Positions 1-64,000 of a stretch of 64,000 nt of DNA are shown here, piece after piece. Position numbers and translations under genes: made by a program. The stretch spans positions 24,676,001 through 24,740,000 of the forward strand of contig NW_027361770.1 of the NCBI RefSeq assembly GCF_039654945.1, written 5' to 3'. Source of the DNA: Dendrobates tinctorius. Lineage: Eukaryota. A model generated the notes under the pieces. It was not told the DNA's origin and searched no databases. It saw only the letters and a list, made by a program, of their open reading frames with translations. Numbering within the stretch: position 1 is the stretch's first letter; each line of letters begins with the position of its first letter.

Positions 1-1151
1 ATTAGTGTGAATGATACTGTATGTTAAATACTTTTTAATTTTGGCATAAATATTCTAAAATGAATACTTTATGTTTTTGATTACATTTTTAGAATTGTGC
101 ACATCATTTTCATTCTAATGTGTATCATGATATTTACTTGCTGAAAAATGCAATGAAGCTTACTAGTCTACATGCTCTTACTCATAAGGTAGGTGAAGAT
201 GATGTGCGCTTAGTCTTTTCTTTGGTGTAATTTGACTATGTACCACAAGGTTGCAAGACATTGTGTGTTCCTCCTAGATATGACAGCATGAAGCAGGCAT
301 ATTTATATAAAATAAATTAAAGTTAGGAAGAGACAGTTAAAATCCTTCTGAAAGAATTTTGTCCATATCACATCTCCCAAAGCAAGTGTAACTTTTATGA
401 TTGACACAACAATGCTGAAGCAGACACCGTACATTCCTGGATAACATTTCTGCAGAAGTCTTTTCACGGAGATGACTTGTCACTGCATCCTTTCACCAAA
501 GACTTATATCCACAAACAAGCTTTTCTTGAACATCAAGAAGCCTCATATCTCTGCCTTTTCCCATATTTTCTTGAGCAAACATAATTACTGAAGCACTTC
601 AAAGAAAATCCCACTCTCCACTTGACTTTAAAATAATCCCATGTTCCCCTTGGAGCATTCTGGGTATGTGACAAAGAGCAGAATCTTGTCCTGTTGTCTG
701 TCTTTTTGTAGTTGTTATTTTTTTAGAACAGTGGCATCTTCAAATGCATCTGTCGGGCTGGTTAGAACATTGCGTGACTTGTACTTACTTACACATTAGC
801 ACAAAATTATGTACCAACAAAATCCTTAATTTTTAATAATTTGCTTGATATGTTATTGACAGCTTCATTAAGATGAAAGGCTGTTAGCACCTCCATGTGG
901 TGCTTAAGTCTGAAATAATGAAGTTGCAATAAATTTTAATAAGAGAAAAAAAAATCTTGTGATTTTTACAGTTTATTTGTCTCTGTGCTACTTTTATTAT
1001 CTTGACATAATAAAAATATTATTGTGAGGTATATTTTTTACATTTTTGCCACTGTAAGCATGGAAATGCAAACGTAACTGGAGATGAATAAACATCTAAA
1101 GATAAATGCAAATAATTTCATTTAAATATATATATAGTATTGTCATAGATA

Positions 1152-1707
1152 CAGTGGGGAAAAAAAGTATTTGATACACTGCAGATTTTGCAAGTTTTCC
1201 CACCTACAAAGAGTGGAGAGGTCTGTAATTTTTATTGTAGGTACAATTCAACTGTGAAAGTCAGAATCTAAAAATAAAAAACAGGCAATCACATTGTATT
1301 ATTTTTAAATGATCAAATTGCATAAAATAAGTATTTGATCACCTACCAACCAGCAAGAATTTTTACTCTCACAGACCTGTTAGTTTTTCTTTAAGAAGCC
1401 CTCCTATTCTGCCCTCATTACCTGTATTAATTTCACCTGCTTGAACTTGTTACCTGTACAAAAGACACCTGTCCACACACTCTGTCAGTCACACAACATG
1501 ATCTCAACCATGGCCAAACACCAAAAAGCTGTCTAAAGACACCAGGGAAAAAATTGTAGAACTGTACAAAGCTGGGATGAGCTACAGGACAATAGGCAAG
1601 CAGCTGAGTGAGAAGGCAACAACTGTTGGCACAATTATATTTAGAAAATGGAAAAAAACACATATTGACTGTCAATCTTTCCTGGGCTGGTGCTCCATGC
1701 AAGATCT
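1152..1707 (+). mobile_element. Tc1-like transposon, degenerate 5' fragment
   Basis: TA|CAGTGGGGAAAAAAAGTATTT terminus, similar to the Tc1 at 22915-24519. Decayed transposase N-terminus (ORF 1577..1783 [23 protein letters not shown]). Confidence 0.75.
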
Positions 1708-1709
1708 TC

Positions 1710-2030
1710 TACTCCTGCACTTATTAGAAGAACTTCACCTTCATATTAATCATTGCTGGATTCTTTTGGCAGTGCAGGGGTAAATCTGCTCAGTTGAGAG
1801 TTTCTGGAAGCTTTCCTGCATTAAAGCTCAGCTGTTCACTGTTAGCTACTTCCATCTCCTTTGTAACCTGGGCCCTGGCTATTATTCATTGTCAGAGTAG
1901 CTAACCCATGGTCCTGAGACACCAGGCAGCAGACTCGTGACATTGGCTATGACTGAAACCATTTTTTGATGCATTATGGACCCTATCACTGATCTGTCAG
2001 GGCAACTGCAGCAGCTCAGCCTGGAGTCTT
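1710..2030 (+). mobile_element. Possible Gypsy LTR remnant followed by gag start
   Basis: Segment ends ...GTGACA, followed shortly by an ATG reading MDPITDLSGQLQQLSLE, reminiscent of gag N-termini. No TSD seen. Confidence 0.3.
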
Positions 2031-2299
2031 TTGGTTATGACTGCACTTTCTTGGAGGAAAGCACTCTCAGTAGAGCACATGCCTCTCACAGGGTAAATTC
2101 ACAAGATGGTATAGCCTATGTAGTGAGGCGGGGATGGGAACTCTAGGACAGAAGGATGGTACTGCCTGAGACGCATATGCTCTACTGAGAACGCTTTCCT
2201 CCATGAAAGCACTGTCATAACCAAAAGATTATTTTCCCGAGGCTATAATGGCTTAAGTGTTAAATATGCATTTAGAAAAGTTTCTTGTAAGTTCATATC

Positions 2300-3250
2300 C
2301 AATTTATTATATAAAGTGAAGAGTCCGATGACATTACCCATTCTCCCATTACCTTCTCAATTGCATTTTGTCCAAAAAGAATAGTCTTAAAATACTTAAC
2401 TATCATGAACAAAGATACTACTCTACGCAACATTCTAGACAATCGGTGCAGGGTTGTTGCCAAAAAAGGTCTCACATTGAGTAACATGTTATCTCCAAAC
2501 ATGCTAAAAACTAACCCCCCTCCATCTACTCGGGCTTGTGGTGAAAGGTTTTCATAAATGTGCAGGCTACAGATGCAATATATGTCAGTTCGCTTTGGAT
2601 AAAACACGTACCCTTGTAATTTTTCCAAACATCCCACATACCGTCACTTCTTTCATCAACTGTGACTCCACCTACATTGTGTACTGTATTATGTGTGTTA
2701 CATGCAAACTGCACTATTCAGGTTGTACCACCAGAAAAAATAAAAAAAGAATTGTGGAACACATAGCTAATATTAGTAATAAAAATAGCTCCTATTCAGG
2801 CGCATGCAATCATTTTGTCACGGTACACATGTATGACCTCACACATGTTGGGTTTTTTGGTCTAGAGAAGGTGCCATTTCCAAAGCAGGGTGGTAACTGG
2901 CAAAGAGAACTTGCTTTTAGGGAAGCATAGTGGATTTTACATTTAAATACCAAATTCCTCAATGGGATTAATTTCAAGAATGACCTAAGTAACATCTATT
3001 AACTGCTTGTGTTCACTTCCATGTTGTCATTAGCATGCCCATTTGCATGCCTTTAAATGTGGTTAATCTTGATTGGTGATTGGTTCATTTTTTTATATGT
3101 ACATTTTTATTTCCTCTCTGACTTACTATGAGTAAGGGCGCTTCTGTTGCCCCAGAAATGATTCAGGTTTCTTTTAACTTCTTTTAAACATGAATTTAAA
3201 AATCTCACAATTTTACCAGGATGGGTGTGCCGTATTGAATCCTCCCTTTT
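2300..3250 (+). mobile_element. Penelope-like element 3' relic (GIY-YIG endonuclease)
   Basis: ORF 2538..2930 with C..C..C, INCDSTYIVYCIMCVTCKLHYSGCTTR..KKRIVEH, LAFREA; continues past a stop as WILHLNT..NGIN, typical of PLE GIY-YIG C-termini. Confidence 0.8.
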
Positions 3251-3459
3251 TCCTCAAAGTCTTGTAGTGTAGATAATGGTGCTGAAGCTCAACCATTTTA
3301 CTAAGAGCCCTTGTAAGGGCTAATCCTTTACTTTGCTATTTGCATCACATACATTCTGCATTTAGGGAGGGAGAGAGAGTTGCAGGAGGAGGGAGAGTGG
3401 CTAAATAGAGTCTGTAGGAAGGGATTAGAGCTTTGCAGTCCAATAGTAAATATATAGCT

Positions 3460-5530
3460 GAGGCAGTTGCTTTTTTTAGTGTGAAAAAATTAAATATATT
3501 GTGATCCATCCGTGCTTTGTGGTACATTTTGGTGTTATATAACTCTCCCAAAAAGTGTTGAAAATTTTTTTATATTATTAAATAAGTCACCATTAGAGTA
3601 TTCTGTGCTCTGGGGTACATTTTTGTTAAATATAGAACTCCAAAAAAGAGTTAAAATGTTGCTGTGATATATAACACTCCAAAAAAGCATTAACATTTTC
3701 TGCTGGCTTAATTTACTCATTCATACAGTATTCCATGCTCTGGTGTACATTTATGTGATAAATAACACTCCAAAAAAGCGTTACTTTTTTGTTGTAGTCA
3801 CTTACTCATCCATAGAATACTACGTGCTGTTGGTTAGATTTCTGTGATACATAACACTCCAAAAAAGCATTAATTTTTTTTCTGTATTCAATTAATCATC
3901 CACACAGTGTAAGATGCTTAGTAGGCAACACAAAGATGTCAGAATTATGCAAGACTCCTGAGTGAGTGACTGAAAGAATATTGCAGCCACAGGAAGCTGG
4001 TGCAAAAACCAGAGATGACAGGAGCCCTTGGTCCAGATACATTCGCTTTCCTGGAACTACAAGTTGAGAAACCCAGGCTGCAGCCTTCACTGGGGTTCTT
4101 GCAGATTGCGGACAGGGGAGCCAGGAACTGGTGAGCGGGCTGCAGGGCTTAGGCTGGGCAGAAGAGACAAGGAGGTGAGCCAGGACTAGGTGTAGAGAAA
4201 TGCTATCAGGTGAACTAGCTGCAAGGTACCCGACAGTTGGCAGCGTAGAAGGGGGTTTATTGAAGAGTTTGGTACCAATCATCACATTTTGTTCATCCAT
4301 CAGGCAGTGGAGGCTGAACACTTGCCTTGAAGGCTGCAAGAGCTCACAGCTGGAATCAGGGACACAGTCCTCAAAATGGAGGGGCAACATCTCTGGTATG
4401 CGGTGTGTGAGATCTCAGAAAGAAGGGAGCAGGATAAACACTTCTTGAGGACTGAATATGCCTGGGAGAGGCTCCTCGATGCCACATGAGATGGGGGTAC
4501 TGCCACCCCCAAGAGATCGTAATGTCTTAGGGATTCCCCACCTCCTTTGCAGGAGTAGGAGATGGTACAGGTAAAACAGGGAGCTGTCATTAATTTCTAA
4601 ATGATGGGGGCTCTGACACTGCCAGAAGCTGGGTCACATATAGCCCAGAAACCTTGGAATCGGGCTCCAGGAAACAGGTGTAGGTAGTCTCCTCAGCCTT
4701 TCGAGGAAGGACAAGAAGAAGAGGATGCCAGGTTTACCATATTACTTTTATTTTAATTTTTTTTCCTAGCTTTGTACTTTGTGTAAAGTTTTTATGAATG
4801 TAGCAGTACAGCAACTACAGTTTAACAAAAATTTGAATGAGGCCTACCAGTTGTTGCCTTTCAGGGGTATATGGATGACCATCCTTATAATTTTGTTCTT
4901 GATTTGTACTTTCTGCAAAGCCTTTGTAAGTGTAGTAGTAATGCAACTACACTTTAAAAATATTTAAATGAGGCCCGACAGTTGTTGCCTTTCAGGGGAT
5001 TACCATCCTTATAATTTTTTGTTAGCTTTTCATTCTCTGTAAAGCCTTCATGAGTGTAGAAGTACATCAACTACACTTTCAAAATATTTAAGTTAAATAG
5101 ATTTTTATGGATCTTCAAAAAAATTGTTCAAAAATATTTTGGTATTTTATTGCTCCTCCATAGAGTATTGCATATTCTGGGGTACATTTGGTGGTTCATA
5201 ACCCTCAAAAAAGTGTTGAAAAATATTCAGTAATATATTGCTCATCCATAAAGTATTACATGCTCTGGGGTACATTTTACTGGTATATAACCCTTCGAAA
5301 AATTATTCAAACATTTTTATTGATTCAGTTAGTCATCTGTAGAATAATAGGTATTTTCTGTAACATTTCTATGATATATTACACTCCAAAAAATCATTGA
5401 GAAATTTTTCTGTATTCAGTTAATCATTCATAGAATATTATGGCCTCTGTGGTATGCAACTCTCTTAAAAGGCATTGAAACTTTTATTTGGATTCAATTG
5501 CTCATTTATTGAGTATTACGTTGCCTTCTG
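3460..5530. mobile_element. Old repeat block paralogous to 14740-15560, probably part of a hAT relic
   Basis: 3850-4160 aligns by eye with 14741-15080 (e.g. CCCAGGCTGCAGCCTTCAC, GAATCGGGCTCCAGG vs GAATTGGGCTCCAGG). The second block runs toward a hAT transposase fragment at 16358. Confidence 0.45.
3480..3900 (+). repeat. Degenerate ~80-90 bp tandem repeat (ATAACACTCCAAAAAAG motif)
   Basis: Motif recurs at about 3540, 3635, 3675, 3765 and 3855, and again in 5190-5470 and near 14745. Confidence 0.65.
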
Positions 5531-6468
5531 CTACATTTCTTTGATAAACAAATTCAGCAGACAGAAGGGTATCATTATTCATATAGAAAATGACATATCA
5601 GACATATAAAATCATATATTGATACCCCAAATGATGGACAAATATATGGACTGATCGCAATATAACATGAAAACCACAACCACAAGAAAAGAAATGATCA
5701 TCAAGTCCAAAGTACTCCAAATATATCAATTTTTATTTAATTAACCCCTTCACGACCTTTGACGCCACGTAGGCGTCATGAAAAGTCGTGTCAGAACGAC
5801 CCATGACGCCTATGTGGCGTCATGACTTTAAAGCCCCCCTGCGGGTCGGGTGACCTAGGTCACTGAAAGGTCACCCGACCCGCAGATACAGGGGGCTTTG
5901 TTCTTCGCCACAGGGGGCGTGGCTTCGCCCCCACGTGGCTACGATCGCTCTGATTGGCTGTTATAAGTGAAACAGCCAATCAGAGCGATAGTAATATTTC
6001 ATCAATTAAAATTGATGAAATATTACAATCCAGCCATGGCCGATGCTGCTGTAGCATCGGACATGGCTGGAGACACCGATTCCACCCTCCCCACCGGCGA
6101 TCGCCCCCCCGCAACTGAATGACAGCGGCGATCTGCCGCCGCTGTCATCATCTGCCCCCCTCCCATTCCCTCTGCTCCCCGCCAGCCTCCGATCCCCCCC
6201 TCACCCCCTCTCACCTCCCCCGGCACCTTCTAAGTCCCCCTGTCGCTCCCGGTGTCCGGCGGGTCCGGTTCATGGGCGCCGCCATCTTAGAAAATGGCGG
6301 GCGCATGCGCAGTGCGCCCGCCCGAATCTGCCGGCTGCAGATTCCATTCTTTCATTTTGATCACTCTCACAGTGATCAAAATGAAAGAAAAAGTAAATAA
6401 ACCCCCCGATTATCACCCCCATAGGTAGGCAGAACTAATAAAATAAAGAAAATATTTTTATTTTTCCA

Positions 6469-6860
6469 TTAGGGTTAGGGTTAGGGTTGAAAAGAGGGTT
6501 AGGGTTAGGGTTGAAAAGAGGGTTAGGGTTAGGGTTGAAAAGAGGGTTAGGGTTAGGGTTGGAAAGAGGGATAGGGTTAGGGTTGGAAAGAGGGTTAGGG
6601 TTAGGGTTGGAAAGAGGGCTAGGGTTGGAAAGAGGGTTAGGGTTGGAAAGAGGGTTAGGGTTGGAAAGAGGGTTAGGGTTAGGATTGGAAAGAGGGTTAG
6701 GGTTGGACTTAGGGTTAGGGTTGGAATTAGGGTTAGAATTAGGGTTAGGGTTGGAATTAGGGTTAGCGTTGGAATTAGGGTTAGGCTTGTGGTTAGGGAT
6801 GTGTTAGGGTTAGGGCTGTGGTTAGGGGTGTGTTGGGGTTAGGGTTGGAGTTAGAATTGA
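6469..6860 (+). repeat. Telomere-like (TTAGGG)n tract with GGGTTGGAAAGA / GGGTTGGAATTA variants
   Basis: Directly visible, inside the TTAA element. Confidence 0.95.
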
Positions 6861-6861
6861 G

Positions 6862-9800
6862 GGGTTTCCACTGTTTAGGCACATCAGGGGGTCGCCAAAC
6901 GCGACATGGTGCAACCATTGATTCCAGCCAATTTTGCGTTCAAAAAGTCAAACGGTGCTCCCTCCCTTCCAAGCCCTGACGTGTGCCCAAACACTGGTTT
7001 ACCCCAACATTTGAGGTATCAGCGTACTCAGGAAAAATTGCACAACAACTTTTGGGGACTAATTTCTCGTGTTACCCTTGGGAAAATAAAAAATTGGGGC
7101 TAAAAAATTATTTTTGTGGAAAAAAATGATTTTTTCATTTTCACGTCTCTGCATTATAAACTTCTGTGAAGCACTTGGGGGGTTCAAAGTGCTCACAACA
7201 CATCTTACATACGTTCCTTGGAAGGTCTAGTTTCCAAAATGGGGTCACTTGTGGGGGGTTTCCACTGTTTAGGCACATCAGGGGCTCTGCAAACGTAATG
7301 ACGACCGCAGACTATTCCATCAAAGTCTGCATTTCAAAACGTCACTACTTCCATTCCGAGCCTTGACGTGTGCCCAAACAATGGTTCCTCCCCACATATG
7401 GGGTACCAGCGTACTCAGGACAAACTGGACAACAACTTTTGGGGTCCAATTTCTCCTGTTACCCTTGTGAAAATAAAAAATTGCGGGCTAAAAAATCATT
7501 TTTTGAGAAAAAAAAAGATTTTTTATTTTCACGGTTCTGCGTTATATACTTCTGTGAAGCACTTGGGGGTTCAAAGTGCTGCTCACCACACATCTAGATA
7601 AGTTCCTTGGTGGTCTAGTTTCCAAAATGGGGTCACTTGTGGGGGTTTCCACTGTTTAGGCACATCAGAGGCTCTGCAAACGTAACATGATGCCCGCAGA
7701 CCATTCGATCAAGTCGGTATTTCAAAACGTCACTACTTCCCTTCCGAGCCCCGACGTGTGCCCAAACAATGGTCCCTCCCCACATATGGGGTATCAGCAT
7801 ACTCAGGACAAACTGGACAACAACTTTTGGGGTCCAATTTCTCCTGTTACCCTTGTGAAAATAAAAAATTGCGAGCTAAAAATTCATTTTTTGAGGAAAA
7901 AAAAAGATTTTTTATTTTCATGGCTCTGCGTTACAATCTTCTGTGAAGCACTTCGGGGTTCAAGGTGCTCACCACACATCTAGATAAGTTCCTTGGGGGG
8001 TCTAGTTTCCAAAATGGGGTCACTTGTTGGGGGTTTCCACAGTTTAGGTACATCAAGGGCTCTGCAAATGTAACATGATGCCCGCAGACCATTCCATCAA
8101 AGTCTGCATACCAAAACGTCACTACTTCCCTTCCGAGCCCTGACGTGTGCCCATACAGTGGTCATCCCCCACATATGGGGTATCAGCGTACTCAGGACAA
8201 ACTGGACAACAACTTTTGGGGTCCAATTTCTCCTGTTACCCTTGTGAAAAAAAAATTGCGTGCTAAAATTCATTTTTTTTGAGGGAAAAAAAATGATTTT
8301 TTATTTTCACGGCTCTGCATTATAAACTTCTGTGAAGCACTTGGGGGTTCAAGGTGCTCACCACACATCTAGATAAGTTCCTTGGGGGGTCTAGTTTCCA
8401 AAATGGGGTCACTTGTGGGGGGTTTCTACTGTTTAGGCACACAGGGGCTCAGCAAATGTAACATGACGCCCGCAGACCATTCCATCAAAGTCAGCATTTC
8501 AAAATGTCACTACTTCCCTGCTGAGCCCCAGCGTGTGCCCAAACAGTGGTTCCCCCCCAGATATGGGGTACGAGCGTACTCAGGACAAACTGGACAACAA
8601 CTTTTGGGGTCCAATTTATCCTAGTACTCTTGTGAAAATAAAAAATTGCCAACTAAAAAATTTTTTTTTAGGAAAAAAAAAGATTTTTTATTTTCACTGC
8701 TCTGCATTATAAACTTCTGTGAATCACCTGGGGGTTCAAAGTGCTCACTATGCATCTAGATAAGTTCCTTAGGGGGTCTAGTTTCCAAAATGGGGTCATT
8801 TGTGGGGGAGCTCCAAAGTTAAGGCACACAGGGGCTCTCCAAACACGACATGGTGTCTGCTAACGATTGGAGCCAATTTTCATTTCAAAAAGTCAAATGG
8901 CGCTCATTCCCTTCTGCGCCCTGCCGTGCACCCAAACAGTGCCCCCCCCCACATATGGGGTACCAGCATACTCAGGACAAACTGGACAACAACTTTTGTG
9001 GTCCAATTTCTCCTGTTACCCTTGTGAAAATAAAAAATAGCGTGCTAAAAAATCATTTTTGAGGAAAAAAAATGATTTTTTATTTTCACTGCTCTATGTT
9101 ATAAACTTTTGTGAAGCACTTGGGGGTTCAAAGTGATCACTACACATCTAGATAAGTTCCTTAAGGGGTCGAGTTTCCAAAATGGTGTCACTTGTGGAGG
9201 AGCTCCAATGTTTAGGCACACAGGGGATCTCCAAACGCGACATGGTTTCCGATAACGATTGGAGCTAATTTTCCATTCAAAAAGTCAAATGGCGCTCCTT
9301 CCCTTCCGGGCCCTGCCGTGCACCCAAACAGTGGTTTATGACCACATATGAGGTATCGGTGTACTCAGGAGAAATTGCCCAACAAATTTTAGGATCCATT
9401 TTATCCTGTTGCCCATGTGAAAATGAAAAAACTGAGGCTAAAAGATAATTTTTGTGAAAAAAAGTACTTTTTTTTTTTACGGATCAATTTGAGAAGCACC
9501 TGGGGGTTCAAAGTGATCACTTTGCATCTAGATAAGTTCCTTGGGGGGTCTAGTTTCCAAAATGGGGTCACTTGTGGGGGAGCTCCAGTGTTTAGGCACA
9601 CAGCGACTCTCCAAACGCGACATGGCAAGCGCTAAATATTCCAGCATATTTTCCATTCAAAAAGTCAAATGGCACTCCTTCCTTTCTGAGCCCTGCCGTG
9701 CACCCAAACAGTGTTTTTTTACCACATATGAGGTATCGGTGTAGTCAGGGGAAATTGCCCAACAAATTTTAGGATCCATTTTATCCTGTTGCCCATGTGA

Positions 9801-9990
9801 AAATGAAAAAATTGATGCTGAAAGAAAATTTTTGTTGGAAAAATTAAAATGTCCTTTTTTTCCTTCCATGTTGCTTTAGTTCCTGTGAAACACCTAAAGG
9901 GTTAATAATCTTCTTGAATGTAGTTTTGAGTAGCTTGAGGGGTGCAGTTTTTAGAATGGTGTCACTTTTGGGTATTTTCTGCCATATAGA
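6862..9990 (+). repeat. Tandem array of about eight ~388 bp units
   Basis: Anchor TTTCCAAAATGG at 7231, 7619, 8006, 8395, 8782, 9174 and 9554, with a degenerate copy near 9948. Confidence 0.92.
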
Positions 9991-10824
9991 CCCCTCAAAG
10001 TGACTTCAAATGTGAGGTGGTCCCTAAAAAAAATGGTTTTGTAAATTTTGTTGTAAAAATGAGAAATCACTGGTCAACTTTTAACCCTTATAACTTACTA
10101 ATAAAAAAATATTTTGCTTCCAAAATTGTGCTGATGTAAAGTAGACATGTGGGAAATGTTATTTAGTAACTATTTTGTGTCACATAACTCTCTAGTTTAA
10201 CAGAATAAAAATTCAAAATTTGAAAATTGCGAAATTTTCAAAATTTTCGCCAAATTTCTGATTTTTTCACAAATAAACGCAAAAATTATCGATCTAAATT
10301 TACCACTAACATGAAGCCCAATATATCACGAAAAAACAATCTCAGAATCGCTAGGATGCGTTGAAGCGTTCCAGAGTTATTACCTCATAAAGGGACACTG
10401 GTCAGAATTGCAAAAAATGGCCAGGTCATTAAGGTCAAAATAGGCTGGGTCATGAAGGGGTTAATTACAAATATAGCAGCAAGTCTAGGGTGGTACAAAC
10501 CAAAGTGCTATGTGCAGTTAAAGGAAAAACCAAACAAACGGGACACAGGTGTGCTGTCTGAATAGTACAGAAAATATATCTAGTATTGTTATATATAGGA
10601 GGTAACAAGACCCCACTAGGATTAGTATAATATGTATCCAGATTCCCTCAAGAATATTAACATAAAGATCCTATTTATAAAACCCTGGCAGCAATCATTA
10701 TAACATGATTCCATATAGTATAAACCAGAATGGAGCCATATAGCTCCCAGTACATACCAAATAACGATCACCAGGCTGCTAGGGAAGTAGTAACAAGAAG
10801 GAATGGAGACAACCACACACCAGC

Positions 10825-10870
10825 GTCACCCCAATGCGCGTTTCGGAGAGCCTTCGTCAAGGGGCATGAC
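10825..10870 (-). ncRNA. Minimal hammerhead ribozyme-like motif (Penelope-associated)
   Basis: Minus strand GUCAUGCCCC UUGACGA A GG CUCU CC GAAA CGCG CAUU GGGGUGAC: stem I, variant core, short stem II, GAAA and palindromic CGCG. Confidence 0.6.
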
Positions 10871-11661
10871 GTAAGTATATGTGCAGAGTTTAAAAAGGAA
10901 ACCAGGACCAATCGTGAGAGACCGGAAGAGACGTCAGTTACTAGGGCAAACATCACCGCGGACACTCCCACTGTCTAAACCCAGAGTGCGCCGGGAGATC
11001 TCAACACAGCGCAAACTACCGGGGAGACAGAAGGGAGTAAACCGAGGGGGGAGCCCCTAGTTAGAATGATGCCTGTAGCAAACACATAAATGGCCATGCA
11101 TACAACAATGTCGGACAGTGCCCGCATAGAGGAAGGCGGTGACAATACACCGGAAGTGATGTAAGTTGCTAAGGCAACCACCACCACGGACGCTTTCACT
11201 GTCTCAGACGAGAGTGCGCCTGGAGATCTCAAACAGCGCAACTCACTGGAGAGACAGGAGGGAGCGAACCGAAGGGGGATCTACAATTAGAATAATACCT
11301 ATATTAGCGCACATGTCATCATGCATGAATCAATGCCAGCCGATATACGCGTCAAAAGGGGCGGAATCCAAATATGCATCATGTGACCTGACATCAGCCG
11401 CCCATAGAGACGCCAAAAGCCAAGCTTGCCTGAAAAGAATAATAGTAATAGGATGCACATGCGTACAGCATATATCCTGAACATGCATCACACCCGTATT
11501 GCCCGTGATCATCAAACAAAATCATCCAGTACCACTAAATTATTATAGCAGCACCCAAAGATAATTTTAGATCATGACACCCATATTGATGCCTACTAGT
11601 CATAATATTTTAAAAGGCCAAACAATAATATCTCTCACAGGCACAAAATGATATATAGATA

Positions 11662-13274
<1,613 letters not shown>

Positions 13275-14174
13275 TATATATATGGAAATACCACATATAA
13301 ATCATGACAATATATAGAATACTACATCAAGATATATACGAATAATAGCCACTAATGGCCAATATACAGCATTGTTTTATAATATATAAAAAAATCATTT
13401 AAACAAAATGATGACCAATATATAAGATAATACGAACAAAGTAATATACACTAAAGCATAGTACAATACATACAGGATGATTACTCATGGGGCAAATAAT
13501 CCATTCATTTAGTCCAATATATGCAGGAAGATTACTCATAGGGCAAATAGTCTCTTGGACAAGGCATGGCAGATATATCCTTGCTTCAAGCGTTTAATAG
13601 AATCTTCATAAGGCAACACATTCTGTATCAAGTAGCAACCCGGATAACAAAAGGAACCAAGTAAACCTATGATATAAAATAAAAGTTAAAAAACAATAAA
13701 AACAAATAACTGTCATAGCTAAAGGATGGAATACAGCCTACGAGAGTCAAAGAAAAAGGGACAAAACTAATTTGTTCGTTAAGACCCTTGGGATGGAGGG
13801 TGTCAAGAGTCCATATCCAGCGAGACTCTAATTGAGCCAAACGCTGTGACACCCTTCCACCCCTAATGGTCACATCGATAGAATCAATACCTCTAACACG
13901 TAAAAGTGTCGCATCACATCCATGATATTGATGAAAATGTCGTGGGATGGTCTTAAGGGTCGATATGTCGCTGTGGTCAATGGCAGCCAAAATGCCCAGG
14001 ACATGTTCCCTAACACGTACCTTAAAGGGACGTGTGGTCAAACCAATATGAATCAGTCCACAAGGACATAACGCAAAGTAAATGACATTGCGAGTATTAC
14101 AGTTGATCTGTTTTTTAATTTCAAATGTCCTAGATCGATCAGCATTATAAAAGGAATTTGTTCTCTCAATATTA

Positions 14175-14570
14175 AGGTACTGTCACACTTAGCGATGTAC
14201 CAGCGATCCCGACCAGCGATATGACGCGGTCAGGATCGCTGGTACATCGCTAAGTGGTCGCTAGTGAGCTGCCACACAGGCAGATCTCACTAGCGACATC
14301 GCTGGGGACGGGGATCGCTACTTACCTGTCACACCAGGCGATCCTGCATCCTCCCGCCCGGCTCCACGCGTCGCTCATCTTCACAGCAGGAAGCGCCACA
14401 GGAAGCTGACGACGAGAAACAGTCCTGAACGTTCTCGCGCGATCAGCGATAACCAGCAGGGGAGCCGGTCGTAGGTAAGTATCAGACACAGCGATATCGC
14501 TAGCAATATCGCTATAACGTCACTAGTTATAGCGATATTGCTAGCGATATCTCTTAGTGTGACATGCCCT
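14175..14570. mobile_element. PIF/Harbinger-type MITE
   Basis: TTA|AGGTACTGTCACACT ... AGTGTGACATGCCCT|TTA, 3 bp TSD. Removing it restores the Penelope reading frame. Confidence 0.85.
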
Positions 14571-16086
14571 TTAGGGCAGGCCACACATTTCCCACAAGGG
14601 ACACATTCCCCCTAACAATACCAGTATCCAAAAAAGTAGATTTTCTATTCCCAGTATAGTGGCTCCTCACCAATAGGTCCTGGAGATTTTTAGATCGTCT
14701 AGTAGAAATAGCTGGTCTCTCTGATATATACTTTGGTATATATATAACACTCCAAAAAAGTGTTCAAAAAAGTTTCTGGATTTAATTAGTAATCCATACA
14801 GTGTACCATGTTTAGTTGGTGACAAGGTAACAGAGATGGCAGAATCCTGCCAGACTCACAAGGGAGCGACCAAAGGAATATCAAAGCCATGCCAACCTGA
14901 TGCAACAGCAGAGATAGCAGTAGCGCCTTTTCCAGAACCACCAAGGCTGGACCCCAGGCTGCAGCCTTCACCTCTGAGGTTGTTGCAGACTGCAGACACA
15001 AAAGAAAGGAACTGACAACTAGTGAGCTGACTAAGGGGTCTAGGCTGGATGGAAGAGAGAAGGAGGCAAGTCAGGACCAGAGCTGAAGAAATGCTAGTTG
15101 ACTCTCCTTGGGGTTCCTCACCTTCTATGCGGGAGCAGGCAATGGTGCAGGTGATAGAGGCAGCTATCATCCATTTCTACATGTCATAAACTCTTGTACT
15201 ACCTGAAGCTAGGTCACTTACATCCCAGGCACCTGGGAATTGGGCTCCAGGCAGCTGGTTTATGCAATCCCACCAATCACCTGAGGAAGGAGAAGAAGTG
15301 GACACTTGAAAAGGATTACTGGATTACCCTCCTTATATTTTTTTTCTGACTTTGCACTTTCTGCCAAGTGTTTATGAGTGTAGGAGTACATAAAGTACAC
15401 TTTCAAAATATTTGCGTTCAAAAAACATTTCTATTTTCAAGTAGTCATCCATGCAGTTTAATGTTGGTATTGTTACATTACAGTTGTAACTAAAACTCAA
15501 AAGAAGCATTCAGAAATTTGTTCTGAATTCAATTAGTCATCCATTCAGTTTATCATGCTTTGTGTGAAACTACAGTGGGTTAAAATTTTTAAAAACTTCT
15601 TGGCCTGGTACAGTTCACAAAATATTGACTATCGTCATATATACTGTAGATCTGCTTTGTGTGAGATTTTGTTGGTTTGAAATAGAAGCAAAAATTGGCC
15701 TACTATATATGTAGAGATTTGATTGTTCAAAAAATTACAATTACCATCATTTTTTTCAGCAAAGATATTTTGTCACAGTTTTCTTCGAGTTAGCAATATT
15801 TTCAGTAAAAGATGTTTAATTTCTTGAAAACTGTACAGTTAAAAAAAAAATTAATTTACGTAGAAAAAAAGGTGGGTCACTCGTCGTATATACTGTAGAA
15901 TTTAGTTTGTGTGAAATTTCATTGGTGTGAAGTAAAAAAACAAAATTGTCCTGCTACAGGAAATTTGGTTGTTCAAAAGTTCACTATTGTCACATATACT
16001 ATAGAATTTGGTTTGTGTGAAATTTTGTTGGTTTAAAATGAAAAACAAAATTGGCCTGCTATAGGTATACAAATTTGGCCCCTCTA

Positions 16087-16342
16087 ATAATAAATAAATA
16101 ATAATCTTTATATAGTGCCAACATATTCCGTAGAGCTTTACAGTTTGCACACATTATCATTGCTGTCCATGATGGGGCTCACAATCTAAATTCCCTATTA
16201 ATATGTTTTTGTAATGTGGGAGGAAACCTATGTAACCATATGGAGAACATGCAAACTCCTAACATATGTTGTTCTTGATAGGATTTGAACCCAGGACTCC
16301 AGCCCTGCAATGCTGTAGTGCTAACCACTGAGCCACCTTGCT
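16087..16342 (-). mobile_element. tRNA-derived SINE
   Basis: Minus strand head GGTGGCTCAGTGGTTAGCAC (A box) ... GGGTTCAAATCC (B box); (TTA)-rich 3' tail. Confidence 0.8.
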
Positions 16343-16357
16343 TTCCCTCTCTATTCA

Positions 16358-16560
16358 GTCACCAGCCTTCACTATTTCTCCAATTGTGGCATCCCCACCT
16401 TGTACCAGCACATGTCCAGGAATATCACCCTTCTCCTTACCAATGTGATTACTGGGATTGTCCACTTAATGGCTGACATGTGTATAAGCACTTGTGGACA
16501 GGTGCACTACATTTCCTTGATGGCACACTGGGTGGAACATTGTGGAAGCCAGGACCAAGT
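16358..16560 (+). pseudogene. hAT (ZBED-like) transposase fragment
   Basis: Translates SLHYFSNCGIPTLYQHMSRNITLLLTNVITGIVHLMADMCISTCGQVHYISLMAHWV, matching the hAT HLTxDxWTS..YISLTAHW region around the first catalytic Asp. Confidence 0.75.
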
Positions 16561-17324
16561 TCTGGCAGGGGTGTGAAGACATTTTATATCCACTGTACAA
16601 AACAAAAAGCATTTGAAAAAGCAAAAGTTTTGTTTGTATAAGCAGTGTCACACATGGTGTATATAAATATGTGCAACCAATCTGCAAGAAATGCTGTAAA
16701 AAGTGTTAATTGTTAATATTTTTCAGCATGTATCATGAGTTATTACAATCAGTCATTATGTGCCTTGTATTTCATATTGCCATATATTGCTTTATTTCAT
16801 GGATTATTTCTTGTTTTAAGCATTTTTGTAATTGAATTGATTAGTCTTCATTTTCCAACTTTTACTTTACCGCTAAGGATAAGATTACAACTTATAATGA
16901 AGCAAACATATCATTATTATTGTTGCCATAAAGAGCTCCAGCAGCTGTGGTTTAATTACACTCTGCACATTGCTCCGTAAATGCTCTATTTATACACATT
17001 AGCTAGAATGATTTTAGACATAAACTAGACTACAAAGACTGATGTACACAATGATATACATAATTGTTTCCTCCAGTTTTCTCACTTGTTTTACTTTCTT
17101 TGTCTACCTGTGGAAATCTGCATGTTGTCTTTCCAGAATATTTGTTTGTATTTTTAAATATATCTAGGGTACCTTGTCATGCTATGCCTAGCACAGTGGA
17201 GAAGCTGCAAGAAATTCATGGTGGTAATTTGATTGTATGCAAAGAAATGTGAAATAATATTAATTGCATGTTTGGGCTATGTGCCTATCACTGACTACTG
17301 TATGGATACTAAAAAGTAACTATA

Positions 17325-18200
17325 CAGTCGGTACGGAAAGTATTCAGACCCCTTTAAATTTTTCACTTTTTGTTTCATTGCAGCCGTTTGGTAAATTCAA
17401 AAAAGTTCATTTTTCTTTCTCATTAATGTACACTCTGCACCCCATCTTGACTGAAAAAAAACAGAAAGGTAGAAATTTTTGCAAATTTATTAAAAAAGAA
17501 AAACTAGTTAAACAGCTATATGTAAGCCTTACATCACCAAGCACAATTGCAAATGTAGATTGAAGTTGCATAAAGAATACAACTCTGCAGCAGTGGAAGC
17601 GTGAGTGGCAAAAGATGTTTCTGTATCCGACAGTCTGACTGACAAGTCTACATTTGGTATATACCAGGACACCGAAATGAGCCTGACTGCATTGTGTCAC
17701 TTGTAAAGTTTGGTGGGGAAAAGCTAATGCTATTGATTTTTTCAGGGGTTGGCTTAGGTCCCTAGTGATGGAAAATCTAATGCCTCAGTGTATCAAGTAA
17801 TTTTGGATAATTGTATGCTTACAGCTTTGAAGAAACAGTTTGAGGATGTCCCGTGTTTGTTCCAGAATTACTGAGCACACAGCAAGGTCTATAAAGGCAT
17901 TGCTGGGTCTGTTTGGTTTGGAAGATGACTGACCACCACAGAGCACTGACCTAAACAACTTTGGGGTGAGCAAAAAAATAAATTGTGAGCCAGGCCAACA
18001 TCATCGTCTCTCTTCATAAATGTTCTTCAGAATGAATTGCCAAAAATTATTTCAAAGACACTCTAAAATCTTGTGGGAAAACCTCACAGGAGTGGAAACT
18101 GTTATAGCTGCAAAGAGAGCCAACTCCATATTATTGGCTATGTAGTTAGAATGGGATGTCATAAAAGATTTTCTAGGTAGAACAATATAATTTTCATTTA
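17325..18200 (+). mobile_element. Tc1-like relic(s): TIR plus heavily decayed transposase
   Basis: TA|CAGTCGGTACGGAAAGTATTCAGACCCC terminus. Decayed VKFGG and WPPQSTDLN-like coding remnants at 17700-17960. Confidence 0.6.
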
Positions 18201-19678
18201 TATAGCACCAATATAATGTCCAAACAGTGTATGATTCTACAGCAACGACTTATATGTAATTTATCGCATTAATACAACATTCTTACTTAAACTTTACTTT
18301 TTCAGCACTCAATAATTGTTTAAAAAATATGTATTAATGAAAAATTATTTTTTACAATAAATACATTTTCTCAAGCACTTGTTTTTCTCAACCAGATCAG
18401 GTGATTCATGAAGCCCAAACTTTGCTTAGCATATATCCCAGCCTGATGGCATGATTGTAGCCAGGCAAATAATTTTTTTAAATACTACAACGTTTTAGAG
18501 AAGGTTTACTTTGAGGATCCGGACTAGTCGCATCTCTGACTATTGTTCCTGGCCAATTTTTCTGAGTGCTCTCCTGGTGATTGACAAGACTCCCCTATGT
18601 ACACATGAAGGAGAGACATGTTAATCTCCTGCTGCGGCGCTGGTAAGAACCATTTGGACTAGTCTGGCGAGATTGTTAAGTTATATTTTTCCATAGTTTG
18701 GACAGTATGAATCACCTAACAGGTTTCCTTTCACTCTTCCTTCCTAAAATGCCTCATTTATTCTACAACACAAGCATTTTTGAAATCCCCCCTCATGCAA
18801 CTGCTTTTTGTTTGTAAGTTGTTGTGAAAATCCTCCAGTATTTCTTTATGTCTAGCTTTACCTTTTTCCTGTTCACATAGTAGCAAGCATCCGGATCCGT
18901 GAATTAGCTTGTCAAAATTGCAAATATGTTTTGGGTTAGGTGAAAGAATAGGGTAGCTAATAAGTGCCTGACAACTTTGGGTGAACACCACTGGGACTCC
19001 CACAAATTATGATTATGAGGGGTACTGGATCCAGAATCTGGACCGAGCAGCAGTCATGTATTCATGGATGTAACATCTCTAGTGACGCTTGTATCACAGA
19101 AAATAAATCACTAAAAACTGCTGAGAATGAAGAGAAATCACCTTGATACCAGATCTTAGTATTATGACTTCACTGAAGGTTGAATATTATACTAGTTTAG
19201 TAAAAAAAAAAATCATCAACTACAAAGGCTACATAAGTGCAAAAGATATATTTCCTAAATGATTTAAAAATAACTGAAAAAATCTAGTGTCTATGTGGGG
19301 TTGTTTCTATGGCATGTTCATGATTGCTGCAAGCCTCTAAGAAATATGGGACATGAAAATTCACATCGCTTATGTCTACTTGTTGGGCTCCACTATTAAC
19401 TCTGGACATCTGCTCTGGATACAAATGAAAAAAGGAGCTCTTGGCTTTATTCCAATGTCTAAAGTTTATGCTAACCTGAGCGACCTGTCAACCATTGAGA
19501 GATTTCTTGGTCTACACAGTTTGGCTCCTACATGTTAAGACAATACTGTCAGTTCATACATATCCAATAAAATTATATATTATTGCAAGATTAAGCATAC
19601 AAATGTGCATACTATATTATATTAAATTGTAAACTTAATAAAGTAGAATGAATACTTTAGAATTGAAAGCATTTCTAA

Positions 19679-19976
19679 TAGTGATGAGCGAGTACACTCG
19701 TTGCTCGGGTTTTTGGTGATCTCCGAGTATTTTGGCGTGCTCAGAGATTTAGTTTTTGTCAACGCAGCTGCATGATTTGCGGCTGCTGGACAGCCTGAAT
19801 ACATGTGAGGAATGCCTGTTTGTTAGGGAATTCCCTCATGTATTCAAGCTGTTCAGCAACCGCAAATCATGCAGCTGAGGCGACGAAAACTAAATCTCCG
19901 AACACGCCAAAATACTCGGAGACCACCCAAGCATGATCAGGAAAACCCGAGCAATGAGTATACTCGCTCATCACTA
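19679..19976. mobile_element. hAT-type MITE, nearly palindromic
   Basis: 8 bp TSD ATTTCTAA on both sides; TIR TAGTGATGAGCGAGTA. Confidence 0.92.
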
Positions 19977-22032
19977 ATTTCTAATTAATTGTATTATTAG
20001 TAGTAAGGCCAATTTATCCAAACTTTTACGTCAGAAAACTGATATAATAAACTTTGAAAAGTTGCAAGATTTTTATACAAAACAAGGGTTTGCCAAAAAA
20101 ATTTGTGACTTTTGACATTTTCACACCATTTTCTCCCAACGTCAACAAAATGGGCAGAGCAGATACATGGTCCTAGACTAGACGGTGGAGTGATGGTGAC
20201 GGTGACGGTTTTGATGTATCAGGGGCACAGTGTTGGCTTAATCAGTCAGTCTTTATGTCACTATACATTCGCTTTTGCTTCTACAGTTTTAAAATAATGA
20301 GATTTATTTTCAAAGGAAAGCACAGTAAATTGTTTTTAAGATACAAGCATTCATTCTGCTCTTCAGCAGTGACAGTTTTGCATCATTCTAGCGATAAGTC
20401 ACATACAAGCAAATAAAGTCAAGTGTTTCTTTTATGTAATAGTTGATTAAAATAAACATAATGTTGAAGCACTAAACACTAATTGAACATTTTATGTTGT
20501 AATGTTAATGTGCATTGCCCCAGAGAAGATTTTACAATTATGAGTAATGATGTATCTCCACATGCATTCTGACATTTAATTTGGCTGAATTGTATTTTTG
20601 TTGCTGTGAAAATACTACCCTTAAAGAAGGCTGGAAAGCTTTAATAATATTTAACAAAAAACCTGTGACTGCTGGAGCTAGGCTGCAAATCACCCTAATG
20701 TCCTGTTGGCAAACGTGATATTTTATTTGTAGAAAATATAATAAACTGTTTGCTGTATTGATTGAAGAAATATAGTGATTATTATTTCTTCTTGACATCC
20801 TAGTATTTGTTCAATAGGTCAGGGAGCAATGCCATCCGTTTCCTAATAGGACATTCAGTGTAAGATTTGCAAGTCCTACAGGTACCTTTAAGCATAGATA
20901 AATATGCACTCGTGGTTTCACTTGGATAGTTTTTCACCACCAAAGGATGATTATGTTGTGTGCCTTGAGACATTGGCCATAATATATTTCCTGTCCCGTT
21001 ATTGCATTTTAGAATCATAAACAATGACTGTTTGGCTCAAAGCCATTTATTCAGCCCAAAAAGACATTATTTGCACAACAAAAATCAATAAAAATGTTAC
21101 TAGGTCTGGCTGGATATTTTGCTTAACTGTGATATTTGTCTGTCACTGATGGCATGCCATCTCTCGTAGGAGGCTAGGGCCAAAACACAGCTATTGATCC
21201 AGTCATCAGTGATGGATACTGGCATTTGGAAAGAGCTGCTGCAGAGAATCTCGATTAAAAAATATTTCTATGTTTCCCCTGCAGCACAGTCAAGATAACC
21301 TGAATGAGGACATTGTCTTTGTTTTATTAGGCTTCTCCCTCTTCCAGTTGTTAAATGCTTTGGACCAAAGTTCATTATTGAGAAAATTAAGTCAATCTAT
21401 GTTTAGCCAAAGGCTGTGACATCACATCAAATCCAACTGATTTAACCAAGACCTACTTGTCCTTTTCATCGCCTTAAAAGTGCAAAGGAAACATTTCATA
21501 TCTGCTCGTGTGCCATGATCAGGGGTGATATGTAGAGGTGCTTTCTCTGATATTTGAGCAGAGCTTATGCATTTCTCTCATAGTTTGTAAAATGACATAG
21601 ATTTTACAAGGCTGCTGGGGAAACCAGTAAAATGTATGAGCGGTAAACCTTATTGTTCTGCGTAATATGACATCGATCCATTATAATTATGTCTGTGCAT
21701 ATCGGTGTGTGTGCTTCAAATGTTCCTCTTTGTGTAGAAATATTCAGAAATTCTCATTCTTTTTCTAAACAGTACAAACATTCTCCTAAAAGCAAGTTAA
21801 CCTTTATACTTCCATACAGTGTTTTCATGTACCCACAAATAATAATAGGCACAAAGAAATATTATATTTCAAAACAATTACTAGTTGGATTATGTAAGTA
21901 GCATATTCTTTTGATAATAGTTTAAACTATATATTTTTTTTTATTTTACCAGTGTCTGAAGTAAAAACATCACGAGAAAAATCTGTCTTAATTGTATTTA
22001 AAATATTTCTGACATTTGGGGAGATTTATTAA

Positions 22033-22430
22033 GTGGGCTGTCTGGTAATTTTACATTGATGAGCTATCCCAAAGGTCATTTATAGCAGAGACGCCAGGTC
22101 TCCGCCGATCAGCTGTTCACGGTGGTAGTCAGAAGTGCTCTGTTGCGGAGATGCACAGCACAGCTTTGTCAACTGTATAGTGGCTAGAGTTGGGCACTGT
22201 ACATATGCTCTATATTGATTAGAATAAGGGGCAGATATTCAGTACCTTGTCATGTTTACTATGCTGTTGACAGAGCTGTACTGTGCAGCTTTGAAACTGA
22301 GTACTTTTGATTGCCACCTGCATCAGAATCAGCTGATCGGATGGGTGCTGGGTGTCACACCCCCATCAATGAGATATTAATCACCTATCCTAAGGATAGG
22401 CTTTCAATGTAAAAGTCCCAGACAACCCCT
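22033..22430. mobile_element. T2/Kolobok-like MITE (degenerate)
   Basis: TTAA on the left and ACAACCCCT on the right; subterminal inverted TTTTACATTGA..CTATCC / GGATAG..TCAATGTAAAA. Confidence 0.55.
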
Positions 22431-22914
22431 TCAATATTGGTGCTTCAAGCTCATGAACAGAACATATACTAATTTGAAAAATCTGGAATATTTGTGAAAT
22501 GGTAGAGGGAAAAGTTACATCTGATCTCTTAGCTGAGTGACTGTAGCTAAAGGTTCCTAGCCAATAAATTTGGTCCTGTTCTTGTAGTTAGAAAGGAGTG
22601 TCCATTTAAAAATATATCAAAATAGGCATTGTTAACCTTTAAGCCCATGCCACTGCATTGCTTCCTCCAGGAGACGACACTCACATTATGTATTTCTCTG
22701 CCCCCTTCAACATGCCGCATCATACTCCACAAGTACATTTAAATGCACAGTCTCATTAGGCTATATACAGACATAGACTTAAAATATGCATATGCTTATA
22801 CATTACATATGCATTTACACTTTACACTTGCATATACTTTTTTCCAAATATGCACACATATATAAAATACACACATACACATAACACATTTATATAAACA
22901 ATGATACACACATA

Positions 22915-24519
22915 CAGTGGGGAAAAAAAGTATTTAGTCAGTCAGCAATAGTGCAAGTTCCACCACTTAAAAAGATGAGAGGAGTCTGTAATTTACATCA
23001 TAGGTAGACCTCAACTATGGGAGACAAACTGAGAAAAAAAAATCCAGAAAATCACATTGTCTGTTTTTTTTTTTCATTTTATTTGCATATTATGGTGGAA
23101 AATAAGTATTTGGTCAGAAACAAAATTTCATCTCAATACTTTGTGATATATCCTTTGTTGGCAATGACAGAGGTCAAACGTTTTCTGTAAGTCTTCACAA
23201 GGTTGCCACACACTGTTGTTGGTATGTTGGCCCATTCCTCCATGCAGATCTCCTCTAGAGCAGTGATGTTTTTGGCTTTTCGCTTGGCAACACGGACTTT
23301 CAACTCCCTCCAAAGGTTTTCTATAGGGTTGAGATCTGGAGACTGGCTAGGCCACTCCAGGACCTTGAAATGCTTCTTACGAAGCCACTCCTTCGTTGCC
23401 CTGGCGGTGTGCTTTGGATCATTGTCATGTTGAAAGACCCAGCCACGTTTCATCTTCAATGCCCTTGCTGATGGAAGGAGGTTTGCACTCAAAATCTCAC
23501 GATACATGGCCCCATTCATTCTTTCATGTACCCGGATCAGTCGTCCTGGCCCCTTTGCAGAGAAACAGCCCCAAAGCATGATGTTTCCACCACCATGCTT
23601 TACAGTAGGTATGGTGTTTGATGGATGCAACTCAGTATTCTTTTTCCTCCAAACACGACAAGTTGTGTTTCTACCAAACAGTTCCAGTTTGGTTTCATCA
23701 GACCATAGGACATTCTCCCAAAACTCCTCTGGATCATCCAAATGCTCTCTAGCAAACTTCAGACGGGCCCGGACATGTACAGGCTTAAGCAGTGGGACAC
23801 GTCTGGCACTGCAGGATCTGAGTCCATGGTGGCGTAGTGTGTTACTTATGGTAGGCCTTGTTACATTGGTCCCAGCTCTCTGCATTCATTCACTAGGTTC
23901 CCCCGCGTGGTTCTGGGATTTTTGCTCACCGTTCTTGTGATCATTCTGACCCCACGGGGTGGGATTTTGCGTGGAGCACCAGATCGAGGGAGATTATCAG
24001 TGGTCTTGTATGTCTTCCATTTTCTAATTATTGCTCCCACAGTTGATTTCTTCACTCCAAGCTGGTTGGCTATTGCAAATTCAGTCTTCCCAGCCTGGTG
24101 CAGGGCTACAATTTTGTTTCTGGTGTCCTTTGACAGCTCTTTGGTCTTCACCATAGTGGAGTTTGGAGTCAGACTGTTTGAGGGTGTGCACAGGTGTCTT
24201 TTTATACTGATAACAAGTTTAAACAGGTGCCATTATTACAGGTAATGAGTGGAGGAAAAAGGAGACTCTTAAAGAAGTTACAGGTCTGTGAGAGCCAGAA
24301 ATCTTGATTGCTTGTTTCTGACCAAATACTTATTTTCCACCATAATATGCAAATAAAATGAAAAAAAAAACAGACAATGTGATTTTCTGGATTTTTTTTT
24401 CTCAGTTTGTCTCCCATAGTTGAGGTCTACCTATGATGTAAATTACAGACGCCTCTCATCTTTTTAAGTGGTGGAACTTGCACTATTGCTGACTGACTAA
24501 ATACTTTTTTTCCCCACTG
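22915..24519 (-). mobile_element. Tc1-like transposon (family B), young full-length copy
   Basis: TA TSD; ~200 bp nearly identical TIRs starting CAGTGGGGAAAAAAAGTATTTAG. Confidence 0.96.
23133..24154 (-). pseudogene. Tc1 DD34E transposase with a single frameshift near 23885
   Basis: ORF 23861..24154 (HTH region) and ORF 23133..23885 ([26 protein letters not shown]). Confidence 0.93.
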
Positions 24520-25022
24520 TATACACAAATAGATTTTTCTGATGCATATGTTCAGACAACCAGAAAATGTTTTTGCTTCCCCTTTCTACATTCACAGTTT
24601 TAGCAGCATTACTGTTTATTATTATTTAAGCCAGACTATATAAGGTCAATTTTGTTAAATGATTTAGGATGTTTATTTTTGAAAACTTTATTAGCAATGT
24701 GATTATTATGTTTGTTTTTTATGTTTTCAAAAATTTTACAGGGAAAAGGTATCCGACTTCTATTTTCCCTATTATACAGGTGTATAGAGATATACTAATA
24801 AATAAATTCAGGTATATAGAGATATACAAATTTATAGTAATGCATCTCTATATATCAGTACAATATGTCTGTATAGAAGAATACTATTTAGTTCTTTAGG
24901 CAGACTAAAATTATATTTTATTAATAATAATAATAATCTTTATTTTTACATAGCGCTAACATATTCCTCAGCATTTTCAGCATTCTATGGCTTACTGCTA
25001 AACTTTCTTCCCTCCATTCTAA

Positions 25023-26370
25023 GGCTGTGTGCACACGGTGCGGTTTCTGCTGCGCTTCCGCAGCGGTTTTGCCCCTGCGGAAACGCAGCAGTTCCGCTCA
25101 CCAAGTACAGTACAATGAAACCCTATGGGGTTTCAAAAACGCTGTGCTGACGGTGCGGTTTTTCCCGCGCGGTTTTGCTGCGGTTTACAAACCGCATCAT
25201 GTCAATTGTTTGTGCGGTTTCCGCAGCGGTTTCATACCTCTACCATAGTAGAGGTGTGAAACCGCAGGGCAAAACCACAGACCAAACTGCAGGAAAACCG
25301 CAGGTCACTTTACCTGCGGTTTTACCTGCGTTTCCGCGCGGAAAAAAACGCAGCGGAATCCGCAACGTGTGCACATTAGGGTGACCGGATCGCATATGGG
25401 AGGCAAAAGATGTCAGAATCTTGTTCATCTGGACCCCACAAAACGATTCCCCTTTCCAGATATTGAGATAGCCAAAATTTGAGCTCGATCAAACGACGTT
25501 AACCCGTGCCGCTCGTCGCTCAAAGTTTGAAAAAATCCAAATTGAGGTATTTTAAGACTTAGGTATTTTGCATAGTCTGTTAGACTATAAAGAATGTGAC
25601 AACAACATTGCAGAAATAGCCCTGACCAAATTTTCGAACCATTTGTGGTATTTGAATGCAGAGTTGGTGGGATTATCGTTTTTTGATCCTACCATTACAG
25701 ACAATGAAAAGTTGTTAATGGCTAATAAATTGCTCAGTAGCACAGATGAACCATCAGAGCACGCTAACCTACATGAGTTGATAATTTTACATAGTTATCT
25801 AATCTATTCTAGAGCTTTTGTTAAAGTAGTTTTTGAAACGTCAGAATATAATGCTCGGCATTTGCTTACAACTTGCAGGACATATTGCTTTTGTTCTTCA
25901 TCTTTTGTCAGAAGGTCGTTAAAGTCGGTTACTTCCTACCTCTTTTAATTTTTCTTTCCTAACTTTTGGATTTACAACCCTAGCATGCTCTGATGGTTCA
26001 TCTGTGCTACTGAGCAATTTATTAGCCATTAACAACTTTTCATTGTCTGTAATGGTGGGATCAAAAAACGATAATCCCACCAACTCTGCATTTAAATACC
26101 ACAAATGGTTCGAAAATTTGGTCAGGGCTATTTCTGCAATGTTGTTGTCACATTCTTTATAGTCTAACAGACTATGCAAAATACCTAAGTCTTAAAATAC
26201 CTCAATTTGGATTTTTTCAAACTTTGAGCGACGAGCGGCACGGGTTAACGTCGTTTGATCGAGCTCAAATTTTGGCTATCTCAATATCTGGAAAGGGGAA
26301 TCGTTTTGTGGGGTCCAGACGGACAAAATTCCGACATCGATTTTTTGCGGTCACCCTAGTGCACATAGCC
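25023..26370. mobile_element. Harbinger-type MITE interrupted by a hAT foldback
   Basis: TAA|GGCTGTGTGCAC ... GTGCACATAGCC|TAA; internal (T)GCGG / CCGCA motifs. Confidence 0.8.
25377..26358. mobile_element. hAT-superfamily foldback derivative with 358 bp inverted arms containing transposase CDS
   Basis: 8 bp TSD GTGCACAT; TIR TAGGGTGACCG; arms 25409-25766 and 25981-26338. Coding remnants KFSNHLWYL (arms) and LTKDEEQKQYVLQVV (spacer, minus strand). Confidence 0.9.
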
Positions 26371-26494
26371 TAAAGCTTCTGAGTTTGTTTCCTAGATCAG
26401 ACTAAACTTCAAGTAAATCAAATTGTAATTTCCAATTTACATCACTTAATCATTGGCCTTGGAGGTCTTGAGTTTTCTATATTAGGAAGACATA

Positions 26495-27172
26495 TGTCAA
26501 GAAGTGACTGGCCCTGTGTGACACACATGACCCAACAATCAGTCGCTCAGTAAACGACAAACAAACAAGGGAACACCGGGGACACAACTACAACGGTGGG
26601 CCCTGCGATATAGAACGGGGAAATGGACACCTCATGCACTCTCCTGAGGCTGTGCCCTGGTCTATACTGACGTCCCTATACGGCTTCTTTCAAATCGTCG
26701 CCGAGCAGGATATCTTAGCCCTCACTTGCCCTGCACCTATCCCTCAGTAGGGAACTGGCAAGTGAGAACACTGGTCCCACCGCTGCACTAATACAGCACC
26801 AAGAGAAGATAAAATAGACAAGGTAAGACAAACAACACTTAGCTTTCTCTGCTGCAATGTACCGCACAGCAGAGTAAAGCACCAGATCACAGCATTCAGC
26901 TGAAGCACCACGGCACCAGAAAGCTCCTGTCTTCAGCACGGTTGGTTTCCAAAAGGACCTGTAGAACCAAAAGTCAGCTGATGCATCATGTGACCTTTTA
27001 AAGGAAGGTGGAGGTGGTCACCTCACCACCTGCATCAGCAAACTAACCAGCCATGGAATTATACTAGCGGCCACTGGGGGGGAAAACAGACATTAACCCT
27101 TGATGGCCAGAAAGGAAAAAGTTTATATGTGAGAATGCAGATCTGCCACAAATCCAAAAATGGATCATGACA
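26495..27172. mobile_element. Solo LTR
   Basis: TGTCA...TGACA termini, 5 bp TSD ACATA, homologous to 37965-38845. Confidence 0.85.
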
Positions 27173-29299
27173 ACATAACTGCTTAGGCCAGCTTGTATTC
27201 TTCAGTGAAAGTAGAGCAATTTTTCAAACATTTGATTAACACTGTGCCTAAACTTGCACTGTTGCTTTATATCCATTTAGTCCAGCAAAATTTTATTTAT
27301 TTCAACATTTGGTTCTAGATAACAATATATTATTGTATCCAAAATGTTGCATCATGTTCTCATATACTTAATGAGATTTTATATTAGAAGCATTAGACAG
27401 GTAGTTATTATTCATACACTGTTGTAGAACACAACTTTCCTTATGCCTGACAGAAAATAATTGAATGCTGAATATAACCTAAATAGCCTTAGTAAAATGT
27501 ATTTAACAATTCACATATTGACTGCAAGACCACTTTTAACAGAAGTTACACATTGCTGATGCTTTTGGAATCCAAATAGAAATGTAGCACATGGTAATGA
27601 TTTTGCAAATACTTTTCTAGTCCAAAATCAATTATATTGATTGTCATTAAAGCAGCAAGCTAAAAACAATGAAGTGGTTTCTAATTTTCAGGCTCCTGGT
27701 GGACTCGGCTCTATCTCTTCCTCTTCCTAGTTAAGGGTATCATTAAATGGTAAAAGCAAACAGCCTAGTGAGAGGCCAAGTGTTTTATTAATTCATCATC
27801 AGAATTATCCTAGTGCATTAATATTAATAGCTTTAAATTGGATTCCATTTAGGAAGTGAAATAAATATGCCGTTAGTAAAAGCCTATATAGCTGATGAAT
27901 CCTTGGAAACGGCGCTTATGCAGGCAATGCAAAAATAGATTTGATAAGTCCTCTTAACTTTTGTTAGACTAGGGGCACCTTCCGGATAAAGTTTCATGTA
28001 CAGAAAAGATTGCTTAACCTTTTGCTATTTAACAAGAATACAATCCTTGTTTATACAGTTTGATCTGTCTATTATCAGTCTACCCATCCATTTGTATACT
28101 GGCAGGATGCTAGGAGTATAAAAAATACTATCAATTAAAAACACAACAAAAAGCAACTAAATTATGTAGTCTTTAAGAAATATTGATACTAGCAATGAGA
28201 AAATCTGCTGAAATTCAATTTTTTTCATCTTCACTCAAATTTGGCTAAGAAATTTGTTTCACCTTTAATCCATGAAATCCAAATCAAAGTTGCCTTTTTA
28301 AGACATATAATATGTTCTGAGGTTTCTCCAGACCCTAGAAAATAATAACCAAAAAGTAAAAAAAACTTAAACATAATACTCACTTTTTCCTCTGCCCTCT
28401 CCTATCCAACCTTGCAGTCCCCTCTGGTTCTGGTGACTTGGGTTCTTTGGGGCCTCTAGGCCTCTTGAAGTCATAACCTTTTGAGATTTAATCAGTGCTG
28501 GAGCCTCTAAAGATCCTGGAGTGATCAGTGCTGGAGTGATCTGGGCAGCGGGATACATAAGAGGTGATTATATTTATTTAGTTTAGTATTTCTTCTGACT
28601 ATATAATGAGTCCAGGAAAATAGCAGTAGGCCTCTAGTTTGTTGGATTGAAGCAAATTTTAAGTCTGGTAACTAATTTTTTTTTAGTAAAAAATTCAAAG
28701 GAGATGGCAGAAATGAGAGGAAGACACTGCTGGCCTGAGCCTTTCCTCACACGATGCATTAGGTGCTGGGGCCATATGTAATCAAAAATTTTCTGTGGAT
28801 TAATGGACATTATAAGGAACTTTTTTCAGACACAAGCTACTTTTAGGAACAATACATACTAATACAACCTTACACGTATTGCTGGTATCCTCCTATATAT
28901 ACATAAACAGCTTTGCATCCTGCACTTTGCCAGCCATTTCCAATATACCTATTTCTTATATAGTTTTTAGTTAACAATATATGAATATATGCAGTCAATC
29001 ATCATTTTATATTATTATTGTATTGTTTTATTATCTTTGTAAGTATATTCTATTTTAGTATTCCCCTTTTTTGCTATTTTGTCTTTTGTACTGGTTGCTT
29101 TTGTAAAAGTTGTTACAGGCCTATCCATAGTGCAGAAGCTATTTCTAAAAAAAAAGCTAATTTATTTGCTTTGAATCAATCCTCTCATCTCTAACTAACA
29201 CATATCAGTTGCATTTATGTTCAACCTATTATATTACAATGTATTGTAAGGCGTAAATGATATTCTTTTTCAATACTAGTTTTTCTCTTCTCTATCTTA

Positions 29300-29717
29300 G
29301 GCTACTTTCACACTAGCGTCGGCCGACGGACGTCGCACTGCGTCGTGCCGACATACCGTCGCACGCTGTGAAAGTTTTGCACAACGGGGCAGCGGATGCA
29401 GTTTTTCAACGCATCCGCTGCCCCATTGTAATGTTCAGGGAGGAGGGGGCAGAGTTTCGGCCGCGCATGCGCGGTCGAAAATGGCAGACACGACGCACAA
29501 AAAACGTTACATGTAACGTTTTTGTGTGCGTCGCAGCCGCCAAAACACGACACATCCGTCGCACGACGGATGTGACGTGTGGCCATACGTCGCAATGCGA
29601 CGCTAATGCAAGTCTATGGAGAAAAAACGCATCCTGCGGGCAACTTTGCAGAATGCATTTTTTCGCCAAAACGACGCATTGCGACGTGCGTCGGCCGACG
29701 CTACTATGAAAGTAGCC
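29300..29717. mobile_element. Harbinger-type MITE, CpG-rich
   Basis: TIR GGCTACTTTCAC(ACTAGCGTCGGCCGACG), flanked by TTA / TAA. Confidence 0.8.
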
Positions 29718-29994
29718 TAATTGTTGTTAGTCTTATAGATGGAAATGCTTCTTAATTAGAATATATCACCTAAATTTTGGGATACACACTTGTCAGATAA
29801 TGAAATTTGGGTACATTCAAGGTTGTATGAATTAGAAAAAATCAAGTAGTCTTAGAAACACATTGTCTGGGAGTCATATGTTGATGACCTATAAGTGTGA
29901 ATAGGAGATAAACTGCAATACTTTGTAGCAGCCACAAAACAATATATGGATATGTGGTCTTACTATTATTATTCTTTAATTATTTTTAGAGCAC

Positions 29995-30797
29995 TGTTAT
30001 GATTGAGTCACCGTAGGAGGCAAAAACAGAAATGCTAGCTAAGTCCAGAAAACCAGAGAAGTTGGCAGCTATCGGATTGCAGACCCCTGAACCTATCAAC
30101 ACAACTAGCAGTAGCCGTGGGGGGTTCCTACGATGCCCTAGACCCCTCGATCACAGCCGGAGAATTAAATAGGCCTAAAGAAAGAAAGGGGAAATCTAAA
30201 CTGCCCCAGAGCAGACCCCAAAGCAATAGGCAGCCCCCAACATATAATGACGGTGAAGCAAGATGAAAATACTAACACAGACAAAAAAATAGACTGAGCA
30301 AAGAGGGGCCCAAGCTAACTAGATAGAAAAGGACAGGAAGGCTGCTATCTGCAATCCGTGAAAAACCCTATGAAAATAAGAGCCAACAGACTGACAGTGA
30401 AAAAGGCCCTGAAGACGCTAGGCTTCAAAAAAGCTATGTCAGTACTCAGGAATATACTGAAGACAGAGCTACAGGCAAAAGGAGATTCAGCTCACCCCAG
30501 CAGGGAATGGCAGAATACTGAAAAGCAAGGAAAACAAAAAACAAAACAAAAAAGCTAACAGGCAAAACAGAAAACTTAGCTTTAGGGAGCAGGAATCAGA
30601 CTGGTGTCCTAGAAGTCCACAGAGAAATCACCCGCAGGGCAGAAGGGCGTCGGCAGCCTTATATCCAGTCCGTGACTCCACTCAGCCAGTCATCCTTATT
30701 AGACTCAGGTGCCTGATAATCAGGCTCATTACCTTCCTTTACCAGAATAGGGAGTTCACCAGACCTCAGTGACGAAGGGGAAAATGAACTCACAACA
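29995..30797 (-). repeat. 3' LTR
   Basis: Direct repeat of 34981-35783; adjacent polypurine tract (GTACCTCCCCCTT on the plus strand). Confidence 0.95.
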
Positions 30798-30799
30798 GT

Positions 30800-33541
30800 A
30801 CCTCCCCCTTGAGGAGGGGTCACCGAACCCTCAACCACGCCACCAGGGCGATCAGGGTGAGCCCGATGAAATGCACGCACCAATCTTTTGGCATGAATAT
30901 CAGAGGCAGAGACCCAGGAATTATCCTCCTGACATAACCCTTCCACTTAACTAAATACTGGAGTCTCCGTCTAGCCAGACGGGAAACCAGTATTTTCTCT
31001 ACCTCATATTCCATGTTACCTTCAACCAATACTGGGTCTGGAGGTGCCACCCCAGGAACAACTGGTTCAACAAACCTCTTCAACAAGGACTTATGGAACA
31101 CATTATGGATTTTAAATGTGACAGGAAGAGCCAAATGAAAAGAGACCGGATTAATAATCTCCAAAATCTTGTAAGGTCCAATAAATCTAAGCTTAAACTT
31201 AGGACAAACCACCTTCATAGCAATATTTTTTGATGATAACCACACCATATCACCAATCTTAAACTGGGGACCAATGGTCCTATGTCGATTGGAAAACCGC
31301 TGGGCCTTTTCCTGCGAGAGAGATAACTTATCCACCACTTGATCCCAGATCTGGTGCATTCTCTCCACCACAGTGTCAACACCTGGGCAGGCAGAATGCT
31401 CCACCTGCCCTGAAGAAAATCGAGGATGAAACCCAAAGTTACAAAAAAAAGGTGACATCAAAGTGGCAGAACTAGCTCTATTATTTAAAGTAAATTCGGC
31501 CAAGGGCAAAAATGAAACCCAATCATCCTGATCAGCAGAAATAAAACATCTCAAATACGACTCCAAGGTCTGGTTTGTTCTCTCTGTCTGCCCATTAGTC
31601 TGAGGGTGAAAAGCAGAGGAGAAGGACAACTGAATTCCCAGCTTGGAACAGAAAGTCCTCCAAAATCTAGACACAAACTGAACTCCTCTGTCAGATACAA
31701 TGTTCTCAGGAATCCCGTGTAAGCGAACCACCTGTTGCAAAAACAGGGGCACCAACTCAGAGGAAGATGGCAACTTAGGGAGTGGTACAAGATGAACCAT
31801 CTTAGAGAACCTATCACAAATCACCCAAATAACAGTCATTCTTTGAGAGACCGGCATATCAGAGATGAAATCCATTGAAATATGGGTCCATGGCCTCCTG
31901 GGGACCGGCAAAGGCATCAACAACCCACTAGAGCGAGAACAAGATTTAGACCGGGAGCAAGTCCCACAGGACTGCACAAAATTCCTGACATCATGAGACA
32001 AGGTGGGCCACCAAAAAGAGCGACTCACCAGATCTCTAGTACCAAAAATACCTGGATGACCAGCCAATGCAGAGCAATGAACTTCAGACATCACTCTCTT
32101 CTTCCACTGGTCAGGAACATACAACTTTCCACTGGGACAATGCTCAGGTTTGTCCTCCTGGAACACTTGCAGAGCAAGTCTCAAATCGGGTGAGATGGCA
32201 GAAAGAGCTACCCCTTCGCCTAAGATGGTAGCAGGCTTGGTCACCACAGGAGAATCAGCAAAGAAACTCCTAGAGAGGGCATCTGCCTTGACATTCTTAG
32301 TTCCAGGAAGAAAAGAGACCACAAAATCTAAACGTGTAAAAAACAAGGCCCACCTAGCCTGTCTATGGTTTAAGCGTTTAGCTGACTCTAGGTAAATCAA
32401 ATTCTTGTGGTCAGTGAGGACCACAACTTGATGTTTAGCTCCCTCCAACCAATGTCTCCACTCCTCAAATGCCCATTTCATGGCCAACAGTTCCCGATTC
32501 CCCACATCATAGTTACGTTCAGATGGAGAGAACTTTCGGGAAAAGAAAGCACAGGGATTCATTTTAGATGTTACAGGATCCTTTTGGGACAAAACAGCTC
32601 CTGCACTAATCTCAGAAGCATCCACCTCTACCTGGAACGGGAGTGAGACATCAGGTTGCTGCAAAACCGGGGCAGAGGTAAATCTTCGCTTCAGCTCCTG
32701 AAAGGAAGCAACAGCCTCAGGAGACCAATCCAACACATCAGCACCCTTCTTAGTCAGATCAGTCAATGGCTTGGCAATACTAGAAAATTTTGCTATAAAT
32801 TTCCGATAAAAATTAGCAAAACCCAAAAACTTCTGGAGGGCCTTCAAAGAAGTGGGCTGAACCCAATCATAAATGGCCTGTACCTTGGCCGGGTCCATTT
32901 CAATAGTTGACGGAGACAAAATAAATCCCAAAAATGAAATCCTCTGTACTCCAAAAAGGCATTTCGATCCTTTGACATACAGGGAATTCTCCCTCAAGAT
33001 CCGGAACACAGTCCGAATATGTTCCACATGAGAATCCCAATCCTTGGAGAAGATCAAAATATCATCCAGATAGATAATCAAAAATTTATCGACAAAGTCC
33101 CGGAAAATATCGTTCATGAAGCACTGGAAGACAGAAGGGGCATTAGTGAGCCCAAAAGGCATCACCAGGTACTCAAAATGTCCCTCCGGAGTATTAAACG
33201 CGTCTTCCATTCATCCCCCTGCTTAATGCGGATAAGATTATACGCCCCCCTGAGGTCAAGCTTGGTAAACCAGCAAGCACCTCTAACTCTAGAAAATAGA
33301 TCCGAAATCAGGGGTAACGGATACTGATATTTAATAGTAATTTTATTGAGGGCACGATAATCAATACAAGGCCTTAAAGAACCATCCTTTTTGGCCACAA
33401 AAAAAACCCCAGCACCTAAGGGTGAAGAGGATGGTCTAATATGACCCTTCTCCAACGCCTCCTTAATATAGGACCGCATAGCCTCGTGCTCGGGTACAGA
33501 TAAATTGAAGAGCCGACCCTTGGGAAATTTACACCCTGGGC
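30800..33541 (-). pseudogene. pol: Pol: RT, RNase H, integrase, chromodomain (frameshifted)
   Basis: [60 protein letters not shown]. Frame breaks near 33550, 33200 and 30930. Confidence 0.93.
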
Positions 33542-34831
33542 TTAGTTCAATTGCACATAACTCCTATGAGGAGGCAAGGACGCAGACTCATTCTCACTAA
33601 ATACATCATAAAAGTCCGCCAAATAGTCAGGAACATCATGCGACTGAGGAGAGGTGGAAAAAACCGGAGCCTCACTAAAGGCACACCGACAACCCCAACT
33701 CACCACAGACACAGATTTACAATCCAAAACTGGATTATGAATTTGCAACCAGGGAAACCCCAGAACAACGGCATCATGCAGACCATGCAATACCAAAAAT
33801 CTGCAATTTTCTTGATGGTCTGGGGCGACCCGCATGACCACCTGGGTCCAAAACTGAGGTTTATTTTTAGCCAAAAGAGTAGCATCAATCCCCCTCAAAG
33901 GGATAGGCGTCTGCAGAGGTGTCATCGGAAATCCACAAAGTTTAGCAAAATCCAAGTCCATTAGGTTTAGCGCTGCTCCTGAATCCACAAAAGCCTTGGC
34001 GGAAAATGTGGACAGGGAGCAGATCAGAGTAATTGCCAGAAGAAACTTAGGTTGAACACCACCAACAGAAAACGTGTGTGCAAAGCGTTTCTCTCGTTTA
34101 GGACAAACAGAAATAATATGCGAGGCATCTCCACAGAAAAAACACAGCTTATTACACATTCTGAACTCCTGACGTTGCGCCTTAGACAAAACTCTATCAC
34201 ATTGCATAGGTTCGGACGTCTGTTCAACCGGTGGCAACACCTCTCGTGCAATCCTGCGTTCACGTAAACGCCGATCAACCTGAATGGCTAATGACATAAA
34301 ATCGTCCAGACCAGAGGGAACAGGAAATCCCACCATAGTATCTTTTACGGCTTCTGACAAACCCTTCCGAAAGAGAGCAGCCAAGGCATTATCATTCCAG
34401 GTAGTAAGGACCGCCCACTTTCGGAACTTTTGACAGTACAACTCTGCAGAATCTCGACCCTGGTTCAATGCCAACAGGGTCTTTTCAGCCTGATCAATAG
34501 CATTAGGTTCGTCATACAACAACCCCAAAGCTTGAAAGAATGCGTTCACATTAGTCAGAATAGGATCATCTGGTTTCAAAGAAAAAGCCCAATCCTGGGG
34601 ATCGCCACGCAGCAAAGAGATGACAATTTTAACCTGCTGCGCGGAGCTCCCTGACGAGTTAGGCTTCAAGGCAAAAAATAATTTACAATTATTTTTGAAA
34701 CTCAAAAATTTAGATTGATCCCCAAAAAATACATCAGGAGTAGGGATCTTTGGTTCAACAGCATGCAAACGAGCAAGGTAGGCGGAAATTCCCCACACTT
34801 CCGCAGCGAGCTGCTCCACATGATCAGACAA
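33542..34831 (-). CDS. gag: Gag (retrotransposon capsid, CCHC zinc knuckle) plus aspartic protease
   Basis: [14 protein letters not shown] knuckle; AFVDSGA protease motif; frameshift at the end into pol. Confidence 0.88.
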
Positions 34832-34980
34832 TTGCTTTATCTCAATTGAGAGAAAAAAAAATTCCCCCTACGGCCTCAGAGATATAGAGGAAAGAATATA
34901 CACACACTTTTTTTTTTTTTTTAAACACAATTCTTTCCTGCTATTGAGTACCCTAGGATCTGCGGTATGGCGGGTGATTC

Positions 34981-35783
34981 TGTTATGATTGAGTCACCGT
35001 AGGAGGCAAAAACAGAAATGCTAGCTAAGTCCAGAAAACCAGAGAAGTTGGCAGCTATCGGATTGCAGACCCCTGAACCTATCAACACAGCTAGCAGTAG
35101 CCATGGGGGGTTCCTACGATGCCCTAGACCCTTCGACCACAGCCGGAGAATTAAATAGGCCTAAAGAAAGAAAGGGGAAATCTAAACTGCCCCAGAGCAG
35201 ACCCCAAAGCAATAGGCAGCCCCCAACATATAATGACGGTGAAGCAAGATGAAAATACTAACACAGACAGAAAGATAGACTGAGCAAAGAGGGGCCCAAG
35301 CTAACTAGATAGAAAAGGACAGGAAGGCTGCTGTCTGCAATCCGTGAAAAACCCTATGAAAATAAGAGCCAACAGACTGACAGTGAAAAAGGCCCTGAAG
35401 ACGCTAGGCTTCAAAAAAGCTATGTCAGTACTCAGGAATATACTGAAGACAGAGCTACAGGCAAAAGGAGATTCAGCTCACCCCAGCAGGGAATGGCAGA
35501 ATATTGAAAAGCAAGGAAAACAAAAAACAAAACAAAAAAGTTAACAGGCAAAACAGAAAACTTAGCTTTAGGGAGCAGGAATCAGACTGGTGTCCTAGAA
35601 GTCCACAGAGAAATCACCCGCAGGGCAGAAGAGCATCGGCAGCCTTATATCCATTCCATGACTCCACTCAGCCAGTCATCCTTATTAGACTCAGGTGCCT
35701 GATAATCAGGCTCATTACCTTCCTTTACCAGAATAGGGAGTTCACCAGACCCCAGTGACGAAGGGGAAAATGAACTCACAACA
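34981..35783 (-). repeat. 5' LTR
   Basis: Direct repeat of 29995-30797; lies upstream of gag on the minus strand. Confidence 0.95.
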
Positions 35784-35789
35784 GAGCAC

Positions 35790-36585
35790 CATTGATGCCA
35801 TCATGCTGTACATGAGAAGACGTTAAAAACAAAATTGCAGTGAGCAAACTACAAATGGCCGACCGCTACAGAGTTGAGAGGGCCATGTCCTTACGGGCTT
35901 AAATTCTACAGCATAATAAGGAAAGAGACAGTAGGTTGGGGAGGGGTTGTAACAGCTCCAGTGGTGGTCAGGTGGCGGGGGGGTCAATGCACACTGTAAG
36001 CTTGCTTAAAGAGATGAATTTTCAAATTCTGTTTGAAAATTCTGAAACTCCCGGATACTCGAGTGTGTTGGGGCACAGAATTCCAGAGTAAGGGGGATGC
36101 TCAGGAGAAGCACTGGAGGTAACTGGGTGAAGAGCATTTAAGTGTGGAGAAAGAAGGTTGTGAGAGAATCGGAGATTACGTGTTGGAAGGAGATTAGTTC
36201 GGAGTTATATGCAGAAGACTGATTATGGACAGGTTTGTAAGTCAATGTCTATAGTTTGAAATAAATATGTTGGGGAAATGGTAGCCAATGAAGGGATTTG
36301 CAGAGTGGTGTAGTGGAGGAATAGCATGGCGAGACGTGGATTAGTAACACAGCAGAATTAAGAACGGACAGGAGAGGTGCAAGACTGTTAGCAGGGAGGC
36401 CACAGAGCAGGATATTGCAGTCGTTGACATGGGAGATGATAAGGGCATGCACTAACATCTTTCACAGTTTAGAGTTCAGGGATTCAGGATTGAGGAAAGG
36501 ACGGATTCTGAAAATATTTTTGAGTTGGAAGCAGCGGGATAAGGCAAAAGCTTGGATGTGCGGTTTGAAGGACAGAGTCAGAGTT
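35790..36585 (-). mobile_element. L2-like LINE 3' fragment, target of the Gypsy insertion
   Basis: ORF 36249..36458 LVHALIISH..CN.LL.GLP..L.PL.SVLNSA..LI..TPLCKSLHWLP is the L2/CR1-group ORF2 C-terminus. Confidence 0.8.
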
Positions 36586-37964
36586 TGACAGTGGCATTTA
36601 ACATGTTAACAGCCGCGGGTGAATCACGATTTCACCAGTAGCTGTTCCAGGCACATGTCAGCTGTACAGATCAGCTGTCATGTGCCGGAAAAGGTGCGGG
36701 CTCATCACCGGAGCCCACACCAAACAGGGGGTGGTGTTCAATGATGGACTGTGTCCATCACTGGATGTTAAGGGGTTAAAAAACATGTAAAATAATTAAC
36801 TACATATTCAAATAATAATAAGAAACACATTAAACTCACATAACACCAAATCCCCGATGTGCTTGTCATCTATAAATATGTAAAATAAAAAACAACATAT
36901 ACTCACCTTAAAGCCCAATCCCCAATGCCCAAAAAACACCATATACTCTCCTGTCTGCCATAGTCCACGTAATCCCAAGTGTCCCATGGCGATCTCATGT
37001 GTAAAAAAGTCAAATTGCGAGATGTGACTGCTCTAACCAGCCACCAGCGATACCCTGACAGGAGCGTCATTGCTCCCACAGTGTACATCGCTGAGCTGCT
37101 GTGAGAGAGGTAAACCAAGAGGAGAGGGCGCATCACCATATGTAGTAAAAAAAAGATGCAAATGTAATAATGGGGTGCAATACCTAGTATGGATAATATC
37201 CATGAACTGGAGAGGAGAAAGACCAACCAAAAAAATGGTGTGCACATCCACATAATGACTAAAAATAGAAATCTTTATTTAGACACCTGAGACACAGCAA
37301 ACATTTAAACAACTTTAAAAACATGTGTTAAAGAACATGACAAATAAACCACACCCCTGAAGGTGGAATAATGAGGGACATAATAAACAATGAACCAGAT
37401 GGACCAAGCAATGAGAAGCACATATGCTATAAATAAGCCGCAAAATATCCACAATATAAGATGCAAAGCAAGACATACACATTCACAAATGGAGCATTAT
37501 GAAGATTAGAAAACATGTAAACAACAAGTATAATGACAAGTATAATGAACAGACTGAAACATCATGTTCCCAATAATATTAAACCCCAAATTGCAGCACA
37601 TTCTGTGGGCATATATGAGATGTAATGGTGACAGTGGATTTAAATCCAGACCACAAGGTGTGTGTATCTCTCCAGGTCTGAAGGCCTGGTTAGATGTAGA
37701 TGGTAAGAAATACCCAAACTATATGATGTATACAACCTGTGGTGTATAATCTGAGGGTGCAGCAGAATGCAAAGAGAATGGTAGCTTTCTGCATAGTGAT
37801 GCTGCGGCAACCTGGTCAGTTCAAGAGAGGCTCATGTATAGAGCCAAAATAAGTATAAAGTCCCAGTGAGAAAGGGGTGTGGGGAAAGCCCCACACATAT
37901 CGCTGTTGCAAGCAGCTTTGTCAGGGGAGTTGTCAGAGGTGCCAGTGTCAGAGCATAAATAGGT

Positions 37965-38845
37965 TGTCATGTGTACCTATCCTGTGTGACACGACCCACA
38001 GGTCGGTAACTGAAACAACAAAACTGTCACATGTACCTGTCCTGTGTGACATGACCCACAAGTCAGTAACTGAAACAACAAGACAAAAAGGGAACACCGG
38101 GGAAACAGTTACAATGGTGGGCCCTGCACTAGGGAATGGGGACGTGGAGACCTCCTGCACTCCCCTGAGGCAGTGTCCCTGAACATTCCTAATGTTCCCT
38201 ATACAGGCCTTTCACCTGTCGCCAACCAGGATACTTGAATCCCTCACTAGCCCTGCACCTATGCCTTATTAGGAAACTGGATAGTGCGGACACTGGTCCC
38301 ACCGCTGCACTAATACACACGAAGGAAAATACACCAAATGGGGAAAAACAACAAAACACTTATCTTTCTCTGCTGCAGTCACCGGGCAGCAGAGTTCATC
38401 ACCGGATTAGCTTTCAGCAGTGGCTTGACAACTCAGAGCCAGCTGCTACCTTCACCAGCTTTCTCTGCTGCAAACACCGGGCAGCAGAGTTTAGCAACAG
38501 ATCAGCTTTCAGCAGTGGCTAAACACCTCAGGTCCAGCTGCTAACTTCACCGTGGTTGGAATCTACCAAGGACCTGCTATGACCAACACCAGCTGATACA
38601 CCAGGTGACCTTATATAGCAAAGGAGGAGTGTTCACAATCAGCAGAGAAACAAAAGACATGTAATAACCCCTGTGAGCACCGGGAGCAAAAGGTAAAGCA
38701 AAGAAAACTATCAGACATGTCATAACACCTGTGGCCACCGGGGGCAAAAACCCATATTAAAGCCCCAAAGGCCTGAAAAGAAAAAAAAAAGGTTTAATTG
38801 AGGGAATCCAGAATCTGACACAGATCCAAGAATTGGACTGTGACA
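37965..38845. mobile_element. Solo LTR with internal 60 bp duplication
   Basis: TAGGT|TGTCA ... TGACA|TAGGT; 60 bp tandem repeat near the left end; homologous to 26495-27172. Confidence 0.85.
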
Positions 38846-39493
38846 TAGGTGAAGTAATCAGAGAAAACACATTACTGGTGTGGAGTGCTGGCTCAATGGA
38901 GCAGAAGGTGGGAGCCAATCGTGCAGAAAGAGCAATTGTATCAATGAGTTTATTTGCCATGTTCTTACACATTTTTTTAGTGGTTTTAATATTTGCTGTA
39001 TCTCAGGTGTCTAAACAAAGATTTCTATTTTTAGTCATTATGAGAATGTGCACACCATTTTTTGGTTGGTCTTTCTCCTCGCTGTGAGAGGTCACACGAG
39101 TTCATCAGCTGATGAACTCCGGAGAACTTTCTCAGGCAGTGGTGGTGCAGTAAGTGAGATTACCGGGGCTCATCACTTGAACTTTCTCACTGCAGCTCAG
39201 TGCTATACACTGCAGGAGCAATTACTTTCTGAGTCAGTGAGTAGCCAACTGTCCCTAAAAGCAGTCAAAACATTGACTGCTCTCGAAGTCATCAAGATCA
39301 TCGTGGAGCATTATGAATTATTATCTTCTCGGTGGACAGGTGAGGAATATTGTGGCTTATTATTTTATTTTTGTTACAGGAGACATTGGCTTCAGTTGAT
39401 TAGGTGTTTGGTAAGTATAGATTAATTTAGATTAATCCCCTGCTGAGAGGAACAGAGGCCGCTATCTGCAGACCGGATATAACTACAAGAGAA

Positions 39494-39922
39494 ATGTGCT
39501 GTCTTCCAGGTGCAAAAATTAAAGATGTGTCTGACAGGATATCAGGACTCTTCAGACCTACAGATGACTACCCATTCCTGCTACTACATGTGGGGACAAA
39601 TGACACCGCAAGAAACGACCTGGAAACCATCTGCAGAGACTTTGAAGACTTAGGCAAGAAAGTGAAAGAACTGGGAGCGCAGGTGGTCTTCTCTTCCATC
39701 CTCCCAGTGGATGGCCATGGAACAAGGAGGTGGAATAAGATTCTGCAGGTGAACAACTGGCTACGTCGATGGTGCCGTCAGCAACGATTTGGATTTCTGG
39801 ATCACGGAGTGAACTACTTATACGATGGACTACTTGCTAGAGATGGGGTGCACCTTACGAAGACTGGAAAGCATGTATTTGGAAGTCGCCTTGCTACACT
39901 TGTAAGGAGAGCTTTAAACTAG
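39494..39922 (+). CDS. CR1 ORF1 SGNH/GDSL esterase domain (partial)
   Basis: [15 protein letters not shown] and DGVHL motifs. Confidence 0.85.
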
Positions 39923-40101
39923 AACAACATGGGAAGGGAAGCAAAAGACCAGAAAAAGCCATACACCTGACAAATGCTTTTGAGAACTCTGCTATTAGAA
40001 GTGGAAAGGAAGAACAAAGACGAAAGAATCTAATTAATAAAAATATTGGAGAAAGAGAAACCAATCACAAACTAAAATGTTTCTATACTAATGCACAAAG
40101 C

Positions 40102-42832
40102 ATGGGCAACAAACAAGGAGAATTGGAACTACTAACACAGGAACAGAAATATGATGTAATTGGAATCACTGAAACTTGGTGGGACAATACACATGATTGG
40201 AATACAAGACTAGAAGGATACAACTTATTTGCAAGAAACAGACTTGATAAACGAGGAGGGGGTGTCGCATTGTATGTTCGAAACGCGTATATCTGCACAG
40301 AGATTGAAGCTTCAGAGACTGGGAGTTCTGTGGAAACTGTTTGGGTAAGAATACAAGGACAGAACAATGGAAAGGACACCATTGTAGGCATTTACTACAG
40401 GCCGCCTGTGCAAGCCGAAGATATAGATGAACTCTTTATGCATCAGATGGCCAAGTTCTCCAAAAAATATGACATAGTTGTCATGGGAGATTTCAACTAT
40501 CCAGACATTTGTTGGGAATCTCTCTCAGGCAAAACTAACAGGTCAAGGAAATTCTTATCCTCTCTTGCTGACAACTTTATCTTCCAAAAGGTAAGGGAGA
40601 AAACAAGGGGAACTGCTACCTTGGATCTAATCCTTATAAACAAGGAGGAAATGGTTGAGGAGGTAAAAGTGGCTGGGACCCTAGGAGGTAGCGACCATGC
40701 TATTTTAGAATTTTGGATTACTAGAGGTGGAAGACCTGTGAAGACTCAGACGTCAAGGTTAGATTTCAGAAAGGCAGATTTTAAGGGATTCAGAAAGAGA
40801 ATTGGAGGGATCCAATGGCTGGATATCCTTAAAGACAAAAATGTCCAGGAAGGATGGGAAATCTTGAAAAATGAAATTCTCAAAGCACAGTTGTTAACAA
40901 TTCCGAAAAGAGGGAAGAATAGGAAGCATTTAAGGAAACCAGGATGGATGAACACAGAACTTAAGCACATGCTAAAAAGGAAGAAAAAAATGTTTATAAA
41001 ATGGAAAGAGGGAGGCATATCTAAAGAAGAATATAATGCTGTCTGCAGAACCTGCAGGGCACAAATCAGATTAGCTAAAGCTGAAAATGAACTGAGGCTT
41101 GCAAGAGATGTCAAAAGCAATAATAAAGGATTTTGGGGATATGTCAAAAGTAAAAGAAAAGTCAAAGATGCTATAGGATTTTTACAGGATGAAAATGATG
41201 AAATGGTAAGACAGGATGTTGAGAAGGCTGAACTTTTAAATTCCTATTTTGCATCTGTTTTCTCTCAGAAAGGAAATGCAACATCAACTGTTATTCACTG
41301 TCCTATTAAGGGAATAGAAGAATCCAGGATATCTATAAACAGAAAGATAGTGAGGAAACACTTAGCTAACCTAAATGAATTCAAGTCTCCAGGTCCAGAT
41401 GAATTACACCCCAGAGTACTGAAGGAGATAGCAGAAGAAATTTTTGAACCCCTCTCCATAATCTTTGAAAATTCTTGGAGAACAGGAGAAGTGCCAGAAG
41501 ACTGGAGAAGAGCAAATGTTGTTCCTATCTTCAAAAAGGGGAAGAAGGTGGACCCAGGCAACTATAGGCCGGTGAGTCTGACTTCTATACCAGGAAAGAT
41601 CTTTGAACAAATTATTAAACAACATGTATGTCAATACCTGGATAAGAATGAAGTGATTAAACAGAGTCAGCATGGGTTTCTAACTAATAAGTCATGTCAG
41701 ACTAACTTAATTTCCTTCTATGACGGTATCACTGATTGGGTGGATCAAGGAAATGCTGTAGATATAGTATATCTTGACTTCAGCAAAGCATTTGACAAAG
41801 TCTCTCATACAATCCTTATTGAAAAAATGACTAAGTATGGAATGGACAAGGCAACTGTTAGGTGGATTCATAACTGGCTTAGTGATCGGACCCAAAGAGT
41901 GGTCGTAAATGGCTGCACATCCAGTTGGAAGAATGTCTCAAGTGGGGTACCACAGGGCTCTGTCCTGGGCCCTGTATTGTTCAACATCTTTATCAACGAT
42001 TTAGATGAAGGAATTGAGGGTAAACTGATTAAATTTGCTGATGACACAAAGCTAGGAGGGATAGCTAATACTAGAGAAGAGAGAGAGGATTCAAAAAGAT
42101 TTAAATAAACTGGAGAAGTGGGCAGCAACTAACAGAATGGTTTTTAACAGGGAGAAATGCAAAGTACTACATCTGGGCAATAAAAATGAAAAAAGCATAT
42201 ATAGAATGGGAGGAATAGGGCTAAGTGACAGCACATGTGAAAAAGACTTGGGTATACTAATAGATCACAGACTGAATATGAGTCAATAGTGTGATGCAGC
42301 AGCAAAAAAGGCAAATGCAATTCTAGGATGTATTAACAGAAGCATACAGTCTAGATCACGTGAAGTCATTATTTCCCTCTACTCCTCTTTGGTCAGACCT
42401 CATCTGGAATATTGTGTCCAGTTTTGGGCACCACATTTTAAAAAAGACATCAACAAACTGGAGCAAGTTCAGAAAAGAGCGACCAGAATGGTGACCGGTC
42501 TGCAAACCCTGTCTTATGAGGAAAGGTTGCAGGATTTGGGAATGTTTAGTTTGCAAAAGAGAAGACTGAGAGGAGACCTAATAGCTGTCTACAAATATCT
42601 AAAGGGCTGTCACATTGTAGAAGGATCAACTTTATTCTCATTTGCACAAGGAAAGACTAGAAGCAATGGGATGAAACTGAATGGGAAGAGACACAGATTA
42701 GATATTAGAAAAAACTTTTTGACAGTTAGAGTGATCAATGAGTGGAACAGGCTGCCACGAGAAGTGGTGAGTTCTCCTTCAATGGAAGTCTTCAAACAGA
42801 GGCTGGACAGACATCTGACTGGGATGATTTAG
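40102..42832 (+). pseudogene. CR1 ORF2 (endonuclease + reverse transcriptase)
   Basis: [32 protein letters not shown] and FADD motifs; frameshift near 42090 and a stop near 42287. Confidence 0.93.
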
Positions 42833-43612
42833 CGAATCCTGCTTTGAGCAGGGGGTTGGACCAGATGGCCCAGGAGGTCCCTTCCAACTCTACGATTCTA
42901 TGATTCTATGAGATTCAATAAAGGACTGTCATTATTTCAATTAAAGGACTTTATTCTGTGTGTGTGTTTTTTTATAATATCACTATTGAGTTATTAATAA
43001 AGGTGTCTTAAATACGCCTCTCCATTACTGACCTGTGGGCTTGATGTCATCTGACAAAACAAAGGTGACAACCCCCCAACCATTAACCCACTTGCCACTG
43101 CTACAGGGCAAGTAGGAAGAGCAAGGCTTAGAGCTGATAATTTACATCTGGGAGGGGGCCAATATCCATGGCTGCTTCCTAGAATCTTAATAATAGCCTG
43201 CAACTGTCTGCCTAGTCTTTGCTAGTTAAATTTTGTAGGGGAACCCTATGCCATTTTTTTTCTGGGGTCCCCCAGTAAACTAGCCAATAAAGGCTAAGCA
43301 AACAGCTGTGAGCTGATGTAAATAGTCTGGGAACCTTTATGGCTATTGGCTACTTCCCAGAATATTAACATCAACCCTCAGCCATTGGCTTTCCCTCTGC
43401 TGGTTATGAAAATTACATGGGAGCCCACACATTTTTTCTTCTTACTTTTGGAAAAATTAACACTTGCTGTTTAGTTACAGCCTATGTAGGTTCATTCTGT
43501 TAGTGTTCCTACATAGACTGGTTATAATGTGTGTGTGTGCGTGTGTGTGTTTGTGTTTACTTGCCAGCTTAGTAATGAGAGTGTCTGGCTGAAACGTTTT
43601 TATTACTAACTA

Positions 43613-44091
43613 AGGGTCCCATCTCACATAGCGATGCACCAGCGATCCCGACAACGATGCGACCTGGTCAGGATCGCTGGTGCGTCGCTACATGATCGCT
43701 GGTGAGCTGTCAAACAGGCAGACTCATCAGTGATCAGGACGAGAGAGCATGCTGGTATCCATGGTAAACAGTGGGTAACTAAGCACGCGCAGCGCTTAGT
43801 TACCCGCTGTGTACCCTGGATACCAGCTCCCAGCATCTGCTTACAGTGCTGGGAGTTCGCTGATCGTTGGTCTCCCGCTGCCACACACAGCGATGCGTGC
43901 TGGCCAGCAGGAGACCAGCGATCAGTAAATGGCCCAGAACATTCCTGCATGATCAGCGATACCCGACGGGGGGGGCGGTCACTGAGGTGAGCCACACACA
44001 GCGAGATCGCTGGCGAGATCGCTGTTGCATCACAAAATCAGTGACACATCAGCGATCTCGCTAGCGATCTCGCTTAGTGTGAAGTACCGCT
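43613..44091. mobile_element. Harbinger-type MITE related to 14175-14570
   Basis: Shares AGCGAT / ATCGCT motif arrays; TIRs degenerate and TSD not clean. Confidence 0.7.
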
Positions 44092-44663
44092 TAGAGCTTA
44101 GTGTCAATGATAGCTGCTGACACCAAGCAATAATTACATTACCCTGTTGCACTGCATCAGAAAAAAAAGGTTTTGAACCAAGAAAAAACATCAAAGAACT
44201 TTCTTTTTAAATATATTTATTTAGCTCAAAAAAGTCTTCATTGCTGTACAGAAATGCATGCAAAAAATCCATGGAAAAACACATGCAAAACTGCACCAAA
44301 AAACAGCAAAACACGCTTTTTTATCTAAGTGATTTTGATGCCAAGAGATGCAGAATCCTTGCACAAAATTTCTACAAGCAAAAACTCAATGTGTGCACAT
44401 AACCTAATGCTGGATTCACACTAGCTATATTTACATTCAGTCTGATTTTGCTCCTGCAAAGTCGGCCGAGTTTAACGCAAGTGTAATTCATTTTTTATAC
44501 TAGTACAATCCGATTTTTAACATCTAGCATCCGATTTACATCATAATGCAGTGCGATTGCTATGCAATTGCAATGCGATTTTAACATGAGCTTTTACATA
44601 GAGCAATTCTTTAAGTAATTTACGCATCGTTTTCATGGAAATATTCTTCAAAACACACATATA

Positions 44664-46298
<1,635 letters not shown>

Positions 46299-46299
46299 T

Positions 46300-46330
<31 letters not shown>

Positions 46331-47159
46331 AAGAAAGAAAGACACATAAATAAAAAACTGTGTACAGTAAAATCTCAGCAGGACCCTACAGGATAGGGAT
46401 AGAATAGATGGATTCCACAGAGTACGTAAACATAGAATAGATACTTTTACAGATGTCAGTGACATATGTAATCAGCTTACTGTACATGTACTTAATTATT
46501 AAAAGATTATTTTTCTGAAATAGATGGCGTAAGCTACCTCCTAATCTTCTTAATCAGCAGATGGAAAGTCGTCGACTAGGGGCACATATTTATAGTCTGG
46601 GAAGGGGGTAATATACCCATGGAGCTTCGCAGGCTATTAATATCAACTCACAGCTGATTGTATAAACACACACACCCAGAATAAATGACACAGACTCCTT
46701 TAACCCCTTCATGACCAAGCCTATTTTGACCTTAATGACCAGGCCATTTTTTGCAATTATGACCAGTGTCCCTTTATGAGGTAATAACTCAGGAACACTT
46801 CAATGGATCCTAGCGATTCTGAGATTGTTTTTTCGTGACATATTGGGCTTCATGTTAGTGGTAAATTTAGGTTGATAATTTTTGCGTTTATTTGTCAAAA
46901 AATCAGAAATTTGGTGAAAATTTAGAAAATTTTGCAATTTTCAAATTTTGAATTTTTATTCTGTTAAACCAGAGAGTTATGTGACACAAAATAGTTAATA
47001 ATTAACATTTCCCATATGTCTACTTTACATCAACACAATTTTGGAAACAAAATATTTTTTTGTTAGGAAGTTATAAGGGTTAAAAGTTGACCAGCGATTT
47101 CTCATTTTTACAATAAAATTTACAAAACCATTTTTTTAGGGACCACCTCACATTTGAAG

Positions 47160-50100
47160 TCACTTTGAGGGGTCTATATGGCAGAAAATACCCAAAAGTT
47201 ACACCATTCTAAAAACTGCACCCCTCAAGCTACTCAAAACTACATTCAAGAAGATTATTAACCCTTCAGGTGTTTCACAGGAACTAAAGCAATGTGGAAA
47301 GAAAAAATGGACATTTTAATTTTTCCAACAAAAATTTTCTTTTAGCATCAATTTTTTCATTTTCACATGGGAAACAGGATAAAATGGATGCTAAAATTTG
47401 TTGGGCAATTTCTCCGGAGTACAACGATACCTCATATGTAGTCATAAACCACTGTTTGGGTGCATGGCACGGCTCAGAAGGGAAGGAGCCCCTTTTGACT
47501 TTTTGAATGGAAAATATGCTGGAATATTTAGCGGTTGCCATGTCGTGTTTGGAGAGCCCCTGTGTGCATAAACATTGGAGCTCCTCCACAAGTGACCCCA
47601 TTTTGGAAACTAGACCCCCCAAGGAACTTATCTAGATGCATAGTGATCACTTTGAACCCCCAGGTACTTCACAAATTGATCTGTAAAAAAAACAAAACAC
47701 TTTTTTTTCACAAAAATTTTCTTTTAGCCTCAGTTTTTTCATTTTCACATGGGCAACAGGATAAAATGGATCCTAAAATTTGTTGAGCAATTTCTCCTGA
47801 GTGCACAGATACCTCATATGTGGTCATAAACCACTGTTTGGGTGCACGGCATGGCCCGGAAGGCAAGGAGCACCATTTGACTTTTTGAATGGAAAATTAG
47901 CTCCAATCGTTATCGGACACCATGTCGCATTTGGAGAGCCCCTGTGCACCTAAACATTGGAGCTCCCCCACAAGTGACCCCATTTTGGAAACTAGACCCC
48001 CTAAGGAACTTATCTAGATGTGTAGGGAGCACTTTGAACCCCCAAGTGCTTCACAAAAGTTTATAACACAGAGCAGTGAAAATAAAAAATAATTTTTTTT
48101 CCTCAAAAATGATTTTTAGCACACTATTTTTAATTTTCACAAGGCTAACAGGAGAAATTGGACCACAAATCTTGTTGTCCAGTTTGTCCTGAGTACGCTG
48201 GTACCCCATATGTGGGGGGGAACCACTGTTTGGGCACACGGCAGGGCTCAGAAGGGAAGGAGCGCCATTTGACTTTTTAAAATGCAAATTACTTCCAATC
48301 GTTAGCGGACACCATGTTGTGTTTGGAGAGCCACTGTGTGCCTAAACATTGGAGCTCCCCCACAAATGACCCCATTTTGGAAACTAGACCCCCTAAGGAA
48401 CTTATCTAGATGTGTAGTGAGCACCTTGAACCCTCAAGTGCTTCACAATAGTTTATGACGCAGAGCCGTGAAAATAAAAAAAAAATTTTTTCCCTCAAAA
48501 AATTATTTTTTAGTGCGCAATTTTTTATTTTCACAAGGGTACCAGGATAAATTAGATGCCAAAATTTGTTGTCCAGTTTGTCCTGAGTACGCTCGTACCC
48601 CACATGTGGGGGGGAACCACTGTTTGGGCACACGTTGGGGCTCGGAAGGGAAGTAGTGACATTTTGAAATGCTGACTTTGATGGAATAGTCTGCGGGTGT
48701 CATGTTACATTTGCAGAGCCCCTGATGTACCTAAACTGTGGAACCCCCCCACAAGTGACCCAATTTTGGAGACTAGACCCCCCAAGGAACTTATCTATAT
48801 GTGTGGTGAGCACCTTGAACCCCCAAGCGCTTCACAGAAGTTTATAACGCAGAGCCGTGAAAATAAAAAATATTTTTTTTTCCACAAAAAAAAAATGATT
48901 TTTAGCCAGCAATTTTTTTTTCACAGGGGTAGCAGGATAAATTGGCCCCAAAAGTTGTTGTCCAGTTTGTTCTGAGTACGCTGATACCTCATATGTGGGT
49001 GGGGACCACTGTTTGGGTACACGTCGGGGCTCGGAAGGGAAGTAGTGACATTATGAAATGCTGACTTTGATGGAATGGTCTGCGGGCATCATGTTACATT
49101 TGCAGAACCCCTGATGTACCTAAACTGTGGAACCCCCCACAAGTGACCCCATTTTGGAAACTAGACCCCCCAAGGAACTTATCTAGATGTGTGGTGAGCA
49201 CCTTGAACCCCCAAGTGCTTCACAGAAGTTTATAACGCAGAGCCGTGAAAATAAAAAATATTTTTTTTTCCTAAAAAAAAATGATTTTTAGCTAGCAATT
49301 TTTTTTTTCACAAGGGTAGCAGGATAAATTGGACCCCAAAAGTTGTTGTCCAGTTTGTCCTGAGTACGCTGATACCCCATATGTGGGGGATGACCACTGT
49401 TTGGGTACACGTCGGGGCTCGGAAGGGAAGTAGTGACATTATGAAATGCTGACTTTGATGGAATGGTCTGCGGGCATCATGTTACATTTGCAGAACCCCT
49501 GATGTACCTAAACTGTGGAACCCCCCCACAAGTGACCCCATTTTGGAAACTAGACCCCCTAAGGAACTTATCTAGATGTGTGGTAAGCACCTTGAACCCC
49601 CAAGTGCTTCACAGAAGTTTAGAACGCAGAGACGTGAAAATAAAAAATATTTTTTTTTCCTCAAAAAAAATGATTTTTAGCCAGCAATTTTTTTTTTCAC
49701 AAGGGTAGCAGGATAAATTGGACCCCAAAAGTTGTTGTACAGTTTGTCCTGAGTACGCTGGTGCCCCATATATGGGGGGGAACTATTGTTTGGGCACACG
49801 TAAGGGCTCGAAATGGAAGTAGTGGCGTTTTGAAATGCAGACTTTGATGGAATGGTCTGCGGTCGTCATTACGTTTGCAGAGCCCCTGATGTGCCTAAAC
49901 AATAGAAACCCCCCACAAGTGACCCCATTTTGGAAACTAGACCTCCCAAGTAACTTATCTAGATGCCTGGTGAGCACTTTGGACCCCCAAGTGCTTCACA
50001 GAAGTTTATAACGCAGAGACGTGAAAATTATAAAAAAAAATTTTTCCACAAAAATATTTTTTTAGCCCCCAAATTTTTATTTTCCCAAGGGTACCAGGAG

Positions 50101-50305
50101 AAATTAGACCCCCAAAGTTGTTGTGCAATTTTTCCTGAGTACGCTGATACCCCATATGTTGGGGTAAACCACTGTTTGGGCACACGTCGGGGCTTGGAAG
50201 GGAGGAAGCACCGTTTAACTTTTTGAATGCAAAATTGGCTGGAATCAATGGTTGCACCATGTCGCGTTTGGTGACCCGCTGATGTGCCTAAACAGTGGAA
50301 ACCCC
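47160..50305 (-). repeat. Tandem array of about eight ~388 bp units
   Basis: Anchor TTTTGGA(A/G)ACTAGACC near 47601, 47983, 48376, 48764, 49152, 49541 and 49928, with a degenerate copy near 47207. Confidence 0.92.
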
Positions 50306-50310
50306 TCAAT

Positions 50311-50816
50311 TCTAACTCCAGCCCTAACCCCAACACACCCCTAACCACAGCCCTAACCCCAACACATCCCTAACCCTAATTCCAACCCTAACCATAACCC
50401 TAACCCCAACAGACCCCGAACCCTAATCCCAACCCTAGCCATAACCCTAACCACAAGCCTAACCCTAATTCCAGCCCTAACCCTAATTCCAACCCTAACC
50501 CTAATTCCAACCCTAACCCTCTTTCCAACCCTAACCCTCTTTCCAACCCTAACCCTTTCCAACCCTAACCCTTTCCAACCCTAACCCCCTTTCCAACCCT
50601 AACCCTTTCCAACCCTAACCCTCTTTCCAACCCTAACCCTCTTTCCAACCCTAACCCTCTTTCCAATCCTAACCCTAACCCTCTTTCCAACCCTAACCCT
50701 CTTTCCAACCCTAACCCTCTTTTCAACCCTAACCCTCTTTTCAACCCTAACCCTAACCCTCTTTTCAACCCTAACCCTAACCCTAACCCTCTTTTCAACC
50801 CTAACCCTAACCCTAA
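50311..50816 (-). repeat. Telomere-like (CCCTAA)n tract with variants
   Basis: Directly visible, inside copy 2. Confidence 0.95.
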
Positions 50817-52484
50817 TGGAAAAAAAAAAAAAAAAATATTATCTTTATTTTATTAGTTCTGCCTACCTATGGGGGTGATAATCGGGGGGTTTATTTAATT
50901 TTTCTTTCATTTTGATCACTGTGAGAGTGATCAAAATGAAAGAATGGAATCTGCAGCAGGCAGATTCGGGCGGGCGCACTGCGCATGCGCCCGCCATTTT
51001 CAAAGATGGCGGCGCCCATCATCCGGACCCGAGGGACACCGGGAGGGACGGGGGGACACCGGAGGTACCGGGGGGGTGAGGGGGGGATCGGAGGCTGGCG
51101 GGGAGCAGAGGGAATGGGAGGGGGGCAGATGATGACAGCGGCGGCAGATCACCGCTGTCATTCAGTTGCGGGGGGGCGATCGCCAGTGGGGGGGGTGGAA
51201 TCGGTGTCTCCAGCCATGTCCGATGCTACAGCAGCATCGGACATGGCTGGATTGTAATATTTCATCAATTTTCATTGATGAAATATTACTATCGCTCTGA
51301 TTGGCTGTTTCACTTTTAACAGCCAATCAGAGCGATCGTAGCCACGTGGGGGCGAAGGCACACCCCCTGTGGTGAATTACAAAGCCCCCTGTATCTGCGG
51401 GTCGGGTGACCTTTCAGTGACCCCGGTCACCCGACCCGCAGGGGGGCTTTGAAGTCATGACGCCACATAGGCGTCACTGGTCAGATTTGAACCAGGTTTC
51501 ATGACGCCTATGTGGCGTCATTGGTCGTGAAGGGGTTAATAAATCTTAATGAAACCAAACTTACTGCATCACCCATTCCAGTGATGCAGTTATCCCCTGC
51601 AAGAAAATTAAAATAAAAAAGAGCAATGAACTCACTTCACCTAACTGACATCAGCAAGAGTGCCATCGAAAATTTCAGCGGCAATTATGCTGACATCAGT
51701 TAGATGAAGTAAGTTCATTGGCTGTGAACTCCCAGGGTCTTTCTGATGGAACTTTATCATGCTCACAGTGATGTCAGACAGGTTATAGGAGTTCACTGCG
51801 AGACACTAAGAAGTGGTAACAGACACTGCTCAGTGTCTCTGCTGGATGTCAGGTTGTATGGTCGCATCATGCAAGCATGCAGTCTGCCATCTAGATGTAG
51901 CAGAGCTAGACCGATCCTGGAACAATTGGATTATCATTTTCTCAGTGGACAGGTGAGGAATACTGTTGTTTGTTATTTTAATTATCTTGCAGGGGACAAT
52001 GCTGTCACTGGAATGGGCGATGTAGTAGGTATGGTTTCATTAAGATTTATTAAAGGAGTCTGTGTCATTCTTTCAATTAAAGGACTTTATTATGGATGTG
52101 TGTGTTTTTATACAATATGACTATGGAGTTAGTAATGGGGGTGTCTTATGGATGCCTCACCTCTGGGCTTGATGTCACCTGACAATACAAAGGTGACATC
52201 AACCCCCACAACTATTACCACACTTGCTACCACATCAGGGCAAGTGGAAGAGCAAGGCTAAGTGCCAGAATTGGCACATCTTTTCTGAGGCAGCTGACAG
52301 TTGATGTTTTTAGCCTGGGAAGGGCAATATCCATGGCCCCTTCCTAGGTTATTTATTCTAGCTCACATTTGTCTGGACAGCCTTAGCTGGTTATTAATTA
52401 TAGGAGCAGCATACATCATTTTTGGGGGGTCCCCTTTTAACAGCCAGTAAAGGCTAAGTATACAGCTATGAGCTGATATTAATT

Positions 52485-52627
52485 GCCTGGGAAGCTCCAT
52501 GGGTATTACCCGCTTACCAGCCTGGGAAGCTCCATGGGTATTACATGGGTATTACCCGCTTACCAGCCTGGGAAGCTCCATGGGTATTACCCGCTTACCA
52601 GCCTGGGAAGCTCCATGGGTATTACCC
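52485..52627 (+). repeat. 35 bp minisatellite, about 4 copies
   Basis: GCCTGGGAAGCTCCATGGGTATTACCCGCTTACCA repeated. Confidence 0.9.
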
Positions 52628-53904
52628 ATTTTCCAGGCTATAAACATCTACCCCCAGCCATCGGCTTTTCTCCAGATGGTTAAGAAAATTACGTAGGAGC
52701 CCACGCCATTTTTTTCCAAAAAATTAATCTTTGAATAATTAAATACATATTCTGTAAGCTGCACACACTGTACTAATTGTATTTGCCACTGACATCTATA
52801 TATCTATCTATTCTATGGGTATATACTGTATGTAATCAATCTATTCTATTCTGTCGGATCCTGCTGTGATTTTACTGAACAGTGTTGCGGAATTGCTGGC
52901 TTTTTATCTATCTTTCTAGCTATCTATTATCTATCTATTATATACTTTACTACTACTTTATCTACTTTAAAATAGTTTAATCGCAGCACAATTATTTTCC
53001 TGCACTCTTACCGAATTTTACCAACTTTTTCCAATTTTAAGAAAAAATGCTCATGTTTCAGATCACGAATCCGAATGTGCCATATTCATTGGGAATTTAT
53101 GTTTGGCAATTGTATTCCAAACATATTTGCTCATCTCTAATCACAATATTACATGAAGCAACTTACACGTTATTATAAGCTCATAGCATCACACCTGTTA
53201 GCCTTAGAATGTTGAAGAGACATTTATGTGCACAAATATATACATGATAATAATTTAAAATTGTATTATGAATTAATTGCAGAATAGACTGTAAGATGAT
53301 TGATAAAAATCTTTGAACATTCTAAAGGGGTTGTCTTGTTTTCATTAAAGGGAAAAATTGTAAACTTTGCAATTTGCCTCTTTAAAAAAATCTCCTCATT
53401 CTCAATAATGGAAAGATCTTTAACTTAATTGTGTACCTCTAATTGATTAGGTTACCCACCACCCTACAGAATGGTTGCTTACCAGGAAGAGAGGAGCAGG
53501 AGCAGCGCTTGCAGGGTCTTTGTTTTAGAGCCTGAAAGTGCTGCTCTGAAGCTGACCAGCCTCAATGTCCTTATGCTTCTCCCATGCTTTAGATTTAAAG
53601 CTACCTCTGCTGGTAAAATAGGAGTTTGCTGGTTTTCACTGTCATTCTATGGTAAAACATTGTCCCCCAACAAACAGGAACACAGGAGGCAGGGGCGCAG
53701 TGCACTCCTAAAGAAAGAAGATGAGAAAAAACTTTTAAATACCTTTTTGCTGAGATATACATTTTACAGTGAAGCCTGGTTAAACTGAAAGGCTGATCTC
53801 AGTTGATTTACCTGTAATAACAGTTTCAAAAGAGCATTTCTTACTTAGAGTCATTTTTTCTCTCTCCAGAGTCACTCTCTCTTCTGTAGTGTATAAGCTC
53901 TTAA

Positions 53905-54617
53905 AGGGTTTGTCCTCTATTTGGACAACCCTTTCTCAGTCCCTATGTTTCCCCTATGTAAAATACTAACAATTATTCTAACCTTCAGTACCCATGCCGT
54001 TCCAATTATATCAGCACTGGCTCTCTCCAGAATAGTGTGAAATTGTTATGTCATGCGATCCTTTTGGCCAATCAGCATTGGTTTCATTCTCCTCACCTTC
54101 CGACAAATCACATACATCTGGCGGTAGTTTGATATCAAGTCATATACCACAACCTATGGAACTTATTTATGGACTTCGTGCGCTGCTTAACAATAGACAC
54201 AATTCCAGTTGAGATGTAAGATTGATGTTTTATTTCCAACGCGTTTCGAAGTAAAAGTTACTTCTTCCTCAGGCGATGACAGACATGAAAAAATAGCGTT
54301 GTTTCCGACATATCGGCAGTCACTAGTTTGGCCCTTGGACGTGCAGCAGCTGAACACTTATTCTATGTGCTTTATCTCTCCTATAACAGGTGAGTAGATA
54401 TTATATATTTGTACATATTTTATCATCGGATAAGACCCTATTTGCGCTTTTCTCGTTCCTGTAGTACAAATCAACAAGCCACATGGCATGCAATCTGTAG
54501 GAGAGCCAGTACCAGCACCATTAGTACAGCGCCAGCCCGGAGAGGAGTAAAAGTTTTATTATTTTACACGGGAAAAGGCAGGATTCAGAAGGGGTTTCTG
54601 AGTAGTAAACAATCCCT
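53905..54617. mobile_element. T2/Kolobok-like MITE (degenerate), possibly with an internal insertion
   Basis: TTAA|AGGGTTTGTCC ... AAACAATCCCT|TTAA. Confidence 0.5.
54236..54273 (-). ncRNA. Minimal hammerhead ribozyme motif
   Basis: Minus strand C CUGAGGA A GAAGUAA-CUU-UUACUUC GAAA CGCG UU GG: CUGANGA core, perfect 7 bp stem II, GAAA, palindromic AACGCGUU, UH site. Confidence 0.7.
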
Positions 54618-54775
54618 TTAAGGTCAGCAGGTTACTTTCTCTTTTTCTCTTTTGTAGTGTGTATGTTTTAATGGAAGGTAGGGTAATCTCTTTGTCTCTC
54701 ACCTATAGAGTGCCAGCCCATATGATCAGCAGGGTTCTTTCTCAACTTACTCATGTGAATTTTCCAAGCATTTAA

Positions 54776-55209
54776 AGCCCTTTCTCACATAGAGAGATCG
54801 CTAGCGAGATCGCTGAAGGGTCACCGATTTTGTGACGCAACAGCAATCTCGCTAGTGATCTTGCTACATGTGAAATGCAGCGGCGATCGTGCTCGACTGG
54901 CCTGGGCCACTTTTTCATCATTGGTGTCCCTCTGGCCAGCGCGCATCGCAGTGTTTGACGCCAACAAGCTACCTCATTGGTGACGCAGAACACATGGACA
55001 CAGGAGGGAGTCGTCTGAATAGCCGCTGTGTGACAAGACACCAACGACTGCCGAGGTCATTGTATGGATCACTGGATCGCTGCTGCATCGGTGAGTATAT
55101 CTGTCTGTTTGACAGCTCACTAGCAACCATTTAGCGATGAACCAGTGATCCTAACCAGGTCATATCATTGTCGGGATCACTGGTGCGTCGGTAAGTGTAA
55201 CGGTACCCT
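54776..55209. mobile_element. Harbinger-type MITE (AGCGAT/ATCGCT family)
   Basis: Inverted-orientation relative of 43613-44091; degenerate TIRs. Confidence 0.65.
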
Positions 55210-55304
55210 TAGAAGCTTTCCAGTACTGAGATTTGCAAAAAAATTTTCTCTGCAAATCAGATTTTTGTCAAAATTTCAGCAAAATCAGAGAATTAGAATT
55301 TTAA

Positions 55305-56117
55305 CCCCTTCACTACCAAGGGTGGTTTGCACGTTAACTCACGGGCTAATTTTTACAATTCTGACCACTGTCCCTTTATGAGGTAATAACTCTGAAACGC
55401 TTCCGTGGATCCAGGTGATTCTGACACTATTTTCTCGTGACATATTGTACTTCATGTTAGTGGTAAAATTTCATTCAAATAACTTACGTTTATTTGTGAA
55501 AAAAATGGAAATTTGGCGAAAATTTTTAAAATTTCGCAATTTTCCAACTTTTAATTTTTATGCCCTTAAATCACAGAGATATGGCACACAAAAAACGTAA
55601 TAAATAACATTTCCCACATGCTTACTTTACATCAGCACAATTTTGGAACCAAAATTTTTTTTTGTTAGGAAGTTATAAGGGTTAAAAGTTGACCAGCGAT
55701 TTCTCATTTTTGCAATACCATTTTATTTTTACGGACCACATCAGATTTGAAGCCACTTTGAGGGGTCTATATGATAGAAAATACCCAAAAGTGACACCAT
55801 TCTAAAAACTGCACCCCTTAAGGTGCTCAAAACCATGTTCAAGAAGTTTATTAACCCTTCAGGTGTGTCACAGGAATTTTTTTGAATATTTAAAAAAAAA
55901 TGAACATTTAACTTTTTTTCACAAAAAAAATACTTCAGGTTCAATTTTTTTATTTTACCAAGGGTAACAGGAGAAATTGGACTGCAAAAGTTATTGTGCA
56001 GTTTGTCCTGAGTACGCTGTTACCTGATATGTGGGGGAACCACTGTTTCGGCGCATGGCAGAGCTCAGAAGGGAAGGAGCGCCGTTTGACTTTTTCAATG
56101 CAAAATTGGCTGGAATT
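55305..56117 (-). mobile_element. Truncated relative of the TTAA element (one end plus 1-2 repeat units)
   Basis: TTAA|CCCCTTCAC terminus, then sequence colinear with 46750-47500. Confidence 0.8.
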
Positions 56118-57456
56118 CAGAAACATTCATCCACTCAATGCCAGCTTTTATTTTCCATTGACTTGCATTGGAGCCGGGTTTCGGACAAAACTCCGACTTT
56201 TTTTGCCCTAGTCGGACCAGTTTCATCTGAAGCAAATTTTGTTTCATGAAAACCGATCCGACCAAAGTTGCTCAACTCTACAAGTGAGCTGTTCATTTTC
56301 TTGTTTTGCTTTGTTGAACTTAAAAATAAAGATTATTATTATTATTATTATTATTAAGTACCTTTCAGTACATCAATTAAAACAAAGAGGGAATCTTAAT
56401 TTGTCACAAACCAGATGCAAAATATTTGTACTTTAAAAAAATATTGGGAATTAATGGTTTGAGCAAAATTAAGGGTGTACTTTTTTTTGCAGAAACAGTA
56501 CTGTCTGTCCATATCCTTTTTCCATTTTTGAAGCTCATGTTCATGCATGGGAATGCAGCACCAGAGAAATTCTAAATATAACCCATGGACGAATGTAGCG
56601 CTTTATTATATAGCACAGTATACAGTACATATAAATGTAGACTGTCATAACCGAAAGTGTTTGCACCCTTGAAATTGTTCCAGAAAACAGCGTTTTTCTC
56701 CCAGAAAAATAGTGCAATCACACATTTTATTATGCATGTGTTTATCTCCTTTGTGTGTATTAGAACAACACAAAAAAACCAGAGGAAATAAAGCAAATTA
56801 GAATTAATTTCGCACAAAACCCCCAAAATGGGCAGGACAAAATTAAATTGTTAAAACCTTTCCAAAATTGTGGGTAAGCAAATGTGATGTTTATTCAAAC
56901 TCACGTGAAAATTACACTTGAAACCAGCTAAAAAGGGGAAAAGTTTGCTCATTCTGTGCACTGTGTGTTTCACACTAAACATGGAGAACAGAAAGAGAAG
57001 AGAACTGTCTGAGGACTTGAGAACCAAAATTGTTAAAAAATATCTACTATCTCAGAAATTTTGTTGTTTGTTTGTCCATGGTACGCAACATAATCAAGAA
57101 GATAACAAACCATGGCACTGTAATTATTCTCCTTGGACATGGATGTCCGGAAAGAATTGATGGAACGGTTGCAACGCAGAATAGTCTGGATGGAGGATAA
57201 GCATGCCCAAACAAGTGCAAGTGCCTTTTGGAAGTGCATTGAGCAGCAAGGTGGTGTGCTGGTAAAAGGGGAAAAAAAAAAAAACTCTTTTAAATCTTCT
57301 GCCTGAGCGAGTGTGAACGAGCTGAGTGTGACCTGAGCGTAAGTGCGAACTGTGGTAAGTGTGTGACTTGAGATTCAGTGACTTTGGATTCAGGGAGTTT
57401 CCAAGGGAGGTATTACTGAATTACTGTTATATTATATTAATACTTTTTATTTATTT

Positions 57457-58473
57457 TTGCTTATCTTATTGTCTGGTGCAATCCTCATTAGGATGTGCTC
57501 CACTATTGCCAATGCCATCCAGTGCACATCTTGCCGCATGTATGAAATCCTTGAACAGCCGGTCGAGGGTGCATACTGCTGTGCGAGATGTGAGCACGTT
57601 GTGCATTTGGAAGCCCAGATACTGGATCTAAATGTGCAGCTGGCAACACTGAGATCCATAGACAATATGGAAAGGAGTCTTCTGCTCACTGAGCAGACGC
57701 TCAATGGGATAGATGGGGGGGATGCTAGGTTGGAGCTGCAGGACAATAAAGCAGCTAGCTGGGTGACAGTTAGAAGGCGGGGTAGAGGGAAGAGCACCAG
57801 GGAGGCTAGTCCTGATCTGGCACACCCCAATAAGTTTGCAAAGTTGGCAGATAAGGGGAGTGTTAGTGCAGGAGTAGCACTGCTGCAGCAAGGCATGTCC
57901 TCTGAAAGCCGGAGGAGTGTCTGCTTCAGTAAGGGGGGAAATAGGAGAGAAGGGCAGGCCAGACAGGTTCTGGTAGTGGGAGACTCAATTATTAGGGGAA
58001 CAGATAGGGCAATCTGTCACAAAGACAGGGATCGTCGAACGGTGTGCTGCCTACCTGGCGCTCAAGTCCGACACATCGCTGATCGGGTTGACAGATTACT
58101 GGGAGGGGCTGGTGAGGATCCAGCAGTCTTGGTGCACATTGGCACAAATGACAAAGTTAGAGGTAGATGGAAGGTCCTTAAAGATGATTTCAGGGAATTA
58201 GGCTGTAAGCTTAAAGCAAGAACCTCCAAGGTGGTAGCTTTGGAAATACTTCCTGTACCACGTGTCAAGCCAGAGAGGCAACGGGAGATTAGGGAGGTTA
58301 ATAAGTGGCTCAGGAATTGGTGTCGGAAGGAGGGGTTTGGGTTCCTGCAGAACTGGGCCGATTTCTCAGTTGGCTACAGGTTCTACGCTAGGGACGGGCT
58401 GCACCTCAATGGGGAGGGTGCAGCTGTGCTGGGGGAGAAAATGGCTAGAAGGTTGGAGGAGTGTTTAAACTAG
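57457..58473 (+). CDS. CR1 ORF1: zinc finger, coiled coil, SGNH esterase
   Basis: CTSC..CARC, heptad leucines, VVGDSII, HIGTND, DGLHL. The true start may be a downstream ATG. Confidence 0.88.
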   Translation: MLILLSGAILIRMCSTIANAIQCTSCRMYEILEQPVEGAYCCARCEHVVHLEAQILDLNVQLATLRSIDNMERSLLLTEQTLNGIDGGDARLELQDNKAASWVTVRRRGRGKSTREASPDLAHPNKFAKLADKGSVSAGVALLQQGMSSESRRSVCFSKGGNRREGQARQVLVVGDSIIRGTDRAICHKDRDRRTVCCLPGAQVRHIADRVDRLLGGAGEDPAVLVHIGTNDKVRGRWKVLKDDFRELGCKLKARTSKVVALEILPVPRVKPERQREIREVNKWLRNWCRKEGFGFLQNWADFSVGYRFYARDGLHLNGEGAAVLGEKMARRLEECLN

Positions 58474-58497
58474 GGACGGGGGGAGGGTATTCTTTTT

Positions 58498-61396
58498 ATG
58501 GGAGGGGAAGACAGTGCAGATAGAGACCTGGGCACAAATAATGACATTGGGGGTGGGGGTGGCATGGGGGGTGGGGTTAGAACAGTTAATTTAAGAAAGA
58601 ATAGAGGTACAGAGAGATACATAAAGTGCATGTATACTAATGCCAGAAGCCTCGCCAACAAAATGGAGGAATTGGAGTTAATGTTGTTGGAACATAATTA
58701 TGACATGGTGGGGATATCTGAGACATGGCTGGACGAGAGCCACGACTGGGCGGTTAATTTACAGGGCTATAGTCTGTTCAGAAATGACCGAACAAATAAG
58801 CGAGGGGGAGGTGTGTGTTTATATGTAAAATCATCCTTAAAATCCATCCTTCGTGATAATATATATGAATCTAATGAAAATGTAGAGTCCCTGTGGGTAG
58901 AGATAAGGGGAGGGGGGAAAAATAATAAATTACTGATAGGGGTTTGTTATAAGTCTCCAAAAATAATGGAAGCAACAGAGAATATCCTCATAAAGCAAAT
59001 AGATGATGCTGCGACTCAAGGAGAAGTCATTTTTATGGTGGACTTCAACTACCCTGAAATACATTGGGGAACCGAAACCTGCAGTTTCAGCAAAGGTAAT
59101 AGGTTTTTGACAACTATGAGAGACAATTACCTTTCACAACTGGTTCAGGACCCAACAATAGGGGGGGCACTGCTAGACCAACAGGCCAGACCGCATATCA
59201 AATGTAAGGGTTGAGGGTCACTTGGGTAATAGTGATCATAAATTAATAAGTTTTCATGTATCCTTTAATAAGATGTGTAGTAGAGGGGTTACAAGGACAC
59301 TAAACTTCAGGAAGGCAAATTTCCAACGGATGAGAGATGATCTTGGTGCAATTAACTGGGACAATATCCTGAGACATTAAAATACGCAAAGAAAATGGGA
59401 GACGTTTATTAGCATCCTGAATAGGACCTGTGCACAATATATACCGTATGGGAATAAACATGCTAGAAATAGGAGGAAACCACTATGGCTAAATAGAGCT
59501 GTAAGGGGTGCAATAAGAGATAAAAAATAAAGCATTTAGAGAATTAAAGCAAGTAGGTAGTGATGAGGCATTAACTAAATACAGAAGATTAAATAAATTC
59601 TGTAAAAAGCAAATCAAGACAGCAAAGATTGAGACAGAGAGACTCATTGCCAGAGAATGTAAAAATAATCCCCAAATATTCTTTAACTACATAAATAGTA
59701 AGAAACTAAAAAATGATAGTGTTGGCCCCCTTAAAAATAGTCTGGGTGAAATGGTGGATGAGGATGAGGAAAAAGCCAATATGCTAAATGACTTTTTTTT
59801 CAACAGTATTTACACAAAAAATCCCATGACGGATAACATGATCAGGGATAAAAATTCTCCTTTAAATGTCACCTGCTTAACCCAGCAGGAAGCACGGCGG
59901 TGTCTAAAAATCACTAAAATTGACAAATCCCCGGGCCCGGAGGGGATACACCCCCGAGTAATGCAGGAATTAAGCTCAGTCATAGATAGACCATTATTTT
60001 AATCTTTAAAGATTCCATAATAACAGGGTCTGTACTACAGGACTGGCGTATAGCAAATGTGGTGCCAATATTCAAAAAGGGGACAAAAACTGAACTTGGA
60101 AATTATAGGCCAGTAAGTTTAACCTCAACTGTGGGTAAAATCCTGGAGGGTTTTCTAAGAGATACTATACTGGAGTATCTGGAGAAGAATACCCTTATGA
60201 CCCAATATCAACATGGGTTTACAAGGGACCGTTCCTGTCAGACTAATCTGATAAGCTTTTATGAAGAGGTAAGTTCCGGACTGGACCAAGGGAATGCAGT
60301 GGACGTGGTGTACATGGACTTTTCAAAAGCTTTTTATACGGTGCCACACAAAAGGTTGATACATAAAATGAGAACAATGGGGATAGGGGAAAATATGTGT
60401 AGGTGGGTTAAGAGCTGGCTCAGGGATAGGAAACAAAGGGTGGTTATTAATGGAGCACACTCGGACTGGATCACGGTTAGCAGTGGGGTACCACAGGGGT
60501 CAGTTTTGGGCCTGCTTCTTTTTAACATATTTATTAATGACCTTGTAGGGGGCATAGAGAGTAGAATTTCAATATTTGCAGATGACACTAAACTCTGCAG
60601 GGTAATCAATACAGAGGAGGACAATTTTATATTACAGGAGGATTTATGTAAACTAGAAGCTTGGGCTGATAAATGGCAAATGAGCTTTAATGGGGATAGA
60701 TGTAAGGTCATGCACTTGGGTAGAACGAACAAGATGTATAATTATGTGCTTAATTGTAAAACACTGGGCAAAACAGTCACTGAAAAAGACCTGGGTGTAT
60801 GGGTGGACGACAAACTCACATTAAGCGGCCAGTGTCAGGCAGCTGCTGCAAAGGCAAATAAAATAATGGGATGCATTAAAAGAGGCATAGATGCTCATGA
60901 GGAGAACATAATTTTACCTCTATATAAGTCACTAGTGCGACCACACTTAGAATACTGTATACAGTTCTGGTCTCCGGTGTATAAGAAAGACATAGCTGAA
61001 CTGGAGTGGGTGCAGAGAAGAGTGACCAAGGTTATTAGGGAACTAGGGGGTCTTCAATACCAAGACAGGTTATTACACTTGGGGTTATTTAGTTTGGAGA
61101 ATCGAAGGCTTAGGGGTGATCTTATTACAATGTATAAATATATGCGGGGACAATACAAAGACCTTTCTAATGATCTTTTTACTCTTAGACCTGTGACGGG
61201 GGCAAGGGGGCATCCTCTATGTCTGGAGGAAAGAAGGTTTAAGCATACTCACAGACGCGGATTCTTTACTGTAAGAGCAGTGAGACTATGGAACTCTCTG
61301 CCATATGATGTTGTAATGAGTGATTCCCTACTAAAATTTAAGAAGGGACTGGATGCCTTTCTTGAAAAGTATAATATTACAGGGTATATACACTAG
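58498..61396 (+). pseudogene. CR1 ORF2 (endonuclease + RT), disrupted
   Basis: [24 protein letters not shown] and FADD motifs; several stops and frameshifts in 59180-60060. Confidence 0.92.
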
Positions 61397-61755
61397 TTTC
61401 CTTAGTGTTGCGTTGATCCAAGGAGCTAGTCTGATTGCCGTATGTGGAGTCGGGAAGGAATTTTTTTCCCCAATGTGAACCTTACTGTTTGCCACGTGGG
61501 TTTTTTTTGCCTTCCTCTGGATCAATATGTTATGGCAAGTTAGGATAGGATATGGGTTGAACTAGATGGACTTAAAGTCTTCCTTCAACCTTTATAACTA
61601 TGTTACTATGTTACTATGTTACTAAGTGTATGCGCAACTAGGAATTGGCATTTGAATGAAATGAAATGCTGTAGCGGGACAATTAGGAGGACCTCACTGT
61701 TATCACAGAGACATAACAATGCTAGATTGCAGTTTGACAAAATGTACCCGAGTAA

Positions 61756-62074
61756 AGGTACTGTCACACTTAGCGATGCACCAACGATCCCGACCAGCGA
61801 TATGACACGGTCAGGATCGTTGGTGCATCGCTAAGTGGTCGCTAGTGAGCTGCCACACAGGCAGATCTCACCAGGGGTTGGGAGTCGCTACTTACCAGTC
61901 AGGCGACGAGAAACGGTCCAGGACGTTCTTGCACCATCAGAGATAACCAGCGGGGGAGCGGTCGGAGGTAAGTATCAGACATAGCGATATCGCTAGCAAT
62001 ATCGCTATAACATCACAAAAACCAGTGACATTATAGCGATATTGCTAGCGATATCGCTTAGTGTGACAGGCCCT
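61756..62074. mobile_element. PIF/Harbinger-type MITE, same family as 14175-14570
   Basis: TAA|AGGTACTGTCACACT ... AGTGTGACAGGCCCT|TAA. Confidence 0.88.
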
Positions 62075-64000
62075 TAAGCAAAAATCCTTCTGGGAAAACC
62101 TCTCATGGACAGATGAGGCCAAGACAGAACTTTTTTGTTAAACTTAATGAGGTCTACAAAGAAAAGAACATAGCACCTATAGTAGAATTTGGTTGCGGCA
62201 ATAGATTTATTTTTTTTAGTTGCTGCCTCTGGCACTGGGTACCTTGACTGTGTGCAAGGCATCATGAAATCTGAAGATTACCAAAGGATTTTGATCACAA
62301 TTCAGAAAGTTGGATTTGCAGCTTAAGTCATGGGTCTTCCAGCATGACAAGGACTTCACACATGCTTCAAGAAGCGCTAGAAAATGGATTGAAACAAAGC
62401 ACTGGAGAGTTCTGAAGTGGGCAGCAATGAGACCAGATCTAAATCCCATTGAACACCTGTGGAGGAATCTTAAAATTGCTACTGGGAGAAGGCACCCTTC
62501 AAATATGAGAGACCTGAAACAGTTTGCAAAAGAAGTTATTGATTATAATGGTTTATGGAGAATTGTAACAATCATTTCAGATGAACTTCCAGCAGAATGT
62601 CTGTATCTTCCACTCCACCTTCTCCATAGAATTTTAATAGCACCAACTGTCATGTCTTACCTCAATAATTGGAAAATCTGAATACAGATTTTAGCCATGA
62701 AATAAGAGCTAAAGATGTATTCAGGAGGAGAAAGAAGCATATTTCTCTGACAATATATATTATAAATTTGCTTATTAGTGCCATACAAGTGCAGAGCAAT
62801 TAGAATGCATTAAATCTAATTGGGAACATTGACACTTTAAATACTTTGTAAATATCTTGTGATCTATATTTCCATAGTCTATACAAATATTTACCTATTT
62901 ATACTGCACAACCCATGACTTTCTTTCGTCTTTCCGTTATATTTTACTTACATTCTTAAGTAGTAGTGAATGTTGTAGCAGCATCTGTAACCCTGGATTT
63001 CAGCATCATAATGAGGCTCTTTCTCAAGGTATCTATTTTCTGTAGTGAGTGCCAAGATGTGTAAACCAATATTATCTATTTAGTGTCTTGTCCTATTCTT
63101 CTTGTAATAGCTCCTCATGCCTACAAGCTGAAATAATAGCTACCATGGACATTTGACTATTTATTTGTTGTTCCACAATGGCTTAATCAAGTTCACTTAA
63201 AGTTCATATCAAAACTAAATTTGTCATTCTAGACTGCAACCTTAAATAAGAAGACAATGGGAAAAGAAGGAAATAGCTGTAAGGCTACTGTAATGTTTTT
63301 AAGTAGTGGCAATAAATTGCATGGACATTTTTATGGAGTATTTTAACCCCTGGCCTCGGTGGGTAAAAAAATCAATAAGATATTAAGAAAATCAAGAATT
63401 AATGCTTCCTATACTGTACAAAGATATAATTCTTACAGGGTGTACATCAGTGAAACCTCATCCAACACAAAGCATAACATAATATAGCCGCATTTCTGAT
63501 TGTGAATCATTTTATTGTCCAGACTGCTATCAAACTTTAATGGAAAGCAAACCATAAAGGGTGAGTTTTTGTCATTTTTTATTATCATCAAGAATGTTTA
63601 CTTTTTTCAAAGGGTTTTTTTCCTCTGTGGATCAATAACATGCATGGAAACATTCTCAGACATATATTACTGTAGTAATGAAATGTTGTTTTAACAGGAC
63701 AAGCTTGCTTCTTTTATTAAAGTAGTATGTGTGCATTTAAAACATATTATTAGACAATGTAAATACTTATATGCCCTAAAATGACAAAAGTATTCTTGGA
63801 GTGATCCCTTTATTGGCTAGCTTGCAAGCTTACAAATTATGCTTGCAAGTAGCACCAAGGTTACTTCTTCAGACAGGTTTACAAATGAATTACTGAGACA
63901 AGAGCACAACAGTTAAGAGATATTACAACTAGGAATGGGCAGACTTGTGGTTGCTAGGGTCCATCGGGTTAGGCCGATATTTATAAAAAAGTTCAGTTTG

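Follow-up and report, generated by a model that had tools for sequence, protein, structure and literature searches.

A large TTAA-flanked element, probably of piggyBac type, carries telomere-like and satellite repeats in the dyeing poison frog Dendrobates tinctorius

The window analyzed here, a 64-kb stretch of DNA from Dendrobates tinctorius, contains two full copies of an element that is very probably a non-autonomous cut-and-paste DNA transposon of the piggyBac type, moved by a transposase encoded elsewhere. Both copies carry a hairpin-rich head, a telomere-derived minisatellite and an array of ~388-bp units between 13-bp inverted ends. About 16% of the window is occupied by the element family.

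Two independent insertions at TTAA sites

The copies, their boundaries and the related sites in the window are as follows.

5745-10460, + strand: copy A, 4,716 bp
5741..5744: TTAA target-site duplication, left side of copy A
5745..5757, + strand: left 13-bp terminal inverted repeat of copy A, CCCCTTCACGACC
10448-10460, + strand: right 13-bp end of copy A, CCCCTTCATGACC
10461..10464: TTAA target-site duplication, right side of copy A
46704-51535, - strand: copy B, 4,832 bp, module order as in copy A
50896-51535, 50306-50816 and 46704-50305, - strand: head, telomere-like tract, and array with 3' arm of copy B
46700-46703 and 51536-51539: TTAA flanks of copy B
51969..52069, - strand: paralogous empty site of copy B, uninterrupted and with one TTAA at 52050-52053
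55301..56117, - strand: truncated relative from a sister subfamily, with TTAA at 55301-55304 and the end CCCCTTCACTACC

The left and right ends match at 12 of 13 positions, and the same pair was found in both copies. The C/T mismatch between them is fixed in A and B and does not represent decay of a single copy. A scan for TTAA joined to the end sequence gave 6 matches, compared to 0.33 expected from shuffled sequences. All four termini of A and B show this combination, and a fifth such end lies on the truncated relative. The alignment of the two copies is colinear, with 93.05% identity over 4,694 ungapped columns. Transitions and transversions are about equally frequent (159:167), which is unusual. 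A and B derive from two diverged source lineages. Their 500-bp flanks have nothing in common beyond chance words and, therefore, the copies are independent insertions and not products of a segmental duplication.

For copy B, the empty site matches the rejoined flanks at 92 of 102 positions and has a single TTAA at the insertion point of B. This shows the TTAA duplication and the exact ends of the element directly. No such paralog was found in the window for copy A. A local inverted duplication occurs around copy B. The truncated relative (element part 55305-56117) has in common with copy A only the last array unit (U7) and the 3' arm, at 81% identity; its end matches at 12 of 13 positions, and its first ~40 bp differ from copy A.

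A preliminary description of this DNA had reported the positions, TTAA flanks and 13-bp inverted ends of both full copies, which agree with the sequence and the end scan. It also stated that the two insertions are independent and share a fixed module order. Both statements hold, as similarity ends at the 13-bp ends, the flanks are unrelated and the alignment is colinear at 93% identity. The truncated relative, in reverse orientation with TTAA flank, proved to be real as well.

Terminal sequences and coding content

Two palindromes follow the left end of copy A.

5760..5778, + strand: 19-bp palindrome TGACGCC-N5-GGCGTCA, 2 bp inward of the left end, candidate binding site of the cysteine-rich domain of a transposase, judged by the moth piggyBac
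5804..5822, + strand: second copy of the palindrome, 25 bp further in, which forms a hairpin with a 21-bp stem together with the first

The left end is thus arranged as 13-bp end, 2-bp spacer and 19-bp palindrome. In piggyBac of the moth Trichoplusia ni the arrangement is 13 + 3 + 19, and the palindromic 19-mer serves as binding site of the cysteine-rich domain (PMC5861402). There, such subterminal repeats are present at both ends, with asymmetric spacers. They have been described for a single reference element, and piggyBac elements in general may not share them. The palindrome has four matches in the window, every one at a left end, with 0.62 expected. At the right end it is absent within 3 mismatches, and only TGACC repeats are present. 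The piggyBac-type reading of the ends, which had been proposed before, is supported by termini running CCC...GGG, the 13-bp inverted repeat, the 13 + 2 + 19 layout on the left and the absence of Kolobok termini.

The longest open reading frame of the element encodes 106 aa and lies within the repeat tract. Ten of its open reading frames were compared with Pfam without a passing match, in line with the earlier statement that the full copies have no ORF. In Rfam nothing came near the threshold; the best matches were two microRNA models on single hairpins with about one quarter of the gathering score. A 93-aa reading frame in the head has no relatives in a word-indexed protein collection. The suggested check for a piggyBac transposase with the same ends found no partner among the open reading frames of the window (which are of Ty3 type, LINE and Tc1), in the protein collection or in metagenome contigs that were scanned for exact patterns of each of the two ends. 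The element is non-coding and abundant and has inverted ends and a target duplication, but with 4,716 and 4,832 bp it is too large for a MITE, a class with sizes of hundreds of bp. The preliminary description had called it unusually large for a MITE. Large non-autonomous element is the better name.

Modular structure of the element

Between the ends of copy A the following modules were identified.

5745..6395, + strand: head with at least 12 consecutive hairpins, GC 0.58, C-rich spacer at 6075-6260
6396..6468, + strand: AT-rich linker with three AATAAA motifs
6469..6860, + strand: telomere-derived minisatellite with 28 perfect TTAGGG units, the G-rich strand being the + strand of the element
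6861..9946, + strand: ~388-bp tandem array, partial unit U0 at 6861-7229, followed by U1-U7
7230, 7618, 8005, 8394, 8781, 9173 and 9553: starts of U1 to U7
9947..10460, + strand: 3' arm, starting with a strongly diverged unit-like piece

The head folds strongly as single-strand DNA (z = -25 in A and -24 in B). It looks like a CpG island, with an observed/expected CpG ratio of 0.90 in A and 0.79 in B versus 0.41 for the window. CpGs are common to both copies at 37 of 50 positions in the head versus 43 of 90 in the rest of the element (p = 0.004); most head CpGs sit in stems, so that CpG retention cannot be separated from stem conservation. No part of the element is better conserved than the hairpin stems. 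Between A and B they differ at 8 of 352 positions (2.3%), compared to 35 of 275 (12.7%) in the remaining head (Fisher, 3e-7) and 283 of 4,067 in the rest of the element (p = 2e-4), where the definition of stems on copy A biases the stem count low by at most about twofold. This conservation points to maintenance of the palindromes, either by selection acting on propagating copies or through self-templated correction.

The telomere-like tract is built from 18/24-bp higher-order units with TTGAAAAGAGGG or TTGGAAAGAGGG spacers. Perfect TTAGGG units number 28 and 35 in the two copies and make up 41-43% of the tract, the rest being variant or spacer units, and no perfect run exceeds 3 units. The telomeric tract of the preliminary description is thus a degenerate TTAGGG-based minisatellite.

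For the array, Tandem Repeats Finder (TRF) gave a period of 388 with 6.9 copies and 86% matches, while phase anchors define one partial and seven full units of 380-394 bp. The former count of eight 388-bp units is a fair approximation. The 3' arm terminates in TGACC-type subterminal repeats and the right 13-bp end. Units within one copy are alike at 67-92%. For U0, U1 and U5-U8 the closest unit is the one at the same position in the other copy (92-95%), which indicates that the modules were inherited and not gained separately by each copy. An amplified internal segment within inverted ends that is inherited by the copies is also the defining arrangement of the Xmix/Xstir type.

Abundance and spread

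Four public runs with three organism codes were searched; the counts refer to contig records and are not true copy numbers. Records on the element account for about 0.55-1.7% of all records in the four runs: 12,332 of 1.02 million in X6, 190,203 of 18.5 million in X7, 576,490 of about 35 million in X9 and 2,242 of 0.41 million in X15. The flanks, in contrast, have essentially no records, with none at all in the flank bins of X6 and X15. A high-copy family, as previously postulated, is supported by this massive coverage of the element across three organism codes. The colinear copies and their inherited modules speak for joint dispersal of the modules, but the summed contig depth of satellite and arm, an unreliable basis for ranking parts, hints at a much higher abundance than that of head and tract. 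Dispersal together may thus be limited to the subfamily of A and B.

In the published repeat analysis of the dyeing poison frog, 39% of the assembly consists of repeats without assignable repeat type (PMC11152451). The element family may belong to this fraction. Neither piggyBac nor MITEs nor satellites are named in the genome paper, and a survey of anuran transposons treats piggyBac merely as a class.

Proposed mechanism and alternative explanations

The element encodes nothing and would be moved by a piggyBac transposase from elsewhere in the genome, an enzyme of DDD type with a cysteine-rich domain. This enzyme would recognize the 13-bp ends together with subterminal sites, the two TGACGCC/GGCGTCA palindromes on the left and the TGACC repeats on the right. 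It would then excise the element, insert it at TTAA and duplicate this target; duplication and ends are seen at the empty site, and the enzyme is presumed. Head, TTAGGG-derived minisatellite and ~388-bp array belong to the source copies and travel as one unit, as A and B show. Judging from the unit identities, the array probably expanded when an internal segment beside the 3' arm was duplicated in tandem, before A and B arose. The first ~140 bp are preferably read as transposase-binding sites, while the remaining head could, speculatively, be a CpG-rich, transcription-factor-like module that keeps the left end accessible.

A chimeric origin is possible but rather doubtful. In this case, a short satellite-bearing TTAA element, consisting of the 3' arm and one unit, would have gained a foreign 5' part, namely a CpG-island promoter captured from the host and a break healed by telomerase, and it would move only because a left end had been kept or regained. 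The palindromes would be a mutational by-product of template switching without a role for the element. The summed contig depth of satellite and arm, a poor measure, exceeds that of the head by a factor of roughly 10-20 in three organisms, and the relative at 55305 shares only U7 and the arm. In addition, a wholesale replacement between A and B has affected the apex of the first hairpin, which is again a small palindrome. Such replacements of a palindrome apex are typical of template-switch events. Insertion of telomeric repeats at repaired breaks has a precedent in mammals (PMC7215372). On the other hand, there are no internal TTAA or inverted-repeat boundaries at the module junctions, and the head is the most conserved part of the element, while a passive passenger would not have to be conserved. 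The chimera concerns the origin of the element and is compatible with piggyBac-type movement.

Two further readings of the head are improbable. According to the first, it functions as a bidirectional CpG-island promoter and the element as a mobile transcription unit, whose rightward transcripts would carry UUAGGG repeats like the telomeric RNA TERRA. This would fit the CpG-island metrics and the G-rich strand of the tract, which reads away from the head. It would also fit the consensus-type sites that are exact in both copies (GCGCATGCGC, GCCGCCATCTT, CAGCCAATCAG in both orientations, and CACGTG), which we take to be sites for NRF1, YY1, NF-Y and an E-box. However, on the same strand head and tract are separated by three AATAAA motifs, and the tract bins are the most under-represented in X15, guessed to be RNA, relative to X6, a weak observation as both consist of contigs. 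According to the second, held with equally little confidence, the head is a mobile, orientation-independent CpG island of mirrored housekeeping transcription-factor sites, which the family would retain because copies with it stay unmethylated and open, to the benefit of their own mobilization. If this were true, thousands of promoter-like islands would, as a side effect, be sown across a frog genome, some of which could make telomere-repeat-containing RNA.

As to the superfamily, the TTAA target duplication fits both piggyBac and Kolobok/T2-MITE. A non-autonomous Kolobok member, from the superfamily of the frog T2-MITEs including Xmix with its Xstir repeats, would have the same target. T2-MITEs are very successful in frogs, and they provide a precedent for the amplification of an internal tandem repeat within a TTAA element (PMC6004289). 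Kolobok/T2 termini, however, begin with AG or AGGRR in ten of ten full-length Xenopus elements tabulated (PMC6004289). Both termini start with CCCC here and AG/AGGRR was not found, and the 13 + 2 + 19 layout resembles piggyBac, which makes Kolobok a very improbable assignment.

Segmental (inverted) duplication, named in the preliminary description as the competing explanation, has practically no probability left: the copies lie in opposite orientation within 46 kb and a local inverted duplication surrounds copy B, but similarity stops exactly at the 13-bp ends, the flanks are unrelated, the paralog of the B site is empty with one TTAA, and in other organisms the element, but not its flanks, is covered by thousands of contigs.

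Comparison with known systems

The element provides a vertebrate example at the sequence level, with an empty site, of a DNA transposon that scatters telomere-like repeats and a satellite monomer. Consequently, internal TTAGGG signals or dispersed satellite signals in frogs do not necessarily stem from old chromosome fusions. As a cis-acting module that aids the spread of a non-autonomous element, the conserved hairpin/CpG head is a candidate that can be tested.

With piggyBac of the moth, the element shares the TTAA duplication, CCC...GGG termini and a 13-bp terminal inverted repeat (PMC5861402; PMC7351741), as well as asymmetric ends with a short spacer and a 19-bp palindromic internal repeat on the left. 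The right end differs by lacking the 19-bp palindrome. Unlike non-autonomous piggyBac elements that are deletion derivatives of a transposase gene, the frog element has 4.7-4.8 kb and three structured repeat modules.

Transposable elements with telomeric repeats were proposed to seed interstitial telomeric sequences (review PMC9693754, citing Bolzan 2017). The frog tract is similar in having TTAGGG-type repeats at internal sites, here demonstrably delivered by a transposon. It differs as a degenerate higher-order minisatellite, being neither a clean (TTAGGG)n stretch nor a fusion relic. ATREP18 of Arabidopsis likewise comprises non-coding, TE-annotated repeats rich in telomere motifs. According to its authors, the units are tandem and on the same strand and 'not stricto sensu TEs' (bioRxiv 10.1101/2020.11.28.402172), and ATREP18 is no true precedent for a transposon. 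The frog element, in contrast, is bounded by inverted ends, has duplicated its target and is matched by an empty site.

The frog precedent for tandem repeats on a TTAA element is Xmix/Xstir of Xenopus, a T2-MITE of the Kolobok superfamily. It differs in its AGGRR termini, compared to CCCC here, and belongs to another superfamily; the passages of PMC6004289 drawn on here do not mention a telomere-like tract or a hairpin/CpG head in Xmix. According to work cited in PMC6004289, it is likewise a non-coding frog TTAA element with a tandem-amplified internal segment, and its amplified repeats were then dispersed through transposition.

Element boundaries and target sites

As judged from its sequence, the element is most probably a large transposon of the piggyBac type, non-autonomous, and its repeat modules are cargo that the copies inherited. 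The finding is real and its first reading in the preliminary description essentially right. New here are an empty site of copy B within the window, a piggyBac-like left end (13 + 2 + 19), positional orthology of the satellite units between the two full-length copies A and B, and strong conservation of the hairpin stems.

5745-10460 (+): copy A, 4,716 bp
46704-51535 (-): copy B, 4,832 bp
5760-5778: 19-bp palindrome TGACGCC-N5-GGCGTCA, 2 bp inside the left end of copy A
5804-5822: second copy of this palindrome
6469-6860: telomere-like tract of copy A
6861-9946: satellite array of copy A
9947-10460: 3' arm of copy A

The extracted junctions show the order TTAA, CCCCTTCACGACC, body, GGTCATGAAGGGG, TTAA in both copies, so that the TTAA flanks and 13-bp terminal repeats first proposed for them are found at the same boundaries. 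In both copies CACGACC at the left end contrasts with CATGACC at the right, and this asymmetry is a family trait. A scan of the window for TTAA plus the 13-bp end (up to 3 mismatches) revealed 6 matches, where shuffled sequences would give 0.33. The termini of A and B account for four, and one, at 55301, is the end of a truncated relative from a sister subfamily, which had been described at 55305-56117 as sharing both TTAA and end. The last, with 3 mismatches, belongs to a different short element (36763-36779). Here TTAACCCCTTAACATCC starts a TTAA-flanked element (36600-36779, -), apparently cut off after ~170 bp, which is probably another piggyBac-like family.

Copies A and B are colinear, with 4,368 of 4,694 ungapped columns identical in a global alignment (93.05%), while their 500-bp flanks have only chance words in common. 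A and B thus represent separate insertions of one family, as had been claimed, and origin of the pair as a duplicated segment is ruled out by these flanks. Transitions and transversions between A and B are about equally frequent over the whole length (159:167), which neutral decay of a methylated vertebrate genome would not usually produce.

For identification of empty sites, the flanks of each copy were rejoined around a single TTAA and used as query against the window. For copy B, the rejoined site (46684-46703 + 51540-51620) has a counterpart on the opposite strand, at 52069-51969, which is identical at 92 of 102 positions and continuous across the junction. In a three-way alignment this paralog reads ...GACTCCT-TTAA-TAAATCTTAATG... 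with no interruption and a single TTAA at 52050-52053, whereas both corresponding flanks in copy B carry a TTAA adjoining the CCCC and GGGG ends. Copy B thus inserted into one of the two arms of a pre-existing local inverted duplication, and the unoccupied target survives in the second arm. The empty paralog is direct evidence for TTAA duplication and exact ends, needing no other genome. The two arms (46300-46703 + 51536-51620 versus 51969-52938, -) share 90% identity close to the junction and 74% at greater distance. In each lies a short segment with splice-site-like signals on either side (~51563-51595; paralog near 51990-52025), perhaps a small exon or a fragment of some other repeat.

Modular structure

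The role of the head is the one interesting question about this element. The head (5745-6395) contains at least 12 hairpins with stems of 8-23 bp. Folded as single-stranded DNA, that of copy A reaches -206 kcal/mol compared to -90 +/- 4.6 for shuffles (z = -25); for copy B, z is -24. Its GC content is 0.58, and the observed/expected CpG ratio of 0.90 (A) and 0.79 (B), compared to 0.41 in the window and 0.25-0.47 in the satellite array and 3' arm of the same copies, is that of a CpG-island-like sequence. Exact consensus-type sites are kept in both copies, namely GCGCATGCGC, GCCGCCATCTT, CAGCCAATCAG in both orientations and CACGTG, which we take to be NRF1, YY1, NF-Y and E-box sites. A spacer in the head (6075-6260) is strongly C-rich on the + strand, with G-runs on the other strand, and the telomere-like tract 200 bp beyond it is G-rich on the + strand; the G-quadruplex potential therefore changes strand across the GCGCATGCGC/GCCGCCATCTT palindromes.

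The linker between head and tract is AT-rich with three AATAAA motifs. Perfect TTAGGG units number 28 in the 392-bp tract of A and 35 in the 511-bp tract of B, and they are arranged in 18/24-bp higher-order units with fixed spacers; the longest perfect run does not exceed 3 units. In the array, phase anchors occur every 380-394 bp in both copies, and TRF gave a period of 388, 6.9 copies and 86% matches. The 3' arm begins with a very diverged unit-like piece.

Inheritance of the modules

All satellite units, numbered U0 to U7 along the array, were compared in a joint alignment. U0, U1, U5, U6, U7 and the arm of A are each nearest to their counterpart at the same position in B (92-95%), and units within one copy are 67-92% alike. 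The array was thus present, in the same order, before A and B arose. The youngest units are the middle ones, U1-U4 (88-92% to each other), and the oldest is U7, which adjoins the arm (67% to U1-U4) and is the unit nearest to the truncated relative (75-76%). This gradient fits an array that started from a founder segment next to the 3' arm and was extended by duplication. Units 2 and 3 of copy B (~48385-49160) are 97% identical compared to 92% for their counterparts in A, which suggests that conversion or unequal exchange homogenised them locally once the lineages had separated.

Between A and B, 8 of 352 stem positions differ, a count that may be lowered up to about twofold by defining the stems on copy A, compared to 35 of 275 other head positions plus an 11-bp indel (Fisher 3e-7). 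Divergence is likewise lower in the stems than in the remainder of the element (283 of 4,067 positions differ; p = 2e-4). As A and B are both dead copies, decay since insertion cannot exceed the 2.3% seen in the stems, so most of the 7% difference between A and B must lie between source lineages. In these lineages the palindromes were maintained, through either selection or self-templated correction. A and B differ completely at the apex of the first hairpin (5784-5797), yet each has a small hairpin there; A-type variants occur in contigs of other runs, and the contrast is thus a subfamily difference.

Abundance

Assembled contigs of four public runs were aligned to the element and 500-bp flanks at 88% likeness.

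Contig records on the stretch, and records read
X6, organism code A: 12,332; 1.02 million
X7, organism code B: 190,203; 18.5 million
X9, organism code C: 576,490; about 35 million
X15, organism code A, guessed to be RNA: 2,242; 0.41 million

Contigs cover every element bin, and flank bins are at zero in X6 and X15 and almost zero in X7 and X9 except 5245-5435. The family is therefore very abundant and common to at least three organism labels, which bears out the high copy number claimed at first. The interval 5245-5435, in the left flank of A, is covered by many contigs from X7 and X9 but by no contig from X6 or X15; it resembles a repeat in its own right, either abundant in the other organisms alone or diverged too far here. 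Summed depth over satellite and arm is ~10-20x that of the head, a contig depth that cannot rank the parts, and hints, as a lead only, that most carriers of unit and arm do so without this head. Of the proposed joint dispersal of telomere-like and satellite DNA, the inheritance of modules in order holds, but the depth hints at unit and arm mostly without the head. Some joints skip multiples of ~390 bp, which suggests that the number of units varies, although paralogous alignment may also produce them.

Coding content and surroundings

In the element no ORF exceeds 106 aa and Pfam gave no passing match for ten of its ORFs, in agreement with the non-coding nature first described. No relatives of a 93-aa head ORF were found in a protein collection search, Rfam gave nothing near threshold for the element, and no piggyBac transposase occurs among the ORFs of the window. 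The real ORFs there come from a Ty3-type retrotransposon, whose gag and pol ORFs are long (429 and 796 aa), from two LINE bodies, one of them with a GDSL-esterase-type ORF ahead of it, and from remnants of Tc1 transposases. These TE-rich surroundings comprise 30820-34831 (-), 40102-42108, 57457-61396, 12511-13014 and 23133-23885.

Comparison with known transposons

Two eukaryotic superfamilies duplicate TTAA. Kolobok ends start with AG or AGGRR (PMC6004289); the ends of the element do not, and Kolobok membership is unlikely. It shares with piggyBac the TTAA duplication, CCC...GGG termini, 13-bp repeat and left-end layout, which upholds the piggyBac-like character first read from TTAA and CCC termini. 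In the reference piggyBac of the moth, the 13-bp terminal repeat of the left end is followed, after a spacer of 3 bp, by a 19-bp internal repeat of inverted TGCGT motifs, to which the cysteine-rich domain of the transposase binds (PMC5861402). The left layout of the frog element, 13 + 2 + 19, is a close copy. The 19-bp palindrome has 4 matches in the window, every one of them at the left end of A or B; the right ends have none. The right-end layout of moth piggyBac, with a spacer of 31 bp (PMC5861402), is not reproduced; only TGACC repeats are seen in the subterminal region there.

The family is not described in the poison-frog genome paper or the anuran transposon survey. Spread of telomeric repeats by transposons has been proposed for interstitial telomeric sites (PMC9693754). 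The closest functional precedent is already known from frogs: Xmix is a TTAA MITE with an internal segment amplified into Xstir repeats (PMC6004289), and is, like the present element, a TTAA element of frogs with an amplified internal segment.

Follow-up and report, generated by a model that had tools for sequence, protein, structure and literature searches.

A candidate foldback, MITE-like hAT family with transposase coding sequence in its arms in the poison frog Dendrobates tinctorius

A short element with long inverted arms, part of which is transposase coding sequence, lies at 25377-26358 of the window, the 64-kb stretch of Dendrobates tinctorius DNA that was analysed as a whole. The locus raises the question of what such an element is, how it was formed from its parent transposon, and whether its hairpin acts against that parent. 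An earlier note on this DNA had described it as a foldback hAT derivative that may have moved as a unit and might be a self-spreading repressor of the kind of Mu killer in maize. In our reading, to which we assign a probability of about 0.8, the locus holds a copy of a foldback (MITE-like) element, young, non-autonomous and present in high copy number, that derives from a divergent hAT of dendrobatid frogs, with an origin in gap repair and template switching as set out below. A new foldback, MITE-like hAT family is the best reading of the sequences compared here.

The element is 982 bp long and is bounded by an 11-bp terminal inverted repeat (TIR), TAGGGTGACCG, whose only two occurrences in the 64 kb are the termini themselves, in inverted orientation to each other (chance expectation in 64 kb at up to one mismatch, 0.34 matches). 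It is flanked by a perfect 8-bp target duplication of GTGCACAT, the left copy at 25369-25376 and the right copy at 26359-26366. Its two arms of 358 nt each (25409-25766 and 25981-26338) are 98% complementary, with seven mismatches, and enclose a loop of 214 nt. The length, the duplication, the TIRs and the near-perfect arms had all been read correctly in the earlier note. No further copy of the element was found within the 64-kb window. When folded as RNA, the element formed one near-perfect stem of 358 bp (-702 kcal/mol, z = -60), the strength of which is a trivial consequence of the inverted repeat, and an Rfam scan of the window from 20 to 32 kb gave no match.

The insertion point is the right terminal palindrome (...CGTGTGCACAT) of a host MITE. 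The left part of this MITE occupies 25017-25376 and its left end reads ...GGCTGTGTGCACACGG; after the insertion, the MITE continues from 26359 to about 26376. The left part contains inverted repeats, shows a high word depth at 25152-25359 in two public sequencing runs (X1 and X7), and has a paralogue in X1 that is uninterrupted. As GTGCACAT is single both in the MITE's own terminal palindrome and in the uninterrupted X1 paralogue, the duplication was made by this insertion event. GTGCACAT fits nTnnnnAn, which we take to be the hAT target pattern. The right copy of the duplication is covered by a contig of X1, a DNA run, that extends over 26344-26523 on the unique right flank at a depth of 10 with 0 mismatches. 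The host MITE is about 380 bp long and rich in GCGGTTT/AAACCGC, and its summed word depth in X1 is about 1e5, compared with 10 for single-copy sequence. The surroundings are dense in transposons (30820-34831, 40102-42108, 57457-61396, 23133-23885, and 12511-13014), these five stretches holding a Ty3-type retrotransposon, two LINEs, and Tc1-type transposase remnants. The Ty3-type retrotransposon carries gag, RT, RNase H, integrase, and a chromodomain, and one of the two LINEs adjoins a frame that encodes a GDSL-esterase domain. The 64-kb window contained no recognisable host gene.

The transposase remnant of the element lies on the minus strand. When 1.84 billion proteins were searched with a profile built from the arm peptide and its homologue in L001, a contig of the Logan collection, 1722 matched at E<=1e-3, some of them full-length at 720-760 aa, which upheld the claim that the arms contain transposase coding sequence (213 nt per arm). 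Relatives were collected with this profile and with the 588-aa frame of L006, a contig from the JGI metagenomes, as query. Pfam and NCBIfam gave no match for the arm and loop peptides and related frames, Pfam gave none for 10 family members (eight of them 670-760 aa) and 16 aligned members, and a profile search of the PDB sequences with the transposase family was likewise negative. By these searches, the family is large, mostly arthropod, and too divergent for sequence profiles.

The assignment to a superfamily was made with a predicted structure. The AlphaFold model of P0101, which is a full-length relative with 41% identity to the frog parent and not the frog protein itself, had a pLDDT of 87.7. 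The top 12 matches of this model in a Foldseek comparison with the PDB were all Hermes (E of 2e-6 to 6e-4, probability of 1.00, and approximately 525-566 aligned columns); the P element transposase matched at an E of 0.016 only. Hermes is the reference hAT transposase, the fold of which is an RNase H-like core interrupted by a large helical insertion. Further hallmarks of hAT elements are short TIRs starting with YARNG and the target pattern nTnnnnAn. The termini of the element read TAGGG..., and two targets, GTGCACAT and ATATATAT, both fit the pattern. The Hermes-type fold of the model, the 8-bp duplication, the TAGGG termini, and the nTnnnnAn targets together indicate that the family is a divergent hAT, in agreement with the earlier classification of the element as a hAT derivative.

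Three parent-type sequences were available for reading the element. L001 is 94% identical to it, the first 30-50 bases or so of this contig (extent approximate) resembling an Illumina adapter and not biological sequence. L006 shares 95% identity with the element, and its frame stays open for 599 codons up to the same stop. The third, L009, comprises 65 kb of the Dendrobates tinctorius assembly GCA_039654945.1 (JAYMGB010000016.1), and its positions 5057-10373 (L009:5057-10373) hold a 5.3-kb element with the same 11-bp ends as the foldback. The flanks of this element, GTGCGCAT/GTGCACAT, form a target duplication at 7 of 8 positions, and its natural terminal inverted repeats extend over 257 nt at 96% identity (about 260 nt). 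Its two exons, which were compared with P0101 one by one, are open and align to residues 1-152 and 194-733 of that protein, and they carry the HWDGK, CFDTAASNTG, CRHHILE, and VVNDMAERGVKLI blocks. The 3'UTR is interrupted by an unrelated repeat of about 1.2 kb. The autonomous parent for which the earlier note had proposed a search is thus apparently present in the same genome as an intact copy, L009:5057-10373, that is 98-100% identical to the corresponding parts of the foldback.

The two tips of the foldback are of different types relative to the parent, one being 5'-type and the other 3'-type. The orientation of the coding sequence relative to the two tip types is the same in L006 as in the foldback and is opposite in L009 (compared at L006:2255-2422 and window 25377-25430 and 26310-26358). 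Such opposite orientations could be inversion isomers, produced when recombination between the long repeats at the two ends turns the interior around. As the orientation of the foldback is opposite to that of L009, the latter is not pinned as its direct precursor. The target of the L009 element (5049-5056 and 10374-10381) and that of the foldback (25369-25376 and 26359-26366) both lie in sequence resembling a MITE terminus, and two other copies were flanked by ATATATAT. These sites suggest a preference either for palindromic nTnnnnAn targets or for that particular MITE end.

Read against the parent from left to right, the element begins with a terminal region at 25377-25543 (plus strand), which consists of the TIR (25377-25387) and a parent 5'-type tip with 16 nt extra after the TIR. 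It matches L009 5057-5223 (95%), including the end-specific bases 25420 and 25425, and belongs to the long terminal inverted repeat that is natural to the family. At their natural 3' ends, L001, L006, and a contig of run X15 follow the element up to 25543 and then diverge. A junction filler of 10 nt in inverted copy (25544-25553, plus strand), the mirror of 26194-26203, is followed by an inverted duplicate of 213 nt of the transposase coding sequence (CDS), referred to as part A (25554-25766, plus strand). This duplicate stands in place of about 380 nt of parent 3'UTR, which is what the parent-type sequences L001, L006, L009, and the X15 contig have at this position. The duplicate ends at the foldback-specific junction J1 (25766/25767).

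The first part of the loop (25767-25931, minus strand) is the end of the transposase frame (CDS part B) plus 37 nt of the 3'UTR and is 99.4% identical to L009 8441-8605. The frame end, DFNDLLTKDEEQKQ...KALE, runs to a stop at 25804-25806, so that the C-terminus and stop codon lie in the loop as the earlier note had reported. A filler of 4 nt (25932-25935, minus strand; GAAG in sense) replaces a deletion of 189 nt, which took out the VVNDMAERGVKLI block, the site of the presumed catalytic glutamate. The parent form with the 189 nt present was found in X1 (depth of 366), X15, L001, L006, and L009. CDS part A itself covers 258 nt (25936-26193, minus strand), of which 25981-26193 belong to the right arm and 25936-25980 to the unpaired loop, and is 98.45% identical to L009 7994-8251. 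Between CDS part A and the terminal repeat lies the deletion-junction filler of 10 nt (26194-26203, minus strand); nine of its ten bases (AGGTATTTT) repeat a string 7 nt downstream. Contigs that carry the upstream transposase CDS diverge from the element at 26193 (X15) and at the mirror position 25553/25554 (X17). The right terminal region (26204-26358, minus strand), with the TIR at 26348-26358 and a parent 3'-type tip, is identical to L009 10219-10373 at 155 of 155 positions, i.e., 100% over the outer 155 nt. These three compared parts contain five differences in 578 nt, which makes the derivative young.

The anatomy changes how the inverted duplication has to be described. The arms are real, as had been claimed; about 155 nt of each arm are the parent's natural long terminal repeat, and the new part is about 223 nt (10-nt filler and 213 nt of coding sequence). 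The mismatches at 25420 and 25425 and the 16-nt block correspond to natural differences between the two ends of the parent, those at 25415 and 25427 represent CpG decay in this copy, and the three inner mismatches are synonymous and affect one arm only. The cluster of mismatches at 25415-25427 was considered as the point of a template switch and was rejected, as it is made up of two natural end differences and two cases of CpG decay. At three pairs of mirrored positions (25558/26189, 25604/26143, and 25703/26044), both arms differ from the parents, and two of these substitutions represent the family majority. The substitution at 25558/26189 is present in this copy, and the X1 contigs have the parental base; gene conversion from arm to arm, or a subfamily, may lie behind this.

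The frame of the element is truncated and has neither the catalytic blocks nor an ATG start, and the element encodes no protein. A truncated-protein repressor (KP-like) was accordingly considered and rejected: a stop precedes the frame, and there is no ATG before its final 36 codons.

How the parent became the foldback can be reconstructed as follows; we infer the order and the mechanism of the rearrangements solely from the junction sequences. The parent is an element of about 5 kb with two exons, a transposase of about 750 aa, and natural TIRs of about 260 nt. After an excision, misrepair of the gap may have linked position 155 of the terminal repeat with the final quarter of the CDS by way of the 10-nt templated filler, with 189 nt lost further on. 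Subsequently, a template switch between the homologous terminal repeats would have copied the junction and 213 nt of CDS across in place of the 3'UTR, with the paired 358-nt arms as the outcome. The filler at the junctions is templated, as is typical of faulty gap repair, and the presence of the 10-nt filler in both arms places the terminal deletion first and its copying across second. Since one 5'-type and one 3'-type tip were kept, the parent transposase could have mobilised the foldback in trans, and the family would then have spread to about 1000 copies, the present one landing in the terminal palindrome of a MITE. In any read-through transcript, the arms would pair to form a hairpin of approximately 350 bp, possibly a by-product, and its inner 213 bp match the parent mRNA.

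Gap repair combined with a template switch is, as we infer it from the junctions, the most economical origin. The same arms might have been made by one-ended snap-back synthesis, in which a broken single strand folds on a short inverted repeat and copies one end, with the corollary that both arms come from the same end of the parent. The arms are indeed identical from about 25428 inward, private changes aside, as this scheme would have it; however, the tips differ exactly in the way the 5' and 3' tips of the parent differ (the 16-nt block and the two end-specific bases), and the parent's own inverted repeats of about 260 nt are able to guide a template switch. We therefore give the snap-back scheme little credence.

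For the gap repair and template switch origin, a parallel is Galileo, a P-superfamily element of Drosophila with long foldback-like terminal repeats that have recruited a piece of the transposase frame (PMC4168063). The recruited piece in Galileo ranges from 69 bp to >500 bp and was attributed by the authors to faulty gap repair and template switching, and they called the trait 'so far unique' to Galileo (PMC4168063). The frog case differs from this insect P-superfamily element in being a vertebrate hAT and in being fixed in one short derivative that far outnumbers its parent; the recruitment of transposase CDS into long terminal repeats, reported as peculiar to Galileo, now has a counterpart in a vertebrate hAT. 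The element also resembles MITEs that shrank by microhomology, which are short and non-coding, keep both ends, have filler or microhomology at their junctions, and outnumber their parent (PMC3814204). Typical MITEs are <600 bp and have arms without coding sequence, whereas the frog element is 982 bp and 60% of its stem is coding. The stepwise conversion of a cut-and-paste transposon into a hairpin-shaped parasite of itself can be followed here, with every breakpoint readable against a parent of 98-100% identity in the same genome.

The abundance of the foldback was estimated from public sequencing runs. At least half of the words sampled from the 64-kb stretch were present in 14 runs, which came from several studies and included some very small ones. 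Word depths summed in X1 were 16,757-27,284 for the loop, 33,000-176,000 for the arms, and 366 for the parent-type joint that retains the 189 nt. Such sums do not amount to copy numbers and are informative for the order of magnitude only; read in this way, they suggest about 1000-3000 copies of the foldback and tens of parents, which is an estimate and not a count, and by the same word-depth estimate the foldback outnumbers the parent by about 70 to 1. The size of the Dendrobates tinctorius assembly is 6.35 Gb (PMC11152451). As another measure of parent number, the 40 members of the protein cluster P0168 were considered and dropped, as the members come from three frog genera.

In X7, a run from another study, a single contig of 274 nt (25737-26010, one mismatch) spans both arm/loop junctions and the site of the 189-nt deletion. 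As this contig is unbranched, the foldback form is dominant in X7. The match of X7 and X15 contigs ends at the right terminus of the element, and the flanks beyond it differ. The word depth, the shared junctions, and the different flanks support a multi-copy foldback that transposed as a unit, as the earlier note had proposed from the intact ends and the duplication of this one copy. An exact scan of the JGI metagenome contigs for J1 found none; this collection is unlikely to be rich in frog DNA, and the result carries little weight. With no coding capacity, both parental ends, many copies (by estimate), and a related autonomous element in the genome, the foldback has the features of a non-autonomous, MITE-like element.

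The same X7 contig bears on whether the inverted arm was falsely created during assembly, which the earlier note had raised against its own reading. Long inverted repeats are known to cause misassembly. The contig is made of short reads from a different study and nevertheless crosses both arm/loop junctions, and the target duplication is perfect inside the palindrome of the host MITE. The structure stands, and an assembly artefact can practically be dismissed.

Whether the foldback family is also a silencer is a separate matter. Under this proposal, the family would be a self-propagating source of hairpins, some copies of which are transcribed, either by read-through (in introns, for instance) or because the long terminal repeat contains a promoter; dicing or the piRNA pathway would turn the roughly 350-bp hairpin into small RNAs, which would repress the transposase mRNA and restrain the intact parent, making the family a self-spreading repressor. 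If true, a vertebrate would harbour a counterpart of Mu killer that moves and amplifies, and the scarcity of parents could be explained. The near-perfect 358-bp stem of the RNA fold favours the proposal, as do the 213 bp of the stem that are 98.45% identical to the CDS of the apparently intact parent, perfect runs of up to 45 nt against the more distant L006, and the estimated 1000 or so copies, which offer many chances of read-through. The presence of an apparently intact parent with 98-100% identity in the same genome means that a target for the hairpin RNA exists. The expectation in the earlier note of about 350 bp of double-stranded RNA directed against the parent transposase was correct in this respect and too broad in another, as only 213 of the 358 paired nucleotides are coding; the rest is terminal repeat that is already inverted (about 260 nt) in the parent.

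Several observations weigh against the proposal. The runs marked 'RNA?' were so marked by guess, and their ratios of MITE depth to foldback depth are similar to that of the DNA run. In X15 and X17, which are certainly RNA, the contigs are parent-type and J1 does not appear. This copy lies amid transposons (Ty3, LINE, and Tc1), with no host gene or promoter seen. The approximately 70-fold excess over the parent and the open parental frames argue against strong, immediate silencing in trans. In vertebrates, long double-stranded RNA is poorly processed into siRNAs outside oocytes, and piRNAs, which need no hairpin, are relied on. All considered, we regard a mobile hairpin silencer as unlikely and prefer the non-autonomous foldback derivative as the description of the family. 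The coexistence of the hairpin and its target nonetheless offers a direct test case for the silencing of DNA transposons by mobile inverted duplications in a vertebrate with a giant genome.

Precedents for such silencing come from other systems. Mu killer of maize is likewise an inverted duplication with a terminal repeat and part of a transposase gene and with the potential for a long hairpin RNA (PMC3440606). Mu killer is a single locus with a flanking promoter and a hairpin of about 4 kb, for which siRNA-based heritable silencing was demonstrated; the hairpin RNA of the frog element is predicted. The two also differ in that Mu killer belongs to the Mutator superfamily and to a plant with RNA-directed DNA methylation, and the frog element is a vertebrate hAT in an estimated 1000 or so copies, with both end types intact and a target duplication around it. 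Closer by superfamily are the composite Ac/Ds insertions of maize, hAT elements in which inverted repeats arise via aberrant transposition or repair (Wang et al., bioRxiv 10.1101/2020.01.07.897926), the inverted Ac fragments or duplications giving rise to double-stranded RNA against terminal and transcribed regions and to siRNAs. Unlike the frog element, these composites come from alternative transposition with re-replication, are not mobile units, and have had their silencing shown experimentally. For Tc1 in C. elegans, Sijen and Plasterk reportedly described in 2003 that read-through of the inverted repeats yields double-stranded RNA and RNAi against the family. The pairing in Tc1 is confined to the natural short terminal repeats, and the nematode amplifies the signal by means of an RNA-dependent RNA polymerase, which frogs are not known to have.

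The distribution of the transposase relatives was also recorded. Among the best 120 matches, the named relatives were dendrobatoid frogs and otherwise all arthropods, namely aphids, phylloxera, psyllids, ants, bees, Artemia, and a hoverfly (65%). One cluster of relatives at 71% identity included an isopod record flagged as contamination, and X17, an RNA run labelled 'pancrustacean metagenome', contained parent-type contigs 90-99% identical to the frog sequence. The transposon may have passed horizontally between poison frogs and arthropods, or the samples may have contained frog material. Relatives with at least 90% protein identity were annotated in Dendrobates tinctorius, Ranitomeya variabilis, and Anomaloglossus baeobatrachus.
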